A stretch of DNA of 64,000 nucleotides, from contig DATJFE010000067.1 in assembly GCA_035495955.1 (NCBI GenBank), positions 19,972 to 83,971 of the forward strand, read 5' to 3'. This document shows, piece by piece, positions 1-64,000 of the stretch. Positions within the stretch are counted from its first letter, which is position 1; every line of letters starts with the position of its first letter. The position numbers and the translations under genes are program-made. The notes under the pieces were generated by a model, which worked only from the letters and a program-made list of their open reading frames with translations, was not told the origin of the DNA and made no database searches. Source of the stretch: Vicinamibacterales bacterium. Its GTDB lineage: Bacteria; Acidobacteriota; Vicinamibacteria; Vicinamibacterales; 2-12-FULL-66-21.

Positions 1-1430
1 GGGGCCGTGCGGAGCTCGATGAGGTGCATCGCTTCGCGCGCGTTCATCTCCATGTAGAAGCGCACGCGATACGCCATCGCGACGGCATATGGGGCCGTTG
101 AATCGAGCGCCGCGCCGCGCAGCGCCTCGTACAGATCGGCCGAGTCGTCCATGACTCGCGTCCACGCGTCGAGGACACCGGCTTCGCCGAGCGCATCGGG
201 CTCCGAGTAGCCGTGGCGGGTGGACAACGGCTGCCATTCGATCGTCAGCAGCCGGTGCCGCTGCAGATCGCGGAACGCGCCGTAGTCCGTCAGCACATCG
301 AACCGGTACGCGGTGCGTTCGAAGGCGCGGCCGGGACGATGGCGGCGGTTCCCGCGATCCCCGACGTAGGCGTCGAGCACCGCAAGGCGGTCGGCGGGGG
401 TCATCGCTCGGGCGGCGGCGAGAAGCTGATCGTCGGGCAGGCCGGAGACGGCATACAGCGCCGACGCGACGATCTTGATCTCGCCGTCGGGATCGAAGCC
501 GGTCAGCGTGACCTCGTCGCGCGGCTCCGGGTCGAGATCGGCGAGCAGCGCGTCGGCAAGCCCGCGCGTCGCGTCGCGCGTCGCGGCGAAATACCGGCTC
601 CAGCGGCCCCCCCGCTCCGGCTGATCGACGCGGGTCAGAAACGCCGGGATGACCTTGCGCAGCTCGCCGAGCATCTGCGCCGCGCAGGCGCGGACTTCGT
701 CGAGCGGGTGCGCCTGCATCCGGAGCAGGAGCGCCTCGTATGCCTGGCCGGTCCCGTAGATCCCGACGTTCGACTGGGTGGCGGCGGGCAGCATCCCCCG
801 CAGCGTGTCGAGCGCTTTTGCGCGAATCGCCGCGCGATGGACGCTCTCGGAATCCTGCGGCCCTCGCGGGTAGCGCGCGGAGAAAAAACGCTGCATCGGA
901 TCGATCAGCGACGCGTAGGCCTCGAACGCACGATCCATGACGGCCACGTAGCGATCGCGCAGCGCGCCCTGCACCTCCGCGGGGACGTGATACCGCCATC
1001 GCCCGTGGAGCTTGTCGGTGTAGGGCACGTAGCGCGTGGACTGTTCCAGGTACGCCATCAGGCGGCCCCACTCCAGCACTTTCGTCAGGACGTTCGACAC
1101 GTACTCGCACGCGACGTGCGCGCCGCCGAGCTGCGCCACCGAGTCGTCGCCGTAGTCGTTGAAGACCCTGGAGTACAGCTTCTCGGCGCGCTCGACGCCG
1201 ACGTCCGATCCTCCCGCGGCCGCCCCCTCGAGATTGCCCGCGAACTCGTCGAGAAAAAGGCGCCGGAGCGACTTCGCCGACCGCGAGTAGCGCGCGAACA
1301 GCGCGCCCTTGACCGTCTCGGGAAGATTCGTCAGCGCGAAGACGTGGCCGTCAAGATTCGTGAAATACGGCTGGAGGATGCGGCGCTCGCGTTCCGTGAA
1401 CGTTTCCGCCGCCGCGGCCGAGATCGACAC
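1..1430 (-). CDS. ThyX-like (FAD-dependent thymidylate synthase family) protein, N-terminal ~476 aa; 3' end lies beyond the left window edge
   Basis: My translation of the minus strand from GTG 1430-1428 is stop-free to base 1: VSISAAAAETFTERERRILQPYFTNLDGHVFALTNLPETVKGALFARYSRSAKSLRRLFLDEF...YGAFRDLQRHRLLT. The ALFARYSRS and RHR motifs recall long ThyX-like proteins. An in-frame stop at 1442-1440 leaves GTG 1430 as the only start. It is absent from the ORF track because it has no stop in the window. The + ORF 213..1871 over this span is its shadow frame. Confidence 0.6.
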   Translation of the reverse strand, partial: MSISAAAAETFTERERRILQPYFTNLDGHVFALTNLPETVKGALFARYSRSAKSLRRLFLDEFAGNLEGAAAGGSDVGVERAEKLYSRVFNDYGDDSVAQLGGAHVACEYVSNVLTKVLEWGRLMAYLEQSTRYVPYTDKLHGRWRYHVPAEVQGALRDRYVAVMDRAFEAYASLIDPMQRFFSARYPRGPQDSESVHRAAIRAKALDTLRGMLPAATQSNVGIYGTGQAYEALLLRMQAHPLDEVRACAAQMLGELRKVIPAFLTRVDQPERGGRWSRYFAATRDATRGLADALLADLDPEPRDEVTLTGFDPDGEIKIVASALYAVSGLPDDQLLAAARAMTPADRLAVLDAYVGDRGNRRHRPGRAFERTAYRFDVLTDYGAFRDLQRHRLLTIEWQPLSTRHGYSEPDALGEAGVLDAWTRVMDDSADLYEALRGAALDSTAPYAVAMAYRVRFYMEMNAREAMHLIELRTA

Positions 1431-1457
1431 GCGCCAATGTTAGCATTTGTGGTTGCC

Positions 1458-1871
1458 ATGAATGCCTTCGTGCACCGAGTCGAAGTCCGATTCCGCGACT
1501 GCGATCCCATGGGCCACACCAACAATGCGGTCTATCTCACCTATCTGGAGCAGACGCGGTTCGCGCACTGGCGATCGCTGTGGGGATTCGGCTCCCCGCA
1601 GCTCCCGCCCGGCATGCCGGGCGTCATCCTCGCGCGCGTGGAGTGCGACTACAAACGCCCCACACGCTACGGGGACGTGCTGGATGTGCGGATGAAAGTC
1701 GCGGCGCTCGGACGATCGAGCTTCCGCTACGAGTACGAGATCGTGGACGAACAGGGCAGGACGGTCCTCGAGGCGAAGACGGTTCAGGTGATGTACGATT
1801 ACGCGGCGGAGAAACCGGTCGCGATTCCAGACGACATCCGCAAACGACTCTTGGAATTGCAGAATCTGTAA
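1458..1871 (+). CDS. acyl-CoA thioesterase, 4HBT/YbgC-like hotdog fold
   Basis: C-terminal 137 aa of ORF 213..1871: MNAFVHRVEVRFRDCDPMGHTNNAVYLTYLEQTRFAHW... The DxD-PMGH-V/N-N-xxY pattern is typical of the 4-hydroxybenzoyl-CoA thioesterase family. ATG at 1458; alternative ATG at 1437. Confidence 0.85.
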   Translation: MNAFVHRVEVRFRDCDPMGHTNNAVYLTYLEQTRFAHWRSLWGFGSPQLPPGMPGVILARVECDYKRPTRYGDVLDVRMKVAALGRSSFRYEYEIVDEQGRTVLEAKTVQVMYDYAAEKPVAIPDDIRKRLLELQNL

Positions 1872-1872
1872 A

Positions 1873-1902
1873 TCCCCCCGATTCCGCAATTCCCCGATTC
1901 CC
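1873..1902. repeat. short direct repeat tccccgattcc x2 immediately after the thioesterase stop
   Basis: Sequence aatccccccgattccgcaattccccgattccc begins 2 nt after TAA 1869-1871. Confidence 0.6.
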
Positions 1903-1932
1903 AGGGCGCCGTCCAGGCGCGCGCTAGACCCC

Positions 1933-2139
1933 TCAGGTGCCGCCGAAACCGATCGTCACCGTTTCCCTATCGACGATGACAGGTACTTCGCGCCGACCGC
2001 GGCTGTACTCGAGCATCCGCGCCAGATCGGCGGCGTTCTTCTTGACGTTCACGTATTCGAACGGGACGCCCTCGTCCCGATAGTGATCGCGCGCCGCGAG
2101 GGTGTACGGGCACGTATCCTTGCCGAAGATCAGGACCAT
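1933..2139 (-). CDS. glutaredoxin-like small redox protein (CPYT monothiol-type motif)
   Basis: Last 68 aa of ORF 1933..2397: MVLIFGKDTCPYTLAARDHYRDEGVPFEYVNVKKNAADLARMLEYSRGRREVPVIVDRETVTIGFGG. This is the thioredoxin-fold layout of Grx/NrdH. ATG confirmed at 2139-2137. The upstream part of the ORF looks non-coding. Confidence 0.75.
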   Translation of the reverse strand: MVLIFGKDTCPYTLAARDHYRDEGVPFEYVNVKKNAADLARMLEYSRGRREVPVIVDRETVTIGFGGT

Positions 2140-2188
2140 GCTCAAACTGTAGCACTGCAGGCGTATCATCGTGCGCGAGAGGCCACCC

Positions 2189-4177
2189 ATGAACCTTACC
2201 GTCCGTCGTGTGTTTCTCGCCTCAATCGTCGCCTTGACCAGCGCCGCGGCGCTCCCCTTCGCGCAGGGGCGCGGAGCGATGACGACCGAACAGCAGCAGC
2301 GCCGATGGGAGATGGAGCGGGAGCTCCAGTCGATTGCCGTGGTCGATCGCAAGGTGATGATGCCGATGCGGGACGGCGTTCGGCTGGCGACCGACATCTA
2401 TCGGCCCAGGAACGCAACCGGGAAGGTGCCGACGATCTTCGTGCGCACGCCCTACAACTTCAACTTCTGGGACGTGCGCAACGGCGTGCCGGCCGATATG
2501 ACCGCGCCGCTGACCGCAGTCAAGCGCGGCTACGCCTACGTCGTCCAGAACGAGCGCGGGCACTTCTTCTCCGAAGGCAACTACGACATCCTGGGGCCGC
2601 CGCGGACGGATGGGTACGATGCGATCCAGTGGATGACGAAGCAGACATGGTCCAACGGAAAAGTTGGCACGACCGGCTGCTCGTCGACCGCGGAGTACCA
2701 GATGGGCGTGGCGGCGACCGAGCCGCCCGGCTTCGCGGCCATGAACGTCCAGGGGTTCGGCGCGGGCGTGGGGCGCGTGAAACCATATTACGAACAGGGA
2801 AACTGGTATCGGGGCGGCGCGGTGCAGATGCTGTTCGTCACCTGGATCTACGGGGAGCAGAACCAGGTGCGGCCGATGTTCCCGCGCGATACGCCGCAGG
2901 AGGATCTGATCCGCGCCTCGAGGGCGTTCGATCTGGCGCAGCAGCTCCCACCGGTCGACTGGTCCAAGGCGCTCTGGCACCTGCCGGTGCAGGACATCCT
3001 CGAGTCGGTCGATGCCCCGCACGGTATCTTCGCGGATGCGATGCCCGTCGAGACCGGCGGCCGCATGATTCAGCGGGAGCCAAACGATCCGGCGTGGTAC
3101 AAAGGCGGCCTGTACCACGACGACATGCCGATCAATCTGCCAGGTCTCTGGTACATGTCGTGGTACGACGTCTCGGTCGGCCCGAACCTGGCGCTCTACA
3201 ACCACGTGCGCAAGACGGCGCCGAAGGCGATCGCCGACCAACAATGGGCGATCATCGCTCCTGTCGCGCACTGCTCGTACACGCGGGCCGCGGAAGACAC
3301 GATCGTCGGCGAGCGCCACATGGGCGACGCCCGGCTCGACTACCAGGAGATCATGTATGGCTTCTTCGACAGGTTCCTGAAGGGGGAGAGCAGCGACCGA
3401 CTTGCGAAGCTGCCCAGAGTGACGTACTACACGATGGGCCTGAACAAGTGGCAGACATCGGAGACATGGCCGCCCGCTGGCGCGCGCCCCGTGACGTTCT
3501 ATCTATCGAGCGCCGGGCACGCCAACACGTTGACCGGTGACGGGCAGCTGATCCTCTCGGCGCCCGACACCGACATGCCGGATTCGTTCACGTACGATCC
3601 GATGAATCCGGTCCCGTCGTACGGCGGCAACGTCTGCTGCACCGGAACAGCGATCCAGGCGGGGTCGTTCGATCAGCGCCAGATGGAAGCGCGGCCCGAC
3701 ATCCTCGTATTCACATCGGAGCCGTTCAAGGAGGGGACCGAAGTCAGCGGCCCGATCGAGCCCACGCTGTTCGTGTCGTCGGACGCGCGGGACACGGATT
3801 TCACGATCAAAGTGATCGACGTCTATCCCGACGGGCGCGCCTATAACCTGGACGAGTCCATTCAACGGATGCGGTACCGCGACGGGTACGAGAAGCCGCC
3901 CGTCTGGATGGAACGCGGTCGTACCTACAAAGTCACGCTGCAGCCGCTGACGACGAGCAACTATTTCGAGGCGGGGCACAAGCTGCGCATCGAGGTCTCG
4001 AGCAGCAACTTTCCGCGCTTCGACCGCAACCTGAACACCGGCGGCCGGAACTACGACGAGGCCACCGGCATCGCCGCGCACAACGTCGTGCACCATTCGA
4101 AGCAGTATCCGTCGCAGGTGACGGTGAGGGTCGTGAAGCGGTCGTCCTCCACGGCGCAGCACGCGGATCGAAACTAG
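2189..4177 (+). CDS. CocE/NonD family hydrolase (X-Pro dipeptidyl-peptidase S15-like), secreted
   Basis: 668-aa ORF with signal peptide [27 protein letters not shown], a GCSSTAEYQ nucleophile-elbow-like motif, and the C-terminal beta-sandwich typical of CocE/NonD. ATG 2189 is preceded by gagagg; GTG 2171 is an alternative start. Confidence 0.85.
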
Positions 4178-4193
4178 CGTCCGCCCGAGAGGA

Positions 4194-4276
4194 CAGTGGG
4201 GTCGGATCTTGATTTTCGACGACAGTCGGACTTCACGTCCTCCTGCGCCGTCGAAAATCAAGATCCGACCCCACTG
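4194..4276. repeat. perfect 28-bp inverted repeat (27-nt loop) between convergent genes
   Basis: 4194-4221 cagtggggtcggatcttgattttcgacg is the exact reverse complement of 4249-4276 cgtcgaaaatcaagatccgaccccactg. It lies 17 nt after the CocE stop. Confidence 0.9.
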
Positions 4277-4330
4277 TCACTGGAAGAGGACGGCCGAGGT
4301 CAACTCCCAGACTATCGAACCCGCGTTTTG

Positions 4331-4359
4331 AGAGTTGGAGGTGGGGAGTTGGCAGTTGG
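4331..4359. repeat. period-7 tandem repeat (agttgg core) abutting the stop of the wHTH regulator gene
   Basis: agagttggaggtggggagttggcagttggc; agttgg occurs at 4333, 4347 and 4354. The minus-strand stop is at 4360-4362. Confidence 0.7.
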
Positions 4360-4755
4360 CTACGCCGGCTGAAAGCCGGGCGGCAGATCCGGCGACCGTT
4401 CGGGGCGCTTGGCCGCCTTGGGCAGCGCGTCGCGCACGACCTGTTCGAGCTCTTCGAGATAGGCCACGAAACGGCCGCGTCCCTCGCTCGTCAGGCGATA
4501 GAGCGTCTGTGGACGGCCGCCGTCGGTGCCGCGCCACGCTTCGACCAGGCCCGCTTCGAGCAGGACGTCGATATGCCGGCTCAAATTCCCGTCGGTCAGC
4601 GCGCAGAGCCGCTTCAGCTCGTTGAATACCGCGCCTTCCGGGCGCGTGACGAGCGAGGTCATGATCCCGAGCCGCGCCTTCTCGTGGAGGACCCGATCGA
4701 GTCCCTCGTACGCGTATCGGCCGGGTTCTTCGCGATGAGGCTGTTTCTTGGGCAT
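4360..4755 (-). CDS. winged-helix transcriptional regulator (ArsR/MarR-like wHTH)
   Basis: C-terminal 131 aa of ORF 4360..5016: MPKKQPHREEPGRYAYEGLDRVLHEKARLGIMTSLVTRPEGAVFNELKRLCALTDGNLSRHIDVLLEAGLVEAWRGTDGGRPQTLYRLTSEGRGRFVAYLEELE. ATG at 4755. It lies 2 nt downstream of the preceding membrane-protein gene. Confidence 0.8.
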   Translation of the reverse strand: MPKKQPHREEPGRYAYEGLDRVLHEKARLGIMTSLVTRPEGAVFNELKRLCALTDGNLSRHIDVLLEAGLVEAWRGTDGGRPQTLYRLTSEGRGRFVAYLEELEQVVRDALPKAAKRPERSPDLPPGFQPA

Positions 4756-4757
4756 GG

Positions 4758-5393
4758 CTATGACCGCTCCAGGTTCCACCACAGCACGAGCGCGGCGAGC
4801 AGCTGCCCGGCGCCGAACGGGCCGCCGACCCACCAGGGACTGACCGTCGCGGTCCCGCGCGCCATCCACAACAGCGCGGTGCCCGCGGCGCAGTAAAACA
4901 GCGCGACCCATCCCGTCGCCCGCGGCAGGTACGGACGCGAGGCGAAAGTCCCGAGCCCGAAGCAGATCGCCCAGAGTCCCGGCAGCAGCCGGACGAGATC
5001 CGCGCCGAGCCGGCACAGGCAGATCGTGATCGCGGTCGCCGCCATCGCGCTCGGCAGGAATTGTCCGACGACCATGCGCGTGCGGCGCCGCCGCGATGCA
5101 TCCTCGTGGACGACGTAGTTGTAGATGATTTCGATCGACCCGACCAGCGCCGCCCCGCCCGCGACGGCGGCCCAGTAGATCACCCAGCCGATCGGATCCG
5201 CACCGAGCGCGGCCGGCTGCAGCGCCGCCGCCGCGAGGCCGATCGCGCCCGCCGCCGCAAACGGCACGGAGCGGTAGCCGCGATACACCTCGCCTTTGGC
5301 GATCTGTTCGTGAATCTCGGCGATCTGGTCGAGCGCGCGGGTCACGTCCACGATCATACTTTGCAGCGTAAAGACGCTGCGGTCAAGTGCCAC
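4758..5393 (-). CDS. hypothetical polytopic membrane protein, co-oriented and near-contiguous with the wHTH regulator
   Basis: 211-aa ORF with several hydrophobic stretches (WVIYWAAVAGGAALVGSIEII, LPGLWAICFGLGTFA, GWVALFYCAAGTALLWM, GAGQLLAALVLWW). I do not recognise a family. Confidence 0.55.
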   Translation of the reverse strand: MALDRSVFTLQSMIVDVTRALDQIAEIHEQIAKGEVYRGYRSVPFAAAGAIGLAAAALQPAALGADPIGWVIYWAAVAGGAALVGSIEIIYNYVVHEDASRRRRTRMVVGQFLPSAMAATAITICLCRLGADLVRLLPGLWAICFGLGTFASRPYLPRATGWVALFYCAAGTALLWMARGTATVSPWWVGGPFGAGQLLAALVLWWNLERS

Positions 5394-5637
5394 GGCGTGA
5401 CGGCTCGGGGGCCACTGACGGCACGGACGTCACCGATCATGTCGAGACCTTGAACAGGGGAAACAAGAGATGCAGGAGTTTCTTGCAAGAGCACAAGAAG
5501 AGCTACTCCTGAGCTCCTGTCCTCCTGCAACGATCCCCCTGATCGACTCGCGATGAAGACTTCAAGACGATCAGGAAATCAGGAGTATCTTAAGAAAAGG
5601 AATTGCTCTCGAACTCCCGATCTCCTCATGTGAAGAA

Positions 5638-6468
5638 ATGATGGCCTATCCGAATTCGCAGCTCTTGACGACACCGACCGAACTGGCCGACGCATTGAAG
5701 CGCGATCGGAAGCCGCTGCTGCTCGATCTACGTCCTTCCGAGGACTTCGCCGCCGGACACATCCCGAGCGCGGTCCATCTCGATCTCTGGGGCGTCTCGC
5801 TGATCGACACGGATCCTGCGCCGCTGAAGGCGTTCATGTGGATGATCGATCATCTCTTCAACCTGCGCGGCGTCGACGCCTCGACGCCCGTCGTCGTCTA
5901 CGACGATCAGTCGGGCATGCGGGCGGCGCGCGCGTTCTGGTTCCTCGAGTACTTCGGCCACCCGCGCGTGCAGATGCTCGACGGCGGGTTCGGCGCGTGG
6001 ATCCGCGCCGGCCTGCCGGTGACCCGGGACGTGTCCGCGCCGCCGAAGAGCGCCTGGACCGGGACGCCGCAGGAACGCACGATTGCGACATGGCGCGACG
6101 TGAAAGCCCGTTTGGGGAATCCCGACACGGTCATCCTGGACACGCGCAGCGACGGCGAATACCGCGGGACAACGGTGAGGGCGAAGCGCGGCGGGGCCAT
6201 TCCTGGTGCCATCCATATCGAATGGAGCCAGAATCTCGGTCCCGACGGCGCGTTCAAGCCCGCCGCGGAGCTCCGACAGATGTACGAGCGCGCCGGGATC
6301 ACACCGGACAGGGAGGTCATCACATACTGCCAGGGAGGATATCGCGCGGCCCACAGCTACGTCGCCCTGAGACTCCTGGGCTATCCGAAGGTCCGGAATT
6401 ACACGGGATCCTGGAAGGAGTGGGGGGACCGGGAGGAACTCCCGGTCGAAGTCCCGAAAGTCTCTTGA
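5638..6468 (+). CDS. sseA: thiosulfate/3-mercaptopyruvate sulfurtransferase (tandem rhodanese domains)
   Basis: 276 aa with two rhodanese domains. Active-site loop YCQGGYRAAHS (CxxGxR) lies in the C-terminal domain. The family symbol is given loosely. Confidence 0.85.
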   Translation: MMAYPNSQLLTTPTELADALKRDRKPLLLDLRPSEDFAAGHIPSAVHLDLWGVSLIDTDPAPLKAFMWMIDHLFNLRGVDASTPVVVYDDQSGMRAARAFWFLEYFGHPRVQMLDGGFGAWIRAGLPVTRDVSAPPKSAWTGTPQERTIATWRDVKARLGNPDTVILDTRSDGEYRGTTVRAKRGGAIPGAIHIEWSQNLGPDGAFKPAAELRQMYERAGITPDREVITYCQGGYRAAHSYVALRLLGYPKVRNYTGSWKEWGDREELPVEVPKVS

Positions 6469-6533
6469 CTCCGCTCCGCAGCGCATGTACATCTCACTTG
6501 CGAAAACGCTTTAATTAAGTTCGGGAGGGAAAC

Positions 6534-9500
6534 ATGATGAAGCGCCCAACGCGCGCGGCGGCTGCGGCAGCGTGTCTTACCGTTCTATTCGCCGCCAGCG
6601 CCTCGGCGCAGGCGGTCAAAGGCGGACTTCTCGGCAATGTTGTGGATCAGGCCGGACTGGCGCTGCCGGGCGTGACCGTCACCATCACCGAGCAGAATAC
6701 AAACATCCAATCCACCACGACGACGAACGAGTCGGGGTATTACATCTTCTCGAACCTGAAGGACGGCATCTACCGCGTCGAAGCGGAGCTCACGGGCTTC
6801 AAGAAGAGCCTCCGCAAAGATATCGAGGTGCAGGTCAATACGACGGTGCGGATCGACATGAAGCTGGAAGTCGGCGCCGTCCAGGAGACCGTCACGGTCA
6901 CGGGCGAGACGCCGATCCTGCAGACCGACCGCGCCGACACCGGACGCGTGATCCAGAGCGTGCAGCTGACCGAAGCGCCGCTCGGCTTCAACCGGAATTT
7001 TCAGGGAATGCTGCTGACCGTCCCGGGCGCCACCCGCCCGTTCCGTCCGCATTCCTCGTTTTTCAACGCGCAGGACAGTCTCTCCACGAACGTCAACGGC
7101 CAGTCGCGGCTCGCGAACAACGTCCAGATCGAAGGCATCGATGACAATCACCGGACGGGACTGCTGACCACGCTGATTCCGTCGATTGAAGCGATCGAGA
7201 CGGTCAACATTACGACGAGCGCGTACGACGCCGAGTTTGGCCGCGCGGGCGGCGCGATTACGAACGTGACGCTGCGGTCCGGGACGAACAACCTCAAAGG
7301 CGGCGTGTTCGTTTTCGGCAACACCGATAGCACGAATGCGCCCGGGTACTTTTCGCACACCGTTCCTCCCTCGTCTTACTTCCAGAGCGGTTTCACGCTG
7401 GGCGGTCCGATCCAGCACAACAAGCTCTTCTTCTTCGGCGACTACCAGCACACCGCCGACCACGGCGGCGCGACGCAGCGCGCCACCATTCCGCCGATTG
7501 CGTTCCGGACCGGCGACTTCAGCAGCGCGTCGACGATCATCTACGATCCCGCAACCGGAAACGCCGATGGGACCGGCCGCACGCCGTTTGTCGGCAACGT
7601 CATCCCCGCGAACCGAATCAGCCCGATTGCGGCGGCGCTCCTCGCCAAGGTCCCGGCGCCGAATCTGTCGGCGGCCAACGGTCAGACGAACTTCCAGCAG
7701 GACTTCACCCGAATCAAGAACACCGACTCGTTCGACACGAAGATCACCGCACAATTGAGCAAGTCCGATCAGCTGTCGGCGCGGCTCAGTTTTCTTCGGC
7801 CGAAACAGACCGATCCGCCGATCTTCGGCGTCTATGGCGGCGGCGGAAAGGATTTTTCGGGCACCGGCATCGATACCACCTACAGCACCGGCGCCAACTA
7901 CACTCGCGCCTGGAGCAGCACCTTCATCTCGGAGTTCCGCGGCGGTCTGAATTATTTCCACAACGAAGCACTGGCCCCCGACCACGGCCAGACGCTCGCC
8001 TCAGACCTGGGTATCCGGGGGGCGAACATCGATGAATGGACGAGCGGCATCACGACGATCGATATCGGGAACGGTACCGCCAGTCCGCTGATCGGGCATG
8101 CCAACAGTCTCCCGTGGGACCGCTCGGAGCGCACTGCCCAGTTCGCCGCCGTGGGCACCAAGCTGTGGGGCAACCACACGATCAAATTCGGCGAGGACTT
8201 CCGCAACACGCGCGATTTCCTGCTGCAGACGCAGGACAATGGCGGCCCGCGCGGACGATTCCAGTTCCGCGGCGGCCAGACGTCCATTCCGAGCGACGGC
8301 GCCGCGACCAGCGGCTATGCGAACGCGATCGCCTCGTTCCTTCTCGACGTGCCGTCGGTCGTCGAACGCGATCTGAAAATCGTCGATCCGGGCGTCCGGT
8401 TCTGGGCGTTCTTCACCTTCGTCCAGGACAAGTGGCAGGTGAACAAATCGCTCACACTCGACATCGGCCTGCGCCACGAGTACTACACGCCCTTCAAGGG
8501 GCTGAGCGACAAGGGCGGCCTGTCGAACTACGATCCCGTGACCAACGCGCTGCAGGTGGCGGGCTACGGCAGCGTGTCTCAGAGTGTAGGCGTGAAAAGC
8601 TACTGGAAGAACTTCGGGCCGCGGCTGGGCGCCTCGTACCGCTTGAATGACAAGACCGTCGCGCGCGCCGGCTACGGCGTGAGCACGCTGCCGTTCCCGG
8701 ACAACAGCTATGCGTACAACTTCCCCGTCAAACAGAACAACCAGTTTACGGCGCCGAACAGCTTCGTGGCGGCGGGATCGATGGCGGCGGGCTTCCCCGA
8801 TCCGATTGTCGCGAACATCCCGCCGAGCGGCCTCATCGACGCGAGCACGGCCGCACTGAGGGCGGCGTCGTTCTTCCACATCAAACCCGACCGCCACGAA
8901 GGCGCACTGCATTCGTTCAACGTCGCGGTGCAGCGCGAACTGCCGTGGCAACTGACCCTCGACGTCGCGTACGTCGGCAATCGCGGCCATGACGTCGAAA
9001 CCTCGTACGACGAGAATGCGGCGACGGTCCTAGGGCTCGATGACGCCGGCCGGCCGCTGTTCGGTCCGTTCAAAAAAACGGCGAGCGTCACCACGTGGAT
9101 CCCGCTGAAGACGTCGTACAACTCGCTTCAGATGAAAGTGGATCGCCGATTTTCGAACGGCCTTCTGTTGAACACGTCGTACACGTTGGGGCGGGGTTAC
9201 AGCTACAACACCGGAGACAGCAACGGCGGCATTCCCACGCCGGCCGATCTCGCGCTGAGCTGGGCGAGAACCGACCAGGATCGCCTCCACTCCTTCGTGG
9301 AGAGTTTCGTGTACCAGTTGCCGATCGGCCCGGCCAAGCGGTGGATCAACCGCGGCGTCGCGAGCCAGGTTCTAGGCGGCTGGCAGGTCAGCGGGTTCTT
9401 CACCGCGCAGTCTGGCACGCCGATCAACATCACGATGAGCAACGCGACCCTGCACGCGCCGGGCAATACGCAGCGTCCCAACGTCAGCGGCACGCCGAAT

Positions 9501-9818
9501 GTGCTGGGCGGAATCGGCACGGGCAATCTGTGGTTCGACACGTCCGTGTTCTCGACGCCGGCAACGAATACGTTTGGGAACGCGAAGCGTAACGGCGTCC
9601 TCGATGGTCCGGGCTATGCGAACCTGGACGCGACGATCGCGAAGCTGTTCACACTGCCGCGCGGTGCGCACGGCGAATTCCGCGTGGACGTCTTCAACCT
9701 GACGAATACGCCGCATTTCAACAATCCGGCGTCGACGTACCTCGGCAACAACTTCGGCGTCGTCACGAGCGCCTTCGGCGAGCGATCGATGCGTTTCGGA
9801 GGGCGCGTCACGTTTTAG
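6534..9818 (+). CDS. TonB-dependent outer-membrane receptor with N-terminal carboxypeptidase-regulatory-like domain
   Basis: 1094 aa. Signal peptide ...VLFAASASAQA. CarboxypepD_reg-like segment GVTVTITEQNTNIQSTTTTNESGYYIFSNLKDGIYRVEAELTGF. Plug-like segment QETVTVTGETPILQTDRADTG. Terminal ...RFGGRVTF aromatic residue typical of beta-barrels. Confidence 0.9.
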   Translation: MMKRPTRAAAAAACLTVLFAASASAQAVKGGLLGNVVDQAGLALPGVTVTITEQNTNIQSTTTTNESGYYIFSNLKDGIYRVEAELTGFKKSLRKDIEVQVNTTVRIDMKLEVGAVQETVTVTGETPILQTDRADTGRVIQSVQLTEAPLGFNRNFQGMLLTVPGATRPFRPHSSFFNAQDSLSTNVNGQSRLANNVQIEGIDDNHRTGLLTTLIPSIEAIETVNITTSAYDAEFGRAGGAITNVTLRSGTNNLKGGVFVFGNTDSTNAPGYFSHTVPPSSYFQSGFTLGGPIQHNKLFFFGDYQHTADHGGATQRATIPPIAFRTGDFSSASTIIYDPATGNADGTGRTPFVGNVIPANRISPIAAALLAKVPAPNLSAANGQTNFQQDFTRIKNTDSFDTKITAQLSKSDQLSARLSFLRPKQTDPPIFGVYGGGGKDFSGTGIDTTYSTGANYTRAWSSTFISEFRGGLNYFHNEALAPDHGQTLASDLGIRGANIDEWTSGITTIDIGNGTASPLIGHANSLPWDRSERTAQFAAVGTKLWGNHTIKFGEDFRNTRDFLLQTQDNGGPRGRFQFRGGQTSIPSDGAATSGYANAIASFLLDVPSVVERDLKIVDPGVRFWAFFTFVQDKWQVNKSLTLDIGLRHEYYTPFKGLSDKGGLSNYDPVTNALQVAGYGSVSQSVGVKSYWKNFGPRLGASYRLNDKTVARAGYGVSTLPFPDNSYAYNFPVKQNNQFTAPNSFVAAGSMAAGFPDPIVANIPPSGLIDASTAALRAASFFHIKPDRHEGALHSFNVAVQRELPWQLTLDVAYVGNRGHDVETSYDENAATVLGLDDAGRPLFGPFKKTASVTTWIPLKTSYNSLQMKVDRRFSNGLLLNTSYTLGRGYSYNTGDSNGGIPTPADLALSWARTDQDRLHSFVESFVYQLPIGPAKRWINRGVASQVLGGWQVSGFFTAQSGTPINITMSNATLHAPGNTQRPNVSGTPNVLGGIGTGNLWFDTSVFSTPATNTFGNAKRNGVLDGPGYANLDATIAKLFTLPRGAHGEFRVDVFNLTNTPHFNNPASTYLGNNFGVVTSAFGERSMRFGGRVTF

Positions 9819-9871
9819 GTGCTGCCGGGCCTGCGGGGCCTACTGGTGCTGCAGGTGCTCAGGGTCCTACG
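9818..9871. repeat. 9-nt tandem repeat x6 starting inside the TAG stop of the TonB receptor gene
   Basis: ggtgctgcc gggcctgcg gggcctact ggtgctgca ggtgctcag ggtcctacg, counted base by base from 9818. Confidence 0.85.
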
Positions 9872-9892
9872 GCAACCGACCCTGATCTTGAT

Positions 9893-9930
9893 CGCCGCGA
9901 TCCTGTTTGGGGTCGCGGCGTTTTTGTTTT
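9893..9930 (+). terminator. intrinsic terminator of the TonB receptor gene
   Basis: Stem cgccgcgatcc (9893-9903) pairs with gggtcgcggcg (9910-9920) over 11 bp including one G-U. Loop tgtttg, followed by tttttgtttt. Confidence 0.85.
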
Positions 9931-9999
9931 GATCGTCCGTGACAAGCGCCGTTTGCAGCGGGCGCCATCTGCGAGCGACAATGGCGCGGCAGCATTCAT

Positions 10000-11367
10000 A
10001 TGAACAATGTCATCGATTTCATCAACACCAACCGCGACAAGTACGTCGACGAGCTGAAGGCCTACCTCGCCATTCCGAGCATCAGCGCTCTGCCCGAGCA
10101 TGCGGGGGACGTGAAGCGCGCCGCCGAATGGAGCGCGGAGGAGATGCAGCGCATCGGGATGCAGAACGTCCGCCTGATCGATACGCCGGGCTTTCCGGTC
10201 GTCTACGGCGACTGGCTGGGCGCCGCCGGCGCGCCGACGATTCTCTTCTACGGCCATTACGACGTGCAGCCGGTCGATCCCGTGGATCTCTGGGAGTCCC
10301 CTCCGTTCGAGGCGACCGTGCGCGACGGCGAGCTGTACGCGCGCGGGGCGGCCGACGACAAGGGGCAGGTCTTCATGCACTTCAAGGCGATCGAAGCGCA
10401 CCTGAAGCAGAACGGCCGCCTGCCGGTGAACATCCGCATCATCCTCGAAGGCGAAGAGGAGGTCGGCTCGGCCAATCTCGACAACTTCGTGAAGGCGCAC
10501 AAGGACGAGCTGAAGGCCGACGTGGTCGTCATCTCCGATTCGCCGATGTTCGACCGCGGGATCCCCTCGATCTGCTACGGCCTGCGGGGCCTCGTGTACT
10601 TCCAGATCGATCTTCGCGGCACGAAGTCCGATCTCCACTCAGGCTCGTTCGGCGGCGCCGTGGCCAATCCCGCATTCGTGCTGGCGAACATCCTGGCGCA
10701 GATGAAGGATCGCGGCGGTCACGTCAAGATTCCCGGTTTCTATGACGATGTGAGGGAGTTGCGGGAAGAGGAGCGGGAGCAGTGGCGGCGTCTGCCCTTC
10801 AACGAGAAGCGGTACGCGAAGGAGCTCGGCGCGCCGCGGCTCTGGGGCGAGACGGGATACTCCACGCTCGAACGCGTTTGGGCGCGGCCGACCTTCGAGG
10901 TCAACGGCATTCTCTCGGGCTTTACCGGCGAAGGCGCGAAGACCGTCATTCCCGCCATCGCGATGGCGAAGGTCAGCATGCGCCTCGTGCCGAACCAGGA
11001 TCCGGACAAGATCGCGCAGCTCTTCGAGGATTACGTCAAGAAGGTCGCGCCGAAAACGGTCGACGTGAAAGTGACGCGCATGCACGGCGGAAAGCCCTGG
11101 ATGACCGACTTCGACAACAAGTACGTGCAGGCCGCGGGCCGGGCGATTCAGAAAGGCTTCGGCCAGGAGCCGGTGTTCAATCGCGAGGGCGGCTCGATTC
11201 CGGTCGTCGCGACGTTCCAGGAGATCCTCGGGCTGCCGTCGGTATTGTTCGGCGTGGGCCTTCCGGACGAGAACGCGCACGCGCCGAACGAGAAACTGGA
11301 TCTGGGCAACTTCCACGGCGGCATCATTGCGTCCGCGTTTCTGTACGACGAGATTGCGAAGAGCTGA
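10000..11367 (+). CDS. M20 family dipeptidase (ArgE/DapE/CPG2-like)
   Basis: 455 aa: ...ILFYGHYDVQPVDPVDLWESPPFEATVRDGELYARGAADDKGQ...RIILEGEEEVGS... These are the classic M20 metal-binding blocks. Confidence 0.9.
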   Translation: MNNVIDFINTNRDKYVDELKAYLAIPSISALPEHAGDVKRAAEWSAEEMQRIGMQNVRLIDTPGFPVVYGDWLGAAGAPTILFYGHYDVQPVDPVDLWESPPFEATVRDGELYARGAADDKGQVFMHFKAIEAHLKQNGRLPVNIRIILEGEEEVGSANLDNFVKAHKDELKADVVVISDSPMFDRGIPSICYGLRGLVYFQIDLRGTKSDLHSGSFGGAVANPAFVLANILAQMKDRGGHVKIPGFYDDVRELREEEREQWRRLPFNEKRYAKELGAPRLWGETGYSTLERVWARPTFEVNGILSGFTGEGAKTVIPAIAMAKVSMRLVPNQDPDKIAQLFEDYVKKVAPKTVDVKVTRMHGGKPWMTDFDNKYVQAAGRAIQKGFGQEPVFNREGGSIPVVATFQEILGLPSVLFGVGLPDENAHAPNEKLDLGNFHGGIIASAFLYDEIAKS

Positions 11368-11380
11368 CGGCCGGTGGGGC

Positions 11381-11415
11381 ATGAGCCATGAGCCCTGAGC
11401 CATGAGCCATAGAGC
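11381..11415. repeat. heptamer tandem repeat atgagcc x5 containing the start codon of the next gene
   Basis: atgagcc atgagcc ctgagcc atgagcc atagagc. The ATG of the fourth unit (11402) is the lipoprotein start. ATG 11381 is in frame but hits TGA at 11396. Confidence 0.85.
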
Positions 11416-12064
11416 GGCCCTCGTCTTCGCCATCGCCGCGTGCGCATCCCTCAGCGCCTGCCACGATGCGGAGAAAGAGCGCATCAAGGAGACGACCAGG
11501 CCGACCTACGACAAGAAGACCGGCAGGCTGACGCAGCTCACCTACGATCGCAACAAGAACGGCAAAATCGACACGTGGACCGACATGAACGGGGCGACGC
11601 CCGTCCAGTCGCGGATCGATCTCGACGAGGACGGAAAGATCGATCGCTGGGAGTACTACGGCCCAAACGGCAAGCTCCTCAAGGTCGGCTTCTCGCGGAA
11701 GAACGACGGCAAGGTCGACGCCTGGGCGTTTGCCGGGCCCGACGGCAAGGTGCTCAGGGTGGAAATCTCCTCGACCGGCGACGAGAGGAAGATCGACCGC
11801 TGGGAGCGCTACGATCCGGCGCGCATCGGCGCCGACGGCGATCTGTCGAAGGCGCTCGCCAGCGCGGAGGAAGATACGAACGGGGATGGAAAGCCGGACA
11901 AGTGGGAGACCTACGAGAACGGAGCCCTCAAGATCGTCGCGTTCGACGAGAACGCCGACGGCAAGCCCGATCGCCGGATGACGTACGAGAACGGACAGCT
12001 CGTTCTGATCGAAAGCGAGCCCGACACGACAGGCGCGTTCACGAGGCGCGTCCGGGTGAAATAA
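11402..12064 (+). CDS. lipoprotein with repeated Dx[DN]xDGKxD (EF-hand-like) motifs
   Basis: 220 aa. Lipobox ASLSAC. Repeats DRNKNGKIDTW, DLDEDGKIDRW, RKNDGKVDAW, DTNGDGKPDKW, DENADGKPDRR alternate with short beta-like segments. Confidence 0.7.
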   Translation: MSHRAALVFAIAACASLSACHDAEKERIKETTRPTYDKKTGRLTQLTYDRNKNGKIDTWTDMNGATPVQSRIDLDEDGKIDRWEYYGPNGKLLKVGFSRKNDGKVDAWAFAGPDGKVLRVEISSTGDERKIDRWERYDPARIGADGDLSKALASAEEDTNGDGKPDKWETYENGALKIVAFDENADGKPDRRMTYENGQLVLIESEPDTTGAFTRRVRVK

Positions 12065-12079
12065 TGTGAGGGAGAGACC

Positions 12080-13042
12080 ATGACCTCAGGGCCCAGGGTA
12101 TACGTCGCCGGGCACCGCGGCCTCGTCGGATCGGCCGTCGTGCGGCGGCTCCAGCGGAATCACAGCGTCCACGTCCTCACCGCGACGCGCGAACAGCTCG
12201 ATCTCCGCGACCAGGCCGCGGTGAACTACTGGTTCAAGGCCAATCGCCCGGAATATGTGTACCTCGTCGCCGGCACGGTCGGCGGGATCCTGGCCAATTC
12301 CACGCGCCCTGCGGAGTTCATCTACGACAACATGATGATTCACGCGACCGTCGTCGAGGCGGCTCACCGGTTCGGCGTGAAGAAGCTGCTGTACCTCGGG
12401 AGCTCGTGCATCTATCCGCGCAACTGCGACCAGCCGATGCGCGAGGAGGAGCTGCTCACCGGCGCGCTCGAGCCGACGAACGAGTCCTACGCGGTCGCCA
12501 AGATTGCCGGCATCAAGCTGTGCCAGGCATACCGGACCCAGTACGGCGACGATTTCATCTCGGCGATGCCGACGAATCTCTACGGGCCGAACGACAACTT
12601 CGATCTCGCCAGCTCGCACGTGCTGCCGGCGATGATCCGTAAGTTCCACGAGGCGAAGATCGCCGGCGCACGCGAAGTCGTCATTTGGGGCACCGGGTCG
12701 CCGCGGCGCGAGTTCCTGCACGTCGACGATCTCGCCGACGCGTGCATGTTCCTGATGGACCGCTACGACGAGGCGCCGCACATCAACGTCGGCACAGGCG
12801 AGGATTTGAGCATCCGTGAGCTCGCCGAGATGGTCCGATCCGTCGTCCATCCAGACGCGACGCTCGCCTTCGACACGTCCAAGCCCGACGGCATGCCGCG
12901 GAAGCTGCTCGATGTCTCGCGTCTACACGCGCTCGGCTGGCGCCATCGGATCGGCCTGCGCGACGGCATCGCTTCGACCTACCAGTGGTTCCTCACCCAC
13001 CAGGGAAGTCTGCGCGCCGGCCACGTCGCGCGCACGGCCTGA
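12080..13042 (+). CDS. fcl: GDP-L-fucose synthase (GDP-4-keto-6-deoxymannose 3,5-epimerase/4-reductase)
   Basis: 320 aa. [18 protein letters not shown] Rossmann motif, LGSSCIYPR and YAVAKIAG (YxxxK) motifs, length typical of Fcl/WcaG. Confidence 0.9.
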
Positions 13043-13047
13043 GAGAA

Positions 13048-13779
13048 ATGTCGCTGCGAATCGGATTCGACATGGATGGCGTGCTCGCCGACTTCGACTC
13101 GGCCTTTCGCGCCGTCGCGGAGCGCCTCTATGGGGCGCCGACGCCGCCGACGGGCGACGCCGATCCTGAAGCCGAACCGCGCGCGCAAGCCGAAGAAGAA
13201 GAAAAAAACGCGAGCGGCGACGAGGGGCAGGCGGGCGCGGAAGAGGCGAAGCAGCACGTTCATGCTCTTCGGCGCCGGCGCGATGCAGTCTGGCAGACGA
13301 TCGCCTCGACTCCCGACTTTTGGATGACGCTCAGGCCGGTGCAGGACGACGCCGTGCGGCGCATCCACGAGCTGGCGCTGCGCCATCGATGGGAGGTGTT
13401 CTTCCTCACGCAGCGGCCCGCAACCGAAGGCGATTCGGTCCAGCGCCAGACGCAGCAGTGGCTCATCGCGCAGGGATTCGATCTGCCGAGCGTGCTGCCG
13501 ATCGCCGGCTCGCGCGGCGCCGCCGCCGGCGCGCTTCGGCTTGATTATCACGTCGACGACAGCGCCAGAAACTGCATCGACATCAAGGCGGAATCCAGCG
13601 CAAAGCCGCTCCTGATCGTCGAATCCGGCGACACAGCCATGATCGCCCGCGCGCGGAGCCTCGGCATCGGCACCGCCGCCTCGATCTCGGAGTGCCTCAC
13701 GATTCTCGAAGAAGCGACGCTGAAGCAGGCCCAGCCGCGGCTGCTGCACAAGCTCGCGCAGCTCGTGGGGTGGGATTGA
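13048..13779 (+). CDS. HAD-superfamily hydrolase, 5'(3')-deoxyribonucleotidase (NT5C)-like, with an acidic low-complexity insert
   Basis: In-frame ATG 13048, 5 nt after the fcl stop, preceded by gagaga. MSLRIGFDMDGVLADFDSAF (DxDGV motif)...FFLTQRP...WL. Insert EAEPRAQAEEEEKNASGDEGQAGAEEAK. Confidence 0.6.
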   Translation: MSLRIGFDMDGVLADFDSAFRAVAERLYGAPTPPTGDADPEAEPRAQAEEEEKNASGDEGQAGAEEAKQHVHALRRRRDAVWQTIASTPDFWMTLRPVQDDAVRRIHELALRHRWEVFFLTQRPATEGDSVQRQTQQWLIAQGFDLPSVLPIAGSRGAAAGALRLDYHVDDSARNCIDIKAESSAKPLLIVESGDTAMIARARSLGIGTAASISECLTILEEATLKQAQPRLLHKLAQLVGWD

Positions 13780-13780
13780 T

Positions 13781-13850
13781 CGGAGGTCGGGTGACGGAGG
13801 TCGGGTGACGGGGGTCGGGTGAGGGGGGTCGCGTGCCGGGGGTTCGAGGT
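13781..13850. repeat. 14-nt tandem repeat cggaggtcgggtga x~5, G-rich on the + strand, starting 2 nt after the stop
   Basis: cggaggtcgggtga cggaggtcgggtga cgggggtcgggtga ggggggtcgcgtgc cgggggttcgaggt. It contains a canonical G4 motif at 13803-13828 (GGG-4-GGGGG-2-GGG-3-GGGGGG). Confidence 0.85.
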
Positions 13851-13863
13851 TCCGAGCGGTCGT

Positions 13864-13902
13864 TACGAAAAAAGAAAGGCCGGACCCCGCGGATCCGGCC
13901 TT
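13864..13902 (-). terminator. intrinsic terminator on the minus strand
   Basis: Minus-strand reading: aaggccgga-tccgcgggg-tccggcctt (9-bp stem, 13876-13884 pairs with 13894-13902), followed by tcttttttcg. Confidence 0.8.
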
Positions 13903-14119
13903 GCCTCCCTCCCGAGCGAATCGGAAATCCGATTAGCACGAGGAGTGCCAGCTTCAGCCGCTCGTCTGCACCTTTGGTCCGACGTCTGGACGCTGCAGGT
14001 AACCTGCACCGCGACCGTCAGTTATCAACGATGACTTTTGACAACGACCTTCGTTGGACCGATCGTCGGCGCGGCCCGGATTCAAGGGCTTGAATCCGGA
14101 GATCCAAACGGGAGTTGTG

Positions 14120-15073
14120 TCAGTTGAAACCGGCAACCCGGCGACGCAGCGTCTTCACGTGCTCCCAGATTTGCGCTGACTCCGAAGACGCGCGTTCCTC
14201 TTCATTGCTCTCGTCTTGCATCGCGTGCGGATCCGGATCCGCGCCGTCGCCGTGCGGCATCAGACGTAGGTACGCTTCGAGATCGCGCAGCGCCGACGCG
14301 AAATCTTCCATGTGATACGCGAGAAGGCCGCGGTCGCGAAGCTCCGAGAGCGCCGAAGGGTCGACCGCGAGCAGCAGGTTCGCGATTGCGCGCGCTTGCG
14401 GAAACGATCGCATCCGCACGTAGAGCCGCTTGAGATTGACCAGCATACGCACGACGATGTGCTGGCGGGTGGCGGTGGCGAGGAGCGCGCGATCGAACGC
14501 CGCCTCCTCGCCGAGATGCTGCCGCAGCAGTTGGCGGCAGTCGACTTCCGACAGCAGGGCGCCGGCATGGAATGGATCGATGATCGCATCCTCGGCACCC
14601 GTCTCGCGCTCGCCTGGCGCGCGCACGAGGAAGTGGCCGGGGAAGTTGACGCCTTCGAGCCTGAGTCCGGCGCGGCGGCCGATCTCCATGTAGATCGCCG
14701 CGAGGCTGATTGGAATCCCGAGCCGTCGATCGAGGACCTCGTTCAGGAAACTGTTTCGTGGATCGTCGTAGCGATCGCGGTTGCCGCTGAAGCCCAGCTC
14801 TTCGTAAAGGTAGGTATTGAGCGTCGCAATGCGCGCCGCGGTGCCCGCGGCATCCTGCCGCCGCAGCCGTCCCGATGCGGCTTCCCCCATTCGCTCCAGG
14901 CGCTGCAGGTACGGAGCGGGGTCGAGCGCCGGGTACTCCACGCGCGCGATCGCCAGGGCCGCCGGCGCCAGCGCCTCCCCGGGCTCGTTCAGCGCGCCAA
15001 GCAGATCTTCGGTGATCTGCGGAAGCCGCGACTGCAGGGACAGCGGCACGGAGCGATTGTAACGCGGACGCAC
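14120..15073 (-). CDS. SirB1/YchA-like protein (transglutaminase-like N-domain + TPR)
   Basis: 317 aa: ...LNTYLYEELGFSGNRDRYDDPRNSFLNEVLDRRLGIPISLAAIYMEIGRRAGLRLEGVNFPGHFLVR... then TPR-like ...ARAIANLLLAVDPSALSELRDRGLLAYHMEDFASALRDLEAYL. GTG start at 15073. Confidence 0.8.
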   Translation of the reverse strand: MRPRYNRSVPLSLQSRLPQITEDLLGALNEPGEALAPAALAIARVEYPALDPAPYLQRLERMGEAASGRLRRQDAAGTAARIATLNTYLYEELGFSGNRDRYDDPRNSFLNEVLDRRLGIPISLAAIYMEIGRRAGLRLEGVNFPGHFLVRAPGERETGAEDAIIDPFHAGALLSEVDCRQLLRQHLGEEAAFDRALLATATRQHIVVRMLVNLKRLYVRMRSFPQARAIANLLLAVDPSALSELRDRGLLAYHMEDFASALRDLEAYLRLMPHGDGADPDPHAMQDESNEEERASSESAQIWEHVKTLRRRVAGFN

Positions 15074-15111
15074 TCAGGGGATATCGACGGCGGCCGCCGT
15101 GGGCTGCAGGC

Positions 15112-15222
15112 TCCGCAGCTCCCAACTCTCAGCTCCCCCATCCCCACTCCCAATCCGCGAGATCCGACATCCCACATCCGACCCCCGCCCCCGACCCCCG
15201 CCCCCCGACCCCCGACTCCCGA
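15112..15222. repeat. composite C-rich (on +) short-repeat tract between two minus-strand genes
   Basis: cagctcccaactctcagctcccccatccccactcccaatcc...gacccccgcccccgacccccgccccccgacccccgactcccgac. The right part (15182-15220) is a multi-tract G4 motif on the minus strand, directly after the HAD stop (15223-15225). Confidence 0.8.
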
Positions 15223-15879
15223 CTACAGGCGGCGGACGAACTCGGCCGTGATGGCATCCAGCGAGTCGACCACCACGTCGGCTTCGGTCAGCTTCTCGCG
15301 GGAATACGTGTGGGTCACCGCGATAGTCCGCATGCCCGCGCCGCGCGCCGACTGCAGCCCCCAGTGCGAGTCCTCGATCGCCGCGCAGCGCGCCGGATCG
15401 ACGCCGTGCAGTTCCGCGGCTCTGAGGTAGGGGTCCGGCGCCGGCTTGGTGCGTTCCGTATCGCCGGACGCGACGATGAAGCGGAACGCGCCGTCGAGGC
15501 CCGCGCCGCGCAGCATCAGCTCGATGTCGCGCCGCAGAGCGCCCGAGGCGATCCCGATCGGCCAGTGCGCCGACAGCCGGCGCACGCATGCGGCCGCGCC
15601 GCCATACAGGACGTCGGTGCCCGCGACGAGCGCCTCGAACCGGCGGCCCTTCTCGGCGATCAGCATCTCGATCTCCTCGTCGCCGAGCAGCAGTCCGTAA
15701 TCCGACGCCACCTGCCTGAACACGCCCTCGTCGTCGAATCCGAGATAGCGCGCGCAGTATTGCTCCTTCGTCAGCGAGACTCCGGCGGGCGCGAACAGTT
15801 CCTGATAAGTCCGCAGGTGGAGCGGCTCGGAGTCGGCCAGGACGCCGTCGAAATCGAAGACGATGGCTTTGATTGGCAT
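15223..15879 (-). CDS. HAD family hydrolase (beta-phosphoglucomutase/phosphatase-like)
   Basis: MPIKAIVFDFDGVLADSEPLHLRTYQELF... is the classic HAD motif I. ...IASGALRRDIE... then ...IEDSHWGLQSARGAGMRTIAV. ATG 15879 preferred; GTG 15915 is an alternative. Confidence 0.85.
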   Translation of the reverse strand: MPIKAIVFDFDGVLADSEPLHLRTYQELFAPAGVSLTKEQYCARYLGFDDEGVFRQVASDYGLLLGDEEIEMLIAEKGRRFEALVAGTDVLYGGAAACVRRLSAHWPIGIASGALRRDIELMLRGAGLDGAFRFIVASGDTERTKPAPDPYLRAAELHGVDPARCAAIEDSHWGLQSARGAGMRTIAVTHTYSREKLTEADVVVDSLDAITAEFVRRL

Positions 15880-15893
15880 CTCTCTCAACAGGC

Positions 15894-15951
15894 GATCAGG
15901 AGACCAGAGACTCACTCTCCTTGTACTGAAGATTCTCCTGTTCTCCTGATC
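15894..15951. repeat. 10-bp inverted repeat gatcaggaga / tctcctgatc in a caggag-rich spacer
   Basis: 15894-15903 gatcaggaga and 15942-15951 tctcctgatc. The same caggag/ctcctg words fill spacer 5460-5637. Confidence 0.65.
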
Positions 15952-15967
15952 TCCTGTGTCGCCGTCC

Positions 15968-16579
15968 TCACCGGTGCGGGGCAGCGAGGCGCTCGCCTGC
16001 GCGAATCGGAACTTTCAGCCGGTTCTCCGCGGGAGGGTACGGGCAGTCATAGGCGGGATTGAACAGGCAGAACGGGTGAAACGCGCGATTGAGATCCAAA
16101 TCGTAAAACCCCGTCGCCGTGCGTTCGAGCTCGAGATAGCGGCCCCCCTGATAGGTTTCGACGCCGTTGGTCAGGTCGCCGAACGGCACGAACAGCCGCC
16201 GCATGTCCTTTTCGCCCGCCTCGATGAACGCTCCCAGCGTCATCGGTCGTCCCTGGAGCGTGAACGACAGCGTGCCGACGCGCTGCATCTTCCGTCGCTG
16301 CCCTGTCGACGTCGGCATCTCGACGACCGGTCCCGGAGGCGCGGGCTGCAGGACCGCGGGAACGCGATAGGCCGGATCGACGGGAAAATATGACAGCGGT
16401 GGGAAGGACGCGCGCTGGGCTTCGGGAACGGGCGAATCCGCCGATTCGCGCATGAAACGGTCCTTTTGGGCGTGCCACTCCGCGATCTGGTCTGGGTAAG
16501 GCAGAGGTTCACGGCTGCAGGCTCCGGCGGCAATCGCGATCGCGCCGACCATCAGCCGCCGCCGAATCGAAGGTCCCAT
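15968..16579 (-). CDS. DUF1684 domain-containing lipoprotein
   Basis: 203 aa. Lipobox AAGAC. ...WHAQKDRFMRESADSP...FPPLSYFPVDPAYRV...GRYLELERTATGFYDLDLNRAFHPFCLFNPAYDCPYPPAENRLKVPIRAGE matches my memory of DUF1684. Confidence 0.8.
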   Translation of the reverse strand: MGPSIRRRLMVGAIAIAAGACSREPLPYPDQIAEWHAQKDRFMRESADSPVPEAQRASFPPLSYFPVDPAYRVPAVLQPAPPGPVVEMPTSTGQRRKMQRVGTLSFTLQGRPMTLGAFIEAGEKDMRRLFVPFGDLTNGVETYQGGRYLELERTATGFYDLDLNRAFHPFCLFNPAYDCPYPPAENRLKVPIRAGERLAAPHR

Positions 16580-16608
16580 CTCGTGTCGTGATATTTATAT
16601 CCTTTCTC

Positions 16609-17817
16609 ATGAACCGCATAGCTGGGGGCCTGCTTCTCCTTCTTGGCGTCGCCGCGTGCGGCCGCGACCGGGGACTCCAGGCGGCCGAAGGGCAGAAGGC
16701 GCGCCGCGTCAAGATCGAAACGGCGCAGGTCCGCGACGTCCGCCGCCAGGTCGATCTCGTCGGCACGCTTGCCGCGCAGGAGGAAGCCGTCGTCAGCGCC
16801 GAGGTTGCCGGGCGGGTCTCGCGCGTCGTTCGGGACCTGGGCGATCGGGTCGCGGCGGGCACGCCGCTGCTGGAGCTGGACCCCGAAAAACTGCAATATC
16901 GCGCCGAGGCGCAGCGCGCCGCGCTCGATCAGGCGCGCGCCCGCTACGGCGCGTCTGCCGGAGGGGAGCTGCCGCCGCTCGAGAAGGTTCCTACCGTCGT
17001 CAGCACGGCCGCGCAGATGGCCGACGCGCGGCAGCAGCTCGATCGGGCGACGAACCTGTCGTCGCGCAGCCTGCTGTCGCGATCGGATTTCGAGGCGGCG
17101 CAGACGCGATACGACACGGCGAAAGCGGCGCACGATCAGGCGCTCGCATCGGCGCGTCAGCTCCGGGCGGACATCGAAGCCCAGGCCTCGTCGCTCCGCC
17201 TGGCGGAGCGAGAGCTGCGCGACTCGGTGATCCGCGCGCCTTTCGACGGGTACGTCGCCGAACGCCTCGTCTCGCAGGGCCAGTTCGTCCAGCCGCAGGC
17301 GCCGGTCGTCCGTCTCGTCCGGCTGCAGCCGCTGAAGCTCACGGCGGAAGTGCCCGAGAAGTTTGCGCCCTGGATCGAAACGGGCCGGGCGCTCGCCATC
17401 AAGGTCGACGCGTTTCCCGATCGGACGTTCGCGGGCAAGGTCGTGCGCATCTCTCCAGCCGTCAGTCTGAAGTCCCGCGCGTTCGCCATCGAGGGAGAAG
17501 TGCCGAACCCCGACGGCAGGCTGAAGCCCGGCACTTTCGCGCGCGTTCAGATCGCGACCGATCGCGTCGAGCGCGCGGTCACCATCCCCGCCGCCGCGGT
17601 GCAGAGCCGCTACGGCACCAACCGCGTCTTCCTGGTGCAGAACGGACAGCTCGTGGGGCGCGAGGTCGTTCTCGGCGATCGCGTGGGCGACCGCGTGGAA
17701 GTCTCACAGGGGCTCGAGGCCGGCACGCCGATCGTCGCGGACGATGTCGAACAACTCGCGGAGGGGATGAAAGTAACTCCCAACTCCACAACTCTCAACT
17801 CCCAAGGCGTTCGGTGA
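16609..17817 (+). CDS. efflux RND transporter periplasmic adaptor subunit (MFP/HlyD family)
   Basis: MNRIAGGLLLLLGVAACG lipobox, coiled-coil hairpin region, then beta-barrel ...VIRAPFDGYVAERLVSQGQFV... ATG 16609 (GTG 16588 alternative). The C-terminal tail TPNSTTLNSQGVR is encoded by a heptamer repeat. Confidence 0.9.
   Translation: MNRIAGGLLLLLGVAACGRDRGLQAAEGQKARRVKIETAQVRDVRRQVDLVGTLAAQEEAVVSAEVAGRVSRVVRDLGDRVAAGTPLLELDPEKLQYRAEAQRAALDQARARYGASAGGELPPLEKVPTVVSTAAQMADARQQLDRATNLSSRSLLSRSDFEAAQTRYDTAKAAHDQALASARQLRADIEAQASSLRLAERELRDSVIRAPFDGYVAERLVSQGQFVQPQAPVVRLVRLQPLKLTAEVPEKFAPWIETGRALAIKVDAFPDRTFAGKVVRISPAVSLKSRAFAIEGEVPNPDGRLKPGTFARVQIATDRVERAVTIPAAAVQSRYGTNRVFLVQNGQLVGREVVLGDRVGDRVEVSQGLEAGTPIVADDVEQLAEGMKVTPNSTTLNSQGVR
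17775..17805. repeat. heptamer repeat caactcc x4 inside the 3' end of the adaptor gene
   Basis: aactcc caactcc acaactc tcaactcc. This is the reverse complement of the gggagtt-type repeats at 4331 and 26868. Confidence 0.75.
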
Positions 17818-17830
17818 GGTCGTTGAGTTC

Positions 17831-20800
17831 ATGACCATCGCCGGTTTCTGCGTCAGGCGCCCCGTCTTCACGACGATGCTCGTCGTGCTGCTCGTCGTCA
17901 CGGGCATTTTCTCGTTCCGCGATCTCAGCGTCGATCTGCTGCCCAAGGCCGATCCCGCCGTCGTCAACGTCCAGCTCCTGCTTCCGGGCGCCAGTCCCGA
18001 CGAGCTCAACAGCGCCGTCGTCGAGCCGACCGAGCAGGCCCTCAGCAGCATCTCCGGCATCGACGAGATGACGACGCGCATCACGGAAGGATCGGCGCGC
18101 ATCTCGCTCAGATTCGTGCTCGAGCGCGAGATCAACGACGCCGCGCAGGATGTCCGCGAGAAGGTCGCGCAGGCGCGGCGGGACTTGCCGCCAGAGCTTC
18201 TCCCGCCCGTCATCACCAAGGTCGATCCGGACGCCGATCCCGTGATCAGCTTCTCGGTCTCCGGGCCGCTGCCGATCCGCGCGCTGACGGAAATCGCGCA
18301 GAAGCAAATCGCCCGCGCGATTCAGACGGTCGACGGCGTCGGCGAAGTGACGGTCGAGGGCGGACAGGCGCGCGAGATCCACATCATTCTCGACGTCGAG
18401 AAGCTCAACGCGCACGGCCTGACGGTCGACAAGGTGCGCGACGCGATTGTCGCCCAGAACGTCGAGATCCCCGGCGGCTACATCGAGCAGGGGGACGCCG
18501 AGCTCTCGCTTCGAACGCTCGGCCGGATCGAATCCGCCGGCCAGTTCGAGAACATCGTGGTCGCGTCGGCCGGATCGACGCCCATCCGCATCCGCGATAT
18601 CGCGTCGGTCGAGGATTCCAGCGAAGAGGCCCGCTCCGAAGCGATGTTCGACGGCGAGCGGACGGTGGTGATGGACGTGCGACGCCAGTCAGGCGAGAAC
18701 ACGGTGAAAGTCGTGGACGCCGTCAAGGCGAAGCTGGCGGCGGTCCGCCGGACGCTGCCGCCGGACGTGAAGCTCACGCCGACGCGCGACGACTCGGTCT
18801 TCATTCGCGCGTCGATTGCGTCGCTCAACGAGCACCTGCTGCTCGGCAGCCTGCTCGCCAGCCTCGTGATCATGCTGTTCATCCGGAACCTGCGGGTCGT
18901 CCTCATCTCGTCGCTCGCGATTCCGGCGTCGATCATCGCCAGCTTCGCGCTCATCCGCGCCGCCGGCTTCACGCTGAACAGCATGACGCTGCTCGCGCTC
19001 ACCCTTGCCGTCGGGATCGTCATCGACGATGCGATCGTCGTGCTGGAGAACATCTTCCGTCACATGGAAGAGGAGGGCGTTCCGCCGTTCACGGCGGCGA
19101 TTCAGGGAACGAACGAAGTGTCGCTGGCGGTCATCGCCACGTCGGTGTCGCTGATCGTCATCTTCCTGCCTCTCGCGTTCATGACGGGCTACACACAGCG
19201 CTTCATCTACCCGTTCGGCCTGACGATGGCGTTTGCCGTCATGGTGTCGCTGCTGGTGAGCCTCACGCTGACGCCGATGCTCAGCGCGCGCATGATACGG
19301 ACCGACGGCCGGGTGCATCGCCACGGCGAAGGCTTCTCCGGGAAGCTGGGCGCATGGTACCGACGGAGCCTCGAATGGTCGCTCGATCACCGCGGGGTGA
19401 TCGTCGCAATCAGCGCGCTCGTGTTCGCGACGAGTTTCGTGCTGACCGGGCGCGTGGGCCGATCGTTCCTGCCAAACGAGGACATGGGCGAGTTCCAGCT
19501 CATCGTCGACACGCCGGAAGGCACGTCGCTGCGGGGCACGGAAAAGACGCTCGATACCCTGACGAGGCAGCTCAGGAACATTCCGGGCGTGGCGCACGTG
19601 ATGCCCACGGTGTTCGAGCGCGTCAACCATTCGCACATCTTCGTGCTGCTCAAGCCGCTCGGCGAACGCCGCCAGTCACAGGAGGAGATTGCGGCGAACG
19701 TCCGGACGATGGCGGCCGCCCATCCGTCGCTGAAGCCGACGATTCTGATGCGCACGCCGATCGGCGGCGGCGAGGGCCAGGCCTACCCGATCATGGCCAA
19801 CCTGACGGGACCCGATCTGCGGACCCTGGCGGTGTACGCCTTGAAGCTGCTCGGCGACGTCGAGAAGCTGCCCTACATCAGCGACTCGAAGGCGGTCGTG
19901 AATCTGTCGAACCCCGAACTGCGCGTCGCGGTCGATCGGCAGCGCGCCGCGGACCTCGGCGTGCGCGTGGACGATCTCGCGAGCGCCCTCCGGCTGATGG
20001 TGAGCGGCGAGGACGAGATCTCGAGCTACCGTGAGGCCGGCGAGCGATATCCGGTGACCATTCGCGTGCGCGAGAACCAGCGATCCGACATGGCGGCGAT
20101 CGGCAGCCTGATGGTGCCCTCGGTGCGCGGCGAGCCCGTGCGCGTCGACAACGTGGCGACGCTCACGCGCGGGTTCGGCCCGACCACGATCCAGCGCCTC
20201 AACCGCCAGTTCTCCGTCGGCGTCTATGCCGACATCAAGCCCGGGCAGCCGCTCGATCAGGCGCTCCGCGCAATCAGCGCGCGGGCGAAATCCCTGAGCC
20301 TGCCGCCCGGGTACGGCGTGAAGTTCACGGGCCAGTCGAAGCTGCTCGACGAGACGACGAACAACATGGTGCTGGCGCTTGCCCTCGCCAGCGTCTTCAT
20401 CTACATCGTCCTCGCGATGCAGTTCGAGAGCTTCGTGCAGCCGCTCGTGATCATGACGGCGCTGCCGCTGTCGGTGCCCTTTGCGCTGTTGACGCTGTGG
20501 ATGACGGGGCGCGTCCTGAATCTGTGGAGCGCGCTGGGCGTCCTGCTGCTGCTCGGAATCGTGAAGAAGAACTCGATCCTGCAGGTCGATTACACGAACG
20601 TCCTCCGCCGGCAGGGGATGCCGCTGCGCGAGGCGCTGGTGCAGGCGTCGGAGACCCGGCTGCGGCCGATCCTCATGACGACCGCGGCCATCGTCGCCGG
20701 CCTGATCCCGACGGCGCTGGGCGTCGGCGCAGGCGCCGCGCAGCGGGCCGACATCGCCGTCACGATCGTCGGGGGCCAGTCGCTCTGCCTGTTCCTGACC

Positions 20801-20905
20801 CTGCTGCTCGTTCCCGTCAGCTACTCGCTGGCCGAAGAGGGCGTCGAGCGCGCGAAACTCCTGGGGCGGACGAAGCTGAAGAAAGACGCGCCCGCCGAGG
20901 CATAG
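17831..20905 (+). CDS. efflux RND transporter permease subunit (AcrB/HAE1-like)
   Basis: 1024 aa with a 12-TM RND layout. MTIAGFCVRRPVFTTMLVVLLVVTGIFSF..., ...VGIVIDDAIVVLENIFRH..., ...LGIVKKNSILQVDY... Confidence 0.95.
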   Translation: MTIAGFCVRRPVFTTMLVVLLVVTGIFSFRDLSVDLLPKADPAVVNVQLLLPGASPDELNSAVVEPTEQALSSISGIDEMTTRITEGSARISLRFVLEREINDAAQDVREKVAQARRDLPPELLPPVITKVDPDADPVISFSVSGPLPIRALTEIAQKQIARAIQTVDGVGEVTVEGGQAREIHIILDVEKLNAHGLTVDKVRDAIVAQNVEIPGGYIEQGDAELSLRTLGRIESAGQFENIVVASAGSTPIRIRDIASVEDSSEEARSEAMFDGERTVVMDVRRQSGENTVKVVDAVKAKLAAVRRTLPPDVKLTPTRDDSVFIRASIASLNEHLLLGSLLASLVIMLFIRNLRVVLISSLAIPASIIASFALIRAAGFTLNSMTLLALTLAVGIVIDDAIVVLENIFRHMEEEGVPPFTAAIQGTNEVSLAVIATSVSLIVIFLPLAFMTGYTQRFIYPFGLTMAFAVMVSLLVSLTLTPMLSARMIRTDGRVHRHGEGFSGKLGAWYRRSLEWSLDHRGVIVAISALVFATSFVLTGRVGRSFLPNEDMGEFQLIVDTPEGTSLRGTEKTLDTLTRQLRNIPGVAHVMPTVFERVNHSHIFVLLKPLGERRQSQEEIAANVRTMAAAHPSLKPTILMRTPIGGGEGQAYPIMANLTGPDLRTLAVYALKLLGDVEKLPYISDSKAVVNLSNPELRVAVDRQRAADLGVRVDDLASALRLMVSGEDEISSYREAGERYPVTIRVRENQRSDMAAIGSLMVPSVRGEPVRVDNVATLTRGFGPTTIQRLNRQFSVGVYADIKPGQPLDQALRAISARAKSLSLPPGYGVKFTGQSKLLDETTNNMVLALALASVFIYIVLAMQFESFVQPLVIMTALPLSVPFALLTLWMTGRVLNLWSALGVLLLLGIVKKNSILQVDYTNVLRRQGMPLREALVQASETRLRPILMTTAAIVAGLIPTALGVGAGAAQRADIAVTIVGGQSLCLFLTLLLVPVSYSLAEEGVERAKLLGRTKLKKDAPAEA

Positions 20906-20916
20906 CGACGGATCGC

Positions 20917-21501
20917 TTACGGCCCGCTGACGCTGACGACGCTGATGACGGGTGTCATCCGGTAGCGGCCATTGCCGGTGTCCTTGACCGATTGGTCCCC
21001 ATCGAAGTCCAGCAGCATCGTGGTTGCGGTCGTCGATGTGACATCGAACTCGCGATTGAGCCGTACCTCGCCAGACGGAACGTCGACGGCGGCGCTCCGG
21101 CCGCCCGGCGCGGCGATCGTAGGCGCGCACGGCGATCCCGCCGAGGCGTTGTCGAAGTAAATGGAGGCGCTCGCCACGACGAGCCGCAGCTCCGTGTAAT
21201 GACCGGTCGGCAGGGGTCCTGTGCCCAGCACGTCCTGCGCCGTCGTGAGCTTCTTCAGGTCGCAGGTGCGGCTGGTCGCGCCAGACGCGAACGCGAGCGG
21301 CATGAAATCGCCGCCCGAGAGATGCGCGCTGACGGAGGAGAACGTAACGAGGAGCGCTTTTGCGTCGCCGAACGGACTGTCCTTGAGCATCACGTTGAGC
21401 GTCGCTCCGGCGGTCGACGGCGCGGTCGGCGACGAGCTCGAGCCGCCGCACGCCCATGAAGCCAGAATGAAGACGGCGAGGATCGGTCGTGCGAGCCTCA
21501 T
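20917..21501 (-). CDS. DUF4382-like lipoprotein
   Basis: MRLARPILAVFILASWACGG lipobox. ...LNVMLKDSPFGDAKALLVTFSSVSAH..., ...GHYTELRLVV..., ...MLLDFDGDQSV... GGAGG lies 6 nt before ATG 21501. Confidence 0.65.
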   Translation of the reverse strand: MRLARPILAVFILASWACGGSSSSPTAPSTAGATLNVMLKDSPFGDAKALLVTFSSVSAHLSGGDFMPLAFASGATSRTCDLKKLTTAQDVLGTGPLPTGHYTELRLVVASASIYFDNASAGSPCAPTIAAPGGRSAAVDVPSGEVRLNREFDVTSTTATTMLLDFDGDQSVKDTGNGRYRMTPVISVVSVSGP

Positions 21502-21585
21502 AGGAACCTCCGGCGCCCTGCGGTGCAGAATCTGCGCCATCCAAAACCAGCCGAGCTGCCGAGCGCGGCCATTTCGGCGCGGGCT

Positions 21586-23331
21586 CTAGAAGAGGTATGT
21601 CCTGCGCTCGACGGTGGCGTCGGCGAGCCGGCGGCGCAGCGCGATCGTGTTGATCGGGCTCACCTTCAGGAGTCGCCGCAGCGCGGCGAGCAGCGTGCGC
21701 AGCGCGTCCCCTTCCGCCATCGCCGCGAGCGCGGTTTTCGCCGCTGCCTCGAGGCGCCCGGCGGCGTCGTTCACGTAGACGGCGGCGGCCGCTTCGTGCA
21801 GGAGTCCACCCGTCTGCCGCGCGCGCAGGACCGCACTCTCCGACGCGTAGGCGTCGATGATGATGTCGGCCGTGGCAAGCAGGATCTCCTGCTCGTCGGC
21901 GAGTTTGTCGCCGAAGGTCTGCATCGCCGTACCGAGGATCATCAGCGCGACCTTTTTGAACCCGACCACGGCGCGGCGTTCAGCTTCGAGCGGCGCGCCG
22001 GCGGAGGGCTCCATCGAAGGCGGCGACATGATCTCGTCCATCAGCCGTTTCGCGGCCGGAATCAGCGGAAGCCCGCCCTTCACCGCCCGGCGCGCCAGCA
22101 TGCCCGGAATCAGCAGCCGGTTGATCTCGTTCGTGCCTTCGAAGATGCGGTTGACTCGCGCATCCCGGTAGTGGCGCTCGGCGGGGTAGTCGCGCACGAA
22201 GCCGTTGCCGCCGTGGATCTGGACGTTCTCGTCCAGGATGAAATCGAGGGTCTCGCTGCTCGCGACCTTGAGGATGGACGATTCGATCGCGAACTCCTCG
22301 AGCGAGGCCAGCACTCGCTCCGGCTCATGACCGGCTTCCAGCATGTCCTCGATCAGCCCGGCCGTCCGGTACAGCATGGCTTCCACCGCGTACTGCCGCG
22401 ACGCCATGTCGCCCAGCTTCTGCCGGATCGCGCCGAACGAGGCGATCGGCTTGCCGAACTGCTTCCGCTGCGCTGCGTAGCGGGCGGCCTCCTCGATCGC
22501 GAGCCGCGCGCCGCCGCTGCACATCGCGCCGAGCTTCAGTCGACCGTAGTTGAGCGTGTTGAACGCGATCTTGTGGCCCTTGCCGATTTCGCCCAGCAGG
22601 TTCTCCGCCGGCACTCGGGCGTCCTGCAGGATCAGCGGGGTCGTCGACGATCCGAGCAGCCCGAGCTTGTGCTCCTCCTTTCCGCTGCTGACGCCGGGGA
22701 AGCCGCGTTCCACGATGAAGGCGCTGAACTGCTCGCCGTCGGCTTTCGCGAAGACGATGAACAGGTCCGCGAAGCCGCCGTTCGTGATCCACATCTTCTC
22801 GCCGTTCAGCGTGTAGCTGCCGTCGGCCTGGCGCGTCGCCTTCGCGCGCGCGCCGAGCGCATCCGATCCGGATCCGGATTCGCTGAGCGCGTACGCTCCG
22901 ACGATCTCGCCGGTGATCAGACGCGGCAGGTACGTCTGACGCTGCGCCTCGGTGCCGAAGCAGAGGATCGGCGTGATCGCGAGCCCCGTCTGCGCGCCGA
23001 ACGTCGTGGCCATCGACGCGCATCGGCCGACGGCTTCGCCGACGACAATCGTCGAGATCTTGTCGAGGTCGAGGCCGCCGTAGGCCTCCGGCACGTCGGT
23101 CGCGAGCAGGCCCAGCTCTCCGGCGCGCCGCACCAGCGTCCGCGCGAGCGCCCAGTCCTTCTGCTCGAGGCGATCGAGCGCGGGCGTCGCCTCGCCGTCG
23201 GTGAACTCCTGCGCCGTCCGTCCGATCATTTTCTGCTCGTCGTCGAGGCGCTCGCGAGTGAAGACGCCGTCAACCGGCGCGTCCTCGATCAGCCAGCTTC
23301 CACCCCGCGCCGCGACCTGTGTTGTGCCCAT
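21586..23331 (-). CDS. fadE: acyl-CoA dehydrogenase (long, FadE/ACADVL-like with extra C-terminal domain)
   Basis: MGTTQVAARGGSWLIEDAPVDGVFTRERLDDEQKMIGRTAQEF..., ...YALSESGSGSDALG..., ...KMWITNGGFADLFIVFAK..., ...IHGGNGFVRDYPAERHYRDARVNRIFEGTNEINRLLI. GGAG lies 8 nt before ATG 23331. Confidence 0.9.
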   Translation of the reverse strand: MGTTQVAARGGSWLIEDAPVDGVFTRERLDDEQKMIGRTAQEFTDGEATPALDRLEQKDWALARTLVRRAGELGLLATDVPEAYGGLDLDKISTIVVGEAVGRCASMATTFGAQTGLAITPILCFGTEAQRQTYLPRLITGEIVGAYALSESGSGSDALGARAKATRQADGSYTLNGEKMWITNGGFADLFIVFAKADGEQFSAFIVERGFPGVSSGKEEHKLGLLGSSTTPLILQDARVPAENLLGEIGKGHKIAFNTLNYGRLKLGAMCSGGARLAIEEAARYAAQRKQFGKPIASFGAIRQKLGDMASRQYAVEAMLYRTAGLIEDMLEAGHEPERVLASLEEFAIESSILKVASSETLDFILDENVQIHGGNGFVRDYPAERHYRDARVNRIFEGTNEINRLLIPGMLARRAVKGGLPLIPAAKRLMDEIMSPPSMEPSAGAPLEAERRAVVGFKKVALMILGTAMQTFGDKLADEQEILLATADIIIDAYASESAVLRARQTGGLLHEAAAAVYVNDAAGRLEAAAKTALAAMAEGDALRTLLAALRRLLKVSPINTIALRRRLADATVERRTYLF

Positions 23332-23345
23332 CTCATTGCTCCGTT

Positions 23346-24509
23346 TCAGCATTTCTCGAAAATACCAGCCGCGCCCATTCCACCGCCGACGCACATCGTC
23401 ACCAGGCCGTATCGGGCGTTCCGGCGCTTCATTTCATACAGCAGCGTCGTCGTCAGCTTCGATCCCGTGCAGCCGAGCGGGTGGCCGAGCGCGATCGCGC
23501 CGCCGTTGACGTTGAGTCGATCGGGATCGATCGGCAGATCGCGCAGGCACGCAATCACCTGCGCGGCGAAGGCCTCGTTCAGCTCGACCAGATCGATCCG
23601 GTCGAGCGCCAGCCCGGTCCGCTTCAGCAGTTTGCGGACGGCCGGCACCGGGCCGATGCCGAATCGCTCCGGTTCCACGCCTGCGGTGGCGAAGCCGACG
23701 AAGCGGCCGAGGGGAGCGAGTCCCAATTCCTTCACTCGGTCGGCGCTCGCAAGGAGGACCGCCGAGGCGCCGTCGCTCATCTGCGACGAGTTGCCCGCCG
23801 TCACGGTGCCCGTCGCGTGGAAGGCCGGCTTGAGCTTCGAGAGGGCCTCCATGGACGTATCGCGCCGCGGTCCTTCGTCGACCTGGAAAACGGTCGCCCC
23901 CGACTCAGGGCCGTCCCCACCACCGGCTCTGACCCCGACGACTTCGTCCAGAAAGCGTCCCGCGTCGATCGCCGCGGCCGCGCGCTGGTGGCTGCGAAGC
24001 GCGAAGGCGTCCTGTTCCTCGCGGGAAATGCCGAAGTCGCGGACGTGGTTTTCGGCGACGAGGCCGGTCGTCAGATAGACGTCCGGGTAACTGTCGACGA
24101 GCGCCGGGTTCGGCGCGATCTTGTTGCCGCCCATCGGCACCATGCTCATCGACTCGGTCCCGCCGGCGACGACGACCTGCGCGCCGCCGGTTCGGATCTG
24201 TTCCGCGGCGTACGCAATCGCCTGCAGGCCCGACGAGCAGAAGCGATTCACGGTGACGGCGGACGCGCCGATCGGAATGCCGGCGCGCAGGCTCGCGATG
24301 CGCGCGACGTTGAGGCCCTGCTCGGCCTCAGGCATCGCACAGCCCAGGATGACGTCTTCGATTTCCGCCGGATCGATAGCCGGCGCCCGGCGCAGCGCCT
24401 CCCCGATGACGAGCGCCGCCATCTCGTCGGGGCGCGTGTAGCGAAGCGCCCCGTGCGGCGCCTTCCCGACCGGCGTCCGTACTGCGGAAACGATGTAGGC
24501 GTCGGTCAC
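23346..24509 (-). CDS. fadA: acetyl-CoA C-acyltransferase (thiolase)
   Basis: GTG 24509 after ggagcaagg. [35 protein letters not shown]..., ...[12 protein letters not shown] (active Cys)..., ...[18 protein letters not shown]..., ...[18 protein letters not shown]. 387 aa. The upstream part of ORF 23346..24821 is non-coding. Confidence 0.9.
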
Positions 24510-25153
24510 GGCCTTGCTCCGGGTTCCGTGAAGTCGATCAGCAGATCCTCGAGCGCCTCGCCGACTTCGGACGAATGGCCGTCGAACAGATGGTCGGCGG
24601 CGTCGATGACGACCAGCTCCTTCGGCTCGGGAAGCGCTCCGTAGAACTTCCACATGTCCTGGATGGGGCAGATCTCGTCCGCTTCTCCCTGGACGAAGAA
24701 TTTCGGCTTCGTGCTGGTGCGCGTCCGCGAGAAGTCGTATCCCTCCCGCGTGACGGGCGGCGCGATGCCGATGAGGACCCTGACCCGGTCGTCGGCCGCG
24801 CCCGTCTCGAGCGCGATCCATGCGCCGAACGAGAAGCCCGCGCTCCAGAGCGGCAGCTTCGGATATCGTCCGGCCATGTAATCGAGCGCCGCCTTGAAGT
24901 CCTCCGTCTCGCCCGGCCCGCCCGTGAACGTGCCGCGGCTCTTGCCGACGCCGCGAAAATTGAATCGCAGCACGGCGCAGCCGGCGCGAACCAGTCCCTT
25001 GGTGCCCTGATACACCGCCTTCGTGTGCATCGTCCCGCCGTGCGTCGGGAGCGGATGCGCGAACACGACGGCCGCTGTCGGCGGCCCGTTCGGTTCGTCC
25101 AGCAGCGCTTCGAGGGCGCCCGACGGGCCGTTCAGATCATGGATGGCTGGCAT
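24506..25153 (-). CDS. alpha/beta hydrolase (small, single-domain)
   Basis: [21 protein letters not shown]...[17 protein letters not shown]..., nucleophile elbow AGFSFGAW, ...[12 protein letters not shown]..., ...[11 protein letters not shown]. Its stop overlaps the thiolase GTG (GTGA). Confidence 0.75.
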
Positions 25154-25886
25154 GGACGAATTCACCTGCAATGCGCGCGAAGCGCTCCGGCTGGGTCACG
25201 AGCCCGATGTGCCCGGTTCCGTTCATCATCTCGTACCGTGCGCCGGCGATCAGCCGCGCGTACTCCCGCGTCGATTGCACGGGGACGACCTGATCGAGCA
25301 TCTCGTCGCCGGTGACGACGAGCGTCGGCGCCGTCACGCGCGCGCAGTCGGCGAGAAAATCCTGACCGTTCAGCAGGCCGAGGCGCGCGGCCATCCCGGC
25401 CGGCACGATCGGCGCGGCGAGAATTCTCGCCACGTGCGCCGCCGCAAACCGCACCCGGCCGATCGGCGAATCGATCGCCATCCTGATCTCCGGCCACAGC
25501 CGGCCCGGCGACGTCGCCAGAAATGCCGGCGTCGACAGCCACGGGCGCGCGAGGTACTGCGCCTGCTGCGGTGTCGGTTTCCACGACGGTGACGGAGCGC
25601 TCACCATGATCAGCGCTGACGTGCGGTCGCGCCGCGACGCGGCGTAGCGAAGCGCGACCAGGCCCCCGAACGATACGCCGCATACCGCGGCGGACGGGAT
25701 TCCGCGATCGTCCAGCAGCCGATCCACCTGCGCGACGAGCTCGGCAATCGTTCCCGCCTTTCCGAGCGAATAGCTGATCGTCCTGCATCGGCGCGACAGC
25801 GCCCGCAGCGCGGGCAGCATCCACTCCCAGCGCCCCTGGAGACCCGGAATGACCACGATCGGCGGACCATCGCCTTCGTCGAACAT
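25137..25886 (-). CDS. alpha/beta hydrolase
   Basis: MFDEGDGPPIVVIPGLQGRWEWMLPALRAL..., nucleophile elbow CGVSFGGLVAL, ...LVVTGDEMLDQVVP..., ...MNGTGHIGLVTQPERF. ATG 25886. The rest of ORF 25137..26948 is shadow. Confidence 0.75.
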   Translation of the reverse strand: MFDEGDGPPIVVIPGLQGRWEWMLPALRALSRRCRTISYSLGKAGTIAELVAQVDRLLDDRGIPSAAVCGVSFGGLVALRYAASRRDRTSALIMVSAPSPSWKPTPQQAQYLARPWLSTPAFLATSPGRLWPEIRMAIDSPIGRVRFAAAHVARILAAPIVPAGMAARLGLLNGQDFLADCARVTAPTLVVTGDEMLDQVVPVQSTREYARLIAGARYEMMNGTGHIGLVTQPERFARIAGEFVHASHP

Positions 25887-25894
25887 GTGCCCGA

Positions 25895-28018
25895 TCAATT
25901 CCGCAGCGGCTTCCCGGTCTTCAGCGTGTACGCGATCCGCTCGAGCGTCTTGCGCTCGCCGCACAGGCTGAGAAACGCCTCGCGTTCCAGATCCAGCAAC
26001 TGCTGTTCGCTGAGCGTCGCCGGGTGCGCGAGGCTGCCGCCGGCGAGAATCCACGCGAGCTTGCGGCCGATGAGTGCGTCGTGATCGCTGATGCGGCCGG
26101 CGCGCCATGCGAGATGGACGCCGAGCTTGAGCGCCGCGAACACGCCTTCTCCGCCGACGCGGATCGCGTCGCGCGGCCGCCTCGCCGGGCGGTGGCCCGG
26201 CGCGAGCTGGAGCGCCAGAGCCTTCGCGTCCGCGAGGAGACGGTCGCGGTTCATGGTCACCTCGTCGGCGTCGCGCAGATAGCCGATGCGGCGCGCATCG
26301 GGCGCGCTCGTTCCGACCTTCGCGAATCCGATCGTCTCGAAGACGCGCTGCACGTAGGGAAGCGGATCCCCCGGTCCAGGCGCGTCCTCCATAGCGCGCG
26401 CCAGCATTTCCTTCGTCCCGCCACCCGCGGGAATCAGGCCGACGCCGACCTCGACGAGCCCGATATAGGCCTCGGCGGCGGCCTGCACGCGGCTCGCGTG
26501 CAGCACGATCTCGCAGCCGCCGCCGAGCGTCAGCCCGGCAGGCGCGACGACGACGGGGACGTCCGCGTGCTTCAGCGCCATCGTGGCGGCCTGAAATGCG
26601 CGGACCATGAGATCCACTTCGTCCCAGTTGCCTTCCTGGGCTTCCAGCAGCAGGAGCATCAGGTTGGCCCCGGCGGAAAAATTCGGCGCGTCGTTGGCGA
26701 CGACCAGCGCGGCGAAATTGCGCGACGCTTCCGCAACGCCCGCGCGGAGCATCTCGATCGTGTCGCCGCCGATGGCGTTCATCTTCGAATGGAAGACCAC
26801 CTGCAGCACGCCGTCGCCGATATCGACAAGCGATGCGCCGGGGTTCTTGCGGACGACGCGTGACGCCTTGGGAGTCGGAGGTTGGGAGTTGGGAGTTGTC
26901 AAGACCGCCCGCGTTTCGAGCGGCCCCAGTTCCCAGCCAAAGCCCCAACGCATCGCCTTGTCGATGTCGGCGGGGGAGTACGCGATCTCGTCCGCGATCT
27001 TCTCCGTGTAGTCGAGCGTCGGTCCGAGCGTGGCCCGAAGAAACGCGCCGACCTTGTCCTTCCCTTCGTACAGCGTCCGGATACGCGCGCCGGTGGACTC
27101 GATTGAGCGCGCGGCCTCCAGCGACGGCAGCTTCGGGGTGTGCTTCGCGCGGTACTCGAGCGTGTGCGGATCGAGCACCAGGATCGCGTCGCCATTCTTC
27201 TCGTAGAACCCGCGGCCGGCTTTCGCCCCGATCATCCCCCGCGCGAGCATTCCGGCGACGAACTCAGGCAGCTCGAATGACAGCGTGCGCGCGACGTGCG
27301 CGAGAACGTCGACGCCCGCGATATCGACGGTCCTGAACGTGGCGCTCTTCGGCCGGCCGATCACGGGTCCCGTGATCGCGTCGACCTCCTCGATCGTGTA
27401 CTCGCCGGACTCGACGGCCCGCAGCACCTGCACGAGACCGAAGATGCCGATCCGATTGGCGATGAAGCCGGGAACGTCTTTCGCGAGCACGACGCCCTTG
27501 CCGAGCCGCCGATCCGCGAACTCCCCGATCGCCTCCACCACGCGTGGATCGGTCTCGGCCGTCGGGATCAGCTCCAGCAGGTGGAGATACCGGGGCGGAT
27601 TGAAGAAGTGCGTGCCGAGCCAATGACGGCGGAAACCGTCCGTTCGTCCCACGGCGATCGACGCGATCGGAATTCCTGACGTATTGGAGCTGACGACGGC
27701 GTCGGCGCGGCGGACGCCATCGACGCGCGCCATCAGCGCCTGCTTCGCGTCGAGCTTCTCGACGATCGCCTCGACGATCCAGTCTGCGTCGCCGATCGAC
27801 GGCAGGTCCTCGTCGAAGCCGCCGGTCGCGATCAACGACGCGGCGTCCGCGGTGAAGAAGGGCTCGGGCTTGAGCCGCTTCGCGCGCTCCAGCCCTTCGC
27901 GCGCGGCGTCGCGCGTCACGTCGAGCAGCCGGACGCGCAGGCCCGCATTCGCCGCGTGCGCCGCAATCTGCGCCCCCATCACGCCGGCTCCCAGCACGGC
28001 CGCGGACCGGACTCTCAT
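25895..28018 (-). CDS. fadN: bifunctional 3-hydroxyacyl-CoA dehydrogenase / enoyl-CoA hydratase (FadN-type domain order)
   Basis: MRVRSAAVLGAGVMGAQIAAHAANAG (NAD fold) ... then crotonase part ...VVFHSKMNAIGGDTIEML...ALVVANDAPNFSAGANL... 707 aa from ATG 28018, which overlaps the tetR stop (ATGA). Confidence 0.9.
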   Translation of the reverse strand: MRVRSAAVLGAGVMGAQIAAHAANAGLRVRLLDVTRDAAREGLERAKRLKPEPFFTADAASLIATGGFDEDLPSIGDADWIVEAIVEKLDAKQALMARVDGVRRADAVVSSNTSGIPIASIAVGRTDGFRRHWLGTHFFNPPRYLHLLELIPTAETDPRVVEAIGEFADRRLGKGVVLAKDVPGFIANRIGIFGLVQVLRAVESGEYTIEEVDAITGPVIGRPKSATFRTVDIAGVDVLAHVARTLSFELPEFVAGMLARGMIGAKAGRGFYEKNGDAILVLDPHTLEYRAKHTPKLPSLEAARSIESTGARIRTLYEGKDKVGAFLRATLGPTLDYTEKIADEIAYSPADIDKAMRWGFGWELGPLETRAVLTTPNSQPPTPKASRVVRKNPGASLVDIGDGVLQVVFHSKMNAIGGDTIEMLRAGVAEASRNFAALVVANDAPNFSAGANLMLLLLEAQEGNWDEVDLMVRAFQAATMALKHADVPVVVAPAGLTLGGGCEIVLHASRVQAAAEAYIGLVEVGVGLIPAGGGTKEMLARAMEDAPGPGDPLPYVQRVFETIGFAKVGTSAPDARRIGYLRDADEVTMNRDRLLADAKALALQLAPGHRPARRPRDAIRVGGEGVFAALKLGVHLAWRAGRISDHDALIGRKLAWILAGGSLAHPATLSEQQLLDLEREAFLSLCGERKTLERIAYTLKTGKPLRN
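26868..26898. repeat. gggagtt-type heptamer repeat inside fadN, encoding the interdomain linker
   Basis: ttgggagtcggaggttgggagttgggagttg on +. Read on the minus strand it encodes LTTPNSQPPTPKAS, between the dehydrogenase and hydratase parts. Confidence 0.75.
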
Positions 28019-28638
28019 CGGCCCAGGCCGCCGACGAAAACGTCCACGATCGCGTCGGCTTCGGATCGCAGTGAATACGTCCGCCGGCTGAGGATCCAGT
28101 TGGTCGCCATTTCGTCGAGGCCGCCGAAGAACAGCTTTGCCGCCAGCGTGGCATTGAGATCGCGCCGGAACGCGCCCGATTGCTGGCCCGAGACGATGAT
28201 GCCGCGGATGATGCCGAGGTACTCGCGCAGCAGCGTCGCCGAGAACCGCTCCATGAATTTCGTCGACTGCCGCAGCTCGACCTGAAAGACGATCGCCAGG
28301 CTGCGATCGCGGCCCATGCGGCCGAGATGCACCCGCGCGACCGCGCGAAGCTGCTCGATCGGATCGGACAGCGGCGCCACGCACGCGCGTCCTTCCTGGA
28401 TCGCCTCCCTCATGGTCCGCTCGAAGATCGAGACGAGAAGATCGTCCTTGCTCCGAAAGTACAGATAGACCGTGCCGGCGGCGACGCCCGCCGAACGGGC
28501 GACGTCAGCCACCTGGGCGTTGAAGAAGCCGCGCGCGGCGAACACGTCGATCGCGGCGCGCAGAATCGCCTCGCGCTTGTCTCCACGCTCGAGGGAGCGG
28601 GCGGAACGCGCCATGGTAGCCACTGAATGAATGGTCAT
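28015..28638 (-). CDS. TetR/AcrR family transcriptional regulator (FadR-like, first gene of the beta-oxidation operon)
   Basis: ...RGDKREAILRAAIDVFAARGFFNAQVADVARSAGVAAGTVYLYFRSKDDLLVSIFE is the typical TetR N-terminal HTH. Starts are possible at 28638 or 28614. Confidence 0.9.
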   Translation of the reverse strand: MTIHSVATMARSARSLERGDKREAILRAAIDVFAARGFFNAQVADVARSAGVAAGTVYLYFRSKDDLLVSIFERTMREAIQEGRACVAPLSDPIEQLRAVARVHLGRMGRDRSLAIVFQVELRQSTKFMERFSATLLREYLGIIRGIIVSGQQSGAFRRDLNATLAAKLFFGGLDEMATNWILSRRTYSLRSEADAIVDVFVGGLGR

Positions 28639-28643
28639 TCATT
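28624..28643. promoter_or_regulatory. palindromic operator TGAATGA-atgg-TCATTCA at the 5' end of the tetR/fad operon
   Basis: tgaatgaatggtcattcatt reads as a perfect 7-4-7 (28624-28641) or 8-2-8 (28626-28643) inverted repeat. It overlaps candidate start codon 28638. Confidence 0.7.
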
Positions 28644-28671
28644 AAGGCGCGCCTGTCAAGCGGACACGGCG

Positions 28672-29484
28672 CTACCGCCACCGGGTAAGGATCGTTTCCC
28701 GCTCGAAAAGCGCCACGCTCAGCAGGACCAGCACGACCCAGACGGCGGTCATCGCCCCCGAGGCGGCGACGAGCATCCAGGTCGAGATGTAGAACAGCCC
28801 CGACAGTTGGCCGACGAGCATCCCGGCGAGCGGCAGCACCAGCAGGACCGCGATCTGCTGCGCGCTGCGCGCGTCGTTCACGCGCGACGACACCGCGATC
28901 GCCGCCTGCAGCGCCGCCAGCGACGCGAAGGGCCCCAGAATGCCGAGCAGGAGCACAGTACGCATTGTCAATAGCGTCGCAAGGACGCCCGGGGACCCGA
29001 GCGCGGCGATCAGCGCCAGGTAGACAACGGTCCCGGCCGCCTCGATCGCCACTGCGGGCAGAAAAGCGGCCACCGCCTTCGCGACCAGCAGTTCCACCGT
29101 CGAGACCGGCGTCGTCAGCAGCGGTTCGAGCGTGCGTCCCTGTTTCTCGCCGACCACGGCGTACGCCGCGAGCGAGACGGCGCCGACGATCGGCGCCATG
29201 AGGAACAGCATCAGGAACTGCTGGAACATGAACGCCTCCGCCGCGGTCTGCGCGTCGAGCGCCGCAAGCGCCGGAAGATGCCCCGTGGCGGCTGCGACCA
29301 CCTGCTGCATGCTCCGGTCGTCCGCGATCGACTGGCCTGTGGCACGGGGCACCACGACGACGACGACGAACGGGAGGATCGTGCAGAGGACCACGACGAT
29401 CAGCACGGGAATGATGACCGATGGATTCGCGCGGAATTCGCGGATCTCCTTGCCGACGAGGACGGCAATCCGACGCACGTTCAT
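28672..29484 (-). CDS. ABC-2 type transporter permease
   Basis: MNVRRIAVLVGKEIREFRANPSVIIPVLIVVVLCTILPFVVVVV... 270 aa, about 6 TM segments. Its ATG overlaps the ATPase stop (ATGA). Confidence 0.8.
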   Translation of the reverse strand: MNVRRIAVLVGKEIREFRANPSVIIPVLIVVVLCTILPFVVVVVVPRATGQSIADDRSMQQVVAAATGHLPALAALDAQTAAEAFMFQQFLMLFLMAPIVGAVSLAAYAVVGEKQGRTLEPLLTTPVSTVELLVAKAVAAFLPAVAIEAAGTVVYLALIAALGSPGVLATLLTMRTVLLLGILGPFASLAALQAAIAVSSRVNDARSAQQIAVLLVLPLAGMLVGQLSGLFYISTWMLVAASGAMTAVWVVLVLLSVALFERETILTRWR

Positions 29485-30401
29485 GACGCGCTGCCCGCCA
29501 GGAGCTTGAGATACACGGCCTCCAGGGCGGGCTCCTCGTCGAATACCTCGCGGATCTCGCCGCCCGCTGTCACGAGCGCCCGAATCACCGCGGGCGCCCC
29601 CGTGTCGGGCGCATCGACAATCATCGACAGGCCGTCGGCCTCGACGCGCACGTCGCGCGCTCCGGCGCGCAGGGCGGCCTCGATGAGGCCGCCGGCCGCC
29701 GGCTTTCCACTCAATCTGACGCGCAGCCGGCAACCGAACATTTCGCGCCTCAGGGCGGACGGCTCGCCGATCGCGATCAGCCTGCGGCTGACGAGCCCCA
29801 CCCGGTCAGCCATGCGCTCGGCTTCGTCGAGATTGTGTGTCGAGACGACGATGGCGCGGCCCAGGCTGCGAAGGTGCTGAAGCAGATCGCGCACCGTGCG
29901 CGACGTCTGCGGATCCAGGTTGGCGGTGGGCTCGTCGAGCAGCACCACTTCGGGATCGTGGACGAGCGCCCGCGCCAGCGCGAGCTTCTGCTTCATGCCC
30001 TTTGAGAGGAGGACGACGCGGTCGGCTCGGCGGTCCAGGAGTTCGAACAGGCGCAGGACGCGCTCAACGGCCGCGGCCGGCTGTGCGAGCCCGAACAGCC
30101 GCGCATAGACGATCAGGTTGTCCTCGACCGTAAGGTGGTCCCAGAGTCCGGGCGTTTCGGTGAGGAACCCGATGCGGGCGCGCAGCGCGGATCCGGTTGC
30201 GCGAGTAAACGGCCGCCCGTTGACCACCACCCGGCCGGATGACGGTGGGATCAATCCCCCGAGCATCCTCAGCGTCGTCGTCTTTCCGGCTCCGTTCGGC
30301 CCGAGCAGCCCAAAGACCTCACCGCGTTTGACCTCGAAAGAAAGGTCCTCGACGGCGATCCGCTCGCCAAACCGCCGCGTCACCGATTCAACGATCAGCA
30401 T
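29481..30401 (-). CDS. ABC transporter ATP-binding protein
   Basis: Walker A GLLGPNGAGKTTTLRML, signature LSKGMKQKLALARAL, Walker B VVLLDEPTANLD. Confidence 0.92.
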   Translation of the reverse strand: MLIVESVTRRFGERIAVEDLSFEVKRGEVFGLLGPNGAGKTTTLRMLGGLIPPSSGRVVVNGRPFTRATGSALRARIGFLTETPGLWDHLTVEDNLIVYARLFGLAQPAAAVERVLRLFELLDRRADRVVLLSKGMKQKLALARALVHDPEVVLLDEPTANLDPQTSRTVRDLLQHLRSLGRAIVVSTHNLDEAERMADRVGLVSRRLIAIGEPSALRREMFGCRLRVRLSGKPAAGGLIEAALRAGARDVRVEADGLSMIVDAPDTGAPAVIRALVTAGGEIREVFDEEPALEAVYLKLLAGSAS

Positions 30402-30412
30402 GTGAGCTCAGT

Positions 30413-30445
30413 CCCGATATCCGACACCCGACACCCGACACCCGG
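30413..30445. repeat. heptamer repeat ccgacac x3 in the divergent promoter region
   Basis: cccgatat ccgacac ccgacac ccgacac ccgg. It is G-rich on the minus strand, which is the sense strand of the ABC operon 5' leader. Confidence 0.8.
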
Positions 30446-30457
30446 CGCCCCATGTCC

Positions 30458-30483
30458 GACCCCAGGTGTATAGTGACCCCAGG
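30458..30483 (+). promoter_or_regulatory. direct repeat gaccccagg x2 flanking a tatagt -10-like box upstream of csoR-like gene
   Basis: gaccccagg (30458-30466) tgtatagt gaccccagg (30475-30483). ATG at 30508 is preceded by aaagaagga. Confidence 0.3.
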
Positions 30484-30507
30484 CTCCCCGCGAGAAAAGA
30501 AGGACCC

Positions 30508-30783
30508 ATGCTGGACGAGGCGCAGCAGCAGGCTATCGTCACACGATTGAATCGAATCGAGGGCCAGGTGCGGGGCATCCGGCGGATGGTCCAGGAGCCG
30601 CGGCTCTGCATCGAGATTCTTCAGCAGCTCGCGGCCGCGGAAGCTGCCCTCAATCGGATCAGCCTCGCGGTGTTCCGGTTTCATGTCGAGAAGTGCGTCC
30701 CGGAAGGAGTCGTCAAGGGCGATCCGGAGCGCAGCCAGCGGCTCAGCGAGCTGGTCGACATCTTCGATCGCTTCGCAAAGTAG
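30508..30783 (+). CDS. CsoR/RcnR/FrmR family metal-sensing transcriptional repressor (C-H-C fingerprint)
   Basis: MLDEAQQQAIVTRLNRIEGQVRGIRRMVQEPRLCIEILQQLAAAEAALNRISLAVFRFHVEKCV... Cys, then His 25 residues later, then Cys 4 residues later, as I recall for Cu(I)-sensing CsoR. Confidence 0.85.
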   Translation: MLDEAQQQAIVTRLNRIEGQVRGIRRMVQEPRLCIEILQQLAAAEAALNRISLAVFRFHVEKCVPEGVVKGDPERSQRLSELVDIFDRFAK

Positions 30784-30994
30784 CGCGTCCCTTCATCCAG
30801 CCGATTGAATCTCCGGATTCGTCCGTTCGGATCCGGACAACTGACTCATCCGTAGTATCCCGTCTAAGTCATTGAAATATCATGGCAAGTTCCCCTTGCT
30901 TTTTTCGCGCGTGCGTTTGCATAGTGAAGTGTCCGGGTCCGTACACCGTCCGGTCGTGCTATTCGATTCGGTCTTCTTTCTGTGGAGGATGGAG

Positions 30995-33886
30995 ATGGGA
31001 GTTCGATTGGCAAGAACGGTGGTGTTGTCCGCGGCCGTCGGGATACTGACGGCGTTTGCAGCACCATCAGCAGCGCAGGTTGCCTCGGGGCGTATCGACG
31101 CCACCGTGAGCGACACAACCGGCGCCGTGCTTCCAGGAGTCACGGTCGACATCAGCGGTCCTCAAAGCCGGACCGCCGTCACCGACACGCTCGGCGAGGT
31201 TCACTTCCTGAATCTCTCGCCCGGCACCTACAGCGTCAGCGCGAAGTTGACGGGCTTCAGCGACTATCTGAACAAGAACCTCCCGGTGGCGACCGGCACG
31301 AGCGTCCCGCTCAAGATCTCGATGTCGATCGCCGGCGTCTCGACACAGGTGCAGGTCACGAAAGAAGCGCCCGTGATCGACACCAAGAAGATGACGACGT
31401 CGACCAACGTCAGCGTCGAGGAGCTCCAGAACATTCCGTCTGCGCGCGACCCGTGGGTCGTGATGCAGACGATCCCCGGCATCGTCCTCGATCGCGTGAA
31501 CGTGGGCGGCGGCGAGTCGGGGCAGCAGCCCGGCTACCAGGCGAAGGGAGCGAACGGCGGCGACAACACGTGGAACATGGACGGCATCGCGATCACCGAC
31601 ATGGCCGCCACCGGTTCCAGCTCGACGTACTACGACTTCGACATGTTCCAGGAGATGCAGGTCACGACGGGCGGCGCCGACGTATCGAACCCGACGCCGG
31701 GCATCCAGTTGAACATGGTGCTGAAGAGCGGCAGCAACACGCCGCACGGCTCGACGCGGTTCTATTTCGAGAACGAGAGCCTCGAATCGAACAACATGCC
31801 GTCGGATCTCGCCGCGACGATCGGCGGCACGAGCGGCAAGGGCAACCGGATCCATCAGTACAAGGACTACGGATTCGAGCTCGGCGGGCCGATTCTCAAG
31901 GACCGCCTCTGGGGTTGGGGCGCAGCCGGCAAGACCGACATCCAGCTCCTGACGCTCACGGGGTATCCGGATCACACAATCCTTCAGGACACCTCGTTCA
32001 AGGGCACCGGACAACTGTCGACGTCAACGCGCGCGAACTTCACGTTCTTCCGCGGCAACAAGCAGAAGTTCGGCCGTAGCGCGAGCTCGACCCGGCCGCC
32101 GGAGACGACTTACGATCAGAGCGGCCCGACCGACATGTACAAGGGCGAGGTGAACTTCGTGCTCGGGAACAACATCTTCCTCGTCGCGAAGGGCGCCCAC
32201 ATCCACGGCGGATTCCAACTGGCGCCTGAAGGCGGCATCAACGCGCAGGAGTGGATTGACGATGCCGGCGTCCAGCACGGGACTGCGGACCTCTATAAAT
32301 CGAACCGCCCGCAGGACTCGATTGGCCTGGACGGGAGCGTGTTCCGCGGGCACCACGAGCTGAAATTCGGCTACGGCTGGCGCCGGGCGCCGGTGCAGTC
32401 GTCCGACGTCTATCCGGGCAATGGCGTCATCACGGCGCACAACGGATATCCCGAGATGATTGCGTATATCCGGCGCAATTGGGCCAGCTCGGAAACCGGC
32501 GTCTATAACAGCGCCTATGCCTCCGATACCTGGACGTTGAATCGACTGACCGCCAATCTCGGCCTTCGCTGGGATCGCCAGGTCAGCTCGCTCGAGGCGG
32601 CGTCGGTTCCCGGCAGCACGGTCCTGCCGAGTCTCCTGCCCGCGATCTCGACCACGGCCGTGAAGAACGCCGTCGTGTGGAATACGGTGGTGCCGCGGCT
32701 CGGGGTCACCTACGCGATTGACGAGAATCGCAAGACGATCCTTCGCGGCAGCTACGCGATGTTCGCGTCTCAGCTGGGCGACGCCGTGGCGAGCCAGATC
32801 TCGACGATTCAATACACCGGGATCTACTACTACGCGATCGATCTCAACGGAAACAAGCTCGCGGATCCGAACGAGATACTGTTCAATCTGGGACCGATCA
32901 ATTACTACGGCTTCGATCCGAGCAATCCGACCAGCGCGACGACCAACAACAAGATCGGCAAGTATACGACGCCGCGCACGCAGGAGGTTCTGCTTGGCAT
33001 CGATCACGAGCTGATGGCCAACTTCGGCGTCAGCGCGACGTTCACGTATCGCTATTACAACCACTTCGACTGGTATCCGCTCATCGGCGTCACGCGCGCG
33101 GACTACAGCCAGGCGGGTGTGTGTACGTCGAGTGCTGCCCCCTGCGCGCCGGCGAACGGGGACACGGGTCCCGTCGGTTCGTTCAGCACGCCGTATTTCG
33201 GGATAAATCCTGCGAAGATCCCTCCCGGCCAGGGCACCAGCTATGAGGCGCGGAATGGTTACCACCAGCGCTTCCTCGGAGCCGAGCTGAGCGCCACCAA
33301 GCGCATGTCCGATCGCTGGATGGCCAGGTTCGGTTTCTCGACAAACGATCACCGCGAGTACTTCGATAATTCGAACACGTCGCAGCTCGATCCGACATCG
33401 ACGCGCGACAACCCGAACATCAACGGCGGGCACGTCATCACCCGATCGGGCGGGAGCGGCAAGAGCAACATCTTCCTCGTGCTGCCGCAGTATCAGTTCA
33501 CGGCCAACGGGATGTACCAGGCTCGCTGGGGCATCAACCTCGGCGCGAACTGGGTCTTGCGGCAGGGATATGCTGAGCCCTTCTATCGAAGCCGCGTGAA
33601 TCCCGGGGACGGACTGGGGTTTAGAAATGTACTGGCCGTCACAGACGTCACCAAATTCCGGCTGCCGGCCGTCAGCTCGCTCGACGTACGTGTGGAGAAA
33701 GCATTCCAGATTCGTCGTGCAAAAGCTGCCGTCGACCTGGACATCTTCAACATCGGCAACGCCGCGACCGTGCTCGGCCGCCAGTACGACTTGCGTCTGA
33801 GCACCAGCAGTCCCACGGGGTTCAACCATGTCCTGGAGATCATGGATCCGAGGGTCGCTCGCATAGGAGTCCGGTTCAACTTCTAG
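30995..33886 (+). CDS. TonB-dependent receptor-like outer-membrane protein with carboxypeptidase-regulatory-like N-domain
   Basis: MGVRLARTVVLSAAVGILTAFAAPSAAQ signal. GVTVDISGPQSRTAVTDTLGEVHFLNLSPGTYSVSAKLTGF. Plug-like QVQVTKEAPVIDTKKMTTSTNVSVEELQNIP. C-terminal ...RIGVRFNF. ggagg lies 6 nt before ATG 30995; ATG 30989 is an alternative. Confidence 0.85.
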   Translation: MGVRLARTVVLSAAVGILTAFAAPSAAQVASGRIDATVSDTTGAVLPGVTVDISGPQSRTAVTDTLGEVHFLNLSPGTYSVSAKLTGFSDYLNKNLPVATGTSVPLKISMSIAGVSTQVQVTKEAPVIDTKKMTTSTNVSVEELQNIPSARDPWVVMQTIPGIVLDRVNVGGGESGQQPGYQAKGANGGDNTWNMDGIAITDMAATGSSSTYYDFDMFQEMQVTTGGADVSNPTPGIQLNMVLKSGSNTPHGSTRFYFENESLESNNMPSDLAATIGGTSGKGNRIHQYKDYGFELGGPILKDRLWGWGAAGKTDIQLLTLTGYPDHTILQDTSFKGTGQLSTSTRANFTFFRGNKQKFGRSASSTRPPETTYDQSGPTDMYKGEVNFVLGNNIFLVAKGAHIHGGFQLAPEGGINAQEWIDDAGVQHGTADLYKSNRPQDSIGLDGSVFRGHHELKFGYGWRRAPVQSSDVYPGNGVITAHNGYPEMIAYIRRNWASSETGVYNSAYASDTWTLNRLTANLGLRWDRQVSSLEAASVPGSTVLPSLLPAISTTAVKNAVVWNTVVPRLGVTYAIDENRKTILRGSYAMFASQLGDAVASQISTIQYTGIYYYAIDLNGNKLADPNEILFNLGPINYYGFDPSNPTSATTNNKIGKYTTPRTQEVLLGIDHELMANFGVSATFTYRYYNHFDWYPLIGVTRADYSQAGVCTSSAAPCAPANGDTGPVGSFSTPYFGINPAKIPPGQGTSYEARNGYHQRFLGAELSATKRMSDRWMARFGFSTNDHREYFDNSNTSQLDPTSTRDNPNINGGHVITRSGGSGKSNIFLVLPQYQFTANGMYQARWGINLGANWVLRQGYAEPFYRSRVNPGDGLGFRNVLAVTDVTKFRLPAVSSLDVRVEKAFQIRRAKAAVDLDIFNIGNAATVLGRQYDLRLSTSSPTGFNHVLEIMDPRVARIGVRFNF

Positions 33887-34012
33887 CCGCGGACTACGGC
33901 CGCGGACTACGGCCGCGGAATACGGCCGCGGAATACGCGGAATACGCGGACTACGGCCGCGGAACATGCGGACTACGGCCGCGGAATACGCGGAATACGC
34001 GGAGTACGGAAC
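33887..34012. repeat. tandem array of ~12 units cggaMtacg with optional gccg insert (period 9/13), starting at the base after the stop codon
   Basis: ccgcggactacgg ccgcggactacgg ccgcggaatacgg ccgcggaatacg cggaatacg cggactacgg ccgcggaacatg cggactacgg ccgcggaatacg cggaatacg cggagtacgg. Confidence 0.9.
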
Positions 34013-34031
34013 GTAAACGCGGTACACTAAA

Positions 34032-34068
34032 CCCCCGGAGCGGCTGCGGCGGCTCCGGGGTTTTTTTT
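34032..34068 (+). terminator. strong intrinsic terminator
   Basis: ccccggagc (34033-34041) pairs with gctccgggg (34052-34060), a 9-bp GC stem followed by eight T (34061-34068). Confidence 0.9.
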
Positions 34069-34120
34069 GCGAACCTGTTTCGCCGAAGCGAAGCGGAGGC
34101 GTGCCAGCGCCATTTTCCAA

Positions 34121-34231
34121 GGCGCGAGGTGCGCGAGGTGCGTGGGGTGCGCGAGGTGCGTGGCGTGCGTGACGTGCGCACTCCCCGCACCCCTCGCACG
34201 CCTCGCACTTCGCGCACATCCTCGCACCTCA
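34121..34231. repeat. 9-nt tandem repeat (gcgcgaggt x6) followed by its inverted counterpart (cctcgcac-type x5): a ~110-nt imperfect hairpin ending 9 nt before the next start codon
   Basis: gcgcgaggt gcgcgaggt gcgtggggt gcgcgaggt gcgtggcgt gcgtgacgt gcgcact | ccccgcac ccctcgcac gcctcgcac ttcgcgcac atcctcgcac ctc. Confidence 0.85.
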
Positions 34232-34239
34232 AGGTCTCA

Positions 34240-36072
34240 ATGTCCCGGATGCAGAAGTCGGGCGCGGCGCTCGCGCTCGCGGTACTGATCGCGGCCTGCG
34301 GTGGCGGCGGCGGAAACAGCGGCAGCAACTCGGGCTCCAATCCTGGCGGCGGCACGACGCCCGCGGCCAATCCGTGCACCGCGGCCGGCGCGGCGGACGT
34401 GCAGGCCGTCGGAAGCGTCGCGGCCGGCGCCGGCGTGCCGGACAAGAAAACGCTCATCGACGGCAACCCGCGCGGCCGGCTCGCCGAGGCGCTCTGGATC
34501 CACCAGGAGGCGCAGCAGCGGCGCGCGGCACGCCCCGCGGGAGCGGGCGCCCAGCCGTCCCTCACCACGCCGTCTCCCGTCGCGGACGACGTCGGAGAGA
34601 TCGCCGTTCTCCAGGATCAGGGCGACCTCATACTGGCGGCGAATCCGTACGATCTCCGCAGTACGGGCATACGTTTCACCCGCAACGGCTCGAGCTACAC
34701 GCTGTCGAAGATCGACGGAACCTTCCGGACGTCGCTCGGCAACCAGGTCACGCTGGGCGACGACGACAGCACCGGCGTCGCGATTCCATTCTCATTTCCG
34801 TTCTACGGAATCGCGCAGACCTCCGCGTTCGTCAATTCCGATGGCAACATCACGTTCGGCGAGGAAGACAAGGAGAGCACCGAGCGCAACGTCTCGCGCC
34901 TGCTCGCCGGCGCCCCACGCGTCGCGCCGTTCCTCGCGGATCTCGATCCCACGTCCGGCGGAAAGATCTTCGTCAATGCCGCGGCGGATCAGTACACCGT
35001 GACGTGGTGCAGCGTACGCGGATTCGATTCGACGCGCACGACGACGGCTCAGGCGACGCTGCTGCCCGACGGAAGCGTCGAGATGAAGTACGGCGACACC
35101 ATCACGCTGACCGACGCGGTGGTCGGGATCTCGCCGGGCCACACGGGCACCTTCACGACCGCCGATTTGAGCGTCGCCGCTGCCGTTTCCTCGAGCGGCG
35201 CCATCGGCGAGCGCTTCGCGCAATCCGGCACGCTCGATACGCAGGCGGTCGCGAAGAAGTTCTACGCGTCGCATCCGGACAACTACGACCAGATCCTGCT
35301 GTGGAGCGATCAGCCGCTCATACACGACGCGTTCGCGTACGAGGTCACGGTGGCGAACGAGATCCGCGGCATCGGACAGGACATCTTCGACCTGTCGACG
35401 GCTTTCGGCAGCGCCGGACGGCTTCGCTCGCTGGTCGTGATGGACTATCTCGGAAAATACCCTGACGATCCGACGGCGAAATTCCTGGGCGAGAACAACA
35501 CGCTCAGCGTCATGGGCCAGGAGGTCGGCCACCGGTGGCTGGCGTACCTCGAGTTCCGGGATCGGACCGGCGCGCGCTCCGACGTGCTGCTCGGACGCGA
35601 TCTGGCGCACTGGAGCTTCTTCTTCAATTCCGACGCGTCGGTGATGGAAGGCAACCAGATCGAGGATCAAGGCGGCGGCCAGTTTAGGACGGTCGATGCG
35701 GTCAAGCGCTACAACCGCCTCGATCAGTACGCGATGGGGCTCGTGCCGCCGAGCGCCGTGCCGCCGTTCTTCTACGTCGAGAGCCCGACCACCACGCATT
35801 CGCGGGAGGACGCGCCGCAGATCGGCGTCTCGTTCACGGGCACGCGCCGCGACGTGCTCGTAGACGACGTGATCGCGATCGAGGGAGCGCGCGCGCCCGC
35901 GTCCGCCGATTCATCGAAGACCCATCGTCAGGCCTTCATCTACATCGTCGGCGCCGGACGCGGCACGGATTCGGGCCAGGTGGCCAAGCTCGATCGCGTT
36001 CGCTCGGCGTGGGAGCCGTTTTTCGCGCAGGCGACAGAAGGCCGCATGACGGCCGTCACGCGACTTCATTAG
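34240..36072 (+). CDS. lipoprotein with NIDO-like N-terminal region and metzincin/leishmanolysin-like C-terminal region carrying QEVGH in place of HExxH
   Basis: MSRMQKSGAALALAVLIAACGGGGG lipobox. ...VAIPFSFPFYGIAQTSAFVNSDGNITFGEEDKES...RVAPFLADLDPTSGGKIFV... then ...LSVMGQEVGHRWLAYLEF...LAHWSFFFNSDASVMEGNQ. The codons gtc atg ggc cag gag gtc ggc cac were checked directly. The upstream 37 codons of ORF 34129 are repeat-derived (RTPRTPRT). Confidence 0.6.
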   Translation: MSRMQKSGAALALAVLIAACGGGGGNSGSNSGSNPGGGTTPAANPCTAAGAADVQAVGSVAAGAGVPDKKTLIDGNPRGRLAEALWIHQEAQQRRAARPAGAGAQPSLTTPSPVADDVGEIAVLQDQGDLILAANPYDLRSTGIRFTRNGSSYTLSKIDGTFRTSLGNQVTLGDDDSTGVAIPFSFPFYGIAQTSAFVNSDGNITFGEEDKESTERNVSRLLAGAPRVAPFLADLDPTSGGKIFVNAAADQYTVTWCSVRGFDSTRTTTAQATLLPDGSVEMKYGDTITLTDAVVGISPGHTGTFTTADLSVAAAVSSSGAIGERFAQSGTLDTQAVAKKFYASHPDNYDQILLWSDQPLIHDAFAYEVTVANEIRGIGQDIFDLSTAFGSAGRLRSLVVMDYLGKYPDDPTAKFLGENNTLSVMGQEVGHRWLAYLEFRDRTGARSDVLLGRDLAHWSFFFNSDASVMEGNQIEDQGGGQFRTVDAVKRYNRLDQYAMGLVPPSAVPPFFYVESPTTTHSREDAPQIGVSFTGTRRDVLVDDVIAIEGARAPASADSSKTHRQAFIYIVGAGRGTDSGQVAKLDRVRSAWEPFFAQATEGRMTAVTRLH

Positions 36073-36177
36073 CGGGTGACGGGGGACAGGGGAGGGGTGT
36101 CGGAGGACGACCTCCCCGACGCCCGACCACCCCCAACGCCCGACCTCCGACCCCCGACGCCCGACGCCGACGCCCGT
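36073..36177. repeat. G-rich arm / C-rich arm low-complexity tract filling the whole spacer between two convergent stops
   Basis: gggtgacgggggacaggggaggggtgtcggagg acga cctccccgacgcccgaccacccccaacgcccgacctccgacccccgacgcccgacgccgacgcccg. Canonical G4 motif on + at 36074-36097. Multiple GGG tracts on the minus strand at 36110-36176. Confidence 0.85.
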
Positions 36178-38250
36178 CTATTTCCAGGACAGCGCGGCGA
36201 GCGCTTCCTTCGCCTGTCGCTCGTAGGGGCCGCCGAGTTCCACGTATCTCTCGAAATTCGCGATCGCGCGGCGGCGATCCTCATCGCCGCCGATCCATTT
36301 CTGCGTGAACTGGTCGTAGCGCTGCGATTTGGCGAGGCGCATCTGGTGGGCGCGCGCCAGGTTGAAGTATCCGAGCGCGTCCGCAGGGCCTACCGTCGTC
36401 GCGCGCTCGAAGGATTCGATGGCCGCGTCCAGCGCGCCGCGCCGGACCTGAATCACGCCGATCGCGTCCGACACTTCCGGATCCTGAGGCCAGCGCTGCT
36501 CGGCGTCGCGCAGCGTCTTGATGGCCGTCCCCTCGTCGTGCTGCTGGCCGTACGCGTCCGCGAGCGAAAAGTACACGGGCTCGAACTCCGGGACCGCCCG
36601 GCGAACGCGCTCCCATGCCTCGGCGGCGTCGTGATAGCGCTGGAGAGCGTACCGCGACAGCCCCAGCGCGTAGTGGACCCACGGCCGCGCGTCGGGCGCG
36701 GCCGCCGCGGTTGCCAGCGTGCGCGCCGCCGACTCCACGTCGCCGCGTTGATACGCGCCCCAGCCCGCCACGGCCGCGGGCGAGTCGGTGGCGGAGGGCC
36801 CGGTGGGCGCTAAACGCGCCAACGAGGCGGACGCGGACGCCGGAGAGGGCGCCACCGTGGGTGTTACGCCGCCCACTGGTTCCGTGGGATGCGGTGCTTC
36901 GGGTGCTGCAGGTGCCGGCGGAGCTGGCGCGACGGGTACTGGCGCGACGGATCGTGGTGGAGCATCCGTAGCAGCCGTCGCCCCTTTAGGCCCAGCAGGT
37001 CCCATGGTATCCGTCGTGATTCGCGCTGGCGGCAGCGCTACGTATCCGCGCCGCGCGCGCACTTTGACGCCGGGTCTGGCCACATTGACCGCGATCGTCC
37101 GGTACTTCCCGTCGAAGGCCGCTTTGGCCGGACTGTAGGCAATCAGGTAGTACGTGCCGGCGTCCTGCTGGATTTCGTCGAGCGCCCGCCCGAAATTGTT
37201 TTCGTTGCGAATCGCGAATCCGCCGGTGTCGACGGCGAGGCTGTTGGGGGCGTCCGTCTGCAGGTCGAAGTGCGGCCCGCCGCCGCTTATCGTGCTCTCC
37301 GCGGCCAACTGGTCAATCATGGTCGCCTGGGCGCCCTTGTTGAGCCCGCGCGCGTCGAGTGCGTAAAAGCGCGCTCCCGCGCGGGCGGCCAGGCCGACGG
37401 CCTGACGGACCTGCGATTCGAGCTTCTCGGCCACGAAGCCTTCCGACAGGAAAACGACCGTCTTTTGTCCCGGCAATCGCGCCAGTCCGTTGGCCAGCGC
37501 CCCGACGGTCGTCAGCGTGCTCATCGTATCTCGCTGAATATCGCCGATCAGGCGGTTTGCCTTCTCGCGGACTTCAACGTCAGGGCTCCCCCGTTTGCAG
37601 TAGTCCGGGTCGTCCACGCACGCGCGCGTGACGACGATCTCCATCGTTTCGCGGTCGTTGTCCGCGAGTCGGAATAACTCGCCCTCGTCCTGAATCCGAG
37701 GCCAGTCGCGCGTCAACTCGATCTGCCTGCTGCGCGTGTCGCCCGGCATCTTGACAGCCTGCGCCGCGGCGCGAAGCTCCTCGCGATCCGTGGTCAGACG
37801 GTTGTTGGCCATCTTCCCGTCGACGACGACCCCGCCGATGTCGCCCTGCCGCCAGCGCTCGGCGACGAACTTCACGACGGCTTCGCGCGTCCGCTGGAGG
37901 CCGCCGGCCGAGAGGTGGTTGGAATCGAAGAGGAACAGCCAGACTGCCGGTGCCGCGGAGGCTGCAGGTGCGAGCGGTGCTGCGGGGTGCGCGGCCAAGG
38001 GTGTTTCCGGAGCTGACGGATGCGCGGAAGCCGCCTGCGCGCCGACGAGGACCACGGACTGGATCTTCTGCGGCGCTCCATCTTCGGTCAGCACGAAGTC
38101 GTCCGGCCCGAGATCCATCACGAAGCGGCCGTCCTTGAACACGCGCACGTCGACTTCGACGACATCCGTTCCGGAGCGGAACGTTTGCGGCGGCTGCGGC
38201 GGCGAGGGGGCCTGCGACGCGAGCAGCGCCGCGAACACCAGCGGGATCAC
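36178..38250 (-). CDS. VWFA-related acidobacterial-type (TIGR03436-like) domain protein with C-terminal TPR repeats
   Basis: GTG 38250 overlaps the upstream stop (GTGA). VIPLVFAALLASQ signal. ...TFRSGTDVVEVDVRVFKDGRFVMDLGPDDFVLTEDGAPQKIQSVVLV..., ...WLFLFDSNHLS..., C-terminal TPR ...YALGLSRYALQRYHDAAEAWERV... Confidence 0.8.
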   Translation of the reverse strand: MIPLVFAALLASQAPSPPQPPQTFRSGTDVVEVDVRVFKDGRFVMDLGPDDFVLTEDGAPQKIQSVVLVGAQAASAHPSAPETPLAAHPAAPLAPAASAAPAVWLFLFDSNHLSAGGLQRTREAVVKFVAERWRQGDIGGVVVDGKMANNRLTTDREELRAAAQAVKMPGDTRSRQIELTRDWPRIQDEGELFRLADNDRETMEIVVTRACVDDPDYCKRGSPDVEVREKANRLIGDIQRDTMSTLTTVGALANGLARLPGQKTVVFLSEGFVAEKLESQVRQAVGLAARAGARFYALDARGLNKGAQATMIDQLAAESTISGGGPHFDLQTDAPNSLAVDTGGFAIRNENNFGRALDEIQQDAGTYYLIAYSPAKAAFDGKYRTIAVNVARPGVKVRARRGYVALPPARITTDTMGPAGPKGATAATDAPPRSVAPVPVAPAPPAPAAPEAPHPTEPVGGVTPTVAPSPASASASLARLAPTGPSATDSPAAVAGWGAYQRGDVESAARTLATAAAAPDARPWVHYALGLSRYALQRYHDAAEAWERVRRAVPEFEPVYFSLADAYGQQHDEGTAIKTLRDAEQRWPQDPEVSDAIGVIQVRRGALDAAIESFERATTVGPADALGYFNLARAHQMRLAKSQRYDQFTQKWIGGDEDRRRAIANFERYVELGGPYERQAKEALAALSWK

Positions 38251-39008
38251 TGACGCACGTTGGCGATGAAGAGGTCGTATTTGTTCTTGCCGGCGCGCTG
38301 CAGGAAGGCGATCTTCGTGCCGTCGGCCGACCACGCGGGCAGGAGCACGCTCTTCGTCGCGTCGATCTGCTGCCTCTGGCCCTGCTGATCCATCAGCGCG
38401 AGGTGGCCCGACTGGTTGGTGTAGGCGATCATCCCGAGCCGCTCCGGCGACCAGCCGAACGTGTAGCCGGGCAGGAACTGCTGGTTGATGAATTCGCCGA
38501 CAGTCTCACCCTTCAGCGTGAGCGTGAAGACGTGCAGGTGCTGCGTCTGGCTCGCTTGCGTCGTCGCCTCTTCGACCGTCGAACCGGTCGCACTGGCGGA
38601 CGTGCCTCCCTTCGCGAGAGAGCCGCCCATCGGCGACGCGGTGGCGGTGGCCATCCGCTGGTCCTCCTTGATGTCGATCCCCCACGTCTTCGATCCTGGC
38701 GCGTACTTGTTCGACTTCCACGTCCAGTATCCGCTCTCCCACTCAGGCTTCGCGGAGACCGGCTCGGGCTTGCCATCCGCGGCCGACATCACGAAGTAGC
38801 GCGGATTGGTCACCATGCCGCGCCCGTCGCGATCGGACGTCTGCAGGAAGAGCTTCGTGCCGTCGTCCGACCATGCCAGCTCCGTCGGCTCGCCTTTGAG
38901 CCTGCCGGTATCGATCTCGGCCACCCTGGCCGGCACCTCGACGGTCAGCGTCTTTGCGGACGGCGTCTGCAGGAGACCCGACGCGACGATGAGCAGCGTG
39001 AGCACCAT
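38247..39008 (-). CDS. exported PD40/TolB-like beta-propeller repeat protein
   Basis: 253 aa with signal-like MVLTLLIVASGLLQTPSA and PD40-like segments LAWSDDGTKLFLQTS and PAWSADGTKIAFLQ. GGAGG lies before ATG 39008. Confidence 0.6.
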   Translation of the reverse strand: MVLTLLIVASGLLQTPSAKTLTVEVPARVAEIDTGRLKGEPTELAWSDDGTKLFLQTSDRDGRGMVTNPRYFVMSAADGKPEPVSAKPEWESGYWTWKSNKYAPGSKTWGIDIKEDQRMATATASPMGGSLAKGGTSASATGSTVEEATTQASQTQHLHVFTLTLKGETVGEFINQQFLPGYTFGWSPERLGMIAYTNQSGHLALMDQQGQRQQIDATKSVLLPAWSADGTKIAFLQRAGKNKYDLFIANVRQ

Positions 39009-39017
39009 GGAATCCTC

Positions 39018-41522
39018 CTAGCGGGCTCGCTCGATTTGCGCGAGCTTTGCGTGAAGCTCGGTTGAGTCCGGCAGCGCCTGCAGTCCGGCGCGCACGGCCT
39101 GCACGGCAAGCGCCGGCTGCGCGATCCGCAAGTACGCGTCGGCCAGCGCCAGATGCGCGGGCACCATCTTCGGATCGATCGACGCCGCGGCGCGCCACGC
39201 GCCGATCGCCCGCCGATGATCGCCCTGGCCTTCCCATGCCCAGCCGAGAACGAACGCCACCGAGGCGTTCGTCTGATCGAGGTGCATCGCGGCATCGAGC
39301 TCCGCCGCAGCCCCGGCGTAATCGCTCTGCGCGAATGCCTCGAATCCTTTCGTCGCCCGAACGGCGGCGGGCGCCGTTGAAAGCCTCAGCGATGCCCGCG
39401 CGCCGCGGACGAAATCCCCGTTCAGGATGTCCGACGGCCGGAACGCCGACGGAAGATCGATCGGGGCAGGCGGCGCGGTTCCGGCCGACACGTCCAACTC
39501 GCGCGACACGTCCGCGATTGTCTCGGAGCCGTCCGTGACCTTGACGCGCGCCACATACGCGCCGGGCGGAACCTTTGCGAGTGGAAACGAGAACCTTGCG
39601 CGGCGCATCACGCCCGCGCGCGCATCGACGGTGTCTCCCATCTCCGCACGGACGGTCTCGGTGGGGCCGCCGGCCTCGGCCGGCACGAGCGACGCCGTGG
39701 CGACGAGTCCCTTCAGTTGTTCCGCCGTCCGGCCATAGGCTTCGATCATGCCCGCCAGACCATCGTCTGCGTACGCCCGCGCGCGCACGGGAAGCGCGCC
39801 GTTCATTGAACCAAGAATCAGATCGCTGACCGCCACATCGGGTCCCGACAGCGGGCGCACGTCGAGCTTGCGATCCGCGCTGCCCACGAGGCCACCCGGT
39901 TCGCGCACGACGACGCGCATCAGATACGCGCCGGGCGGCACTTCGAACTGGACCCGAAACGCCGACCGCCCGGTCGCCGCGCCGGCCGCGGCCGCCGCCG
40001 GCAGCGGCATCGTGTCGGTCCCGCTCGACGCGACGCGCCCGTCTCTGGTGTTGCGGACGACGAAGACGACGTCCGCGGATTCGTGCGTCGCGTCCCGCAC
40101 GGGCAGGTCGGCGTCCAGGGAGAGGACGATGCGGGCGAGCGTGGGATTGTCGGAGCGAAGCGCGTACGTCGTGTAATCGACGCGCAGCGCCTGCTGCGCG
40201 AACGGCGCGGCCAGCGCCGCGTCGATTGTTGCGCGGCGATCGAATCCCGCGGCGGCTTTCGGCACGGCATACCCCGTGCGCGCGCTGACGTGCGCGCCCG
40301 CGCGCGTGACCCTGACGGAGACGTGCCGGTACTGGCCCGGAGAGGCGAGCGCCGTACTGCCGGGCGTGAAGCCGACGAGGTAATAGTCCTGCGCCTGATC
40401 GGCGATGCGATCGAGCGCCGCGTCGAGATGGCTGACGGCGTCTGGAATCAGCGCGCCGTCGGTTTCGGCCGCAAGGCTCCCCAGCGGCTCGAGGCGCGCC
40501 TGAATCTCGCTCGAGGTGCTGGTCGAGGACACTTCCGGCTGACTCGCATCGCCCTCGGCCCGGCGATTCAGATCGAAAGCATAGAACACGGCGTAGGTGT
40601 CGGCGGCGGCCGCCTCGACCTGTTCGAGCTCGCGCGTGACGCTCTCCTGGTGGAAGCCTTCCGAAAACAGGACAACGATCTTTCGTCCCTCGATCGCGCG
40701 ATACTGCTCGATCACGTCCGACAGCCGCTGCGTGAAGTCGCGCGATGCGGCGTCGGCCTGCGCGACGATCGTCCGCGCGTTCTCGAGAATCGCGTGCCGC
40801 ACGGCCGCGGGGTCCTCGGCCTGCCGTTCGGCCGCGCGGCTCGTGACGCGCGTCCCCGTCGGATCGGCGGCGCCGCCCACGTCCGCTCCCGCAGCCAGCG
40901 GCTGGCGTGTCATGACGTCGGTTGTGATGCGATCGTTGCCGCCGGCGATCTCGTACGCCTCCTGCAGCGTAAGGTTGCCCACGGCCGTGGTGACGTTGCG
41001 CTCGAGTCCTCCGCGGACTTTGGCGAGCTCCGCGATCGCACGGTTGCGATCCGCCGTGAAGCCGACCGATGGACCGGGTCCGGGGATGCCGACGAGGGCG
41101 ACGCGATCCGACGGCCGCACGCGCGTCCTGATGAAGGTCTCGGCGGCGCGACGCGCGGTCTGTTCGTTGCCGGGGGCGATGTGCGATTGATCGAACACGA
41201 GGAGATAGAGATGGCCCCGCGGCGCGCCGCGATTGCTCGAGACTTCGGCAGACACCGAACGCAGCGCGGCGTCGGCGTAGAGGCCGGCGGGCTCCTCGAT
41301 GTGCTGGAACAGCAGCAGCGGCAGGACGTGTCCGTCCTCGATGACTTGCACCTCGCCAGGGCGCACGTCGGCGATGGGCCGTCCGGAACTGTCGGTCACG
41401 CGGATGTCGAAGCGGACGAGATCCACGCCCGAGTGAAAGACGGGCTGGCCGGTCTGCGCCGCCATCGATACGGACGCGGCGGCTGCCACGATCGTCGCGA
41501 GCGGAAGTGCGCGCACCTTCAA
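39018..41522 (-). CDS. VWFA-related acidobacterial-type (TIGR03436-like) domain protein with C-terminal TPR repeats
   Basis: 834 aa. MKVRALPLATIVAAAASVSMAAQ signal. ...VFHSGVDLVRFDIRVTDSSGRPIADVRPGEVQVIEDGHVLPLLLF..., ...YLLVFDQSHI..., TPR tail. The TTG start at 41522 overlaps the upstream stop (TTGA), so the start is uncertain. Confidence 0.82.
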   Translation of the reverse strand: MKVRALPLATIVAAAASVSMAAQTGQPVFHSGVDLVRFDIRVTDSSGRPIADVRPGEVQVIEDGHVLPLLLFQHIEEPAGLYADAALRSVSAEVSSNRGAPRGHLYLLVFDQSHIAPGNEQTARRAAETFIRTRVRPSDRVALVGIPGPGPSVGFTADRNRAIAELAKVRGGLERNVTTAVGNLTLQEAYEIAGGNDRITTDVMTRQPLAAGADVGGAADPTGTRVTSRAAERQAEDPAAVRHAILENARTIVAQADAASRDFTQRLSDVIEQYRAIEGRKIVVLFSEGFHQESVTRELEQVEAAAADTYAVFYAFDLNRRAEGDASQPEVSSTSTSSEIQARLEPLGSLAAETDGALIPDAVSHLDAALDRIADQAQDYYLVGFTPGSTALASPGQYRHVSVRVTRAGAHVSARTGYAVPKAAAGFDRRATIDAALAAPFAQQALRVDYTTYALRSDNPTLARIVLSLDADLPVRDATHESADVVFVVRNTRDGRVASSGTDTMPLPAAAAAGAATGRSAFRVQFEVPPGAYLMRVVVREPGGLVGSADRKLDVRPLSGPDVAVSDLILGSMNGALPVRARAYADDGLAGMIEAYGRTAEQLKGLVATASLVPAEAGGPTETVRAEMGDTVDARAGVMRRARFSFPLAKVPPGAYVARVKVTDGSETIADVSRELDVSAGTAPPAPIDLPSAFRPSDILNGDFVRGARASLRLSTAPAAVRATKGFEAFAQSDYAGAAAELDAAMHLDQTNASVAFVLGWAWEGQGDHRRAIGAWRAAASIDPKMVPAHLALADAYLRIAQPALAVQAVRAGLQALPDSTELHAKLAQIERAR

Positions 41523-43690
41523 CGAATTTTAACCTGCCGCGCTTTCTCGGGTTCTCCGAACATCGTCCACAGTTGAGCCGCCAGCGCGCGTCCTTCGGGC
41601 GTCGGCGAGGCCCGCAGCAAATCGTCGATCGCCCGCTCGGAATCGGCGTCGCGCCCCATCGCGCGATACAGCATGGCGAGGCCGGCGCGGGCCCGGGTGT
41701 TGTGCGGAAAGAGGCGAATCTCTTCCTGGAAGCAGGGCTCGGCCTCCGGGTAGCGCTCGAGGTGAGCGAGGGAATCGCCGAGGTAATAGTTGAGCTCGTT
41801 GATCTGGATGGTGCGTCCGCGAAGCGCGTCGCGGGCCCGCATGAACGGCCCGAGCGCCTCGGCGTACCTGCCCTGGTTGTAGGCGATCAGCCCCTCGACG
41901 AACAGCGGCATCGGCAGCGTCGGATCCGCCTGCTGGGCGAGGCGGGCTTCGCGCAACGCGGCGTCGGGGTCGTGCCGCGCCAGCGCGATCTTGGCGAGCA
42001 GCTCGTGCGCCGCCGCGGGCGCGACGCTCACGGCGAGCTCCGCATGCTTCTGCGCTTCGTCGAGGCGGCCCAGTCGGAGCAGTCCGCCGCCCGCGCCGAG
42101 CAGGCTGCCCGCGTCCTTCGGATTGCGCTTGATCACTTCCCGGTACGCGCGCACGCCGTCTTCAGTGAGTCCCTGGCGCAGGCAGACTTCCGCGAGCTGG
42201 AGCCACGCGTCCGTCATTTCGGGATCGGCGGCGAGCAACTCGCGATAAAGAACCATCGCATCCGCGAACTTCAGCGCGCCCGCCAGGTCCGACGCGCGAC
42301 GATACTTTTCGAGGACCTGAATTTTGTCCTTCGGATCCGGCAGCGAATCGCCCGGCAGCGACAGCGACGCGCTGCTGCCGGTGCCGACGTAGCCCAGCGC
42401 CGCGAGGCGCTGGCGATCCTGCTCGTCGACGGCCGCCGGCGCCGCGATCGACGTCTTCGCAATCATCGATTCGAGCGCGCCGCGCATCGCCTGGCGGACC
42501 TGGGGCCGATCGGCGCCGATCGACTGCGATTCGGATCGATCGCGCTCCAGGTCGTACAGCTCGTCGCGCGGAGCGCGGATGAAGTGATACCGCGAATCGA
42601 CGAGCCCGTAAAGCTCGCTCCATCCGAAGTGGTACCGCGAATAGAGCGCTTCGGAATAGATGGGCGCATCCTGCAGGGCGCCGGTACCTTCGAGCAGTGG
42701 TCGCAGCGACCGGCCCCGGAGCTCCGTCCGCGCGGGCGCGCCGGCCAGATCGAGGATCGTCGGCGCCAGATCGATGTGCTGCACCGGCGCCGCCACGCGG
42801 CGTCCTCGATGGCGTCCGGGCAGCTTGACGATCAGCGGGACGCGGGTGGTTTCCTGATACAGAAACAAGCCGTGCTCCTGCTCGCCGTGATCGCCGAGAC
42901 CTTCGCCGTGATCCGCGAGCAATACGATCGTCGCGCGATCGTAGAGACCCGCGGATCGCAGGCGATCGAGGAAACGGCCGACCAGCTCGTCGCTGTAGGC
43001 GATCTCGCCGTCGTAGGGGCTGTAGGCGGCGAAGCGGGCCGGCGGCGCGTACGGCTTGTGCGGCTCGTAGAAGTGCAGGAACAGGAAGAACGGCTTCGCG
43101 CGATCGCGCGCGTCGATCCAGGAGATCGCCGCCGCCAGCGTCTTGTCGCCGCCGCGCTGAACCTGGCCGATCGATCGCTCGCCGGACGAAGCCGGCATGT
43201 CGCTGTCGTACGTATCGAATCCCTGATTGATCCCGGTTGCCGCGCGCAGCACGTACGCGGAGACGAACCCGCCGGTCGGCCACCCGCGCTCCTGCAGCGC
43301 GCGCTGGATGAACCATTGGCCCTTCTTGACCGTGAAGCCGACGTTGTCACGGACCCCGTGCTCGAAGGGGAGCTGGCCCGAAAGGAGACTGGTGTGGGCC
43401 GGAAGCGTCTGCGGCGCGTGCGACCAGGCGTGCTCGAACACGACGCCTTCGGCCGCCAGGGTATCGATGTTCGGTGTCCGGACTTTCGTATATCCGTACG
43501 CCGGAAGATGATCGGCGCGGAGCGTATCGATCGAGATCAGGACGATCGGTCCCGGCGCCGGCGGCCGCGTTGCCCGCCAGAGCGCCCAGGCCACGCCCAG
43601 AACGATGACCAGCGTGATGGCGATCCATGCAGCGCGCCTCGCCCCTCGCGCCTCGCGTCTCGGACCTCGCGGCTCGCGCCTCGCGCTCAT
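41519..43690 (-). CDS. sulfatase-like (alkaline phosphatase superfamily) hydrolase/transferase with N-terminal membrane anchor and C-terminal TPR domain
   Basis: ...IVLISIDTLRADHLPAYGY...NIDTLAAEGVVFEHAWSHAPQTLPAHTSLLSG... (Thr where Cys-type sulfatases have Cys), ...LLADHGEGLGDHGE..., then about 300 aa of TPR. ATG 43690 overlaps the upstream stop (ATGA). Confidence 0.85.
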   Translation of the reverse strand: MSARREPRGPRREARGARRAAWIAITLVIVLGVAWALWRATRPPAPGPIVLISIDTLRADHLPAYGYTKVRTPNIDTLAAEGVVFEHAWSHAPQTLPAHTSLLSGQLPFEHGVRDNVGFTVKKGQWFIQRALQERGWPTGGFVSAYVLRAATGINQGFDTYDSDMPASSGERSIGQVQRGGDKTLAAAISWIDARDRAKPFFLFLHFYEPHKPYAPPARFAAYSPYDGEIAYSDELVGRFLDRLRSAGLYDRATIVLLADHGEGLGDHGEQEHGLFLYQETTRVPLIVKLPGRHRGRRVAAPVQHIDLAPTILDLAGAPARTELRGRSLRPLLEGTGALQDAPIYSEALYSRYHFGWSELYGLVDSRYHFIRAPRDELYDLERDRSESQSIGADRPQVRQAMRGALESMIAKTSIAAPAAVDEQDRQRLAALGYVGTGSSASLSLPGDSLPDPKDKIQVLEKYRRASDLAGALKFADAMVLYRELLAADPEMTDAWLQLAEVCLRQGLTEDGVRAYREVIKRNPKDAGSLLGAGGGLLRLGRLDEAQKHAELAVSVAPAAAHELLAKIALARHDPDAALREARLAQQADPTLPMPLFVEGLIAYNQGRYAEALGPFMRARDALRGRTIQINELNYYLGDSLAHLERYPEAEPCFQEEIRLFPHNTRARAGLAMLYRAMGRDADSERAIDDLLRASPTPEGRALAAQLWTMFGEPEKARQVKIR
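43632..43687. repeat. cctcgcg-type short tandem repeat forming the first ~19 codons of the sulfatase-like gene
   Basis: gcgcgcctcgcccctcgcgcctcgcgtctcggacctcgcggctcgcgcctcgcgctc. On the minus strand it encodes MSARREPRGPRREARGARRA. Confidence 0.75.
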
Positions 43691-45792
43691 CGACCGAGCA
43701 TCCGCTTCACCCTGGCGACGTCGGCCGCGTATTGTGCGGGCGGAGCCTCCCGCACGAAGCGCTCGAGGTACGGCCGCGCCTCGTCATGCCGGCCCGCGGC
43801 GTCGAGCTCCACCGCAAGATTGTAGAGCGCGTCGAAATCGCTCGGCGACAGTTCCACGGCGCGCTTCCAGTGCGCGAACGCCTCGTCGCGCTTGCCGGCC
43901 TTCATCGCGACGACGCCGAGGCCGTTGTGCGCCCTGGCGGATCGGGCGTCGACGGCGAGGGCCTGTTCGAGCGCGCGCTGCGCTCCGGCGAGATTGCCGC
44001 GCTGCATCTCCAGCGTCCCGATATTCTCCAGCGCCTGAACGTTGGCGGGGCTTTCGTCGAGCGCGCGGTGGAACATGGCGTCCGCGCGGTCCGTTCGTCC
44101 GTCGCGCGCGTAGGCGATCCCGAGCGCGTTCAGCGCATCCGGATCCGCGTGCGTCTGCGACGCGAGCGGCTCGAGCAGCGCAATCGCGTCCGCGGGACGT
44201 CCCGCTTCGGCCAAATACGATCCGAGTTGCGTCGTCATGTCCGGTTCGATTGCGTCCGCGTGAAAGGCGCGCTCGAGCGTCTGGATCGCCGCGCGGGCCT
44301 GGCCGTTCTGCCACTGCAGGAACGCGAGATTCCGATAGCCGATCGCCATCGACGGCCGCTGCTCGATGATCCGTTCGTAGGTGCGCAGCGCCTCGTCCCG
44401 CCGCCCGTGCTGCCAGGCGTCGATGCCCTCCTGGATCCAGCGATCGAGCTGCGTGAGCTCCTTCGGATCGTCGTTCCGCGTGTAGTTCGCCCGCCGCGAC
44501 GCGCGGCCGGACGTGTAGCCGAGCGACTGCAGCTTTGCGGCAACCTCGGGCGCTTCGGCAACGCGTTCGCCCGGTGGCGCCGCATGGAAGTCTTGCAGCC
44601 TCGCTTCCAGAACACGCCGCCGGTCGGCGCGCTGATCCGCGAGGTTCGCCTTCTCGGAGGGATCGCGGTCCAGGTCGTACAGCTCCGGAATCGGCAGGTC
44701 GATGTACTTCTGGCGTCCCGCCACCACGCCCGACAGAGGCGCCCACCCTCGATTGAGCATGGCCGACATCGCTTCGAAGTACGACGCCACGTCGCCCTCA
44801 TTCGGCAGAGACGCGCCTGTCAACAGCGAGCGGCCCTGGAGGCCGGATGGCCGCGCGATCCCGACCGCATCGAGGAGCGTCGGCACGAGATCGATGTGAC
44901 GCGCGGGAAATCGGGAGACCGTCCCCGCCGTCGTCCGCGCGCCGAGCTGCGCGAGAATCAGCGGCACGCGCAGCGTCGTTTCGTACGCGAAGAGGCCGTG
45001 CGTCAGCTCGCCGTGATCGCCGAGCCCTTCGCCGTGATCCGACGTGATGACGAGGAACGTCGGACGGGACGATCGGCCGACCGCATCGAAGAGCGGCCCC
45101 AGCGCCTGGTCGACATAGGCGATCTCGCCGTAATACGGGCGGCCCGCGTATTCGGCGTCGAACGGCGCGGGCGGCGTGTACGGCGCGTGCGGATCGAAGA
45201 AGTGCACCCAGGCGAACCAGCGTCCCGGCTGGCGGCCGATCCACGCGAGCGCCGCGGCGACCACGTCACCGGCCGGCCGCTCCGCCAGCGTGAAGTCCGA
45301 CGAGCTGCCGCTCCGGCCGAAACGGTCGTCGTAGACGTCGAATCCGGCGTCGAGCCCGAAGGTTTTCGCGAGCGGAACGCCGCCGACGAACGCGCCCGTC
45401 GCAAAGCCGTCCTGTTTCAGCCGCGTCGCGATCGTCGCCGTCCCCGGCTTCATGCGATAGCCGCTGTGATCCCGAACGCCGTGCTCGTATGGATACAGCC
45501 CGGTGAGGATGCTCGCGTGCGACGGCCGGGTCAGGACTGCATGGGCGTGCGCGAAGTCGAAGCGGACGCCGCGGGCGGCGATCGCGTCGATGTTCGGCGT
45601 GTGGGCCTGGCCGCCGTAGACCGACAGCGCGTCGCCGCGGAGCGTATCGATCGTGACGAGGAGAACGTTCTGATCGGATCTGCGGGTGAGACTCGAGGAC
45701 TCGCGGCCGTGACAGCCCCAGGCCATCACGCCGAGCGCGATCGCGCCAAGCGCGCGCAGGGCCGCGCCCGTGCGGCCGAACGGCATCCTCAT
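43687..45792 (-). CDS. sulfatase-like (alkaline phosphatase superfamily) hydrolase/transferase with C-terminal TPR domain (paralog of the next gene)
   Basis: ...VLLVTIDTLRGDALSVYGG...NIDAIAARGVRFDFAHAHAVLTRPSHASILTG..., ...ITSDHGEGLGDHGE..., TPR tail. ATG 45792 or 45786 chosen (MRMPFGRTGAAL signal). The ORF extends to 45834. Confidence 0.85.
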   Translation of the reverse strand: MRMPFGRTGAALRALGAIALGVMAWGCHGRESSSLTRRSDQNVLLVTIDTLRGDALSVYGGQAHTPNIDAIAARGVRFDFAHAHAVLTRPSHASILTGLYPYEHGVRDHSGYRMKPGTATIATRLKQDGFATGAFVGGVPLAKTFGLDAGFDVYDDRFGRSGSSSDFTLAERPAGDVVAAALAWIGRQPGRWFAWVHFFDPHAPYTPPAPFDAEYAGRPYYGEIAYVDQALGPLFDAVGRSSRPTFLVITSDHGEGLGDHGELTHGLFAYETTLRVPLILAQLGARTTAGTVSRFPARHIDLVPTLLDAVGIARPSGLQGRSLLTGASLPNEGDVASYFEAMSAMLNRGWAPLSGVVAGRQKYIDLPIPELYDLDRDPSEKANLADQRADRRRVLEARLQDFHAAPPGERVAEAPEVAAKLQSLGYTSGRASRRANYTRNDDPKELTQLDRWIQEGIDAWQHGRRDEALRTYERIIEQRPSMAIGYRNLAFLQWQNGQARAAIQTLERAFHADAIEPDMTTQLGSYLAEAGRPADAIALLEPLASQTHADPDALNALGIAYARDGRTDRADAMFHRALDESPANVQALENIGTLEMQRGNLAGAQRALEQALAVDARSARAHNGLGVVAMKAGKRDEAFAHWKRAVELSPSDFDALYNLAVELDAAGRHDEARPYLERFVREAPPAQYAADVARVKRMLGR

Positions 45793-46110
45793 GCTGGGCG
45801 GCGACGACGCACAACGCAGAGTCACAGAGGTCACTGAGACGCACGGAGGACGATCTTTGTGCGTCGGCAGGCTGTCGCGTTGCTCGGGCCGGCGGCAAGC
45901 CTCACGATCGGTCCCACCGTGGGGAAGCGCCTTCGCCTAGACGACACGGGGATCAGACGCAGTCGCCGCACGCGTGACCAGTCGTGAGGCCATTGACCGG
46001 CCGCGGCGGGCTCACCCTCTGATCTCTGTGCGTCTCTGTGCACTCCGCGCCTCTGTGTTGATCTGTTCCGTTGACTTCACAACCACGCGCGTCGGTCGGA
46101 ATTCAAAAAG

Positions 46111-46116
46111 TATAAT
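46111..46116 (+). promoter_or_regulatory. TATAAT box 9 nt upstream of the ATG of the next gene (possible leaderless or very short leader)
   Basis: aaaaagtataatccagcggtgATG. There is no Shine-Dalgarno sequence between the box and the start. Confidence 0.35.
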
Positions 46117-46125
46117 CCAGCGGTG

Positions 46126-48546
46126 ATGTCGAGCCTTCACTCCGGGACCGTTCTCGCGAGCGCCGCTGCGCTGGCGATCTTGGCCACGCCGGCGTTCCAC
46201 GGCGTGGCGCGAGCCGCTTCGAGCGGGCAGCCGGCGCAGCGCGCCTCGGCGGCGACGCGGACCGGCATCGATCTCGCCAGGCTCGACGCCATTCCGGCGA
46301 TCGTCGAGCAGGCAATCGCCGACAAGAAGCTGCCCGGCGCGGTCATACTCATCGGCCGCGGCGATCGTGTCGTCTATCGGAAAGCGATTGGCCGCCGCGC
46401 CGTCGAACCGTCGTCCGAGCCGATGACGCTCGACACCATGTTCGACCTCGCGTCGCTGACGAAAGTCGTGGCGACGACGACGAGCGTGATGAAGCTCGTG
46501 GAGGAGGGCAAGATTCGTCTGAGCGATCGCGTGTCGACGTTCGTTCCCGGTTTCGAGCGCCACAACAAGACGGACATCACGATCCGCCACTTGATGACGC
46601 ACACCTCCGGTCTGCGTCCCGATCTGGATCTCGCCGATGCATGGAGCGGATATGACAAGGCGATCGAACTGGCGATCGACGAAGCGCCGACCGCGCCGCC
46701 CGGCGAGCGATTCGTCTACAGCGACATCAATTACCTTCTGCTCGGCGATATCGTGAAGCGCGTCGGCGGTATGCCGCTCGAGCGGTTTGCCGCGAAACAC
46801 GTGTTCGCGCCGCTCGGGATGAGCGACACGATGTTCCGGCCGCCGGCGGCCCTCGCGGCGCGCATCGCCCCGACCGAGCGGGTCGACGGCCGGATGCTCC
46901 GGGGCGTCGTGCACGATCCGACCTCGCGCCGGATGGGCGGGGTCGCCGGACACGCCGGGCTCTTCAGCACGGCGGCGGATCTCTCGATCTTCTGCCGCAT
47001 GCTGCTGAACGGCGGACGCTACAACGGCGTCCGGGTGCTGGCCCCGTTGACCGTCGCGAAGATGACGGCGCCCGCGAGCGCGCCCGGCGATCCGAACGTC
47101 CGCGGGCTCGGCTGGGACATCGACTCGTCGTTCTCCGCGAACCGCGGCGAGCTGCTGCCGATTGGATCGTACGGCCACACGGGCTTCACCGGGACGTCGA
47201 TCTGGATCGATCCGGCGACGCGCGAGTTCGTCGTGTTCCTTTCCAACCGCGTGCATCCCGACGGCAAGGGCGACGTGACGCCGCTGCGAGCCCGGATCGG
47301 AACGATTGCCGCGGCCGCCATCACCGACGTGGCGCCCGACATCGCGCGCACGCGGCCGATGACCGGCCGCGACTTCGGCGCGTCGGGCCCCGCGCCCGCT
47401 CGGCCGAAGACGGGCCCCGTGCTGACCGGACTCGACGTGCTCCGGGCCGGCGGCTTCGCGCCGCTGCGCGGGAAGCGCGTCGGCCTCGTTACCAATCAGA
47501 CCGGCCTCGCGCGGGATCGCGAGACGACGATCGACCTGCTGTTCAACGCGAAGGACGTCAGGCTGGCGGCGCTCTTCAGTCCGGAGCACGGCATCCGCGG
47601 CGTGCTCGACGCGAATGTGCCCGCCGAAGTGGACGAGAAGACGAAGCTGACGATCAACTCGCTCTACGGCGAGACCGAGAGGCCGACCGCCGCCATGCTC
47701 GAAGGGCTCGACGCGATCGTCGTCGATCTGCAGGACATCGGCGTGCGCTTCTGGACGTACGCGACCACGACGGCCTACGTGCTCGAAGAAGCCGCGAAGC
47801 GCAGGCTCCCGGTGTTCGTCCTGGATCGGCCGAACCCGATAGACGGCTGGCAGATCGAGGGGCCGGCGCTCGACAGGGAGTCGAGCGGCTTCACCGGCTA
47901 TTTTCTCGCGATGCCGATCCGGCACGGGATGACGCTCGGCGAGCTGGCACGCCTCTACAACGCGGAAAACAAGATCGGCGCGGATCTCACCGTCATCGGC
48001 ATGAAGAACTGGCGGCGCGACGACTGGTTCGACGAGACCGCGCTGCCCTGGATCAACCCCTCGCCGAACATGCGCAACATGAACGCGGCGGCGCTCTATC
48101 CGGGCATTGGCGCGATCGAAGGGACCAACATCTCGGTCGGCCGCGGCACCGACACCCCGTTCGAGCACGTCGGCGCGCCCTGGATCGACGGCGCCCGGCT
48201 GTCCGACACGCTCAACGGGCGGGCGCTGCCGGGCGTCCGCTTCTATCCCGTCCGCTTCACGCCGGCGTCGAGCAAGTACGCCGGCGAGTCGTGCGGCGGC
48301 GTCTTCATCATCGTGACCGATCGAACGGCGCTGCATCCCGTGCGCGTCGGGCTCGAGATCGCCGCCGCGCTCAACCGGATGTATCCGGCGCAGTATCAGC
48401 TCGAGACCGCGGCGCGCCTTCTCGGCTCGCGCGAAACACTCGCACGGATCAGGAACGGCGACGATCCGGCCGCGATCGCGGCGTCGTGGGCGCTCGCGGA
48501 ATCGAAGTGGCGATCGTTGCGTTCCAGATATCTCCTCTATCCGTAG
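46126..48546 (+). CDS. fusion protein: N-terminal beta-lactamase-fold serine hydrolase (AmiE/AmpH-like) + C-terminal DUF1343/NamZ-like exo-beta-N-acetylmuramidase domain
   Basis: Signal-like N-terminus. SxxK motif DLASLTKVV, YSDIN, HTG in GSYGHTGFTGTSIWIDP. Then ...TGLDVLRAGGFAPLRGKRVGLVTNQTGLARDRETTIDLLFNAKDVRLAALFSPEHGIRG... is typical of DUF1343. Confidence 0.85.
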   Translation: MSSLHSGTVLASAAALAILATPAFHGVARAASSGQPAQRASAATRTGIDLARLDAIPAIVEQAIADKKLPGAVILIGRGDRVVYRKAIGRRAVEPSSEPMTLDTMFDLASLTKVVATTTSVMKLVEEGKIRLSDRVSTFVPGFERHNKTDITIRHLMTHTSGLRPDLDLADAWSGYDKAIELAIDEAPTAPPGERFVYSDINYLLLGDIVKRVGGMPLERFAAKHVFAPLGMSDTMFRPPAALAARIAPTERVDGRMLRGVVHDPTSRRMGGVAGHAGLFSTAADLSIFCRMLLNGGRYNGVRVLAPLTVAKMTAPASAPGDPNVRGLGWDIDSSFSANRGELLPIGSYGHTGFTGTSIWIDPATREFVVFLSNRVHPDGKGDVTPLRARIGTIAAAAITDVAPDIARTRPMTGRDFGASGPAPARPKTGPVLTGLDVLRAGGFAPLRGKRVGLVTNQTGLARDRETTIDLLFNAKDVRLAALFSPEHGIRGVLDANVPAEVDEKTKLTINSLYGETERPTAAMLEGLDAIVVDLQDIGVRFWTYATTTAYVLEEAAKRRLPVFVLDRPNPIDGWQIEGPALDRESSGFTGYFLAMPIRHGMTLGELARLYNAENKIGADLTVIGMKNWRRDDWFDETALPWINPSPNMRNMNAAALYPGIGAIEGTNISVGRGTDTPFEHVGAPWIDGARLSDTLNGRALPGVRFYPVRFTPASSKYAGESCGGVFIIVTDRTALHPVRVGLEIAAALNRMYPAQYQLETAARLLGSRETLARIRNGDDPAAIAASWALAESKWRSLRSRYLLYP

Positions 48547-48548
48547 CG

Positions 48549-48597
48549 TCGGTCATCGGTCATCGGTCATCGGTCATCGGTCATCGGTTGTCGGCCA
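48549..48597. repeat. heptamer tandem repeat tcggtca x5 perfect + 2 variant, between convergent stops
   Basis: Counted unit by unit: 48549, 48556, 48563, 48570, 48577 (perfect), 48584 tcggttg, 48591 tcggcca. It starts 3 nt after TAG 48544-48546. Confidence 0.95.
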
Positions 48598-48605
48598 TCG
48601 TCCCG

Positions 48606-49031
48606 CTACACGGCCGGGTACAGCCGATACAGCATGAAGTACACGACCACGCCGGTCACCGAGACGTACATCCACAGCGGAAGCGTCCAGCGCGCGATTG
48701 CCCGGTGCCGGTCGTAGCGCGCCGAGAGGCCTCTCGAGAGAGTGATCAGCACGAGCGGGACGATCGCCGCCGCGAGGAACGTGTGAGTGATCAGGATGCC
48801 GAAGTAGACGACGCGGACGACGCCCTGGCCGGCGAAATGCTTCGAGCCGATGTGCGCGTGATAGACGAGGTACGAGATCAGGAACAGGATCGACGTGCAG
48901 AACGCCGCAATCATCACCGCGCGATGCGCGCGGTAGCGGCCGCGGCGAATCAGGATCCAGCCGATGGCGAGCAGGACGGCCGCGGTCGCATTGAGCGTCG
49001 CGTTCACCGCCGGCAGGTCAGAGAGAGTCAC
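48606..49031 (-). CDS. DUF420 domain-containing membrane protein
   Basis: MTLSDLPAVNATLNATAAVLLAIGWILIRRGRYRAHRAVMIAAFCTSILFLISYLVYH... 141 aa, 4 TM segments. This family is commonly found next to heme-copper oxidase assembly genes. Confidence 0.8.
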   Translation of the reverse strand: MTLSDLPAVNATLNATAAVLLAIGWILIRRGRYRAHRAVMIAAFCTSILFLISYLVYHAHIGSKHFAGQGVVRVVYFGILITHTFLAAAIVPLVLITLSRGLSARYDRHRAIARWTLPLWMYVSVTGVVVYFMLYRLYPAV

Positions 49032-49052
49032 GATATCGGGCGATGACCCGAT

Positions 49053-49901
49053 TCATGTGAGCCTGTCGGCGATCATCAGGATCCAGAGCAGCGGCAGGTA
49101 CGTGATGGATCCGAAGAACACGCGGCGGGCGTCGCGGATCGAGCGGGTGCGCGCGAATCTCAGGGTCAGCGCGAGGAAGGCGAGGCCGAGCACCAGCGCG
49201 CCGGCGAAATACGCGTCCGCCGTCATGTGCAGGAGCGTCGGCGCGAGGCTGACCGGCACGAGGGCGGCCGCGTACACGACCGCCTGGCGCCCCGTGCTCC
49301 GGCCGTCCGGCTCGATCACCGGCAGCATCTGAAAACCGGCGCGCGCGTAGTCGTCGCGGTACATCCAGGCGATCGAGAGGAAGTGGGGGAGCTGCCACAG
49401 GAACATGATGCCGAAGAGCACCCACGCCTTTGCCGGGAGCTCGCCCGACGCCGCGGCCCAGCCGATGATCGGCGGGAGGGCGCCCGGAATGGCGCCGATG
49501 ACGGTGCCGAAGGAGCTGCGCCGCTTCAGCGGCGTGTAGATCGCCACATACGTCGTCAGCGTTGTCAGCGCGACCGCCGCGGCGAGGACGTTCGAGGACG
49601 CGGCGATCATCAGCGCGCCGGCGATCGTAATGGCGCTGGCGAACAGGACGGCTTCGATCGGCTGCAGCCGCTGATCCGGCAGCGGCCGCGTGCGGGTCCG
49701 CCGCATGAGCGCATCGAGATCGCGCTCGAGCACCTGATTGAACGCCGAGGCGCCCCCGGCGACCAGACCCGTGCCGAGGAGGAGGCCGAGAATCCGCAGC
49801 GCCCCGAGCGGCTCGCCATCCGCCATGCCGTAGCCCACCAGCGTCGACGCCACGACGAGCATGTTCAGCCGCGGCTTTGCCAGCGCGACGAAATCGAGCA
49901 T
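49053..49901 (-). CDS. ctaB: protoheme IX farnesyltransferase (heme O synthase)
   Basis: MLDFVALAKPRLNMLVVASTLVGY...ASAFNQVLERDLDALMRRTRTRPLP... is UbiA-family. ATG 49901 is chosen so that it does not overlap ctaA; ORF start 49979 is an alternative. Confidence 0.85.
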   Translation of the reverse strand: MLDFVALAKPRLNMLVVASTLVGYGMADGEPLGALRILGLLLGTGLVAGGASAFNQVLERDLDALMRRTRTRPLPDQRLQPIEAVLFASAITIAGALMIAASSNVLAAAVALTTLTTYVAIYTPLKRRSSFGTVIGAIPGALPPIIGWAAASGELPAKAWVLFGIMFLWQLPHFLSIAWMYRDDYARAGFQMLPVIEPDGRSTGRQAVVYAAALVPVSLAPTLLHMTADAYFAGALVLGLAFLALTLRFARTRSIRDARRVFFGSITYLPLLWILMIADRLT

Positions 49902-49939
49902 GCGGGCGCGCGAAGCCGGAATCGCGACGGCGTCCGTTC

Positions 49940-50959
49940 TCACGATCGCGCCTCCGCCGCCGCGGAAGCCGCAGAACACGCGGAACCCGCGGAACCCCGG
50001 ACCCCCGGAACTGTGGCACCATGAAACGCGGAAAGCCCCCGGAACACGCGCAGCGACAAGACCAGCGACGTCCCCAGAACCAGCGCTCCGTTGACCACGT
50101 GCGCGGTGTTGATCAGCACATCCCTGCCGCTCCAGATCACGAACGCGCCGAGCGCGATCTGCACAACCACGAATGCCACGAGCGCGGTCACGGTACGTTT
50201 CAGACCCGGACGGCAGCTATGGCGACGCCAGATCCGCGCGGCCGTGGCCAGAACGAGCAGCGTCACGACCCCGGCACCCACACGGTGCGCGAAATGGATG
50301 GCGATGTGCGGGTTCCAGGACGGCGGCAGCAGGTGTCCGAACGACAACGGAAAGTCAGGAATCGCCAGACCCGATCCCGTGTGCCGCATCGTCGCGCCGA
50401 GCAGGATCTGCACGTAAATCGCGGCGGTGGTCGCGGCTGTCAACCGCCGCAGCGACGGATCGTCGACTGGCGACTCGGCGTCCCGCCACGTCTGCGACGT
50501 CACAACGGCCAGCGTCAGCGTCAGGCAGAAGAACAACTGGGCGAGCGCGGCATGTCCGGTGGAAACCGCGGGCGGCAGGAAGAACAGCACCGTGATTCCG
50601 CCGAGCACTCCCTGCAGGACTACCGCGCCCAGGCACGCGACGCCGAGCCAGCGGACCCAGCGGCGGGTTTCGATGCGCCAGGTCCAGATCGCGAGAATGA
50701 TGGTCAGGAAGCCGACGCTGCTCGCGATGAGTCGATGCGAGTGCTCGTACCGCACGCCGCCTACCATCTTGCTCAGGGGGAAGGCGAACATGTTCAGGCC
50801 GTAGGTCGTGGGCCAGTCGGGAACCGACAGGCCCGAATCGGTGCTCGTGACCAGGCCGCCCGCCGCGATCAGCACCACCGTGCACGCCGCCACGAACTTT
50901 GCGTAGCGGTGGTGCCACACGATCGAGGCTCGAGGCTCGAGGTTCGAGGTCATCGACAC
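49940..50959 (-). CDS. ctaA: heme A synthase (COX15/CtaA family)
   Basis: ...VLIAAGGLVTSTDSGLSVPDWPTTYGLNMF...YEHSHRLIAS...FAHRVGAGV... with 8 TM segments. GTG 50959 (aagg 7 nt upstream) or ATG 50953. Both termini are encoded by short tandem repeats. Confidence 0.85.
   Translation of the reverse strand: MSMTSNLEPRASIVWHHRYAKFVAACTVVLIAAGGLVTSTDSGLSVPDWPTTYGLNMFAFPLSKMVGGVRYEHSHRLIASSVGFLTIILAIWTWRIETRRWVRWLGVACLGAVVLQGVLGGITVLFFLPPAVSTGHAALAQLFFCLTLTLAVVTSQTWRDAESPVDDPSLRRLTAATTAAIYVQILLGATMRHTGSGLAIPDFPLSFGHLLPPSWNPHIAIHFAHRVGAGVVTLLVLATAARIWRRHSCRPGLKRTVTALVAFVVVQIALGAFVIWSGRDVLINTAHVVNGALVLGTSLVLSLRVFRGLSAFHGATVPGVRGSAGSACSAASAAAEARS
49962..50011. repeat. gcggaac-type short repeat inside the 3' tail of ctaA
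   Basis: gcggaagccgcagaacacgcggaacccgcggaaccccggacccccggaac encodes VPGVRGSAGSACSAAS on the minus strand. Confidence 0.7.
50924..50951. repeat. heptamer repeat cgaggct x4 inside the first codons of ctaA
   Basis: cgaggct cgaggct cgaggtt cgaggtc encodes (M)TSNLEPRAS on the minus strand. Confidence 0.85.
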
Positions 50960-50963
50960 ACCG

Positions 50964-51743
50964 TCAGCCTTGCGCCTTGAACGTGAAGGTGATCTCTTTC
51001 TTGTCCTTCTCGCCGAGCGTGATCGCCTGCGTCTGGCGGCCGAGCTTTTCGTGCACGGCTTCGATGGTATACGTCCCCGGCGGCACCGTGCGCAGCTCGA
51101 ACTTCCCGCCGTTGGCCGACACGGCGAAGTACGGATGATCGACGACGCCGATGTAGGCGTTCATCCACGCATGCACGTCGCACTTGAACGGAATCAGCAC
51201 TTCAGGCGTGGTGAACGTGACCGTGTTCTTGAGTCCCGCCACCATCTGCCCGAAGTTGAATTCGCGGTTTGATTCCGGCATGCCGTGGATGTTGTGCATC
51301 GTATTGTCGTTGTTCACGATCTCCAGCGGCTGCGTCGTCCGGACGCCGAGCACGTGCGGGACGTAGTGGCAGCCGGTCTGTTCCAGCTTCACGGGCTCGG
51401 TTGGCGTGTCGAAAATATACTTGTTTCCGAGCCCGTCCTTTATGTAAACGAAGACGTTCTCGAGGCCGCCATCGTCGACGACGATCCTTTCAGATTTCAG
51501 GTCGCCCTTGTTCGCCTGCGTGCACGCTGGATCCGACGCCGTGCTGATGACCGGCGCCTGCGGCGGCGTGCCTTCGAACACCACTTTGCCGGTGATGGTC
51601 GACGCCGTTTTCTCGTCCACCTTTTTCGCGTCGGGCGCCGCGGCCGGCGAGGATGGCTTCCCGGACTTGCTGCTGTCGGATCCGCAGGCGGCGACGGCTG
51701 CGCAGACGACAACCGCCGCTAACACTCGATAGAGACGAGACAT
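50964..51743 (-). CDS. cupredoxin-like (type-1 copper site) lipoprotein with C-terminal carboxypeptidase-regulatory-like beta-sandwich
   Basis: Lipobox AAVAAC. Candidate ligands H in NTMHNIHGMP and C-x2-H-x2-M in FKCDVHAWM. The tail ...GKFELRTVPPGTYTIEAVHEKLG resembles a CarboxypepD_reg fold. Confidence 0.7.
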   Translation of the reverse strand: MSRLYRVLAAVVVCAAVAACGSDSSKSGKPSSPAAAPDAKKVDEKTASTITGKVVFEGTPPQAPVISTASDPACTQANKGDLKSERIVVDDGGLENVFVYIKDGLGNKYIFDTPTEPVKLEQTGCHYVPHVLGVRTTQPLEIVNNDNTMHNIHGMPESNREFNFGQMVAGLKNTVTFTTPEVLIPFKCDVHAWMNAYIGVVDHPYFAVSANGGKFELRTVPPGTYTIEAVHEKLGRQTQAITLGEKDKKEITFTFKAQG

Positions 51744-51765
51744 AACCTTCTACGAATATCACAGA

Positions 51766-53139
51766 TTAGCTGGCGCCGGCCTCGCGCAGCTTCCTGAGGA
51801 TCCGGTCCTGAATCCAATGCTGGTCCCACCACTCGACTGGATTCACCATCTGGCCGTTGACGAGCATCGTGAAGTGCAGGTGATCGCCGCCGGCGAGCCC
51901 GGTCATGCCGCTCTTGCCCAGCTCCTGTTCCTTCTCGACCATGTCGCCGACCTTGACCGTGATCGTCGAGAGGTGCCCGTAGAGCGACTGGACGCCCATT
52001 CCGTGGTCGATGATCACGCAGTTGCCGTAGATGCCCAGCGGCGCCGCGTGGAGGATTTTGCCTCGATTCGCCGCGACCACGGGAGAATTGACGACGCGAG
52101 CGAGATCGAAGCCCAGGTGCGTCTGCCGATCGACCTCCTTGCCCTGATAGATGTAGGTGCGCTGATCGGCGAACGCCGCTTCGACGGCGGTGTTCGTGAA
52201 GGGATGAAAGACCGCTCCGCCCCAGAGGATCTCCGGCGCCGTCTGCTTCGCGTAGCCGGCGATCGTCTCGGCGTTCTTCCGCCGCAGCTCGCCGTTGAGG
52301 ACCAGGAACTTCTCGAGATTGCTGCCCTGCGGATTCACTTCCGTGGTGGTCTCGAGGATGGACGGGACGACGCGATCGAGGAACTTGTCGTCGAGCTGGA
52401 TGCGGCTCTTCTTGAACGGCTTCGGGAAGCTGAGGCGATCGAAATCGGCGCGCCCGCTGTTGCCCGCTTCGTCCCGCGCGAACGCGAACATCGGCGTATT
52501 CACGTCCTGGTCGTAGCGCAGCGCGAAGAACGCGATCTTCACGGCGGGATCGGTAATGTGGACGCCCTCGATCTTCGCGCCGCTGCCGGGATACCCCGGG
52601 TATTTCAGATCGCCGACCTGGACGCCGGACTCGACGTCGGCCGGCGTCACGCGATACACGACCATCTCGGATCCGCCGAGGTTGACGTAGTGCTTCGTCG
52701 AGAGGACGGCGATCTGCGGCCGCTCGAGCCGCACCTGGACGTCGCGCGCGGCGGTCGACTGCGCTTTGCGCAGGCCAAACAGCACGGGGCGCTCTGCGGT
52801 CACGAGAATCCGGGCCGCCCCGCTCTTCAGATCCGGAATGACCTGGCGGCCGATGCTGCGCGTGATCCGGACGCGATCGGCGCCGTCCTGCTTGACGTCG
52901 GCGGCCGGCTGGTCGAGCGAGAAAATCGGCGTCTGCTTGCCGTTCTGTTCGAACGCAATCTGAATCCGCGTGAACCGCGCCCGCGGCGCAGTCACCTCCA
53001 CCTCGACCGGCGTCGACTGGCCGACGTATTTGACGGGCTTGTCGATTTGAATGGCCGGGCCGGCCATCCGCCCGGCGTACACGAACATTCCACAGGCGAG
53101 GAGCACGATGACGAGCAGCAAGCCGAGCAGATAGCGCAT
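51766..53139 (-). CDS. M23 family metallopeptidase (LytM-like), membrane anchored
   Basis: N-terminal TM MRYLLGLLLVIVLLACGMFVY. C-terminal HLGFDLA...IIDHGMGVQSLYGHLS...GKSGMTGLAGGDHLHFTMLVNGQMVNPVEWW. Confidence 0.88.
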   Translation of the reverse strand: MRYLLGLLLVIVLLACGMFVYAGRMAGPAIQIDKPVKYVGQSTPVEVEVTAPRARFTRIQIAFEQNGKQTPIFSLDQPAADVKQDGADRVRITRSIGRQVIPDLKSGAARILVTAERPVLFGLRKAQSTAARDVQVRLERPQIAVLSTKHYVNLGGSEMVVYRVTPADVESGVQVGDLKYPGYPGSGAKIEGVHITDPAVKIAFFALRYDQDVNTPMFAFARDEAGNSGRADFDRLSFPKPFKKSRIQLDDKFLDRVVPSILETTTEVNPQGSNLEKFLVLNGELRRKNAETIAGYAKQTAPEILWGGAVFHPFTNTAVEAAFADQRTYIYQGKEVDRQTHLGFDLARVVNSPVVAANRGKILHAAPLGIYGNCVIIDHGMGVQSLYGHLSTITVKVGDMVEKEQELGKSGMTGLAGGDHLHFTMLVNGQMVNPVEWWDQHWIQDRILRKLREAGAS

Positions 53140-53228
53140 CTGTCGATGATAACCGCTCCTCCACGGCGCGACGGCATATGGGCTAGACTTCCTCGCGACG
53201 TCGACTGGAATCCCTCAAGGAGCGTTGA

Positions 53229-53663
53229 ATGGCGACTGTGGATGCACCGCGCGATGATCGGACGACGGATTCCTCGTCTCCGGCGAAACCGGCCGTCGAG
53301 GAGCGCCGCGTCAGCGCCTGGATCGGGCAGGGCGTCGTCGTCGAGGGGAAAATCACGAGCACGCAGGATCTCCGGATCGACGGCGCGGTCCAGGGCACGA
53401 TTGAGGTCGGCCGCCATGGACTGGTGATCGGAGCCAGCGCCGCCATTCGGGCCAACCTCTCCGCCAGGTCCATCCTCATCAGCGGCGCCGTGACCGGGAA
53501 CGTCGCGGCAACCGAGAGAATCGATCTTCAGCCCACGGCGTCGGTGGAAGGCGACGTCAGCGCGCCGCGCGTGGCCATGGCCGACGGCGCCGTCGTCAAG
53601 GGCAAAGTCGAGGCAGGCGGCAATCGCGTGGCGAAGCCGCGGACGGGCGAGCCGGAAGCTTGA
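53229..53663 (+). CDS. bactofilin family cytoskeletal protein
   Basis: ...WIGQGVVVEGKITSTQDLRIDGAVQGTIEVGRHGLVIGASAAIRANLSARSILISGAVTGNVAATERIDLQPTASVEGDVSAPRVAMADGAVVKGKVE shows DUF583 beta-helix periodicity. aaggag lies before the ATG. Confidence 0.88.
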   Translation: MATVDAPRDDRTTDSSSPAKPAVEERRVSAWIGQGVVVEGKITSTQDLRIDGAVQGTIEVGRHGLVIGASAAIRANLSARSILISGAVTGNVAATERIDLQPTASVEGDVSAPRVAMADGAVVKGKVEAGGNRVAKPRTGEPEA

Positions 53664-53709
53664 CCGGCTCGAAGAGCGCCGGTACAATCGAAAGTTCCGA
53701 CGGCCCTGT

Positions 53710-53784
53710 GCCGCTATCGTCTAGGGGTCAGGACACGTGGTTCTCAGCCACGGGACCGGGGTTCGAATCCCCGTAGCGGTACCA
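53710..53784 (+). tRNA. tRNA-Glu (anticodon CUC), CCA encoded
   Basis: Folded by hand. Acceptor gccgcta/tagcggt (G1-U71 wobble at the top), D stem gtct/ggac, anticodon stem cgtgg/ccacg, loop ttCTCag, 4-nt variable loop, T arm cgggg-ttcgaat-ccccg, discriminator A, CCA. Confidence 0.92.
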
Positions 53785-53804
53785 ACCTTCCAAGCCGAAG
53801 GCTT

Positions 53805-54082
53805 TCAGTTACTTCTAGAAATTTCCTTCGAGCCGTCAGAGTCTTCGGCGGGGTTCTGTTCGGTCGGAACTTGAAAGATTATTGAAAGTCTGTCCATAGC
53901 GTCAGTGACGGCGTCGAATGCCTTGCCGGTTTCGAGCCGTGCGACCGCGGCCTGCAGCGCTTCGAGCCGCTGGTTGTCGTAGCGCTCGGGTGCAGCTCGC
54001 GCCACTCGCACGCTGTGTAGATGGTGTCGCGGCTGACGCCGGCGTACTCGGCGCCCTCACTCACGGTGAACCAGATCTTCAT
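53805..54082 (-). pseudogene. excisionase/AlpA-type HTH gene, apparently frameshifted
   Basis: ATG 54082 after ggaggg. MKIWFTVSEGAEYAGVSRDTIYTACEWRELH then turns to compositional nonsense. The natural-looking continuation (P)ERYDNQRLEALQAAVARLETGKAFDAVTDAMDRL... is in another frame (ORF 53805..54011). The frame switch is near 53979-53998. Confidence 0.55.
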
Positions 54083-54802
54083 ACGGCCCTCCGCCCCGGT
54101 CCGCGTTCGCGGACCTCGAAACGAGTTGTGATGGGGAGTCACGGGCCAAGGCGCGCCGGGCGGCGCGGTGCCAGTGACAGGCGCGGGATGCTGGTGCGGC
54201 ACCAGCATCAAGTCGTGGGCATGTGGTGCGCACGGAACTTGGTGATGCGTCCCGGCTGAGGGCTTGGGCCGTCGGTCGGAACGCGCTCCGCAGGTGGTGC
54301 CGCGGAGGGGGTGCTCTCAGAGCACCGATGCCAGCAGGATAGGACCGAGCGAAACCGGCGTCAACCTCAACGGCCGTGAGGGCAGACGTCTGCCGGCGTG
54401 GCACTGTCTCAGCCCCGATGCGCTTCGACGTGGCGCGACGCACGGGCTCATCGTGATACCGCGCGCGCAGGCCGTGCCGACATCAACGAGCAGTTTCGTG
54501 ACGGTGTCGATCAACGATCATCTTCGCGAGCTGGTTCATACGCGCAGGCGATTCGGTCTGGTCATGGCGTTCGGCGCAAAACAACGATCAACTTCCACGC
54601 ACCGAGGAGGATGGCGAGGGTGATGGTGGCGCCGACGAGCCAGGCGCGCCAATCGTCGGAAACCGCAAACACGATCCGCGTGGGTAGCCAGCTCGCAAAC
54701 GTCATCGGCCCTCGCCAGCTTGTACTTTTCGGCAGACAGCGTCAAACCTGAGACAGTGCCGCGGGCGTTGACATCATATCGAGGAAGCTCTACCTTCGAG
54801 CC

Positions 54803-55048
54803 ATGGGGACGCTGCCGATCAAGTCAGAGAGGCTCGCTGAACTCGAGGAGTTTGCACGCCGACGCGGAAAGACGCCCGCGGATGCCCTCGACGAAGCGTT
54901 GGCCGAATACCTGGAGTGGGAGCGTCAGGACTACCAGCAGGCCGTCCAGGCGGTTCAGCAGGGCATCGAGGACGTGAAAGCTGGCCGCACGAAGCCCGCC
55001 GAGGAGTGCCTCGACGAATTCGCGCGGAAGCATGGCCTTTCGCGTTGA
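54803..55048 (+). CDS. type II antitoxin (ParD/RelB-like)
   Basis: 81 aa: MGTLPIKSERLAELEEFARRRGKTPADALDEALAEYLEWERQDYQQAVQAVQQGIEDVKAGRTKPAEECLDEFARKHGL. It overlaps the toxin gene by 17 nt. Confidence 0.75.
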   Translation: MGTLPIKSERLAELEEFARRRGKTPADALDEALAEYLEWERQDYQQAVQAVQQGIEDVKAGRTKPAEECLDEFARKHGLSR

Positions 55049-55352
55049 ACTCTCCGGCCAAGCGCAGCGCGACATCTCCGCAATCTACGATTGGCTTTGT
55101 TCGCAGCAGGCTGGAGATGCCGGCGAACGCTGGTTCCGCGCTCTACGCACGGCGATTGGATCGTTGGCAGACATTCCAGCCCGGTGCCCGCTTGCAGCGG
55201 AAGATCGAGACGCACCCGTAGAAGTTCGCCAACTGCTCTACGGTCGTCGACCGCATACCTACCGCATCCTATTCACGATCGAAGGCGACGTCGTTCAGGT
55301 GCTGCACGTCCGCCATGCGCGGCGGCGGCCGGCCGCGATCCAGCCTCGGTGA
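55032..55352 (+). CDS. type II toxin, RelE/ParE family
   Basis: 106 aa: MAFRVELSGQAQRDISAIYDWL...ERWFRALRTAIGSLADIPARCPLA...VRQLLYGRRPHTYRILFTIEGDVVQVLHVRHARR. Confidence 0.8.
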   Translation: MAFRVELSGQAQRDISAIYDWLCSQQAGDAGERWFRALRTAIGSLADIPARCPLAAEDRDAPVEVRQLLYGRRPHTYRILFTIEGDVVQVLHVRHARRRPAAIQPR

Positions 55353-55370
55353 GCGCGTAGGGAAATTGTT

Positions 55371-55505
55371 ATGAAGCGCACGGGATCGGCAAGAAGGGAT
55401 TTAAGCGCAAGCGGTACCTCGACGAGAGGTAAGGCCGGGGCGACTCCGACGTTTGCGGTCTGTGTCCGCAACGAGGGATACGAGGCATCGCTCGAGCGCA
55501 ATAAG
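55371..55505 (+). pseudogene. 5' fragment of a small conserved-looking gene (…TPTFAVCVRNEGYEASLERNKI…), truncated
   Basis: The reading frame loses protein-like character at about 55505, the same point where the opposing permease fragment ends. Confidence 0.3.
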
Positions 55506-55507
55506 AT

Positions 55508-56046
55508 CAGCCGAATCGTGCGACCGATCACGTTCGAGTCGGCCCCGAACGCTCTGCGCCACAACCCATCACTGATTACAGCCTCCTGGGATTGAAAGGA
55601 ATCGCTCTCCGTGAACACACGGCCGAGCGACGCCTGTACGCCGACGAGCGTGAAGAAGTTCGGCGTCGCGAACGCGCCACGCAATCGGTCTGCGCGGTCC
55701 GTGGCAATCAGATCGAATTCAGGTGAAAGTTCATGTTTCCAGATGACAACGGTGGCGAGGCTCTCGAAGGACCGGCTGTACGCGCGCCAGTCCAGGAACG
55801 CGCCAGCGCTTTGGGGACCGTCGGATGGATCGTAGGTGCTACTGGCGCCGCCGCCGGTGTTCGCCTTCCACACAACCACGACACGATCCGGATCTCGGAA
55901 TGTTAGCGGCCGAAGGAGCACGCTCCGACGAGCGCAAGGACGGCGCCGTTCAGCCCGATACCGAGGCCAAGAGTGAGGACCGTCGCCGTCGCGAAGCTAC
56001 GATTGCGGACGAGCAGTCGGCCGGCGAACCGCAGATCCTTGCTCAT
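55508..56046 (-). pseudogene. N-terminal fragment of an ADOP/MacB-like permease gene, with a 1-nt frameshift and 3' truncation
   Basis: MSKDLRFAGRLLVRNRSFATATVLTLGLGIGLNGAVLALVGA (frame of ORF 55903..56244) continues as VLLRPLTFRDPDRVVVVWKAN...FLDWRAYSRSFESLA...NFFTLVGVQASLGRVF...AVISDGLWRRAFGADSNVIGRTIRL in the frame of ORF 55295..55921. Family resemblance stops near 55508. Confidence 0.7.
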
Positions 56047-56146
56047 TGCCGTGGGATTCCTCGGAATCGTGATCCTGGTCGCCGCGTATGTCCCGGCACG
56101 TCGCGCCCTCATGATCGAACCTCTCGCCGCGCTCCGCGACGAATAG
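56045..56146 (+). pseudogene. isolated 3'-terminal fragment (33 codons) of an FtsX/ADOP permease gene
   Basis: IAVGFLGIVILVAAYVPARRALMIEPLAALRDE* is the typical C-terminus of this family. The upstream in-frame sequence is not permease-like. The fragment begins exactly at the start codon of the opposing pseudogene. Confidence 0.55.
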
Positions 56147-56568
56147 ATAGGAATCGCCGAGCTGTCCGACTGACGTTGGGGAGAACGTTTGGCGAGAAGG
56201 GATGCTGTCACCGAATCGGGACCACGATGAGGTGCTTCCCGCAAATGATAGGTCGCCGGAAGTCGGCAAGGGTAGAGGAATCAACGGGTCAGGGCCGGTA
56301 AACCCGTCGGCGTTGTTCTCGACCTATCTGGAAAGGAATCGCGTTGGCCAGGCGTGCTACTTGGCGCCTCCGCCGATGTAGATGCACGCGTCAGCGACTT
56401 TGGCCGAGGTGAGCGTACTACCCTTCAATCTGCGCTGGGCCAATGCGTGCAAGGAGCGTGGTCGCCCGAGCTCCCGCTCCCACAACGCCAAAGACAGGCG
56501 CCGGCGGCCCGCCCTGCGCCTTCAGCAGAGTCGTAGTCGCGCCACCGTGCCGAGGAATTCGCGTCTGT

Positions 56569-57861
56569 TCATGGACGTGGTGTCAACCTGCCACAACATC
56601 TCTTGTACTTCTTGCCGCTGCCGCACACACAGGAATCATTTCGTCCGCGCACCCGATCCATGACATTGGCAGGAGGTCGTTGCTGACGAAACTCTTCGGC
56701 CATGAATCGCATGTAGGGATCGATGTGCTTGAAGAAGATCTTGTAGCCGGCGCACAAGTAATTCAGCCCCTCTTCCCCGTCTGGCGTTCGAACGAACCGG
56801 TGCTTTGGACACTCACCATTGCAGGCAAAGCGGACCTCACACGCACGACAATATTCGGGCAGCGTGTCTCTCTTATCAAGGCCGAATCTGCGCTGCTGTG
56901 CTGAGTTGACGAGGACTCCCAGCGGGTTTTCCCTGATGTTGCCGAGTCTGTTCTCCGGATATACGTAGTGGTCGCACGAGTAGAGGTCGCCGTTGTGTTC
57001 GATCGCCATGGCCGAACCGCACGTCTCGCGGAAGACGCACAGACTCGGCTGCATCCCGAGCCAACTTTGCAGCGCAACGTCGAAGATCTGAACGTAATGT
57101 CGCCCCACGTCGTGTCGAACCCACTCGTCGAAGATGCTGTTTAGGAATCTCCCGTACTGTACGGGCTCCACGGACCACGCCGACACTTGCGCCCGCGTCG
57201 GGTAACCAGGACCGATGAGCGTCAGACCATCGGCGGGGGATTCAGCAATCCTTTCGACGATCGGGATGAACTGCATGAATCCGCTGCCTACCTCTTTCAG
57301 GAAGCGATAGACCTCGAGCGGGTGGTACGAATTATCGCGCTGCACGACCGTTAGCGTGTTGAACTCGACGCCGTGCTTTTTCAGGCAGCCGAGTCCGCGC
57401 ATGACTTTGTCGAACGTAGGCTGGCCGCCTTTGTCGACGCGGTACTTGTCGTGCAGCTCCCGGGGACCGTCGATCGAGAGCCCCACCAGAAATCCGTTCT
57501 CGGCCAGAAACTCGCCCCACTCATCGTCGACAAGAACGCCGTTGGTCTGGAACGCATTCTCGATGCGCTTCCCTCCGGCGTACTTCTTTTCAAGCAACAC
57601 AGCCTTGCGGAAATAGTCCACACCGAGCAGCGTTGGCTCACCCCCTTGCCAGGCGAAGGTTATGACTGGGACGGACTGCGCTTCGATGTACTGGCGTATA
57701 TACGCTTCCAGGACCTCCTCCGGCATCGACCAGGTCGTGTTCCTCGGATAGAGGTTTTCTTTTTCAAGGTAGAAGCAGTACTTGCAATCCAAGTTGCAGA
57801 TCGGGCCGATCGGCTTCGCCATGACGTGAAAGGCCCGAAGCCGATCGGAGGCCGGCGCCAT
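56569..57861 (-). CDS. anaerobic sulfatase-maturating enzyme (radical SAM/SPASM) with C-terminal SEC-C-like zinc motif
   Basis: ...FHVMAKPIGPICNLDCKYCFY (CxxxCxxC)..., ...FAWQGGEPTL..., SPASM cysteines ...CVFRETCGSAMAIEHNGDLYSCDHY...CRACEVRFACNGECPKHR..., tail CVCGSGKKYKRCCG. ATG 57861; GTG 57891 is an alternative. Confidence 0.9.
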   Translation of the reverse strand: MAPASDRLRAFHVMAKPIGPICNLDCKYCFYLEKENLYPRNTTWSMPEEVLEAYIRQYIEAQSVPVITFAWQGGEPTLLGVDYFRKAVLLEKKYAGGKRIENAFQTNGVLVDDEWGEFLAENGFLVGLSIDGPRELHDKYRVDKGGQPTFDKVMRGLGCLKKHGVEFNTLTVVQRDNSYHPLEVYRFLKEVGSGFMQFIPIVERIAESPADGLTLIGPGYPTRAQVSAWSVEPVQYGRFLNSIFDEWVRHDVGRHYVQIFDVALQSWLGMQPSLCVFRETCGSAMAIEHNGDLYSCDHYVYPENRLGNIRENPLGVLVNSAQQRRFGLDKRDTLPEYCRACEVRFACNGECPKHRFVRTPDGEEGLNYLCAGYKIFFKHIDPYMRFMAEEFRQQRPPANVMDRVRGRNDSCVCGSGKKYKRCCGRLTPRP

Positions 57862-57904
57862 CACGCGCGATCCTTCACGTCCTCGCCCCACTCATCGTGC
57901 AATT

Positions 57905-59413
57905 TCAAGCGATGGGGTTCCACGCCAGAAGCCGCGAGCGCAGGTCGGCGGCCTTGGCGGCGTATTGCGGCTCCGCGGCCACGTTGTGCAATTCGTCAGG
58001 GTCGGATTCCAGGTTGTACAACTCCGGTATATCGTGCGCCCAGCAGGTGTATTTCCAGGCGCCGTCGCGGATCATGGTCTTCGCGTTGCGGCTGGGCAGC
58101 GCATATTCGGCAAATACGGGACCAGGATCCTTTCGCGTCTTCGGATCTTCGATCCACGGCACCAGGCTCGTCCCGTCGTTCGGAGCGACCTGTGCCACTC
58201 CTGCCAGCGCTGTCAGTGTGGCGGAGAGCGAGACCAGGCTGACCGGCGCTGCGCACACCCCGGCCGCGCGTCCCGGCACGCGGATGAGAAGCGGCACGCC
58301 GCATGACCCTTCGTAAAACTGGAACTTCTGCCAAAGACCGAGCTCGCCCAGCATTTCACCGTGATCGGACGTATAGCAGACAATCGTATCGTTTTCCAGG
58401 TTCAGTTCCTTGATCGCGGCCAGCACTTGGCCGAGGCAATCGTCCATCTGGGCCAGGTTGGCGTAATAGTAGGCGATGTGCTCGCGAGCCCGGTCGGGGT
58501 CGGCGACTTCGGGTGTAGGGCCGTTGTTCTCGATGGATCGAATCACTTCTTTGGGAAGGCGGCTCTTGTCGGCCTTCCCGAAGCTGCGCGGGAGCTGCAT
58601 CTGTTCGGCGCGGAACATGTCGGCGAAGCGCTGTGCCGGCATGAACGGATCGTGGGGCTTGAGAAAAGAGGAGACCAGAAAGAACGGTTGACTGGATTTA
58701 CCGAAGCGTCGTAGGAAACGGATGGATTCACGGGCCACGAAGCTTTCGAAATGGTCCTTCTCTTCCAACAGGGAAACGCGTCCGATCCCGACCGAACCCT
58801 TCCGCACGTCCAGATTGCGATGCCCCTTCCAGGGATCGTCCTCGTCGCGCCACAGGTCGTCGATTTCCGGAAGTCCCGAGCCCGAGTTGGGCTGCCCCAG
58901 TTCGTCGGCAAAAAGCTGCGTCTTCGGTCCCAGGTATTGGAACCAGTCGTTGAAGTCCAGCTTGTAGTCGAACCCGTGCGTCTGCGCGTCCACGAAATGC
59001 ATTTTTCCGATCAGCGCCGTCACGTACCCGGCCGCGCCGAAATGGTGCGCCATCGTGCGCCGCAGCGGCGAGAACGGCGTGCCGTTGTTCTGCGCTTCGA
59101 AGTGGTGATTGTAGAGGCCGGTCAGCATAGAAGCCCGCGACGGCATGCAAACCGGGTTGGTGCAATAGGCGTTGGTAAAGCGGACCGCGCTGCGCGCCAA
59201 TTGGTCCAGGTTCGGCGTCTTCGCCACTGGATCGCCGTACGCGCCCATACAGGTGCGTTTGTGCTGATCGGCCATCAGCAGCAGAACATTCGGACGCTTG
59301 CCGCCCGGCTCCTGTGTACTGCGCCCCCCTTGCGGCGCCGCGAATAGCGCGGGCACCCGCACGCCCGCCAAACTTGCGGCGGCTACATTCGCTAGGAATC
59401 TCCTGCGGTGCAT
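57905..59413 (-). CDS. Cys-type (formylglycine) sulfatase with twin-arginine signal
   Basis: MHRRRFLANVAAASLAG... (Tat-like), ...NVLLLMADQH..., signature CTNPVCMPSRASMLTG (C-x-P-S-R), ...YTSDHGEMLGE... Confidence 0.9.
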   Translation of the reverse strand: MHRRRFLANVAAASLAGVRVPALFAAPQGGRSTQEPGGKRPNVLLLMADQHKRTCMGAYGDPVAKTPNLDQLARSAVRFTNAYCTNPVCMPSRASMLTGLYNHHFEAQNNGTPFSPLRRTMAHHFGAAGYVTALIGKMHFVDAQTHGFDYKLDFNDWFQYLGPKTQLFADELGQPNSGSGLPEIDDLWRDEDDPWKGHRNLDVRKGSVGIGRVSLLEEKDHFESFVARESIRFLRRFGKSSQPFFLVSSFLKPHDPFMPAQRFADMFRAEQMQLPRSFGKADKSRLPKEVIRSIENNGPTPEVADPDRAREHIAYYYANLAQMDDCLGQVLAAIKELNLENDTIVCYTSDHGEMLGELGLWQKFQFYEGSCGVPLLIRVPGRAAGVCAAPVSLVSLSATLTALAGVAQVAPNDGTSLVPWIEDPKTRKDPGPVFAEYALPSRNAKTMIRDGAWKYTCWAHDIPELYNLESDPDELHNVAAEPQYAAKAADLRSRLLAWNPIA

Positions 59414-59871
59414 CGCTTCTTTCTTCGCTCCAATGGAATCGAAGAGTATCGCCGCCCTGGTCCCGTGTAAAGCGGCTAATCTTCGTTACCCTGCCGCTCG
59501 TCCCGAAGATCCGTACCGGTGTAGGTCGGACATCTTTTCCGTCTTTTCGGCTGCGAGCTGCTTGCGTCGTCGCCTACCTTCGCGGATTGCCTGCGTTTGC
59601 GCGAATGAAGCCGCGCCAGCTCGCGTCGTTGGATGGATCGCAATTCACGATCGGATTGGTTTGTTGGGTGTCGGTCACAGTCGGGTGGAGTGGCCGGCCA
59701 TCGCGCGGTTCAGGGTGGAGCTGTGCTCGTCGCCGTCAACGCTCTCCGCTGCGCTCCGACCGCGCGTGCGCGCGGCCTCCGGGCGTTGACGGCGGCTCCG
59801 CGCAGCTCATCGATCACATCTGCGCGATGACCCGTATGCGCACTCCGAGCCGCCATGGATCAGCGCGACGG

Positions 59872-62316
59872 CTATGCGTGCCGCAACACCTGTGCCGGGT
59901 CGGCCTGTGATGCACTCCGTGCTGGCAGCCAGCCGGCGACGACGCTGCTCGCCACGAGTAAGAATGCACCGGCTCCGAGGGTGAAGAAATCCTGCGGCTG
60001 AACACCGTAGAGCAACGTGGAAACGAGTGGCGAAACCCAGAGACTCGCAATGGCGCCGAGCGCCACGCCCATCGCGACCTGCAACCCGACGCGTCGAAGG
60101 ACCATTACAACGATGACGCCCGGCGCCGCCCCGAGCGCCAGCCGAACTCCGATTTCAGCACGTCGGCGACTGACACCGTAAGCCGTCACGCCATACAGCC
60201 CAAGCGCGGCAAGCAGCAGCGCCAGTCCACCGAAGAGTCCCGAGAGAATCGCGATTACACGCTCTTGAGCAACCGAGCTGTCGATCTGTTCTGATAGCAG
60301 TCGCGGCGAGAGCCGCGCTTCAGGATCGACCGCGCTGATGGCATGAACGACGCCGGGTCCCAGGAGTGCCGGCGCGCCTCCAGCTGCACGCACGCTGATA
60401 TTGATATACGGCGGCGGCTGTGAACGTTGCGCGATCGGAAGATACACGGTCGGCTCATGCACATCTCGAAGGGTGCGATAGACGGAATCCTCCGCGCAGC
60501 CGACAATCTCACGTTCGGTTGTCGGCCGGCCCGCGTAACCGGCCTGGCGGATGTGCTGACCGACAACACATCGCCCTCCGAGGTACTTCTTGACGAACGA
60601 TTCGTTCACGATCACGACCGGCGGCGCGAGCCGTCCATCAGATCGGCCGAATTCGCGTCCTGTCAGCAGGCGTGTGCCCAGCGTCGAAAAATAGTTCGGC
60701 CCGACGAGATTCGCGACCATGCTCCGTTCGCTTTCCGGCATCGACGGCGCATCGCGTACGTCGAGCAGAAATTGCCAGAGCATCCCGTTCACCGGGGTCA
60801 TCGCCGATATGGTCGCGCTCGCGACACCAGGCACCTCGGCAGCTGCGGTCCGCAGGCGCTCAAATTCAGCAAGCGCAGCCTCTGGCGACGCGCTGCGAAA
60901 GTCGCTGTCGACGCGCACCGTGAACACGCGATCGCGATTCACGCCGACGTGTTGCTTCGTAAGGGCCAGGAACGTTCGGATGAACAATCCGGCGGAGAAC
61001 ACGAGCACCATCGCGAGCGCGACTTGAGCCACCATGATCAGCTGGCTCGACGAGACGCTGCGACCTCCCATGACGTTTCGCGCGTGCTCCTTGAGCACGT
61101 CGCTCGCCTGTGTCCGCGCTGCACCCAGGGCCGGTGCCGTGCCGAACAGCACTGCGGTCCCCAGCGTCACTGCAACCGTGAACGCGAGGACTCGCCAGTC
61201 GACCGAGAGGTCAAGAGAAATGAGGCGGTTGAAGGTTGACAGCTGTTGCACGAGCAGACGGCTGCCCCACACAGCACCACATAGTCCGATGGCGGCGCCG
61301 ATGCCCGCTAGCAACAGACTTTCGGACGCCAACTGCGCTGCTAACTGTCGACCCGACGCGCCGAGTGCCCGACGCACGCTCAGCTCATGTCGTCGCGATA
61401 GCGTACGTGCCAGAAGCAGGTTGGCGACGTTGGCGCACGCGATCAAGAGTACCAGAAAGGTGATCGCCAGTAACATTATCAACGGTCGCTGATACTGGGC
61501 GCCAAGCTGCGAAGGGCCCTGAGAGACAGGCACGAGCTCGAATGGGGCAGCCAGGTACTCCGCCGCCTCCTGCCCACTATACGTGCTGGGCACCGTGGCC
61601 ATGCGAATGCCCGACTGGATCCCGCGAAGGGATGCCGTGCTCGCCGCGAGGGACTGGCCGGGCCGACCTCTCACGATGACCTTCACCCACCAGGCTGTCG
61701 GAGCAGACACGAGGGAAGGACTCCCGTGAAGTAACGGCTCGGCACTGTACGGCACGGCCACATCAAACCCCGTTCCGACATCGAGCCCTAAGAACCGTGA
61801 CGGTACAACGCCGACGATCGTGAATGGATGCCGGCCGACCACGAGGGTCGTCCCGATCACATCTGTCCTGCCCGCAAATTTGCGCTGCCACAACCTGTGG
61901 CTGATCATGGCCACGGGGTTGTTGCGACCCTCGGCGCGGTCGTCGGCCATCGAGATAGCCCGGCCCATTTCAGCGGTCACACCCAGTATCTCGAAAAAGC
62001 CGCCACTGACGAACACGCCATCGACAAACTCGGACTCGCCGCGTGGCGACAGATCGAACCGCTCCTCCGACCAGGCGCCAACTCCGTCAAAAAGCTCCTG
62101 ATGCTGCTGAATCTGTTGCCAGATCGGGAACGTCAGGAGGCCCTGTGGACTCTGGGGGGACGAAACGAACGCCAACCGATCGCGGTCGTGCACGGGCAGC
62201 GGGCGGAGCAGAAGGCTGTCGATAATCGAGAAGATCGTCGCGTTGGCGCCGATCCCGAGCGCACAGGACACGATCGCCACGAATGACAACAGCGGAGACG
62301 ATCTAAGGAAATGCAT
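59872..62316 (-). CDS. ADOP family duplicated permease (MacB-like, two FtsX domains)
   Basis: 814 aa. ...SFVAIVSCALGIGANATIFSIIDSLLLRPLPVHDRDRLAFV..., two FtsX modules (...LLIACANVANLLLARTLSRRHELSVRRALGA... and ...YGVTAYGVSRRRAEIGVRLALGA...). Confidence 0.9.
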   Translation of the reverse strand: MHFLRSSPLLSFVAIVSCALGIGANATIFSIIDSLLLRPLPVHDRDRLAFVSSPQSPQGLLTFPIWQQIQQHQELFDGVGAWSEERFDLSPRGESEFVDGVFVSGGFFEILGVTAEMGRAISMADDRAEGRNNPVAMISHRLWQRKFAGRTDVIGTTLVVGRHPFTIVGVVPSRFLGLDVGTGFDVAVPYSAEPLLHGSPSLVSAPTAWWVKVIVRGRPGQSLAASTASLRGIQSGIRMATVPSTYSGQEAAEYLAAPFELVPVSQGPSQLGAQYQRPLIMLLAITFLVLLIACANVANLLLARTLSRRHELSVRRALGASGRQLAAQLASESLLLAGIGAAIGLCGAVWGSRLLVQQLSTFNRLISLDLSVDWRVLAFTVAVTLGTAVLFGTAPALGAARTQASDVLKEHARNVMGGRSVSSSQLIMVAQVALAMVLVFSAGLFIRTFLALTKQHVGVNRDRVFTVRVDSDFRSASPEAALAEFERLRTAAAEVPGVASATISAMTPVNGMLWQFLLDVRDAPSMPESERSMVANLVGPNYFSTLGTRLLTGREFGRSDGRLAPPVVIVNESFVKKYLGGRCVVGQHIRQAGYAGRPTTEREIVGCAEDSVYRTLRDVHEPTVYLPIAQRSQPPPYINISVRAAGGAPALLGPGVVHAISAVDPEARLSPRLLSEQIDSSVAQERVIAILSGLFGGLALLLAALGLYGVTAYGVSRRRAEIGVRLALGAAPGVIVVMVLRRVGLQVAMGVALGAIASLWVSPLVSTLLYGVQPQDFFTLGAGAFLLVASSVVAGWLPARSASQADPAQVLRHA

Positions 62317-62328
62317 CTGAGACGGATT

Positions 62329-62505
62329 TTAGCCCGGCAGGGTGGGAACGCCGGCCTGAGTCTGCGCTGCCGCGTCGGCGAGCGAGGCTTCGTATCGGTC
62401 CTTGATCGTCTTCAGTTCGCGGCTCGTCGCGTGCGCAGTAAAGCGGAGATCTTCGAGTTCTTTCTCCTCAGCGTCCGCCCGTTCTGATCGACGAGATCTG
62501 TCCAC
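62329..62505 (-). CDS. hypothetical small coiled-coil protein, 12 nt upstream of the ADOP permease; start uncertain (GTG 62505 or ATG 62643)
   Basis: Only the C-terminal part looks protein-like: DRSRRSERADAEEKELEDLRFTAHATSRELKTIKDRYEASLADAAAQTQAG. No family recognised. Confidence 0.3.
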   Translation of the reverse strand: MDRSRRSERADAEEKELEDLRFTAHATSRELKTIKDRYEASLADAAAQTQAGVPTLPG

Positions 62506-62664
62506 TGCGCTCGATGGGTGAGTACGGCAGGTCACCTTCACTTGAAAGAAACTTGAAACTCTGCGCACGAAAAGGGCCGTTTCGACCGGAGACGGCCGAA
62601 GCGACTGTGCGAATTTCCTAAGAAAACCGACGCAGCCGGACACCGCCGACGTGTCCGGTTGCGT

Positions 62665-62711
62665 TTCTCAGCCACGGGACCGGGGTTCGAATCCCCGTAG
62701 GGGTATACCAA
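62665..62711 (+). repeat. direct repeat of the 3' half of tRNA-Glu (att-like site)
   Basis: ttctcagccacgggaccggggttcgaatccccgtag is identical to 53741-53776. It continues gggtatacca versus cggtacca in the tRNA. There is no matching 5' half or anticodon stem upstream, so this is not a second tRNA. Confidence 0.85.
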
Positions 62712-62934
62712 TATTCTTCGAGGGGCTTCGCTCCTCGAACTCCCCGACACGCGCTCTCGCTCGCGCTGGGCCGTTCGCGTGGCCCACCGGAATGAGGGTC
62801 ACTACGGTCACCCCTTCTCCCTCGCCATTAAGGAACCGCAGGATCTAGTCTTAGTGACGAAGACTTACAGTACTGATTCGCTCGAACTTCTCGACTATTT
62901 GCGTGGTGAAGCGGATGGGGCTATAACCCACCCC

Positions 62935-64000
62935 ATGTGGTTACTCTCGCACGACCTCCGGCTCGCGTGTCGCCGCTTGCGTCTTGCGCCGGGTTTCACC
63001 CTGTTTGCTGTGGCGTCGCTCGCCCTTGGCATCGGCATCACGACGGTCGTCTATTCGGGCGTGCGTACGTTGCTGTGGAGGCCGCTCGGCGTCCCGAATG
63101 CGGAGCAGTTGATGGCCGTTCGGAACGGACGCAACTGGCAGTCGGCGTCGTGGCCGGATTTCACCGATCTTCGCCAGCAGCAGACGACGTTCCGCTCGCT
63201 TGCCGCTGTCTATCCGATCACGACGGCGATCGGTGCCGGAGATGGATCGCAGACGATTCTGGCTGAGGCTGTGTCCGGGGATTACTTCGCCGTTGCCGGC
63301 GTGCGAGCGCGGCTCGGACGTTTGCTCGACGCCGTCGACGAGTCGGAAGGTGCGCGTGTCGTGGTCGTGTCCGAATCGTTCTGGGAGGTGAATCTGCACG
63401 CCGAGCCTTCCGCGATCGGGCGGACGATCAAGATCGGCGGCGAAGCATTCGAGCTCGTAGGAGTCGTTGCTGGACCTTTTCACGGACTGCAGCCGATCTT
63501 CCCGCACTCGGCGTGGCTACCCGTGACCGCCATCCCTCGCAATTCAGTGGGGTTCCGAGTGCCACGAGGGTTCTTGGAACAACGGGCGGCACCTGCCTTT
63601 GAAGTCTGGGGACGACTCCGATCTCCGCGTGATTTCGGAAACGCGAGCGCGGAAGTTGCGTTGATTGGCCGCCGGCTCGAAGCCGCGTATCCCAAGGATG
63701 AGCAGCGCGGTACTCGGCGCCAATGGCGGGTGCAGGCGGACGCCGCAACGCCGCCGGATAACGAGAGCCGGTACACGATCGTCTTTATGATCCTGACGGG
63801 GATCGCGACCGTCCTGCTGATCGCGTGCACGAATCTGGCGAATCTGGCGCTCGCCAAGGGGACCGCGCGCGCGCAGGAGACCGCCATCCGAACCGCACTG
63901 GGCGCGAGCCGGTGGCGTTTGATCCGCGAGCAACTCATCGAGGCGCTCCTCATCGTCGGAACGGGTGGTTTGCTCGGCGTGCTCGTCATGCTCCAGGCAG
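62935..64000 (+). CDS. ADOP/MacB-like permease, N-terminal 355 aa; continues beyond right window edge
   Basis: My translation from ATG 62935 is stop-free to 64000: MWLLSHDLRLACRRLRLAPGFTLFAVASLALGIGITTVVYSGVRTLLWRPLGVPNAEQLMAV...GDYFAVAGVRARLGRLL...VVVSESFWEVNLHAEPSAIGRTIKIGGEAFELVGVV...LIACTNLANLALAKGTARAQETAIRTALGASRWRLIREQL... It is not in the ORF track because it has no stop in the window. Confidence 0.85.
   Translation, partial: MWLLSHDLRLACRRLRLAPGFTLFAVASLALGIGITTVVYSGVRTLLWRPLGVPNAEQLMAVRNGRNWQSASWPDFTDLRQQQTTFRSLAAVYPITTAIGAGDGSQTILAEAVSGDYFAVAGVRARLGRLLDAVDESEGARVVVVSESFWEVNLHAEPSAIGRTIKIGGEAFELVGVVAGPFHGLQPIFPHSAWLPVTAIPRNSVGFRVPRGFLEQRAAPAFEVWGRLRSPRDFGNASAEVALIGRRLEAAYPKDEQRGTRRQWRVQADAATPPDNESRYTIVFMILTGIATVLLIACTNLANLALAKGTARAQETAIRTALGASRWRLIREQLIEALLIVGTGGLLGVLVMLQA

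Follow-up and report, generated by a model that had tools for sequence, protein, structure and literature searches.

A repeat-built hairpin ahead of a lipoprotein gene in Vicinamibacterales: probably a young product of intergenic simple-sequence repeats

The 353-nt spacer (33887-34239) that separates a TonB-dependent receptor gene from a lipoprotein gene in a Vicinamibacterales bacterium ends in a large hairpin built from tandem repeats, which raises the question of whether this structure is a regulatory device of the lipoprotein gene or a passenger. The spacer lies in a stretch of 64,000 nucleotides, the whole of which was analysed and is called the window here. An initial annotation divided the spacer into three parts, namely a tandem array directly after the receptor stop codon, an intrinsic terminator and a hairpin formed by two opposed arrays, and read the hairpin as an attenuator. 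The spacer and all three of its parts were found where the annotation had placed them.

Conserved elements of the receptor-lipoprotein spacer

The two genes, and the elements between them other than the arrays, are as follows.

30992-33886, + strand: TonB-dependent receptor gene (CarboxypepD_reg, Plug and beta-barrel, from Pfam matches), with its TAG at 33884-33886
34019-34029, + strand: CGCGGTACACT, the last, degenerate unit of the first array, which includes the conserved TA(C/A)ACT box at 34023-34028
34033-34068, + strand: intrinsic terminator (stem 34033-34041 / 34052-34060, T8 at 34061-34068), from RNA fold and covariation
34075-34096, + strand: small 9-bp hairpin CTGTTTCGC-CGAA-GCGAAGCGG, from predicted folds, specific to a sub-lineage
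34098-34112, + strand: locus-specific conserved box GGCGTGCCAGCGCCA with an outer palindrome GGCG-N6-CGCC, from exact matches in relatives
34240-36072, + strand: lipoprotein gene, 610 aa with lipobox LIAAC, from its translation and from orthologues (92-45% identity) with the same start

The ATG at 34240 begins a lipoprotein signal peptide (MSRMQKSGAALALAVLIAAC-GGG) and this start is conserved in orthologues (MSR...), just as the receptor C-terminus (...RFNF*) is kept in the orthologues of that protein. Because the conserved start and the lipobox begin at 34240, a coding reading of the 9-nt arrays, through an in-frame GTG ORF from 34129, was rejected. The repeats of the spacer were also considered as a CRISPR array and rejected, their units being contiguous, without spacers. 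Nearly all relatives of the lipoprotein come from MAGs or metagenomes and bear the label Vicinamibacterales or Acidobacteria gp6. The two genes keep their synteny in about 15 lineages, which allows the orthologous spacers to be compared.

It can be seen from this comparison that the approximately 15 orthologous spacers have a common skeleton, consisting of a TACACT box, the terminator, a T-run, the GGCGTGCCAGCGCC box and then 15-25 nt with a weak AGG/GGA before the ATG, and that all else in them is lineage-specific, comprising short arrays, MITE-like palindromes and nested hairpins. The terminator, which the initial annotation had described as a textbook case with a 9-bp GC stem and T8 at 34032-34068, was confirmed both by its fold (a 9-bp GC stem with 2 inner pairs; RNA ΔG -26.5 kcal/mol, z -3.7) and by the orthologues, 15 of which keep the structure with compensatory changes at nine of its 14 pairs, indicating that it is a real, selected structure. 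It has the GC-rich stem-loop and the following U-tract of an intrinsic terminator. A promoter and terminator consensus scan of 33500-34600 gave no matches, and missed the true terminator only through an internal mismatch and its loop rule.

The TA(C/A)ACT box stands 1-4 nt 5' of the terminator stem in 13 of the 15 aligned orthologous spacers, often as TGnTACACT, and may be a -10 element. The GGCGTGCCAGCGCCA box recurs exactly, and once each, in 11 related loci; insertions aside, it lies 15-25 nt 5' of the lipoprotein ATG in every locus. As a candidate sigma-54 site on either strand the GGCGTGCCAGCGCC box was rejected by eye, the GG-GC spacing being off by one and the flanks unconserved. Searches against Rfam 15, in e-value mode for 33500-34600 and in gathering mode for the whole window, gave no family above threshold in the spacer; the sub-threshold matches were generic miRNA-precursor hairpins (39 bits against a gathering score of 168, and similar), and the sole match window-wide was a tRNA. 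Judged by conservation, five elements make up the functional skeleton: the TACACT box, the terminator at 34033-34068, the GGCGTGCCAGCGCC box, the weak Shine-Dalgarno sequence and the ATG. The first three of these are likelier than the rest of the spacer to carry any real regulation of the receptor and lipoprotein genes.

Arrays in the spacer, in the window and in related loci

Two further features, one at the start of the spacer and one in the next spacer downstream, are needed for what follows.

33887-34008, + strand: tandem array of 11 CGCGGAMTACG-type units in 9-nt and 13-nt (+GGCC) variants, from TRF and a motif count (repeat families D1, D2)
36076-36176, no strand assigned: neighbouring convergent spacer with G-rich heptamers followed by C-rich ones (CCCGACG x8.6), a second and weaker inverted pair (I6, 71% complementary)

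The first array begins at the base directly 3' of the receptor TAG. TRF placed it at 33886-34008 with periods of 9, 13 and 22 nt (9/13-nt, x8), and CGCGGAMTACG with at most one mismatch was matched 11 times within 33888-34008; window-wide there were 21 such matches, against 7.0 ± 2.5 in shuffles. One unit, at 33958, is degenerate, and when the final CGCGGTACACT is included the array comprises about 12 units, in agreement with the 12-unit array abutting the TAG of the initial annotation.

The closest relative, represented by L053/L055 (a JGI contig), encodes a lipoprotein with 92% amino acid identity, is about 91% identical in DNA and is collinear over 12 kb. Its spacer (L053), 147 nt long, shares with that of the window the terminator, the small hairpin and a GGCG box that is nearly identical (GGCGGCCAGCGCC), without the 11-unit array and without the 112-nt hairpin; the ATG follows the box after just 19 nt, so that the hairpin is absent, and at the position of the first array L053 has just CGCGGTAAAA-CGCGGTACACT. 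The small hairpin, 92% identical to that of L053 over 25 nt, is absent from the next relatives L014 (82% protein identity) and L054 (75%), which likewise have neither the large hairpin nor the first array. The large hairpin was found in none of the approximately 15 orthologous spacers. Since both arrays are missing in the closest relative they look young, and do not look like a dedicated gene switch; by parsimony, both would have arisen in the lineage of the window after its split from L053. The more distant L017 has a three- to four-unit CGCGGAAYA array at the same place, which suggests that arrays have expanded more than once from the sequence next to the conserved CGCGGTACACT box, and the first array would similarly have grown from sequence beside that box, from two copies in the relative to about 12 here. 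Over short periods the arrays do not change wildly, since the spacer of another JGI metagenome contig with an identical lipoprotein is also 353 nt long.

Arrays also mark the breaks in alignment between the window and its closest relative. In BLAST, the alignment of the window with L055 was continuous but for five short stretches (26862-26913, 28664-28667, 30393-30457, 33885-34240 and 36072-36178), four of which are repeat-bearing intergenic spacers, the first being an array in a coding linker of a FadB-like ORF. The array-free spacer 5' of the receptor gene (30784-30991) falls inside an HSP whose overall identity is 90.9%. Wherever the window and L055 both carry arrays, their units and copy numbers differ, with CCCGACA x4.6 in the window against CCTCGAM x about 14 in L055, and GGGGGAC/CCCGACG-type units against GGSGACT x7 / CCAAAGC x5, so that here, as in long-unit simple-sequence repeats (SSRs), units vary rapidly between conserved flanks. 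The repeat units of the convergent spacer 36076-36176 also differ in L053/L055; as a second strong hairpin this spacer (36073-36177) was rejected, its fold being no better than those of shuffles.

Both spacer arrays consist of a unit repeated head-to-tail in at least three copies, as in SSRs with units of 5-11 nt, and they have much company. TRF found 16 arrays in the window (period 5-15, at least three copies) against 0-1 in 20 dinucleotide shuffles, and in the related loci (410 kb) 28 of 52 arrays had period 7, so that both the window and its relatives hold many intergenic arrays, those of the window far beyond chance. The period-7 arrays lie mostly between ORF calls, which are crude; on the same crude calls there were 22 pairings of an array with a called stop no more than 25 nt upstream of it, about half of them within 2 nt, and the arrays that follow stops tended to be G-rich on the sense strand of the preceding gene, 13 against 4, itself a crude bias. 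The clade as a whole has many arrays of period 7 to 9 that abut stop codons, and these often come as inverted pairs. Pairs of an array and an inverted array recur independently (L014 3528-3659; L033 589-678 and 5168-5302), and L020 has one of AACTCCC/TTGGGAG at 1722-1794 in the orthologous spacer, before the terminator. Similar arrays are also found in convergent gene ends, where a 5'-UTR role is impossible.

The large hairpin and the ribosome-binding region

The hairpin and its immediate flanks comprise four features.

34118-34122, + strand: CAAGG, left member of the 5-bp direct repeat on either side of the hairpin, from the sequence
34122-34175, + strand: left, G-rich arm of six 9-mers GCGCGAGGT / GCGTGGGGT / GCGTGGCGT / GCGTGACGT (TRF, 6.4 copies)
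34176-34230, + strand: right, C-rich arm of six inverted units GCGCACTCC ... TCGCACCTC of the same family (xCGCACxxC; TRF, 5.6 copies; inverted repeats I1-I4)
34230-34234, + strand: right copy of CAAGG, with a weak Shine-Dalgarno-like AAGG at 34231-34234, homologous to TAGG/CAGG + TCT in L014 and L054

TRF gave the spans of the two arrays as 34122-34179 (GCGCGAGGT x6.4) and 34177-34227 (inverted CGCACNYC-type x5.6). The arms are 82% complementary over 44 nt and meet at the palindrome GTGCGCAC. Folding, which the initial annotation had proposed as a check, confirmed a repeat-built hairpin of approximately 110 nt with a predicted RNA stability of -84.3 kcal/mol (z -8.4), which none of 200 shuffles equalled. 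The annotation had counted six gcgcgaggt units and about five inverted ones; the six left units and their pairing stand, and the inverted count becomes six. Likewise, it had placed the end of the hairpin at 34231, and the geometry holds, with the computed end, 6-10 nt before the ATG, at either 34230 or 34234 and the start of the paired region at 34135 or 34117, according to the context folded. The weak aagg that it had seen at the foot of the hairpin is present, 5 nt upstream of the start codon; when the hairpin is folded in isolation, the GG of the right CAAGG pairs with CC at 34117-34118.

Several properties of the fold bear on whether it was selected as RNA. The RNA hairpin is as stable on one strand as on the other (-84.3 kcal/mol for + against -83.8 for -), and therefore has no signature of selection on the transcript strand. 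When the six units of the right arm were permuted, 257 of the 720 orders paired at least as well as the native one, and the MFE was -81.6 against a permutation mean of -81.7. Unit order is thus immaterial to pairing, indicating that the hairpin is a generic consequence of two opposed arrays and not of unit-by-unit complementarity. A mirror-order test for recent palindromic duplication in the hairpin was not significant.

In the 9 nt between the hairpin and the ATG we found no -10-like hexamer and no promoter-like site, so if the gene is expressed the hairpin must be in its 5' leader, and would be transcribed as part of the 5'-UTR. The predicted cost of opening positions -12 to +15 is 12.8 kcal/mol for the native leader against 5.8 with the hairpin deleted, and that of opening the Shine-Dalgarno sequence to the ATG is 6.0 kcal/mol against 2.7; this higher cost makes damping of translation plausible. 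Next to the 3' end of the hairpin is CAAGGTCTCA, without a U-tract, so the structure is not a transcriptional attenuator of the intrinsic-terminator type, and no alternative antiterminator pairing specific to the hairpin was seen in the folds. Simulated deletion of units gave opening costs of 5.7-12.8 kcal/mol, non-monotonic and without trend. The initial proposal of a transcriptional or translational attenuator therefore keeps only its translational half, as a predicted damping of 3-7 kcal/mol at the ribosome site that is possibly incidental; a dedicated attenuator is unsupported, and in the simulated series the predicted effect varied with copy number but did not scale with it.

These features also decide how much can be made of the hairpin as a tunable 5'-UTR element, a contingency dial in which the Shine-Dalgarno sequence is occluded, or RNase III cuts, and the number of units in an arm resets expression. 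Such a dial would suit the position of the hairpin end, with no promoter-like hexamer further 3', and the higher opening cost of the site. Some of the simulated deletions move this cost by 3-6 kcal/mol, and among relatives the units range from present to absent. A stem of more than 40 bp is also a plausible RNase III substrate. We nevertheless regard the dial as unlikely, because the hairpin is conserved in no relative, the copy-number series is non-monotonic, there is neither strand asymmetry nor G-U enrichment to indicate selection at the RNA level, pairing is indifferent to unit order, the sole other contig with the same protein has a spacer of equal length, and like arrays occupy convergent spacers. 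The dial does have a precedent in the RNase III-processed, SSR-built 5'-UTR hairpin of hmw1A (PMC12721329).

Origin of the arrays and comparison with known systems

Taken together, the results make it probable that the two arrays are of recent origin and belong to the hypermutable intergenic simple-sequence repeats, a kind of element already known but here in a new taxon, and are not a conserved regulatory device. Under this explanation the long units, of 7-9(13) nt, would come from repeat expansion, by replication slippage with homogenisation, in most free spacers of the genome. The hairpin would be two opposed arrays of one 9-mer family that were inserted, or grew, between the conserved box and the Shine-Dalgarno sequence, and its arrival would postdate the separation from the closest relative sampled. 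From its position in the leader, an incidental effect on lipoprotein expression is probable; this could be a moderate damping of translation initiation, exposure to a double-strand RNase, or both, and would be tolerated and not selected. If so, caution is called for, since repeat-built hairpins near starts come and go quickly in this clade and are not to be taken for conserved riboregulators.

Four observations pull against this explanation. One is the unchanged spacer length in the second contig with an identical lipoprotein. The occurrence of arrays in the same spacers across lineages, with their G-rich sense bias of 13 to 4, could reflect selection for a generic role; the predicted cost of 3-7 kcal/mol at the ribosome-binding site would not be negligible for a neutral passenger; and the flanking duplication of CAAGG fits a transposition-like insertion better than it fits slippage in situ.

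The last of these is the starting point for reading the 112-nt hairpin as a miniature mobile element, a MITE-like or REP-like palindrome that inserted between the box and the Shine-Dalgarno sequence and duplicated CAAGG (34118-34122 and 34230-34234). Excision of 34123-34234 leaves GCGCCATTTTCCAAGGTCTCAATG, close to the empty site GCGCCCTTTCCCGGCAGGTCTCATG of L054, and this short stretch is an insertion hot spot in relatives: L019 and L020 carry MITE-like elements at it, and in L018 such an element lies just within the coding region. However, neither the 64-kb window nor the 55 related loci (approximately 410 kb) hold a second copy of the hairpin or its arms, the arms are tandem 9-mer arrays instead of unique terminal inverted repeats, and a 5-bp flank match may come about by chance or slippage, and we consider a mobile origin improbable. 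We give similarly little credence to the idea that Vicinamibacterales keep position-conserved, sequence-fluid arrays at gene ends as an evolvable layer of post-transcriptional control, with the hairpin as an RNase III-sensitive dial of the lipoprotein; on the sense strand, arrays after stops would then be rich in G and those before starts rich in C, hence the frequent inverted pairs, and the locus would be a free-living soil counterpart of hmw1A phase variation with arrays on both arms. Least probable of all is that the arrays act as DNA (through cruciform or slipped-strand extrusion, a nucleoid or repeat-specific protein, or insulation) and are kept for some generic reason, for although the hairpin folds with equal stability whichever strand is taken and is also strong in its DNA form (-51.8 kcal/mol, z -7.7), arrays persist at orthologous spacers despite sequence turnover with an orientation bias relative to stop codons, and Xanthomonas heptamers follow similar positional rules (PMC4692102), the units differ by spacer, offering a protein no shared sequence to recognise, and both spacer arrays are absent from the closest relative.

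The preferred explanation, of young intergenic repeats, can be set against several known systems. Unlike a rho-independent terminator or leader attenuator, the large hairpin has no U-tract; the genuine terminator of the spacer is the one at 34033-34068. The REP/BIME elements of enterobacteria, which a RAYT transposase mobilises, have a conserved palindromic unit of approximately 35 nt in hundreds of copies, and their hairpins lie between co-transcribed genes or just after stops, where they affect mRNA stability or upstream translation. The spacer hairpin resembles them in being made of intergenic inverted repeats that form a stable structure, but the window and the related loci contain neither a dispersed, conserved unit nor a further copy of it.

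In the 5'-UTR of Haemophilus influenzae hmw1A, ten heptamers of an (ATCTTTC)n repeat lie on one arm of a hairpin that is cut by RNase III, and repeat number sets expression; experiments showed that the repeat is transcribed, that RNase III cleaves the hairpin, that expression is inversely related to unit number and that switching occurs at the population level (PMC12721329). In common with hmw1A, the present locus has a tandem repeat 5' of a surface-protein gene and a predicted leader hairpin, long and stable (-84.3 kcal/mol, z -8.4), in which the repeats form an arm. It differs in that arrays form both arms, that they are absent from the closest relatives and that the predicted effect is non-monotonic with unit number.

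The closest likeness is to the long-unit intergenic SSRs of free-living bacteria (Mrazek, 2007, as cited in PMC4692102 and PMC4679880). These have units of 5-11 nt, mostly heptameric, and include GGGAATC of Xanthomonas, GGGGA(C/T)T of Nostoc/Calothrix, the STRR heptamers and TAACTGA of Beggiatoaceae (PMC4692102, PMC4679880). The Xanthomonas and Nostoc heptamers are intergenic, lie within 50 bp of a stop on the sense strand or 5' of an ORF on the antisense strand, differ in length between Xcc and Xac, and are in some cases 'tandemly inverted' (PMC4692102). A literature search for repeats of Vicinamibacterales found no description of them and was uninformative, the papers listed being eukaryotic or generic tandem-repeat studies with neither genus mentioned. 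The arrays studied here share with the Xanthomonas and Nostoc repeats head-to-tail units of 7-9 nt in many, mostly intergenic arrays, positions a few nucleotides from stops or just 5' of starts, occasional inverted arrays, and a length and sequence that vary between close genomes while the flanking genes remain syntenic. They differ in their phylum, Acidobacteriota (Vicinamibacterales), and in that each spacer has its own unit and none is dominant. The 9-nt and 13-nt units of the spacer (GCGCGAGGT, CGCGGAATA) also have runs of GG only and none of G3, and the G-quadruplex idea put forward for Xanthomonas is therefore not applicable to the spacer arrays. Some neighbouring heptamers (GGGGGAC) would satisfy the criterion of G3+ runs. 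If these are indeed repeats of the same kind, the abundant soil Vicinamibacterales would share the heptamer-type repeat habit of Xanthomonas and cyanobacteria, including stop abutment and inverted pairing, and would give a wider taxonomic base for asking why such poorly understood repeats exist.

Repeat arrays and the alignment with the closest relative

The window is collinear with L055, the JGI contig that is its closest relative among the related loci compared (handles beginning with L), at approximately 91% identity, and the alignment is interrupted only at short stretches bearing repeats. Besides the spacer between the TonB-dependent receptor and lipoprotein genes, these are:

26862-26913, broken alignment
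28664-28667, broken alignment, where L055 has an additional 125 nt made of repeats of approximately 30 nt
30393-30457, broken alignment
36072-36178, broken alignment

The arrays of the two sequences lie at the same positions and differ in unit and copy number.

Whole spacers of the window are occupied by arrays at 13781-13843, 15134-15223, 43633-43686 and 48549-48600, each lying 0-2 nt from a stop codon. Read in the sense direction of the preceding gene, most of these spacer-filling arrays are G-rich, and a crude count over all loci gives 13 G-rich against 4 C-rich arrays in this orientation. A further array, CATGAGC x5 (11380-11415), starts 12 nt 3' of a stop codon and includes the ATG (11402) of the following gene, which encodes a lipoprotein; gaining or losing units would consequently shift candidate start codons or put them in another frame.

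Palindromic and candidate mobile elements

A MITE-like element of approximately 100 nt (ATCCGGGGGCTTCGCCCCCGGA ... GCTCGTTCGCGC..GATACACT) recurs in spacers of related loci, and a second palindromic family (GAAACCGGGRCAC...ACAGTTTTTC...GTCCCGGTTC) was also seen. Their sites are:

MITE-like element: L001 260-380; L014 1492-1610; L018 ~2820-2900; L019; L020 1860-1985; L036
Second palindromic family: L054 2880-2950; L055 2630-2695

The L018 copy of the MITE-like element falls within the 5' part of the lipoprotein coding sequence, the start codon of which it has apparently shifted. One insertion of the second family lies within the loop of the conserved terminator of the receptor-lipoprotein spacer, and the other within a FadB-like ORF, where the window carries a TTGGGAG array (26868-26898).

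Shortly 3' of the gene ending at 4177, the window has an inverted repeat (4192-4278) whose 30-bp arms match perfectly around a loop of 27 nt. This is the sole long palindrome of the window with 100% complementarity, and as RNA it folds at -70.5 kcal/mol (z -10.8). It is followed at 4300-4360 by heptamers of the AACTCCC/GAGTTGG type.

The only Rfam or ARAGORN match in the window is a tRNA-Glu(CTC) at 53710-53784. A few kb 3' of it, at 56000-59000, GC falls to approximately 0.60 (0.66 overall), and the tRNA and this downstream DNA could mark an integrated element.

A conserved skeleton in the receptor-lipoprotein spacer

A common skeleton is conserved between window positions 34019-34112 and the spacers of 13 loci (L001, L003, L013, L014, L017, L018, L020, L023, L024, L026, L036, L053 and L054). 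Its parts are:

TA(C/A)ACT box, 1-4 nt 5' of a covarying terminator hairpin
GGCG-N6-CGCC palindromic box, locus-specific, 3' of the hairpin and 15-25 nt before the ATG

The L026 spacer carries both boxes but lacks the hairpin, in the order TACACT, 15 nt, box. The skeleton could be a promoter that overlaps the terminator, together with an operator or 5' stem-loop; the first box often reads TGnTACACT, which resembles an extended -10 element.

Follow-up and report, generated by a model that had tools for sequence, protein, structure and literature searches.

What does it mean when a protein keeps an apparent zinc-binding motif but carries Gln in place of its first His? The question is raised by a lipoprotein gene whose product contains QEVGH instead of HExxH, in a stretch of 64,000 nucleotides from a Vicinamibacterales genome (the window). 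The original prediction offered three explanations: a pseudo-protease or binding protein, a protease with unusual metal ligation, or a sequencing error. The second fits best. On balance, the lipoprotein is probably a metal-dependent hydrolase that is exported and lipid-anchored, and most likely acts as a peptidase; it would have a working Gln427/Asp454 site, and its gene is linked by genomic position to those of a TonB-dependent receptor and a CsoR-like protein.

The lipoprotein gene and its domains

A single open reading frame on the forward strand spans positions 34129-36072, but the gene begins inside it, at ATG 34240 (Table 1), which is the Met of MSR where homologues begin in the alignment. 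The 37 codons on its 5′ side cross a non-coding 9-nt repeat array. These two facts rule out a pseudogene, and equally a long reading frame starting at 34129. The N-terminus, MSRMQKSGAALALAVLIAAC followed by GGGG, is a signal peptide with a lipobox and Cys20: its end, AVLIAAC20GGGG, agrees with the pattern [LVI][ASTVI][GAS]C, and at least 90% of close homologues share A19 and C20. The call of a lipoprotein was thus borne out, and the protein looks like a membrane-anchored secreted enzyme with predicted lipidation. In the structure model pLDDT is low at residues 20-72, in keeping with a flexible tether. QEVGH, H457-W458 and S467-V-M-E-G-N472 are all present as originally described; the gap from LEF to LAHW, given there as 24 residues, is 15.

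Table 1. Features of the lipoprotein locus, by position in the window
Feature	Position	Strand	Basis or remark
CsoR/RcnR-family metal-sensing repressor, 91 aa, C34-H59-C63	30508..30783	+	PF02583
TonB-dependent-receptor-like outer membrane protein	30989..33886	+	directly upstream, same strand as lipoprotein gene
Tandem 13/9/22-nt repeat array, receptor-lipoprotein intergenic	33886..34008	+	repeat search
GC-rich hairpin and T8, terminator-like, after GCGGTACACT	34029..34072	+	inverted repeat
Conserved 15-mer GGCGTGCCAGCGCCA, lipoprotein 5′ leader	34098..34112	+	ortholog leader comparison
107-nt insert, two mutually inverted 9-nt repeat arrays	34123..34229	+	TRF
Lipoprotein CDS, 610 aa	34240..36072	+	stop TAG 36070-36072; homologues co-linear over full length
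Signal peptide and lipobox (LIAAC, Cys20 codon 34297-34299)	34240..34299	+	read from sequence
Gly/Ser/Asn-rich tether	residues 21-45, after Cys20	+	read from sequence
NIDO-like all-beta domain, residues ~113-327	34576..35220	+	Pfam NIDO, RemA profile match, model
C-terminal domain of ~280 aa with [H/Q]ExxH...H site	35221..36069	+	no Pfam, NCBIfam or PDB relative
QEVGH (Q427 E428 V429 G430 H431)	35518..35532	+	C-terminal end of predicted helix 421-430
Asp454 codon, co-varying with residue 427	35599..35601	+	Q427 pairs with D454, H427 with Q454
His457-Trp458, candidate third metal ligand	35608..35613	+	conservation in aligned representatives
S467-V-M-E470-G-N472 conserved loop	35638..35655	+	conservation in 143 aligned representatives
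CCCGACG heptamer array, downstream of stop codon	36115..36176	+	TRF score 55

The N-terminal half had been likened to NIDO-type domains on the strings FPFYG, VNSDGNITF and APFLADLD, which we found at residues 186-236. Pfam NIDO (PF06119) matches the lipoprotein itself with E 8.5e-4 and 19.8 bits, under the gathering cut-off of 25. However, 38 of 57 family members do match it (2.2e-8 being the best E among those 57), and in the homologue P0124 the match lies above the cut-off (E 1.5e-13, 51.6 bits). In a PDB profile search the family profile matches the N-terminus of Flavobacterium RemA (8gl6_D; E 1.4e-6). The model places beta strands at residues 115-327 with pLDDT >90. The likeness to NIDO is supported by the Pfam matches among relatives and by the RemA match.

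The C-terminal domain was modelled with pLDDT 96.8 and pTM 0.92. A Foldseek search of this model against PDB gave nothing significant (best E 0.49), and the full-length model gave no match. Pfam and NCBIfam, applied to the lipoprotein and 27 relatives, returned NIDO and accessory domains only and nothing for the C-terminal domain. PDB searches by sequence and with two family profiles found the RemA N-terminus only, and none for the C-terminal domain. These structure and profile checks therefore yielded no metalloprotease relationship at significance, and searches of the literature for bacterial NIDO proteases and for metalloproteases of Vicinamibacter brought up no relevant report. Judged by these searches, the C-terminal domain is a previously unannotated family.

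Its resemblance to zincins is one of arrangement. The [H/Q]ExxH motif with its invariant Glu falls within a predicted helix, and the elements ahead of that helix, helix-strand-strand-strand, follow the core order of a minimal zincin. Against BFVD the top Foldseek matches of the model, all non-significant, are SprT-like and IrrE-N minimal zincins (E 0.5-3). His-type members of the family show sub-threshold matches to Reprolysin_5, Reprolysin_2, Reprolysin_4 and Astacin (E 0.005-0.3; Reprolysin_5, 0.005-0.08), covering 70-100 residues up to the motif. In contrast to most zincins, which have a helical lower subdomain, the region past the motif helix is mostly beta. The lipoprotein also lacks the Gly at +3, the His/Asp at +6, the Glu-bearing helix and any match to a solved structure. 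When the family was aligned by hhalign with the neighbouring M64 peptidase of locus L085, the 15-residue motif alone was aligned, with a probability of 4%.

The family is large: 6583 clusters at 50% identity match the lipoprotein with E ≤1e-3, and 971 with E ≤1e-30. Ten representatives and 240 matches bear the names "hypothetical", "nidogen-like domain-containing" or "IPT/TIG domain-containing". Relatives carry the accessory domains PPC, CARDB, TIG and Big_1, of the kind usual in bacterial surface proteins and secreted peptidases. The putative catalytic domain sits in thousands of soil Acidobacteriota proteins labelled only "hypothetical" or "nidogen-like", and a function for it would annotate a sizeable part of the dark matter of soil metagenomes. 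No paralogue was found within the window. In the plasmid collection the sole match is a hypothetical protein of Granulicella.

Two states of the putative metal site

Residue 427 is Gln in all 120 of the closest homologues and in 69 of 84 related genomic loci, a conservation of QEVGH far beyond chance. The codon, CAG at 35518-35520 in the window, is CAG in 64, CAA in 6 and CAC (His) in 15 of 85 Vicinamibacteria loci. Because Gln is found in 120/120 homologues, and is encoded by both CAG and CAA in independent genomes, a sequencing error at this codon is ruled out. The best 150 cluster representatives of the family have His in 85 and Gln in 56 cases, and the alignment of homologues proposed as a check confirms that Gln stands where many of them have the first His of HExxH.

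The other residues of the site hardly vary. Glu428 is present in 141/143 representatives aligned at the site, His431 in 143/144, His457 in 140/143 and Trp458 in 142/143, with 25 residues between His431 and His457. Ser467 and Gly471 are invariant, and Glu470 is found in 128/143. Among Q-type sequences 230/231 retain Glu428, His431, His457 and Glu470 together. In a neighbor-joining tree H and Q types are interspersed; parsimony gives about 21 changes for 132 representatives, and residue 427 appears to have switched between His and Gln many times in the family.

If the switch was repeated so often, then we can ask: What else changed with it? The covariation test consisted of the 40 closest H/Q pairs, which correct for phylogeny in part. 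Residue 454 differs in 35 of these pairs, and in 22 of them the H-type has Gln454 where the Q-type has Asp454; at positions other than 454 no single recurring substitution is found in more than 7 of the 40. The exchange of Asp (GAC/GAT) for Gln (CAG) at 454 takes two nucleotide changes. By this comparison the H-to-Q switch at 427 is coupled to the change from Gln454 to Asp454. Since Glu428, His431 and His457 are near-invariant and the switch is coupled in this manner, the pattern argues for a maintained, remodelled metal site and not a decayed one. The Gln427 site looks like a selected alternative, neither damage nor a sequencing error. From the sequence covariation, Gln427, His431, His457 and Asp454 would be expected to converge in space in the folded protein.

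Neighbouring genes and possible function

Directly upstream of the lipoprotein gene lies a receptor gene whose product has CarboxypepD_reg (E 4.3e-12), Plug (E 1.1e-5) and OMP_b-brl_4 beta-barrel (E 1.5e-22) domains. Before it stands a csoR-like gene, the product of which matches PF02583 with E 5e-24 and 84.9 bits (cut-off 22.8). All 27 of its orthologues examined share C34, H59 and C63. The order csoR-like gene, receptor, lipoprotein is found in the window and in ten related loci (L001-L010), and in L073-L084 a TonB-dependent receptor gene also immediately precedes His-type relatives. A csoR-like gene occurs no more than 7 kb from a family member in 26/84 loci, in at least four arrangements. 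Both associations are confined to Vicinamibacteria, and both genes are absent at three Thermoanaerobaculia/Acidobacteriota His-type loci. This recurring link of receptor and CsoR-type sensor suggests a metal-responsive envelope module, undescribed in Acidobacteriota.

The pair of a CarboxypepD_reg-Plug-barrel receptor gene followed by a lipoprotein gene is reminiscent of SusC/SusD and RagA/RagB. However, the present lipoprotein is unrelated to SusD/RagB (no Pfam match) and has an enzyme-like site, and a terminator-like hairpin within a 354-nt spacer separates the two genes. The upstream protein resembles CsoR repressors in its PF02583 membership and its Cys-His-Cys ligand pattern. Classical CsoR operons carry copper efflux or chaperone genes, whereas the same-strand downstream genes here encode an outer-membrane receptor and a lipoprotein.

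How might these parts work together? Cys20 would carry the lipid, followed by the flexible Gly/Ser-rich tether, and the NIDO-like beta-sandwich probably binds the substrate or a surface. The C-terminal domain would bear the metal site and perform catalysis. Gln427 and His431, separated by one helical turn where a short helix ends, and His457 from the following loop are the likely ligands, with Glu428 as the presumed general base; Asp454 may form a hydrogen bond with the Gln427 amide or, possibly, serve as an additional ligand. The ancestral state of the family was probably HExxH with Gln454, and the lipoprotein has the alternative state, Gln427 with Asp454, which seems to have arisen repeatedly and to have been kept under purifying selection. 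Recurrence and purifying selection speak for a site that still works, though with altered metal chemistry, and against a dead one. The enzyme probably acts at the cell envelope with the TonB-dependent receptor, whose imports it would process or capture; its expression is probably metal-responsive, perhaps through the CsoR-like protein. If the Gln427/Asp454 site is functional, the family supplies natural "mutant pairs" in many independent cases, from which one could learn how a swap in the first and second shells retunes a metal site, possibly from zinc to copper.

That last change is the essence of a rather unlikely explanation, by which Gln427/Asp454 turns a zinc site into a copper-preferring one and a CsoR-type Cu(I) sensor, at high copper, induces this copper-compatible isoform of an envelope hydrolase that normally depends on zinc. 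The family of CsoR also senses Ni/Co, formaldehyde and persulfide, and classical members have Tyr just before the first Cys. In the window this Tyr is replaced by Leu. CsoR binds Cu(I) through a pattern of two Cys and one His (PMC7558416). This pattern is present in the upstream protein, but alone it is no proof of copper sensing. No copA or copZ is found among the called genes of L001-L004, which makes the genes downstream of csoR its obvious targets; however, no classical GC-rich palindromic CsoR operator was found upstream of csoR, of the receptor gene or of the lipoprotein gene. Neither is adjacency to csoR specific for Gln, since it is seen in 23/69 Q-type and 3/15 H-type loci.

Further support comes from Volvox carteri VMP3, in the sources cited the only characterised metalloproteinase with QExxH (QEXXHXXGXXH), which prefers copper (bioRxiv 10.1101/2020.06.30.165720; PMC9818292, citing Heitzer & Hallmann 2002, J Biol Chem 277:28280). 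As described there, VMP3 shares with the lipoprotein the Gln in place of the first His and likewise retains the catalytic Glu and the second His; VMP3 itself is extracellular and reported active. It is, however, a eukaryotic metzincin-type enzyme with the full xExxHxxGxxH, apparently unrelated to the lipoprotein family, and for this reason the analogy is one of chemistry alone. In the lipoprotein the candidate third ligand lies 26 residues downstream, and the Gln is accompanied by the coupled change to Asp at 454. Given the copper preference of VMP3 and the CsoR-type gene that often lies upstream in Vicinamibacteria, a copper link for the Gln-type site is a testable idea, though an unproven one.

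A more inclusive and more doubtful proposal joins these elements: [H/Q]ExxH...H would define a new Acidobacteriota metallohydrolase family with its own fold, toggling between His427/Gln454 for zinc and Gln427/Asp454 for copper, the Gln form being induced by CsoR and working with the receptor. If true, the copper-preferring QExxH protease of Volvox would gain in the lipoprotein its first counterpart from bacteria, and metal specificity would have a natural two-residue switch.

Equally improbable is a non-catalytic receptor partner, whose former active site would hold a metal or a metal-bound ligand and pass it to the TonB-dependent receptor; such a protein would resemble peptidase-like metal-uptake proteins or SusD/RagB-type lipoproteins. 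The place directly downstream of the receptor gene, kept in both Gln- and His-type loci, the metal-sensor gene nearby and the long tether all agree with it. Against it speak the putative general base Glu428, which pure binding would not need and which is kept in all but one of the Q-type sequences counted above, the many family members with no receptor gene nearby, and the PPC and other domains that relatives share with secreted enzymes.

By comparison with a working Gln427/Asp454 enzyme, a pseudo-enzyme that lost catalysis with its first His and survived as a structural or adhesive surface protein is very unlikely. Gln is indeed a rare zinc ligand, and NIDO-like domains are found in adhesins such as RemA. 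However, the remaining site residues are strictly conserved in the Gln clade, and the switch has recurred, with a specific change at a second site alongside it. Truly degenerate members (3/360 sequences) differ, having lost several site residues together.

Hardly credible, finally, is an ordinary leishmanolysin-like (M8) or other metzincin protease, whether as it stands or altered by a sequencing error; for this there are only the resemblance of xExxH, HW and (V/L)ME and the sub-threshold Reprolysin and Astacin matches of His-type members, against Gln codons with synonymous variation in 70 independent genomic loci and the failure of the motif, Pfam and fold tests alike. The sequence continues after the second His as H-R-W-L-A-Y(-L), without the extended HExxHxxGxxH/D; Gly at +3 occurs in 15/143 representatives, and no His or Asp is conserved at +6. 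Peptidase_M8 (PF01457) is absent among 25 of the 28 Pfam families listed for 57 members at E ≤10, and it has no match in the lipoprotein or in 19 representatives scanned. The metzincin catalytic-domain fold was not found for the lipoprotein, and the M8 resemblance first suspected is not supported.

The third His ligand of leishmanolysin is also distant from HExxH, and that protein is also anchored at the surface, but its spacing is about 62 residues, compared with 25 here, and the lipoprotein has no Gly after the second His. The conserved (V/L)-M-E of the original prediction did not hold either: residue 469 is Met in 68/143 and Leu in 60/143 aligned representatives, and with so many Leu it does not qualify as a conserved Met-turn. 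That role could fall to Met499 (in Y-x-M-G-L), whose conservation is at least 90%.

Intergenic repeats and the leader

The leader of the lipoprotein gene contains both shared and private elements. The hairpin with T8 after GCGGTACACT has the same arrangement in leaders of orthologous loci; a search of Rfam with positions 30380-36400 yielded nothing beyond chance matches to the hairpin, all of them sub-threshold. The 15-mer GGCGTGCCAGCGCCA has exact copies at the same relative place in L001, L002, L003, L004 and L006. By contrast, the 107-nt insert is absent from orthologous leaders. It lies between duplicated CAAGG and forms one long hairpin just before the start codon, with a fold energy of -88.6 kcal/mol (z = -8.3).

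The gene had also been described as bracketed by the two largest repeat structures in the window. This holds on the upstream side, where the arrays at 33886-34008 and 34122-34227 have TRF scores of 81-112, among the largest in the window, but the array past the stop codon is unremarkable. Other intergenic regions of the window contain about a dozen arrays of the same kind, with 7-14-nt units. We therefore rejected the repeats as a specific frame around the gene, and the "bracketing" is rather a habit of this genome.

The lipoprotein and its C-terminal domain

The sole long in-frame ORF at the reported place runs from 34129 to 36072 (+), and its first 37 codons pass through a 9-nt repeat array. 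Because these upstream codons are repetitive and all homologues start at the Met of MSR/MPR, we place the true start at ATG 34240, as the original prediction had assumed, giving 610 residues. LEF and LAHW are separated by 15 residues, where the original prediction gave 24. The lipobox Cys is at least 90% conserved among close homologues, which supports the assignment as a lipoprotein. The proposed NIDO-type N-terminal half is also supported. Pfam NIDO scores 19.8 bits in this protein (E 8.5e-4, under its cut-off); of 57 family members 38 match it, with a best E of 2.2e-8 in that set, and in the family representative P0124 it reaches E 1.5e-13. A family profile also matches RemA, a Flavobacterium adhesin, in its N-terminal domain (8gl6_D, E 1.4e-6).

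Features of the lipoprotein, its gene and the surrounding DNA (L001 etc. are related loci with local coordinates; residue counts are from the best 150 representatives aligned to the family profile)
Feature	Position	Strand	Details
CsoR/RcnR-family repressor gene, 91 aa	30508-30783		Upstream of receptor gene; PF02583, E 5e-24
Receptor-gene promoter-like TTGCA-N17-CATAGT, leader element and start region	30900-30990		Promoter-like sequence conserved; same place in L001, L003, L007, L010
TonB-dependent-receptor-like gene	about 30989-33886	+	Directly upstream of lipoprotein gene; CarboxypepD_reg-Plug-barrel
TA[CA]ACT -10-like box, GC-rich hairpin, T-run	34015-34072
Exact 15-mer GGCGTGCCAGCGCCA	34098-34112		Also L001 5961-5975; L003 5758-5772, 5969-5983
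107-nt insert	34123-34229		Two mutually inverted 9-nt repeat arrays, GCGCGAGGT-like then complement
Convergent conserved gene block	36181-41522	-	Downstream of lipoprotein gene
Signal peptide and lipobox	N-terminus		MSRMQKSGAALALAVLIAAC-GGGGGNSGS
QEVGH	residues 427-431	+	Gln codon CAG 35518-35520
H457-W458, then S467-V-M-E-G-N472	C-terminal to QEVGH
Family residue 427			His 85, Gln 56
Family residue 428			Glu 141/143
Family residue 431			His 143/144
Family residue 457			His 140/143
Family residue 458			Trp 142/143
Family residues 467, 471			Ser, Gly invariant
Family residue 470			Glu 128/143
Family residue 472			Asn 132/143

For the C-terminal half, sequence searches of Pfam, NCBIfam and PDB turned up no relative, even at E<=10. 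AlphaFold2 models built with a 57-sequence alignment were confident for the full-length protein (pLDDT 87.7, pTM 0.82) and very confident for the C-terminal domain (pLDDT 96.8, pTM 0.92); Foldseek matched no solved structure to either (best E 0.07 and 0.49). QEVGH lies at the end of predicted helix 421-430. Ahead of this helix come helix 334-344 and strands 351-356, 366-370 and 397-403, the same secondary-structure order as in a minimal zincin scaffold. His-type members, which have His at 427, give sub-threshold Reprolysin_5, Reprolysin_2, Reprolysin_4 and Astacin matches stretching over 70-100 residues up to the motif. The top matches in a BFVD structural search, non-significant, were SprT-like and IrrE-N domains, and relatives carry PPC, CARDB, TIG and Big_1 domains, as secreted bacterial enzymes typically do. 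These signals give modest support to a zincin-like core.

The likeness to leishmanolysin-type (M8) metzincins seen in the original prediction was not borne out: the family lacks the HExxHxxGxxH/D motif and gives no match to Peptidase_M8 or by fold, and in 60 of 143 sequences Leu replaces the Met of the supposedly conserved VME. Against a real M64 peptidase, hhalign of the family aligned only 15 residues. Weighing the zincin signals together with the evidence against M8, we regard the C-terminal part as a predicted metallohydrolase domain that is zincin-like and represents an undescribed family. A possible counterpart of the Met-turn is Met499 (Y-x-M-G-L), which is at least 90% conserved.

Alternation of Gln and His at position 427

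Among the more than 2698 relatives that a word-indexed search retrieved, the top 120 are 66-92% identical and all labelled "hypothetical" in Vicinamibacterales metagenome-assembled genomes; without exception they read G-Q-E-x-G-H-R-W. The codon at 427 was counted in the window and 84 loci. Scanning a single genome for each GTDB species supplied 80 of these loci and contig look-ups the other four, and every locus belongs to Vicinamibacteria or to unclassified Acidobacteriota. CAG occurred 64 times, CAA 6 and CAC (His) 15. This synonymous variation among independent assemblies refutes a sequencing error at CAG and shows Gln to be under selection.

Searched exhaustively with HMMER, 1.84 billion cluster representatives yielded 6583 clusters at E<=1e-3 and 971 at E<=1e-30. 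The conserved module (query residues ~110-609) stands alone (~570-620 aa) or within proteins of 800-3166 aa, with the signature [HQ]-E-x-G-H-[RLQ]-[WF]-L-A ... G-R-[DQ]-x-A-H-W-S-F-F-x-[ND]-S-[DE]-A-S-x-x-E-G-N. Given this shared signature and the division at 427, our protein belongs to an HExxH family and has Gln in place of the first His, as first proposed. His and Gln types are intermixed on a neighbour-joining tree; parsimony counts ~21 changes for 132 representatives, a rough and probably inflated figure. Such switching is easy, since CAC and CAG are one third-position change apart.

The missing His had also suggested a pseudo-protease. This is unlikely: among 360 family sequences collected, E428, H431, H457 and E470 are all kept in 230 of 231 Gln-type members. 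Only three of the 360 (P0224, P0230, P0235) are degenerate, each missing several site residues together; R-A-..-Q and Ala at 457 are examples. They are likely true pseudo-enzymes and useful negative controls. Such multi-residue loss is, on sequence grounds, the real decay pattern of this family, and our protein is unlike it.

Position 454, three residues ahead of His457, follows the state of 427, being Asp in 41 of 56 Gln427 sequences and Gln in 48 of 85 His427 sequences. It differs in 35 of the 40 closest His/Gln pairs (non-overlapping, and only partly phylogeny-corrected), and in 22 of those 35 Gln454 is found in the His-type member and Asp454 in the Gln-type member; at other positions no single substitution recurs in more than seven of the 40. 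Asp (GAC/GAT) to Gln (CAG) requires two nucleotide changes. In the simplest chemical reading, residue 454 would be paired with residue 427 from the second shell: in His-type members its Gln carbonyl would accept the His N-H, and in Gln-type members its Asp carboxylate would accept the Gln amide N-H or join the metal.

We lean slightly towards the view that this is an active hydrolase whose alternative metal site is selected. From the site geometry onward we infer an exported hydrolase, probably a peptidase, in which Gln427, His431 and His457 would form the metal site, Glu428 would be the base and Asp454 would support Gln427. The NIDO-like domain would bind substrate or surface. In Vicinamibacteria it would work with the TonB-dependent receptor, in a layout comparable to the SusC/SusD and RagA/RagB pairs, and would probably be controlled by a CsoR-type metal sensor. 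The original observation is upheld and its interpretation holds in part: the protease with unusual metal ligation suggested earlier survives as an apparently selected Gln/Asp site and loses its M8/metzincin identity. This site state is a new variant within an unannotated, very large zincin-like family, and in this uncharted family the recurrent coupled switch offers a natural experiment in metal-site evolution.

Neighbouring genes and the copper reading

The order csoR-like gene, receptor, lipoprotein is repeated in L001-L010. In L073-L084 the receptor lies directly upstream of His-type relatives, with gaps down to about 12 nt, and a CarboxypepD_reg+TPR protein gene intervenes in about 31 loci. 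Of 84 loci, 26 have a csoR-like gene no more than 7 kb away, and at least four arrangements occur. VMP3 of Volvox, the only characterised QExxH protease, prefers copper (Heitzer and Hallmann 2002, as cited in later papers); together with the CsoR-type neighbour this makes a copper-preferring bacterial hydrolase an attractive idea. We rate that reading as unlikely, because the CsoR link is common to His-type relatives (23 of 69 Q-type and 3 of 15 H-type loci, so not Gln-specific) and neither sensor metal nor operator is established. Repressor residues C34, H59 and C63 are conserved in 27 of 27 orthologues, and CsoR binds Cu(I) via two Cys and one His (PMC7558416). The called genes listed for L001-L004 include neither copA nor copZ, and no copper-efflux gene lies close to the repressor gene in the window. 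In copper-sensing CsoR a Tyr usually precedes the first Cys; the window repressor, with its Cys-His-Cys pattern, has Leu there.

The receptor/csoR-like association was not found in three His-type loci from other Acidobacteriota classes, one of which adjoins a two-component system and a Metal_resist/LTXXQ protein. At 7828-10921 of L086 (an Acidobacteriota MAG with no finer classification), a histidine kinase, a response regulator and a Metal_resist/LTXXQ protein come after a His-type member, a further, independent hint of a connection with metal stress. The convergent block downstream of the lipoprotein gene, syntenic in L001-L010, encodes a 718-aa TPR protein, a 253-aa PD40/beta-propeller protein and an 834-aa TPR protein; in other loci a sulfatase comes next.

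Leader elements and repeats

After the receptor promoter-like sequence stands a partly palindromic element, GTGTCCGG...CGGACAC-like, possibly a repressor site, and then the GGAGGATGGAGATG start region. A perfect palindrome, TGAATGAATGTTCATTCATTCA, adjoins the csoR-like gene on its upstream side in L003 (about 2240-2290), L020, L030 and L047. Since L003 and L004 have an adjacent TetR-family gene, the palindrome is probably the operator of that gene.

The TA[CA]ACT/hairpin/T-run unit recurs in leaders of L001, L005, L007, L008, L012, L023, L025 and L071, upstream of the transcription unit to which the lipoprotein gene belongs, whether the lipoprotein or the CarboxypepD_reg/TPR gene comes first. 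It could be the upstream gene's terminator or a promoter-proximal attenuator. The 15-mer is conserved 25-40 nt ahead of the lipoprotein start codon in loci whose proteins share only 67-71% identity, and is a putative operator or element of the leader RNA. The 107-nt insert, not found in orthologous leaders, folds as one hairpin (-88.6 kcal/mol, z = -8.3) that ends 5 nt ahead of the start codon, and the insert is bordered by a CAAGG duplicate (34118-34122 and 34230-34234). Its form suggests a small palindromic element, mobile or expandable, that has inserted at the ribosome-binding site.

The gene had been described as bracketed by the two largest repeats; the downstream one (36115-36176, TRF score 55) is not among the window's largest, and similar 7-14-nt tandem arrays occur at a dozen further intergenic places in the window. 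Intergenic heptamer arrays lie at 13781-13843, 15178-15223, 17775-17805, 26868-26898, 30413-30444 and 36115-36176 and group into a small number of recurrent families: CCCGAC[ACG], and AACTCCC or its complement. Judged by their units, which are also found in the Vicinamibacteria loci L003, L007 and L018, they are a lineage-wide class of short tandem repeats.

Follow-up and report, generated by a model that had tools for sequence, protein, structure and literature searches.

What does a cluster of exported proteins do in which sulfatase-like enzymes and VWA-fold proteins, both tailed with TPR regions, are encoded together with a β-propeller-like protein? The cluster lies in a window of 64,000 nucleotides (contig DATJFE010000067.1, GenBank assembly GCA_035495955.1) from a member of the Vicinamibacterales, an order of soil Acidobacteria. 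A sequence-only reading had described it as a tightly packed operon of five minus-strand genes between positions 36178 and 45792, and both the gene content and the operon architecture are borne out by the ORF listing and translations. The genes are A (43687..45792, 701 aa from the ATG at 45792), its paralog B (41519..43690, 723 aa), C (39018..41522, 834 aa, with a TTG start), D (38247..39008, 253 aa) and E (36178..38250, 690 aa), all on the minus strand, as are their junctions and motifs given below. The four junctions are exactly those claimed: the stop of A overlaps the start of B in an ATGA (43687..43690; GGTCGATGAGC), the stop of B overlaps the start of C in a TTGA (41519..41522; CGTTGAAGGTG), C and D are separated by 9 nt (39009..39017; TAG-GAGGATTCC-ATG), and the stop of D overlaps the start of E in a GTGA (38247..38250; CGTCAGTGATCC). 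A Shine-Dalgarno-like AGGAGG in the C-D gap overlaps the TAG stop of C.

GC3 is 0.80-0.91 in all five genes, whereas the GC of codon position 2 is about 0.5, and we therefore take A-E to be real coding frames. The frame of A also opens at a GTG at 45834, and the start at 45792 agrees with the N-termini of orthologs. The ORF of E also opens at 38334, and its start at 38250 is backed by an NCBI protein (P0121, 690 aa, 100% identical) and by orthologs of 690-694 aa. From its TTG, C begins MKVRAL, with MKMRAV as the ortholog counterpart, and a second possible start, a GTG, lies two codons downstream. Tight junctions are likewise present in the operons of relatives, and the 4-nt ATGA-type overlap of A and B is also called in L002 and L004. 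A search of the operon interior for terminator-like sites on the operon strand found none, and the five genes are likely co-transcribed.

A and B share 37% identity (E 2e-78) and C and E 27% (E 2e-22); as had been proposed, A/B and C/E are two paralog pairs, and judged by these sequences they are old. Both A and B match the PF00884 Sulfatase model (E 7e-37 and 5e-44, respectively), as well as SGSH_C and many TPR models. A consists of a hydrophobic N-terminal anchor (residues 16-26), followed by a catalytic domain of the sulfatase fold and, C-terminally, by about 260 aa of TPR, and B of an Arg-rich N-terminus, one transmembrane anchor (residues 22-38), a catalytic domain that begins about 10 residues later and a C-terminal TPR region. 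The possibility that A is a lipoprotein was rejected, as Cys26 is not kept in orthologs and the N-terminus is a hydrophobic anchor. A carries the motifs IDTLRGD (45631-45651), T-R-P-S-H at the formylglycine position (45517-45531), DPHAPY and DHGEGLGDHGE (45007-45039), and B carries IDTLRAD (43511-43531), T-L-P-A-H (43394-43408) and DHGEGLGDHGE (42881-42913). In the orthogroups of both, IDTLRxD, T-x-P-x-H, PHxPY and DHGExLGDHGE are exceptionless, and TxPxH is present in 143 of the 150 best representatives of the A/B family, which is very large and uncharacterised.

The best sequence matches of A and B (E 1.7e-33) are S1 sulfatases, for example choline sulfatase (PDB identifier 7oz8) and GlcNAc-6-sulfatase (PDB identifier 5g2v), with which they have the fold, PF00884 and SGSH_C in common and whose metal ligands they keep, viz., the N-terminal metal Asp (IDT..D), the His of PHxP and the DHG ligands. 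Unlike these sulfatases, however, A and B are membrane-anchored with a TPR tail of about 260 aa, have in our reading of the alignment a His in place of the Lys that follows DHG, and carry an invariant T-x-P-x-H where [CS]-x-P-x-R is required; they are therefore not formylglycine sulfatases. Thr is not convertible to formylglycine (PMC5066984). The alignment with 7oz8 places the Thr of A and B on the Ser/Cys of the sulfatase signature and, together with the ortholog motifs, upholds the earlier claim of a Thr at the nucleophile position.

This Thr fits envelope modification, the function put forward in the sequence-only reading; A and B would then transfer a phospho-substituent, such as phosphoethanolamine or phosphoglycerol, from a membrane lipid to an envelope polymer or protein, with C, D and E as periplasmic scaffold. 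LtaS, EptA and OpgB are Thr-nucleophile PF00884 transferases that modify the envelope, a circumstance that counts against a hydrolytic role, and we know of no characterised Thr-type PF00884 enzyme other than transferases of this kind. LtaS, EptA/MCR-1, OpgB and YejM/LapC share with A and B the Thr nucleophile and an inner-membrane-anchored periplasmic catalytic domain. Since the catalytic domains of A and B begin just 10-20 residues past the anchor, their active sites would lie near the membrane surface. TPR proteins are moreover frequent in envelope-polymer assembly, the best TPR model match is PrsT, and weak NCBIfam matches to LtaS, EptA and YejM exist. However, the similarity to transferases is marginal: the families closest to A and B are hydrolytic sulfatases at 131-166 bits, as against 27-31 bits for LtaS and EptA, and with the LtaS, EptA/MCR-1, OpgB and YejM/LapC models together A and B reach 16-31 bits against cutoffs of 400-1200. 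Both have a single anchor helix and not the lipid-binding module of about five helices seen in LtaS/EptA-type transferases, from which they also differ in their hydrolase-type C-terminal subdomain (SGSH_C) and TPR tail. The locus holds no glycosyltransferase, flippase or polymer-export gene, and envelope modification leaves unexplained the TonB-dependent receptor (TBDR) that recurs as a neighbour; we regard it as rather unlikely, though still as a serious competitor of the reading that we prefer.

TIGR03436 (cutoff 81.25), an Acidobacterial VWFA-related domain family for which we know of no function, is matched by C with 144.5 bits and by E with 184, and both proteins contain TPR. C is composed of a cleavable signal peptide, an N-terminal β-sandwich, the TIGR03436 VWA-like domain and about 120 aa of TPR, and carries two PPGAY-type segments (39906-39938 and 39537-39569), which we read as β-rich repeats. 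In E, a signal peptide, a β-sandwich and the TIGR03436 VWA fold are joined by a helical insert that contains an invariant Cys pair (37597-37626), by a linker rich in Pro and Ala and by a TPR region of about 195 aa. The FRSGVDLV..V.V β-sandwich at the N-terminus and the YY..Y.P...R.G.V..R.GY tail at the C-terminus of TIGR03436 are also found in C and E, which differ from the family in their TPR tails and in a conserved F-D-x-x-H for the DxSxS of the MIDAS motif. The degenerate MIDAS motifs reported for both proteins could be located as FDQSHI in C (residues 110-115; 41178-41195) and FDSNHL in E (residues 108-113; 37912-37929), and E has SEGF at a further MIDAS position (37435-37449). The claim that every product has an export signal is supported for all five, C and E having signal peptides and A and B membrane anchors, whereas that of long TPR ends on four of the five holds for A, B and E but only in part for C, whose TPR region is short. 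A-E encode a periplasm-facing module.

D has a short hydrophobic N-terminus, a partial TolB/PD40-like β-propeller and a conserved loop, SPMGGxLAKGG (38604-38636), that is disordered in the predicted model. It is the best-conserved of the five, with orthologs 58-84% identical. PD40 is matched by a single repeat that barely passes (22.4 against a threshold of 20.9), and the best fold matches are TolB propellers (Foldseek TM-score 0.29, weak). D shares PD40-type blades with TolB but is shorter (253 against about 430 aa), has about four blades, lacks the TolB N-terminal domain and scores 28 bits with the TolB model TIGR02800 (cutoff 343). The PD40-type fold assigned earlier stands, but the propeller is only partial.

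These TolB matches, together with BatB (PDB identifier 3ibs) as the top structural match of the VWA domain of E, would fit a structural or adhesive assembly, Bat, Tol-Pal or adhesin-like and periplasmic or at the surface, in which VWA-TPR proteins and D form a scaffold and the sulfatase-like proteins are mainly TPR-bearing structural or binding subunits. The TPR regions also give weak matches to YbgF/CpoB, BatC, PilW and GltE models, triads of a D paralog, a VWA gene and a TPR gene occur without any sulfatase-like gene, and Bat operons and other MoxR-VWA systems likewise encode exported VWA proteins with TPR proteins. However, Foldseek gave weak matches for both E (E 5.6e-3) and D (the above TM-score), and C and E no longer have the MIDAS site that VWA-type adhesion requires. 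The ORFs checked, moreover, included neither MoxR (AAA+) nor DUF58, the partners that define Bat VWA proteins, in line with the absence noted earlier. The operon further differs in fusing VWA and TPR in one protein and in adding sulfatase-like enzymes and a PD40 protein. The invariance of the catalytic and metal-binding motifs of A and B, in both orthogroups and in the distant representatives, favours catalysis, and we consider a mainly structural assembly improbable.

All five families were found in 16 Vicinamibacterales MAG loci with enough flank, and every D ortholog beside C or E has its partners where the contig permits checking. The sequence-only reading had made its case depend on relatives keeping the gene set, and they do so through a swap of A-B to B-A, duplications of D, a change of flanking genes and expansion in one variant (L014). 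The operon is real and vertically conserved in Vicinamibacterales (Acidobacteriota). The related loci are all from this one order, across which broader synteny is also kept, with cytochrome-oxidase assembly genes staying beside NamZ, so that closeness of genes inside the order is a weak indication of function. The genes might thus be inherited neighbours of separate function, packed by genome streamlining. Against this stand the start/stop overlaps at three of the four junctions, the persistence of the set through rearrangement, a natural B-A fusion (P0243, without the membrane anchor of A) and the reappearance of its components elsewhere. In L048 a sulfatase-like/TPR gene is followed by a CarboxypepD_reg+TPR gene and a TIGR03436 gene, and in L027 and L037 a D paralog, a VWA gene and a TPR gene stand in this order, the VWA gene 3-10 nt behind the D paralog, which is a split version of D+E. 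That the five genes are mere neighbours of separate function is highly improbable. The VWA proteins beside D paralogs retain DVSGSM.

A TBDR-like outer-membrane barrel (CarboxypepD_reg + Plug + OMP_b-brl_4; 30872..33886, plus strand) adjoins the operon in all related loci whose flanks are long enough, even where its position shifts; in Vicinamibacterales it lies on the opposite strand and so does not share a transcript with A-E. Tandem A-type and B-type enzymes recur by CarboxypepD_reg-type TonB-dependent barrels in unrelated taxa, once together with TIGR03436, and copies of both types occur together in the distant taxa of L048 (GC 53%) and L050 (GC 62%). A same-strand TBDR directly adjoins in L047, L048 and the P0394 contig and lies one gene away in L052; the distant contexts L049 and L051 have no TBDR. 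The TBDRs of L048 and L050 match that of the window with E 1e-140 and 1e-160, and an unlinked Vicinamibacterales TBDR is farther from it (E 9e-77). The neighbouring TBDR is probably a functional partner of the operon. Its opposite strand, the order-wide synteny, L049 and L051, and the fact that CarboxypepD_reg barrels are common in these genomes (of the 30-odd genes annotated in the window, at least two encode one) were counted against such a link.

We tentatively suggest, with somewhat less than even confidence, that the module couples periplasmic ester hydrolysis to the adjacent TBDR and that the TPR, VWA and PD40 proteins provide the scaffold. A and B would be single-pass inner-membrane-anchored, metal-dependent esterases, each with a C-terminal TPR arm, that most likely work as a heteromer, a pairing favoured by the B-A fusion P0243 and by the joint occurrence of both types in L048 and L050. 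The TBDR would import a substrate across the outer membrane, on which the pair may cleave phospho- or sulfo-ester groups, by hydrolysis and not by transfer. C and E, putatively secreted VWA-fold proteins without a MIDAS metal site and each ending in a TPR arm, would together with D be non-catalytic binding or scaffold subunits connected by the TPR arms. Because A and B are nearer to hydrolytic sulfatases and the TBDR recurs, such uptake and processing is no less likely than envelope modification. To our knowledge, however, TPR-tailed VWA proteins are untypical of catabolic loci.

Neither the literature nor PADLOC or Rfam yielded a characterised equivalent of the operon, in agreement with the earlier statement that no system of this composition is known. 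TBDR-centred loci, such as Bacteroidota PULs with periplasmic sulfatases and CUT loci, likewise have a TonB barrel beside exported sulfatase-fold esterases. Unlike them, the locus has no SusD-like protein, regulator or inner-membrane transporter or permease, an absence that was counted against coupled hydrolysis; its enzymes are not formylglycine sulfatases, and its TBDR is on the opposite strand. A further likeness is a periplasmic glycosidase, the NamZ fusion, which is transcribed divergently from the operon. A conserved promoter-like motif (TGGATTATACTTTTTG; 46104..46119) is exact in six relatives. Along the operon strand it gives TATACT, and along that of NamZ a perfect TATAAT, placed 6 nt ahead of the GTG start of NamZ. 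From these letters we predict that the two divergent directions probably share it as a -10 region.

The window, part of a Vicinamibacterales MAG, is rich in GC (0.62-0.69), and spurious ORFs are therefore plentiful in it; the five minus-strand ORFs spanning 36178-45834 have a GC3 of 0.80-0.91 and a GC2 of ~0.5, which is the codon-position pattern of real genes. These genes, named A to E in the order of the operon (36178-45792), encode two sulfatase-fold enzymes with TPR regions (A and B), two VWA proteins of the TIGR03436 family, likewise with TPR regions (C and E), and a PD40 propeller protein (D). The junctions proposed by the sequence-only reading are matched exactly, with overlaps of ATGA (43687-43690), TTGA (41519-41522) and GTGA (38247-38250), and the 9-nt gap at 39009-39017, where an AGGAGG overlaps the TAG stop, was also verified. 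The start of E was placed at the GTGA overlap because a 690-aa NCBI 'VWA domain-containing protein' (P0121) is 100% identical to E. Simple scans of the operon strand found no terminator-like or promoter-like site inside the operon, and a sigma-70 promoter scan found nothing, the -10-like motif discussed below having come from comparison of loci. The overlapping junctions and this lack of terminator-like sites provide indirect evidence for a predicted single five-gene transcription unit. PADLOC gave no meaningful match, upon which a defence-system reading was dropped, and the only Rfam match in and around the operon is a tRNA at 53.7 kb.

Genomic contexts were collected from three loci obtained by exact look-up and 42 loci, all of them in MAGs, obtained by a scan with one genome per GTDB species, and were mapped with tblastn. 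All five families are present in 16 loci with sufficient flank, so that the gene set, whose conservation had earlier been named as a check, is indeed kept. In a near group, with D identities of 54% or more, the gene order runs NamZ(-) A B C D E H647(-) TBDR(-), where NamZ is the divergent neighbour of the operon, H647 a 647-aa ORF and TBDR a TonB-dependent-receptor-like barrel, and the gene calls show the same 4-nt overlaps and gaps of 8-39 nt. A distant group (D 34-40% identical, A and B ~50-53%, C ~45%, E ~40%) keeps all five families in the order B-A-C-D-(D')-E, with D duplicated in three genomes, H647 absent and the TBDR kept. A further locus, L014, is composed of B, B', C, D, an incomplete E', E and an additional A. 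The orthologs of A and B fall into two clean orthogroups, as do those of C and E, and sequences of one group are more alike (40-77% identity) than A is to B (~30%) or C to E (~25%), from which it follows that both duplications predate the order. That the locus is a real, conserved unit is well supported, and it is made up of common domain types. The wider synteny is also conserved, with cytochrome-oxidase assembly genes adjoining NamZ even in the distant group, and therefore adjacency inside the order is weak functional evidence on its own.

A and B match the Sulfatase model PF00884 (E 7e-37 and 5e-44, respectively) as well as Phosphodiest, SGSH_C (the sulfatase C-terminal subdomain) and, over their last ~260 residues, many TPR models; they are 37% identical to each other (E 2e-78), as expected of the proposed paralog pair. 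Among the NCBIfam models, arylsulfatase and choline sulfatase match best, at 131-166 bits and far under the equivalog cutoffs; those of LtaS, EptA and YejM, whose cutoffs are 400-1200, give no more than 16-31 bits. The best PDB match is choline sulfatase (PDB identifier 7oz8; E 1.7e-33), on which the T-L-P-A-H of B sits on the sulfatase S-T-P-A-R, with the N-terminal Asp and the DHG metal ligands kept. The fold and these divalent-metal ligands (the N-terminal Asp and the Asp and His of DHG) are thus common to A, B and the S1 sulfatases. At the formylglycine position A has T-R-P-S-H and B has T-L-P-A-H, and the Thr, a candidate nucleophile, is invariant in both. S1 sulfatases need [CS]-x-P-x-R for the formation of formylglycine, which Thr cannot give (PMC5066984), and since T-x-P-x-H replaces this signature, A and B are not sulfatases as so defined. 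Judging from their sequences, they are Thr-type members of the alkaline-phosphatase superfamily. The motifs IDTLRxD, T-x-P-x-H, PHxPY and DHGExLGDHGE are invariant in every full-length A or B ortholog aligned, which argues that both paralogs are probably active enzymes. The N-termini of A and B comprise a basic stretch and ~20 hydrophobic residues, with the catalytic domain beginning 10-20 residues further on, and are anchors rather than lipoprotein signals; A was ruled out as a lipoprotein because its Cys varies among orthologs.

A Thr at the position equivalent to formylglycine is a feature common to A, B and LtaS/EptA, and to our knowledge the characterised Thr-type PF00884 enzymes are transferases. 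This, together with the closeness of the catalytic domains to the membrane, speaks for envelope modification by phospho-transfer, which we consider the less probable reading. LtaS and EptA have a multi-helix N-terminal membrane domain, whereas A and B have a single hydrophobic anchor and score far under the cutoffs of those families, and on this architecture and these scores they fall outside them. We prefer hydrolysis to transfer as the putative activity of A and B because they are much closer to the hydrolytic sulfatases, keep the sulfatase C-terminal subdomain and are devoid of the multi-helix lipid-handling module of LtaS/EptA.

A search with the catalytic domain of B against 1.84 billion representatives returned 26,341 clusters at 50% identity with E<=1e-30, some of which may be true sulfatases. 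TxPxH is present in 143 of the 150 best representatives, most of which are ~700 aa long and consist of the enzyme followed by TPR; source names for distant members include 'sulfatase-like hydrolase/transferase' and 'arylsulfatase A-like enzyme/TPR'. Seven distant contexts were examined, with a GC of 36-70% for the five with DNA, and distant relatives of the two enzymes are referred to here as A-type and B-type. L047 has a TBDR, two enzymes, a GWxTD protein and a second TBDR on one strand, and in L050 a tandem of three enzymes, an A-type and a B-type among them, has a TBDR a few genes away. In L048, a TBDR, an A-type enzyme, a second enzyme and an unknown protein are divergent from a B-type enzyme, a CarboxypepD_reg+TPR protein and a TIGR03436 protein (E 1.6e-40). 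The contig of P0394 carries a TBDR, two enzymes with a 4-nt overlap, an FG-GAP/ASPIC protein and a TPR protein, and L052 carries in turn ASPIC, TPR, an enzyme, GWxTD+TPR, a B-A fusion, one minus-strand ORF, a TBDR, TPR, ASPIC and TPR. The remaining two, a fused double enzyme (L049) and an enzyme after pilus/T2SS-like genes (L051), are without a TBDR. The B-A fusion (P0243; L052 10001-13954) lacks the membrane anchor of A, and its last ~170 residues look frameshifted; P0245 (L049 9907-14556) and P0251 are likewise single polypeptides, each with a full double sulfatase-like/TPR unit. The P0243 fusion argues that A and B act side by side in one compartment. That the five genes are mere neighbours is unlikely in view of their overlaps, this B-A fusion and the repeated independent associations.

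The TBDR (30872-33886, plus strand) adjoins the operon in all related loci, and a TBDR is adjacent or a few genes off in five of the seven distant contexts. Over its full length, the TBDR beside the operon shares 33-34% identity with those of L050 and L048 (E 1e-160 and 1e-140), compared with 27% (E 9e-77) for an unlinked Vicinamibacterales TBDR and only ~E 1e-20 for the other barrel of the window. From the closeness of the L050 and L048 receptors, one particular TBDR subfamily seems to accompany the A-type/B-type pair. TBDR-linked utilisation loci combine a TBDR with exported degradative enzymes, and the operon may be related to them; here the TBDR is opposite in strand to the operon, and a regulator and a SusD-like gene are absent.

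C and E score 144.5 and 184 bits, respectively, with TIGR03436 (curated cutoff 81.25) and are thus members of this family, though no Pfam VWA model reaches either of them. Both end in TPR and have classical cleavable signal peptides, and at 27% identity (E 2e-22) they form the second of the two paralog pairs recognised previously. With an AlphaFold2 model of residues 1-440 of E (pLDDT 73.9), the top PDB matches of Foldseek are all VWA domains (BatB, PDB identifier 3ibs, first, along with integrin I domains and ANTXR), at a probability of ~1.0 yet an E-value of only 5.6e-3. A VWA fold for E is therefore supported at the level of the predicted model. An invariant Cys pair in the helical insert of E fits an exported protein. 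The canonical metal-ion-dependent adhesion site (MIDAS), D-x-S-x-S ... T ... D, is not present in C or E. At this position all C orthologs have F-D-[QE]-x-H-I and the E orthologs [FL]-D-x-x-H-[LIM] (F-D-[ST]-x-H-L in the near group), and at the fourth-strand position, usually 'DG' in VWA domains, both families mostly have SEGF. The MIDAS of the TIGR03436 protein tied to a sulfatase-like gene in L048 is degenerate too. VWA genes that follow D paralogs elsewhere have canonical DVSGSM and SDGED motifs, with D(V/T)SGSM kept in L027, L037 and L031. The degenerate MIDAS motifs described in the sequence-only reading thus hold up as a conserved replacement across orthologs, and since the C and E orthologs share it while the VWA domains beside D paralogs stay canonical, it is, by this comparison, a conserved derived state and not decay. 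MoxR AAA+ and DUF58 proteins are the partners in Bat/MoxR systems, and neither was found with C and E: in agreement with what had been noted before, Pfam detected no MoxR or DUF58 in the operon and 28 further high-GC3 ORFs at 1-53.1 kb. On the ORFs so covered, the locus does not belong to the Bat/MoxR systems.

D, with a short hydrophobic N-terminus, has one marginal PD40 repeat. Compared with the PDB, its model (pLDDT 83.5, pTM 0.76) comes closest to TolB propellers, though with a TM-score of only 0.29. TolB has a six-bladed propeller and an N-terminal domain, whereas D is 253 aa long with the strands of about four blades in the model, and TIGR02800 gives it 28.3 bits against a cutoff of 343, so that D is not a member of this family; the model agrees with an incomplete propeller that has about four blades. 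The invariant catalytic motifs of A and B make a purely structural assembly of the Bat/Tol kind less likely. A search for D homologs found 423 at E<=1e-3, and the best 120 of these 423 are at least 59% identical, ~250 aa long and from soil metagenomes and Vicinamibacterales MAGs. A loop, SPMGGxLAKGG (residues 125-135; 38604-38636), is near-invariant across 61 orthologs and lies in the sole long stretch of the AlphaFold model with a pLDDT <50 (residues 124-144); a flexible motif conserved for interactions is one possibility. In L027 (9962-13644) and L037 (586-4271), a D paralog (D') is followed by a Big_7+VWA protein with DVSGSM and a TPR protein, with gaps of 3-10 nt, and this string is, on its domain order, a split version of D plus E. 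Other D paralogs (L038, L039, L043) adjoin unrelated metabolic genes. Bat/MoxR genes had been suspected beside the L043 paralog from gene sizes, but these encode acyl-CoA dehydrogenase, MeaB, glyoxalase, PNP and PfkB instead, and the same reading was rejected for L038 and L039, where gene sizes are the same as in L043. The VWA gene of L031 was also discarded as part of a Bat-type set, a GDSL lipase gene separating it from the D paralog.

In the reading we favour, the TBDR would bring in material whose ester groups the A/B pair would hydrolyse, with a binding or scaffolding role for C, D and E. The locus is a variation on known kinds, namely TBDR-linked exported esterases and VWA-TPR envelope modules. 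We tentatively view the operon as one possible elaboration of a widespread system, in which hetero-paired, formylglycine-free esterases with a Thr nucleophile and TPR docking arms would be coupled, physically or functionally, to a dedicated TBDR subfamily and be joined by variable TPR-bearing accessories (MIDAS-less VWA, PD40, GWxTD, FG-GAP/ASPIC), forming a trans-envelope machine with which soil Acidobacteriota and bacteria related to them would take up and de-esterify organic compounds of phosphorus or sulfur. No description of such a TBDR-coupled Thr-esterase system and no functional study of TIGR03436 (Acidobacterial VWA family) were found in the literature; searches on TIGR03436, 'VWFA-related' and Vicinamibacter or Vicinamibacterales sulfatases with TPR or TonB returned no papers, and those on Acidobacteria with VWA, TPR and sulfatase nothing relevant. 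The earlier impression that no characterised system has this composition thus agrees with the literature, PADLOC and Rfam. The TxPxH sulfatase-like/TPR family is very large, and databases label its members sulfatase or arylsulfatase though they are without the sulfatase-defining residue, so that a substrate for hydrolysis or transfer by A and B, once shown, would correct a large block of annotation. Vicinamibacterales are abundant in soil and mostly uncultured; if A and B were shown to work with the TonB-dependent transporter, a route of organic phosphorus or sulfur turnover in soil could be revealed. Such a result would likewise offer a first lead to the function of TIGR03436.

Upstream of the operon and divergent from it, a fusion of a beta-lactamase-family domain to NamZ (46123-48546, plus strand) contains both the N- and C-terminal domains of exo-beta-N-acetylmuramidase, and its position is kept across Vicinamibacterales, which suggests peptidoglycan scavenging or recycling nearby. 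Comparison of loci revealed between NamZ and A a divergent-promoter-like motif, TGGATTATACTTTTTG (46104-46119), identical in the window and six relatives and with one mismatch in a seventh. Its plus strand has a perfect TATAAT 6 nt before the GTG start of NamZ, suggesting a leaderless NamZ transcript, and its minus strand has TATACT; A begins no more than about 10 nt from the motif in both L004 and L012. TGGATTATACTTTTTG may be a back-to-back divergent promoter common to NamZ and the operon. An extra segment of ~290 nt (45793-46100) lies between TGGATTATACTTTTTG and the start of A and is missing from L002, L004, L007, L012 and L013, while L016 also has a long gap there. The segment contains imperfect inverted arms of 37 nt (45812-45848 and 46024-46060; 78% complementary) and repeated CACAGAG units, with a folding energy of -147 kcal/mol (z = -2.3) and no Rfam match; a palindromic element inserted here and a structured leader are two possible readings of it. 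In the distant group, NamZ is separated from the first sulfatase-like gene by a small gene (200-320 aa) in L017, L024, L025, L036 (16609-17322) and L001, and this gene recurs in L048 (12584-13555); there is none in the window. Its domains are CarboxypepD_reg and TPR (Pfam; L001 and L048), the TPR part being found by NCBIfam in L036, and its N-terminal domain is of the type found at the N-terminus of the TBDR. An IS630-family transposase (HTH_Tnp_IS630 and DDE_3; L001 1755-2697) lies just upstream of the operon in L001, where the genes of the operon are split into many fragments, through either decay of this copy or poor assembly.

Downstream, H647 (34129-36072, plus strand) is convergent with the operon and followed by the TBDR. 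It has no Pfam, NCBIfam or PADLOC match. Its sequence includes a GQEVGHRW motif and a lipobox-like LIAAC, the latter with a Gly/Ser/Asn-rich linker after it; the VREVRG/TPRTPR repeats that open the long ORF are probably upstream of its true start. H647 is kept between E and the TBDR, at 67-74% identity, in the near group only. It was rejected as a conserved partner, having no family match, being dissimilar to the 638-aa protein next to the pair of L048 and being absent from the distant Vicinamibacterales group. The region where E and H647 converge (36116-36176) contains CCGACGCCCG in three exact copies, along with C-rich direct repeats of 21 nt, and a terminator-like hairpin was not detected in it. 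Elsewhere in the window, the second CarboxypepD_reg/OMP_b-brl_4 barrel (6534-9818, plus strand) has an S15 X-Pro dipeptidyl-peptidase two genes upstream and an M20 peptidase next downstream, and this region looks like a separate peptide-uptake locus.
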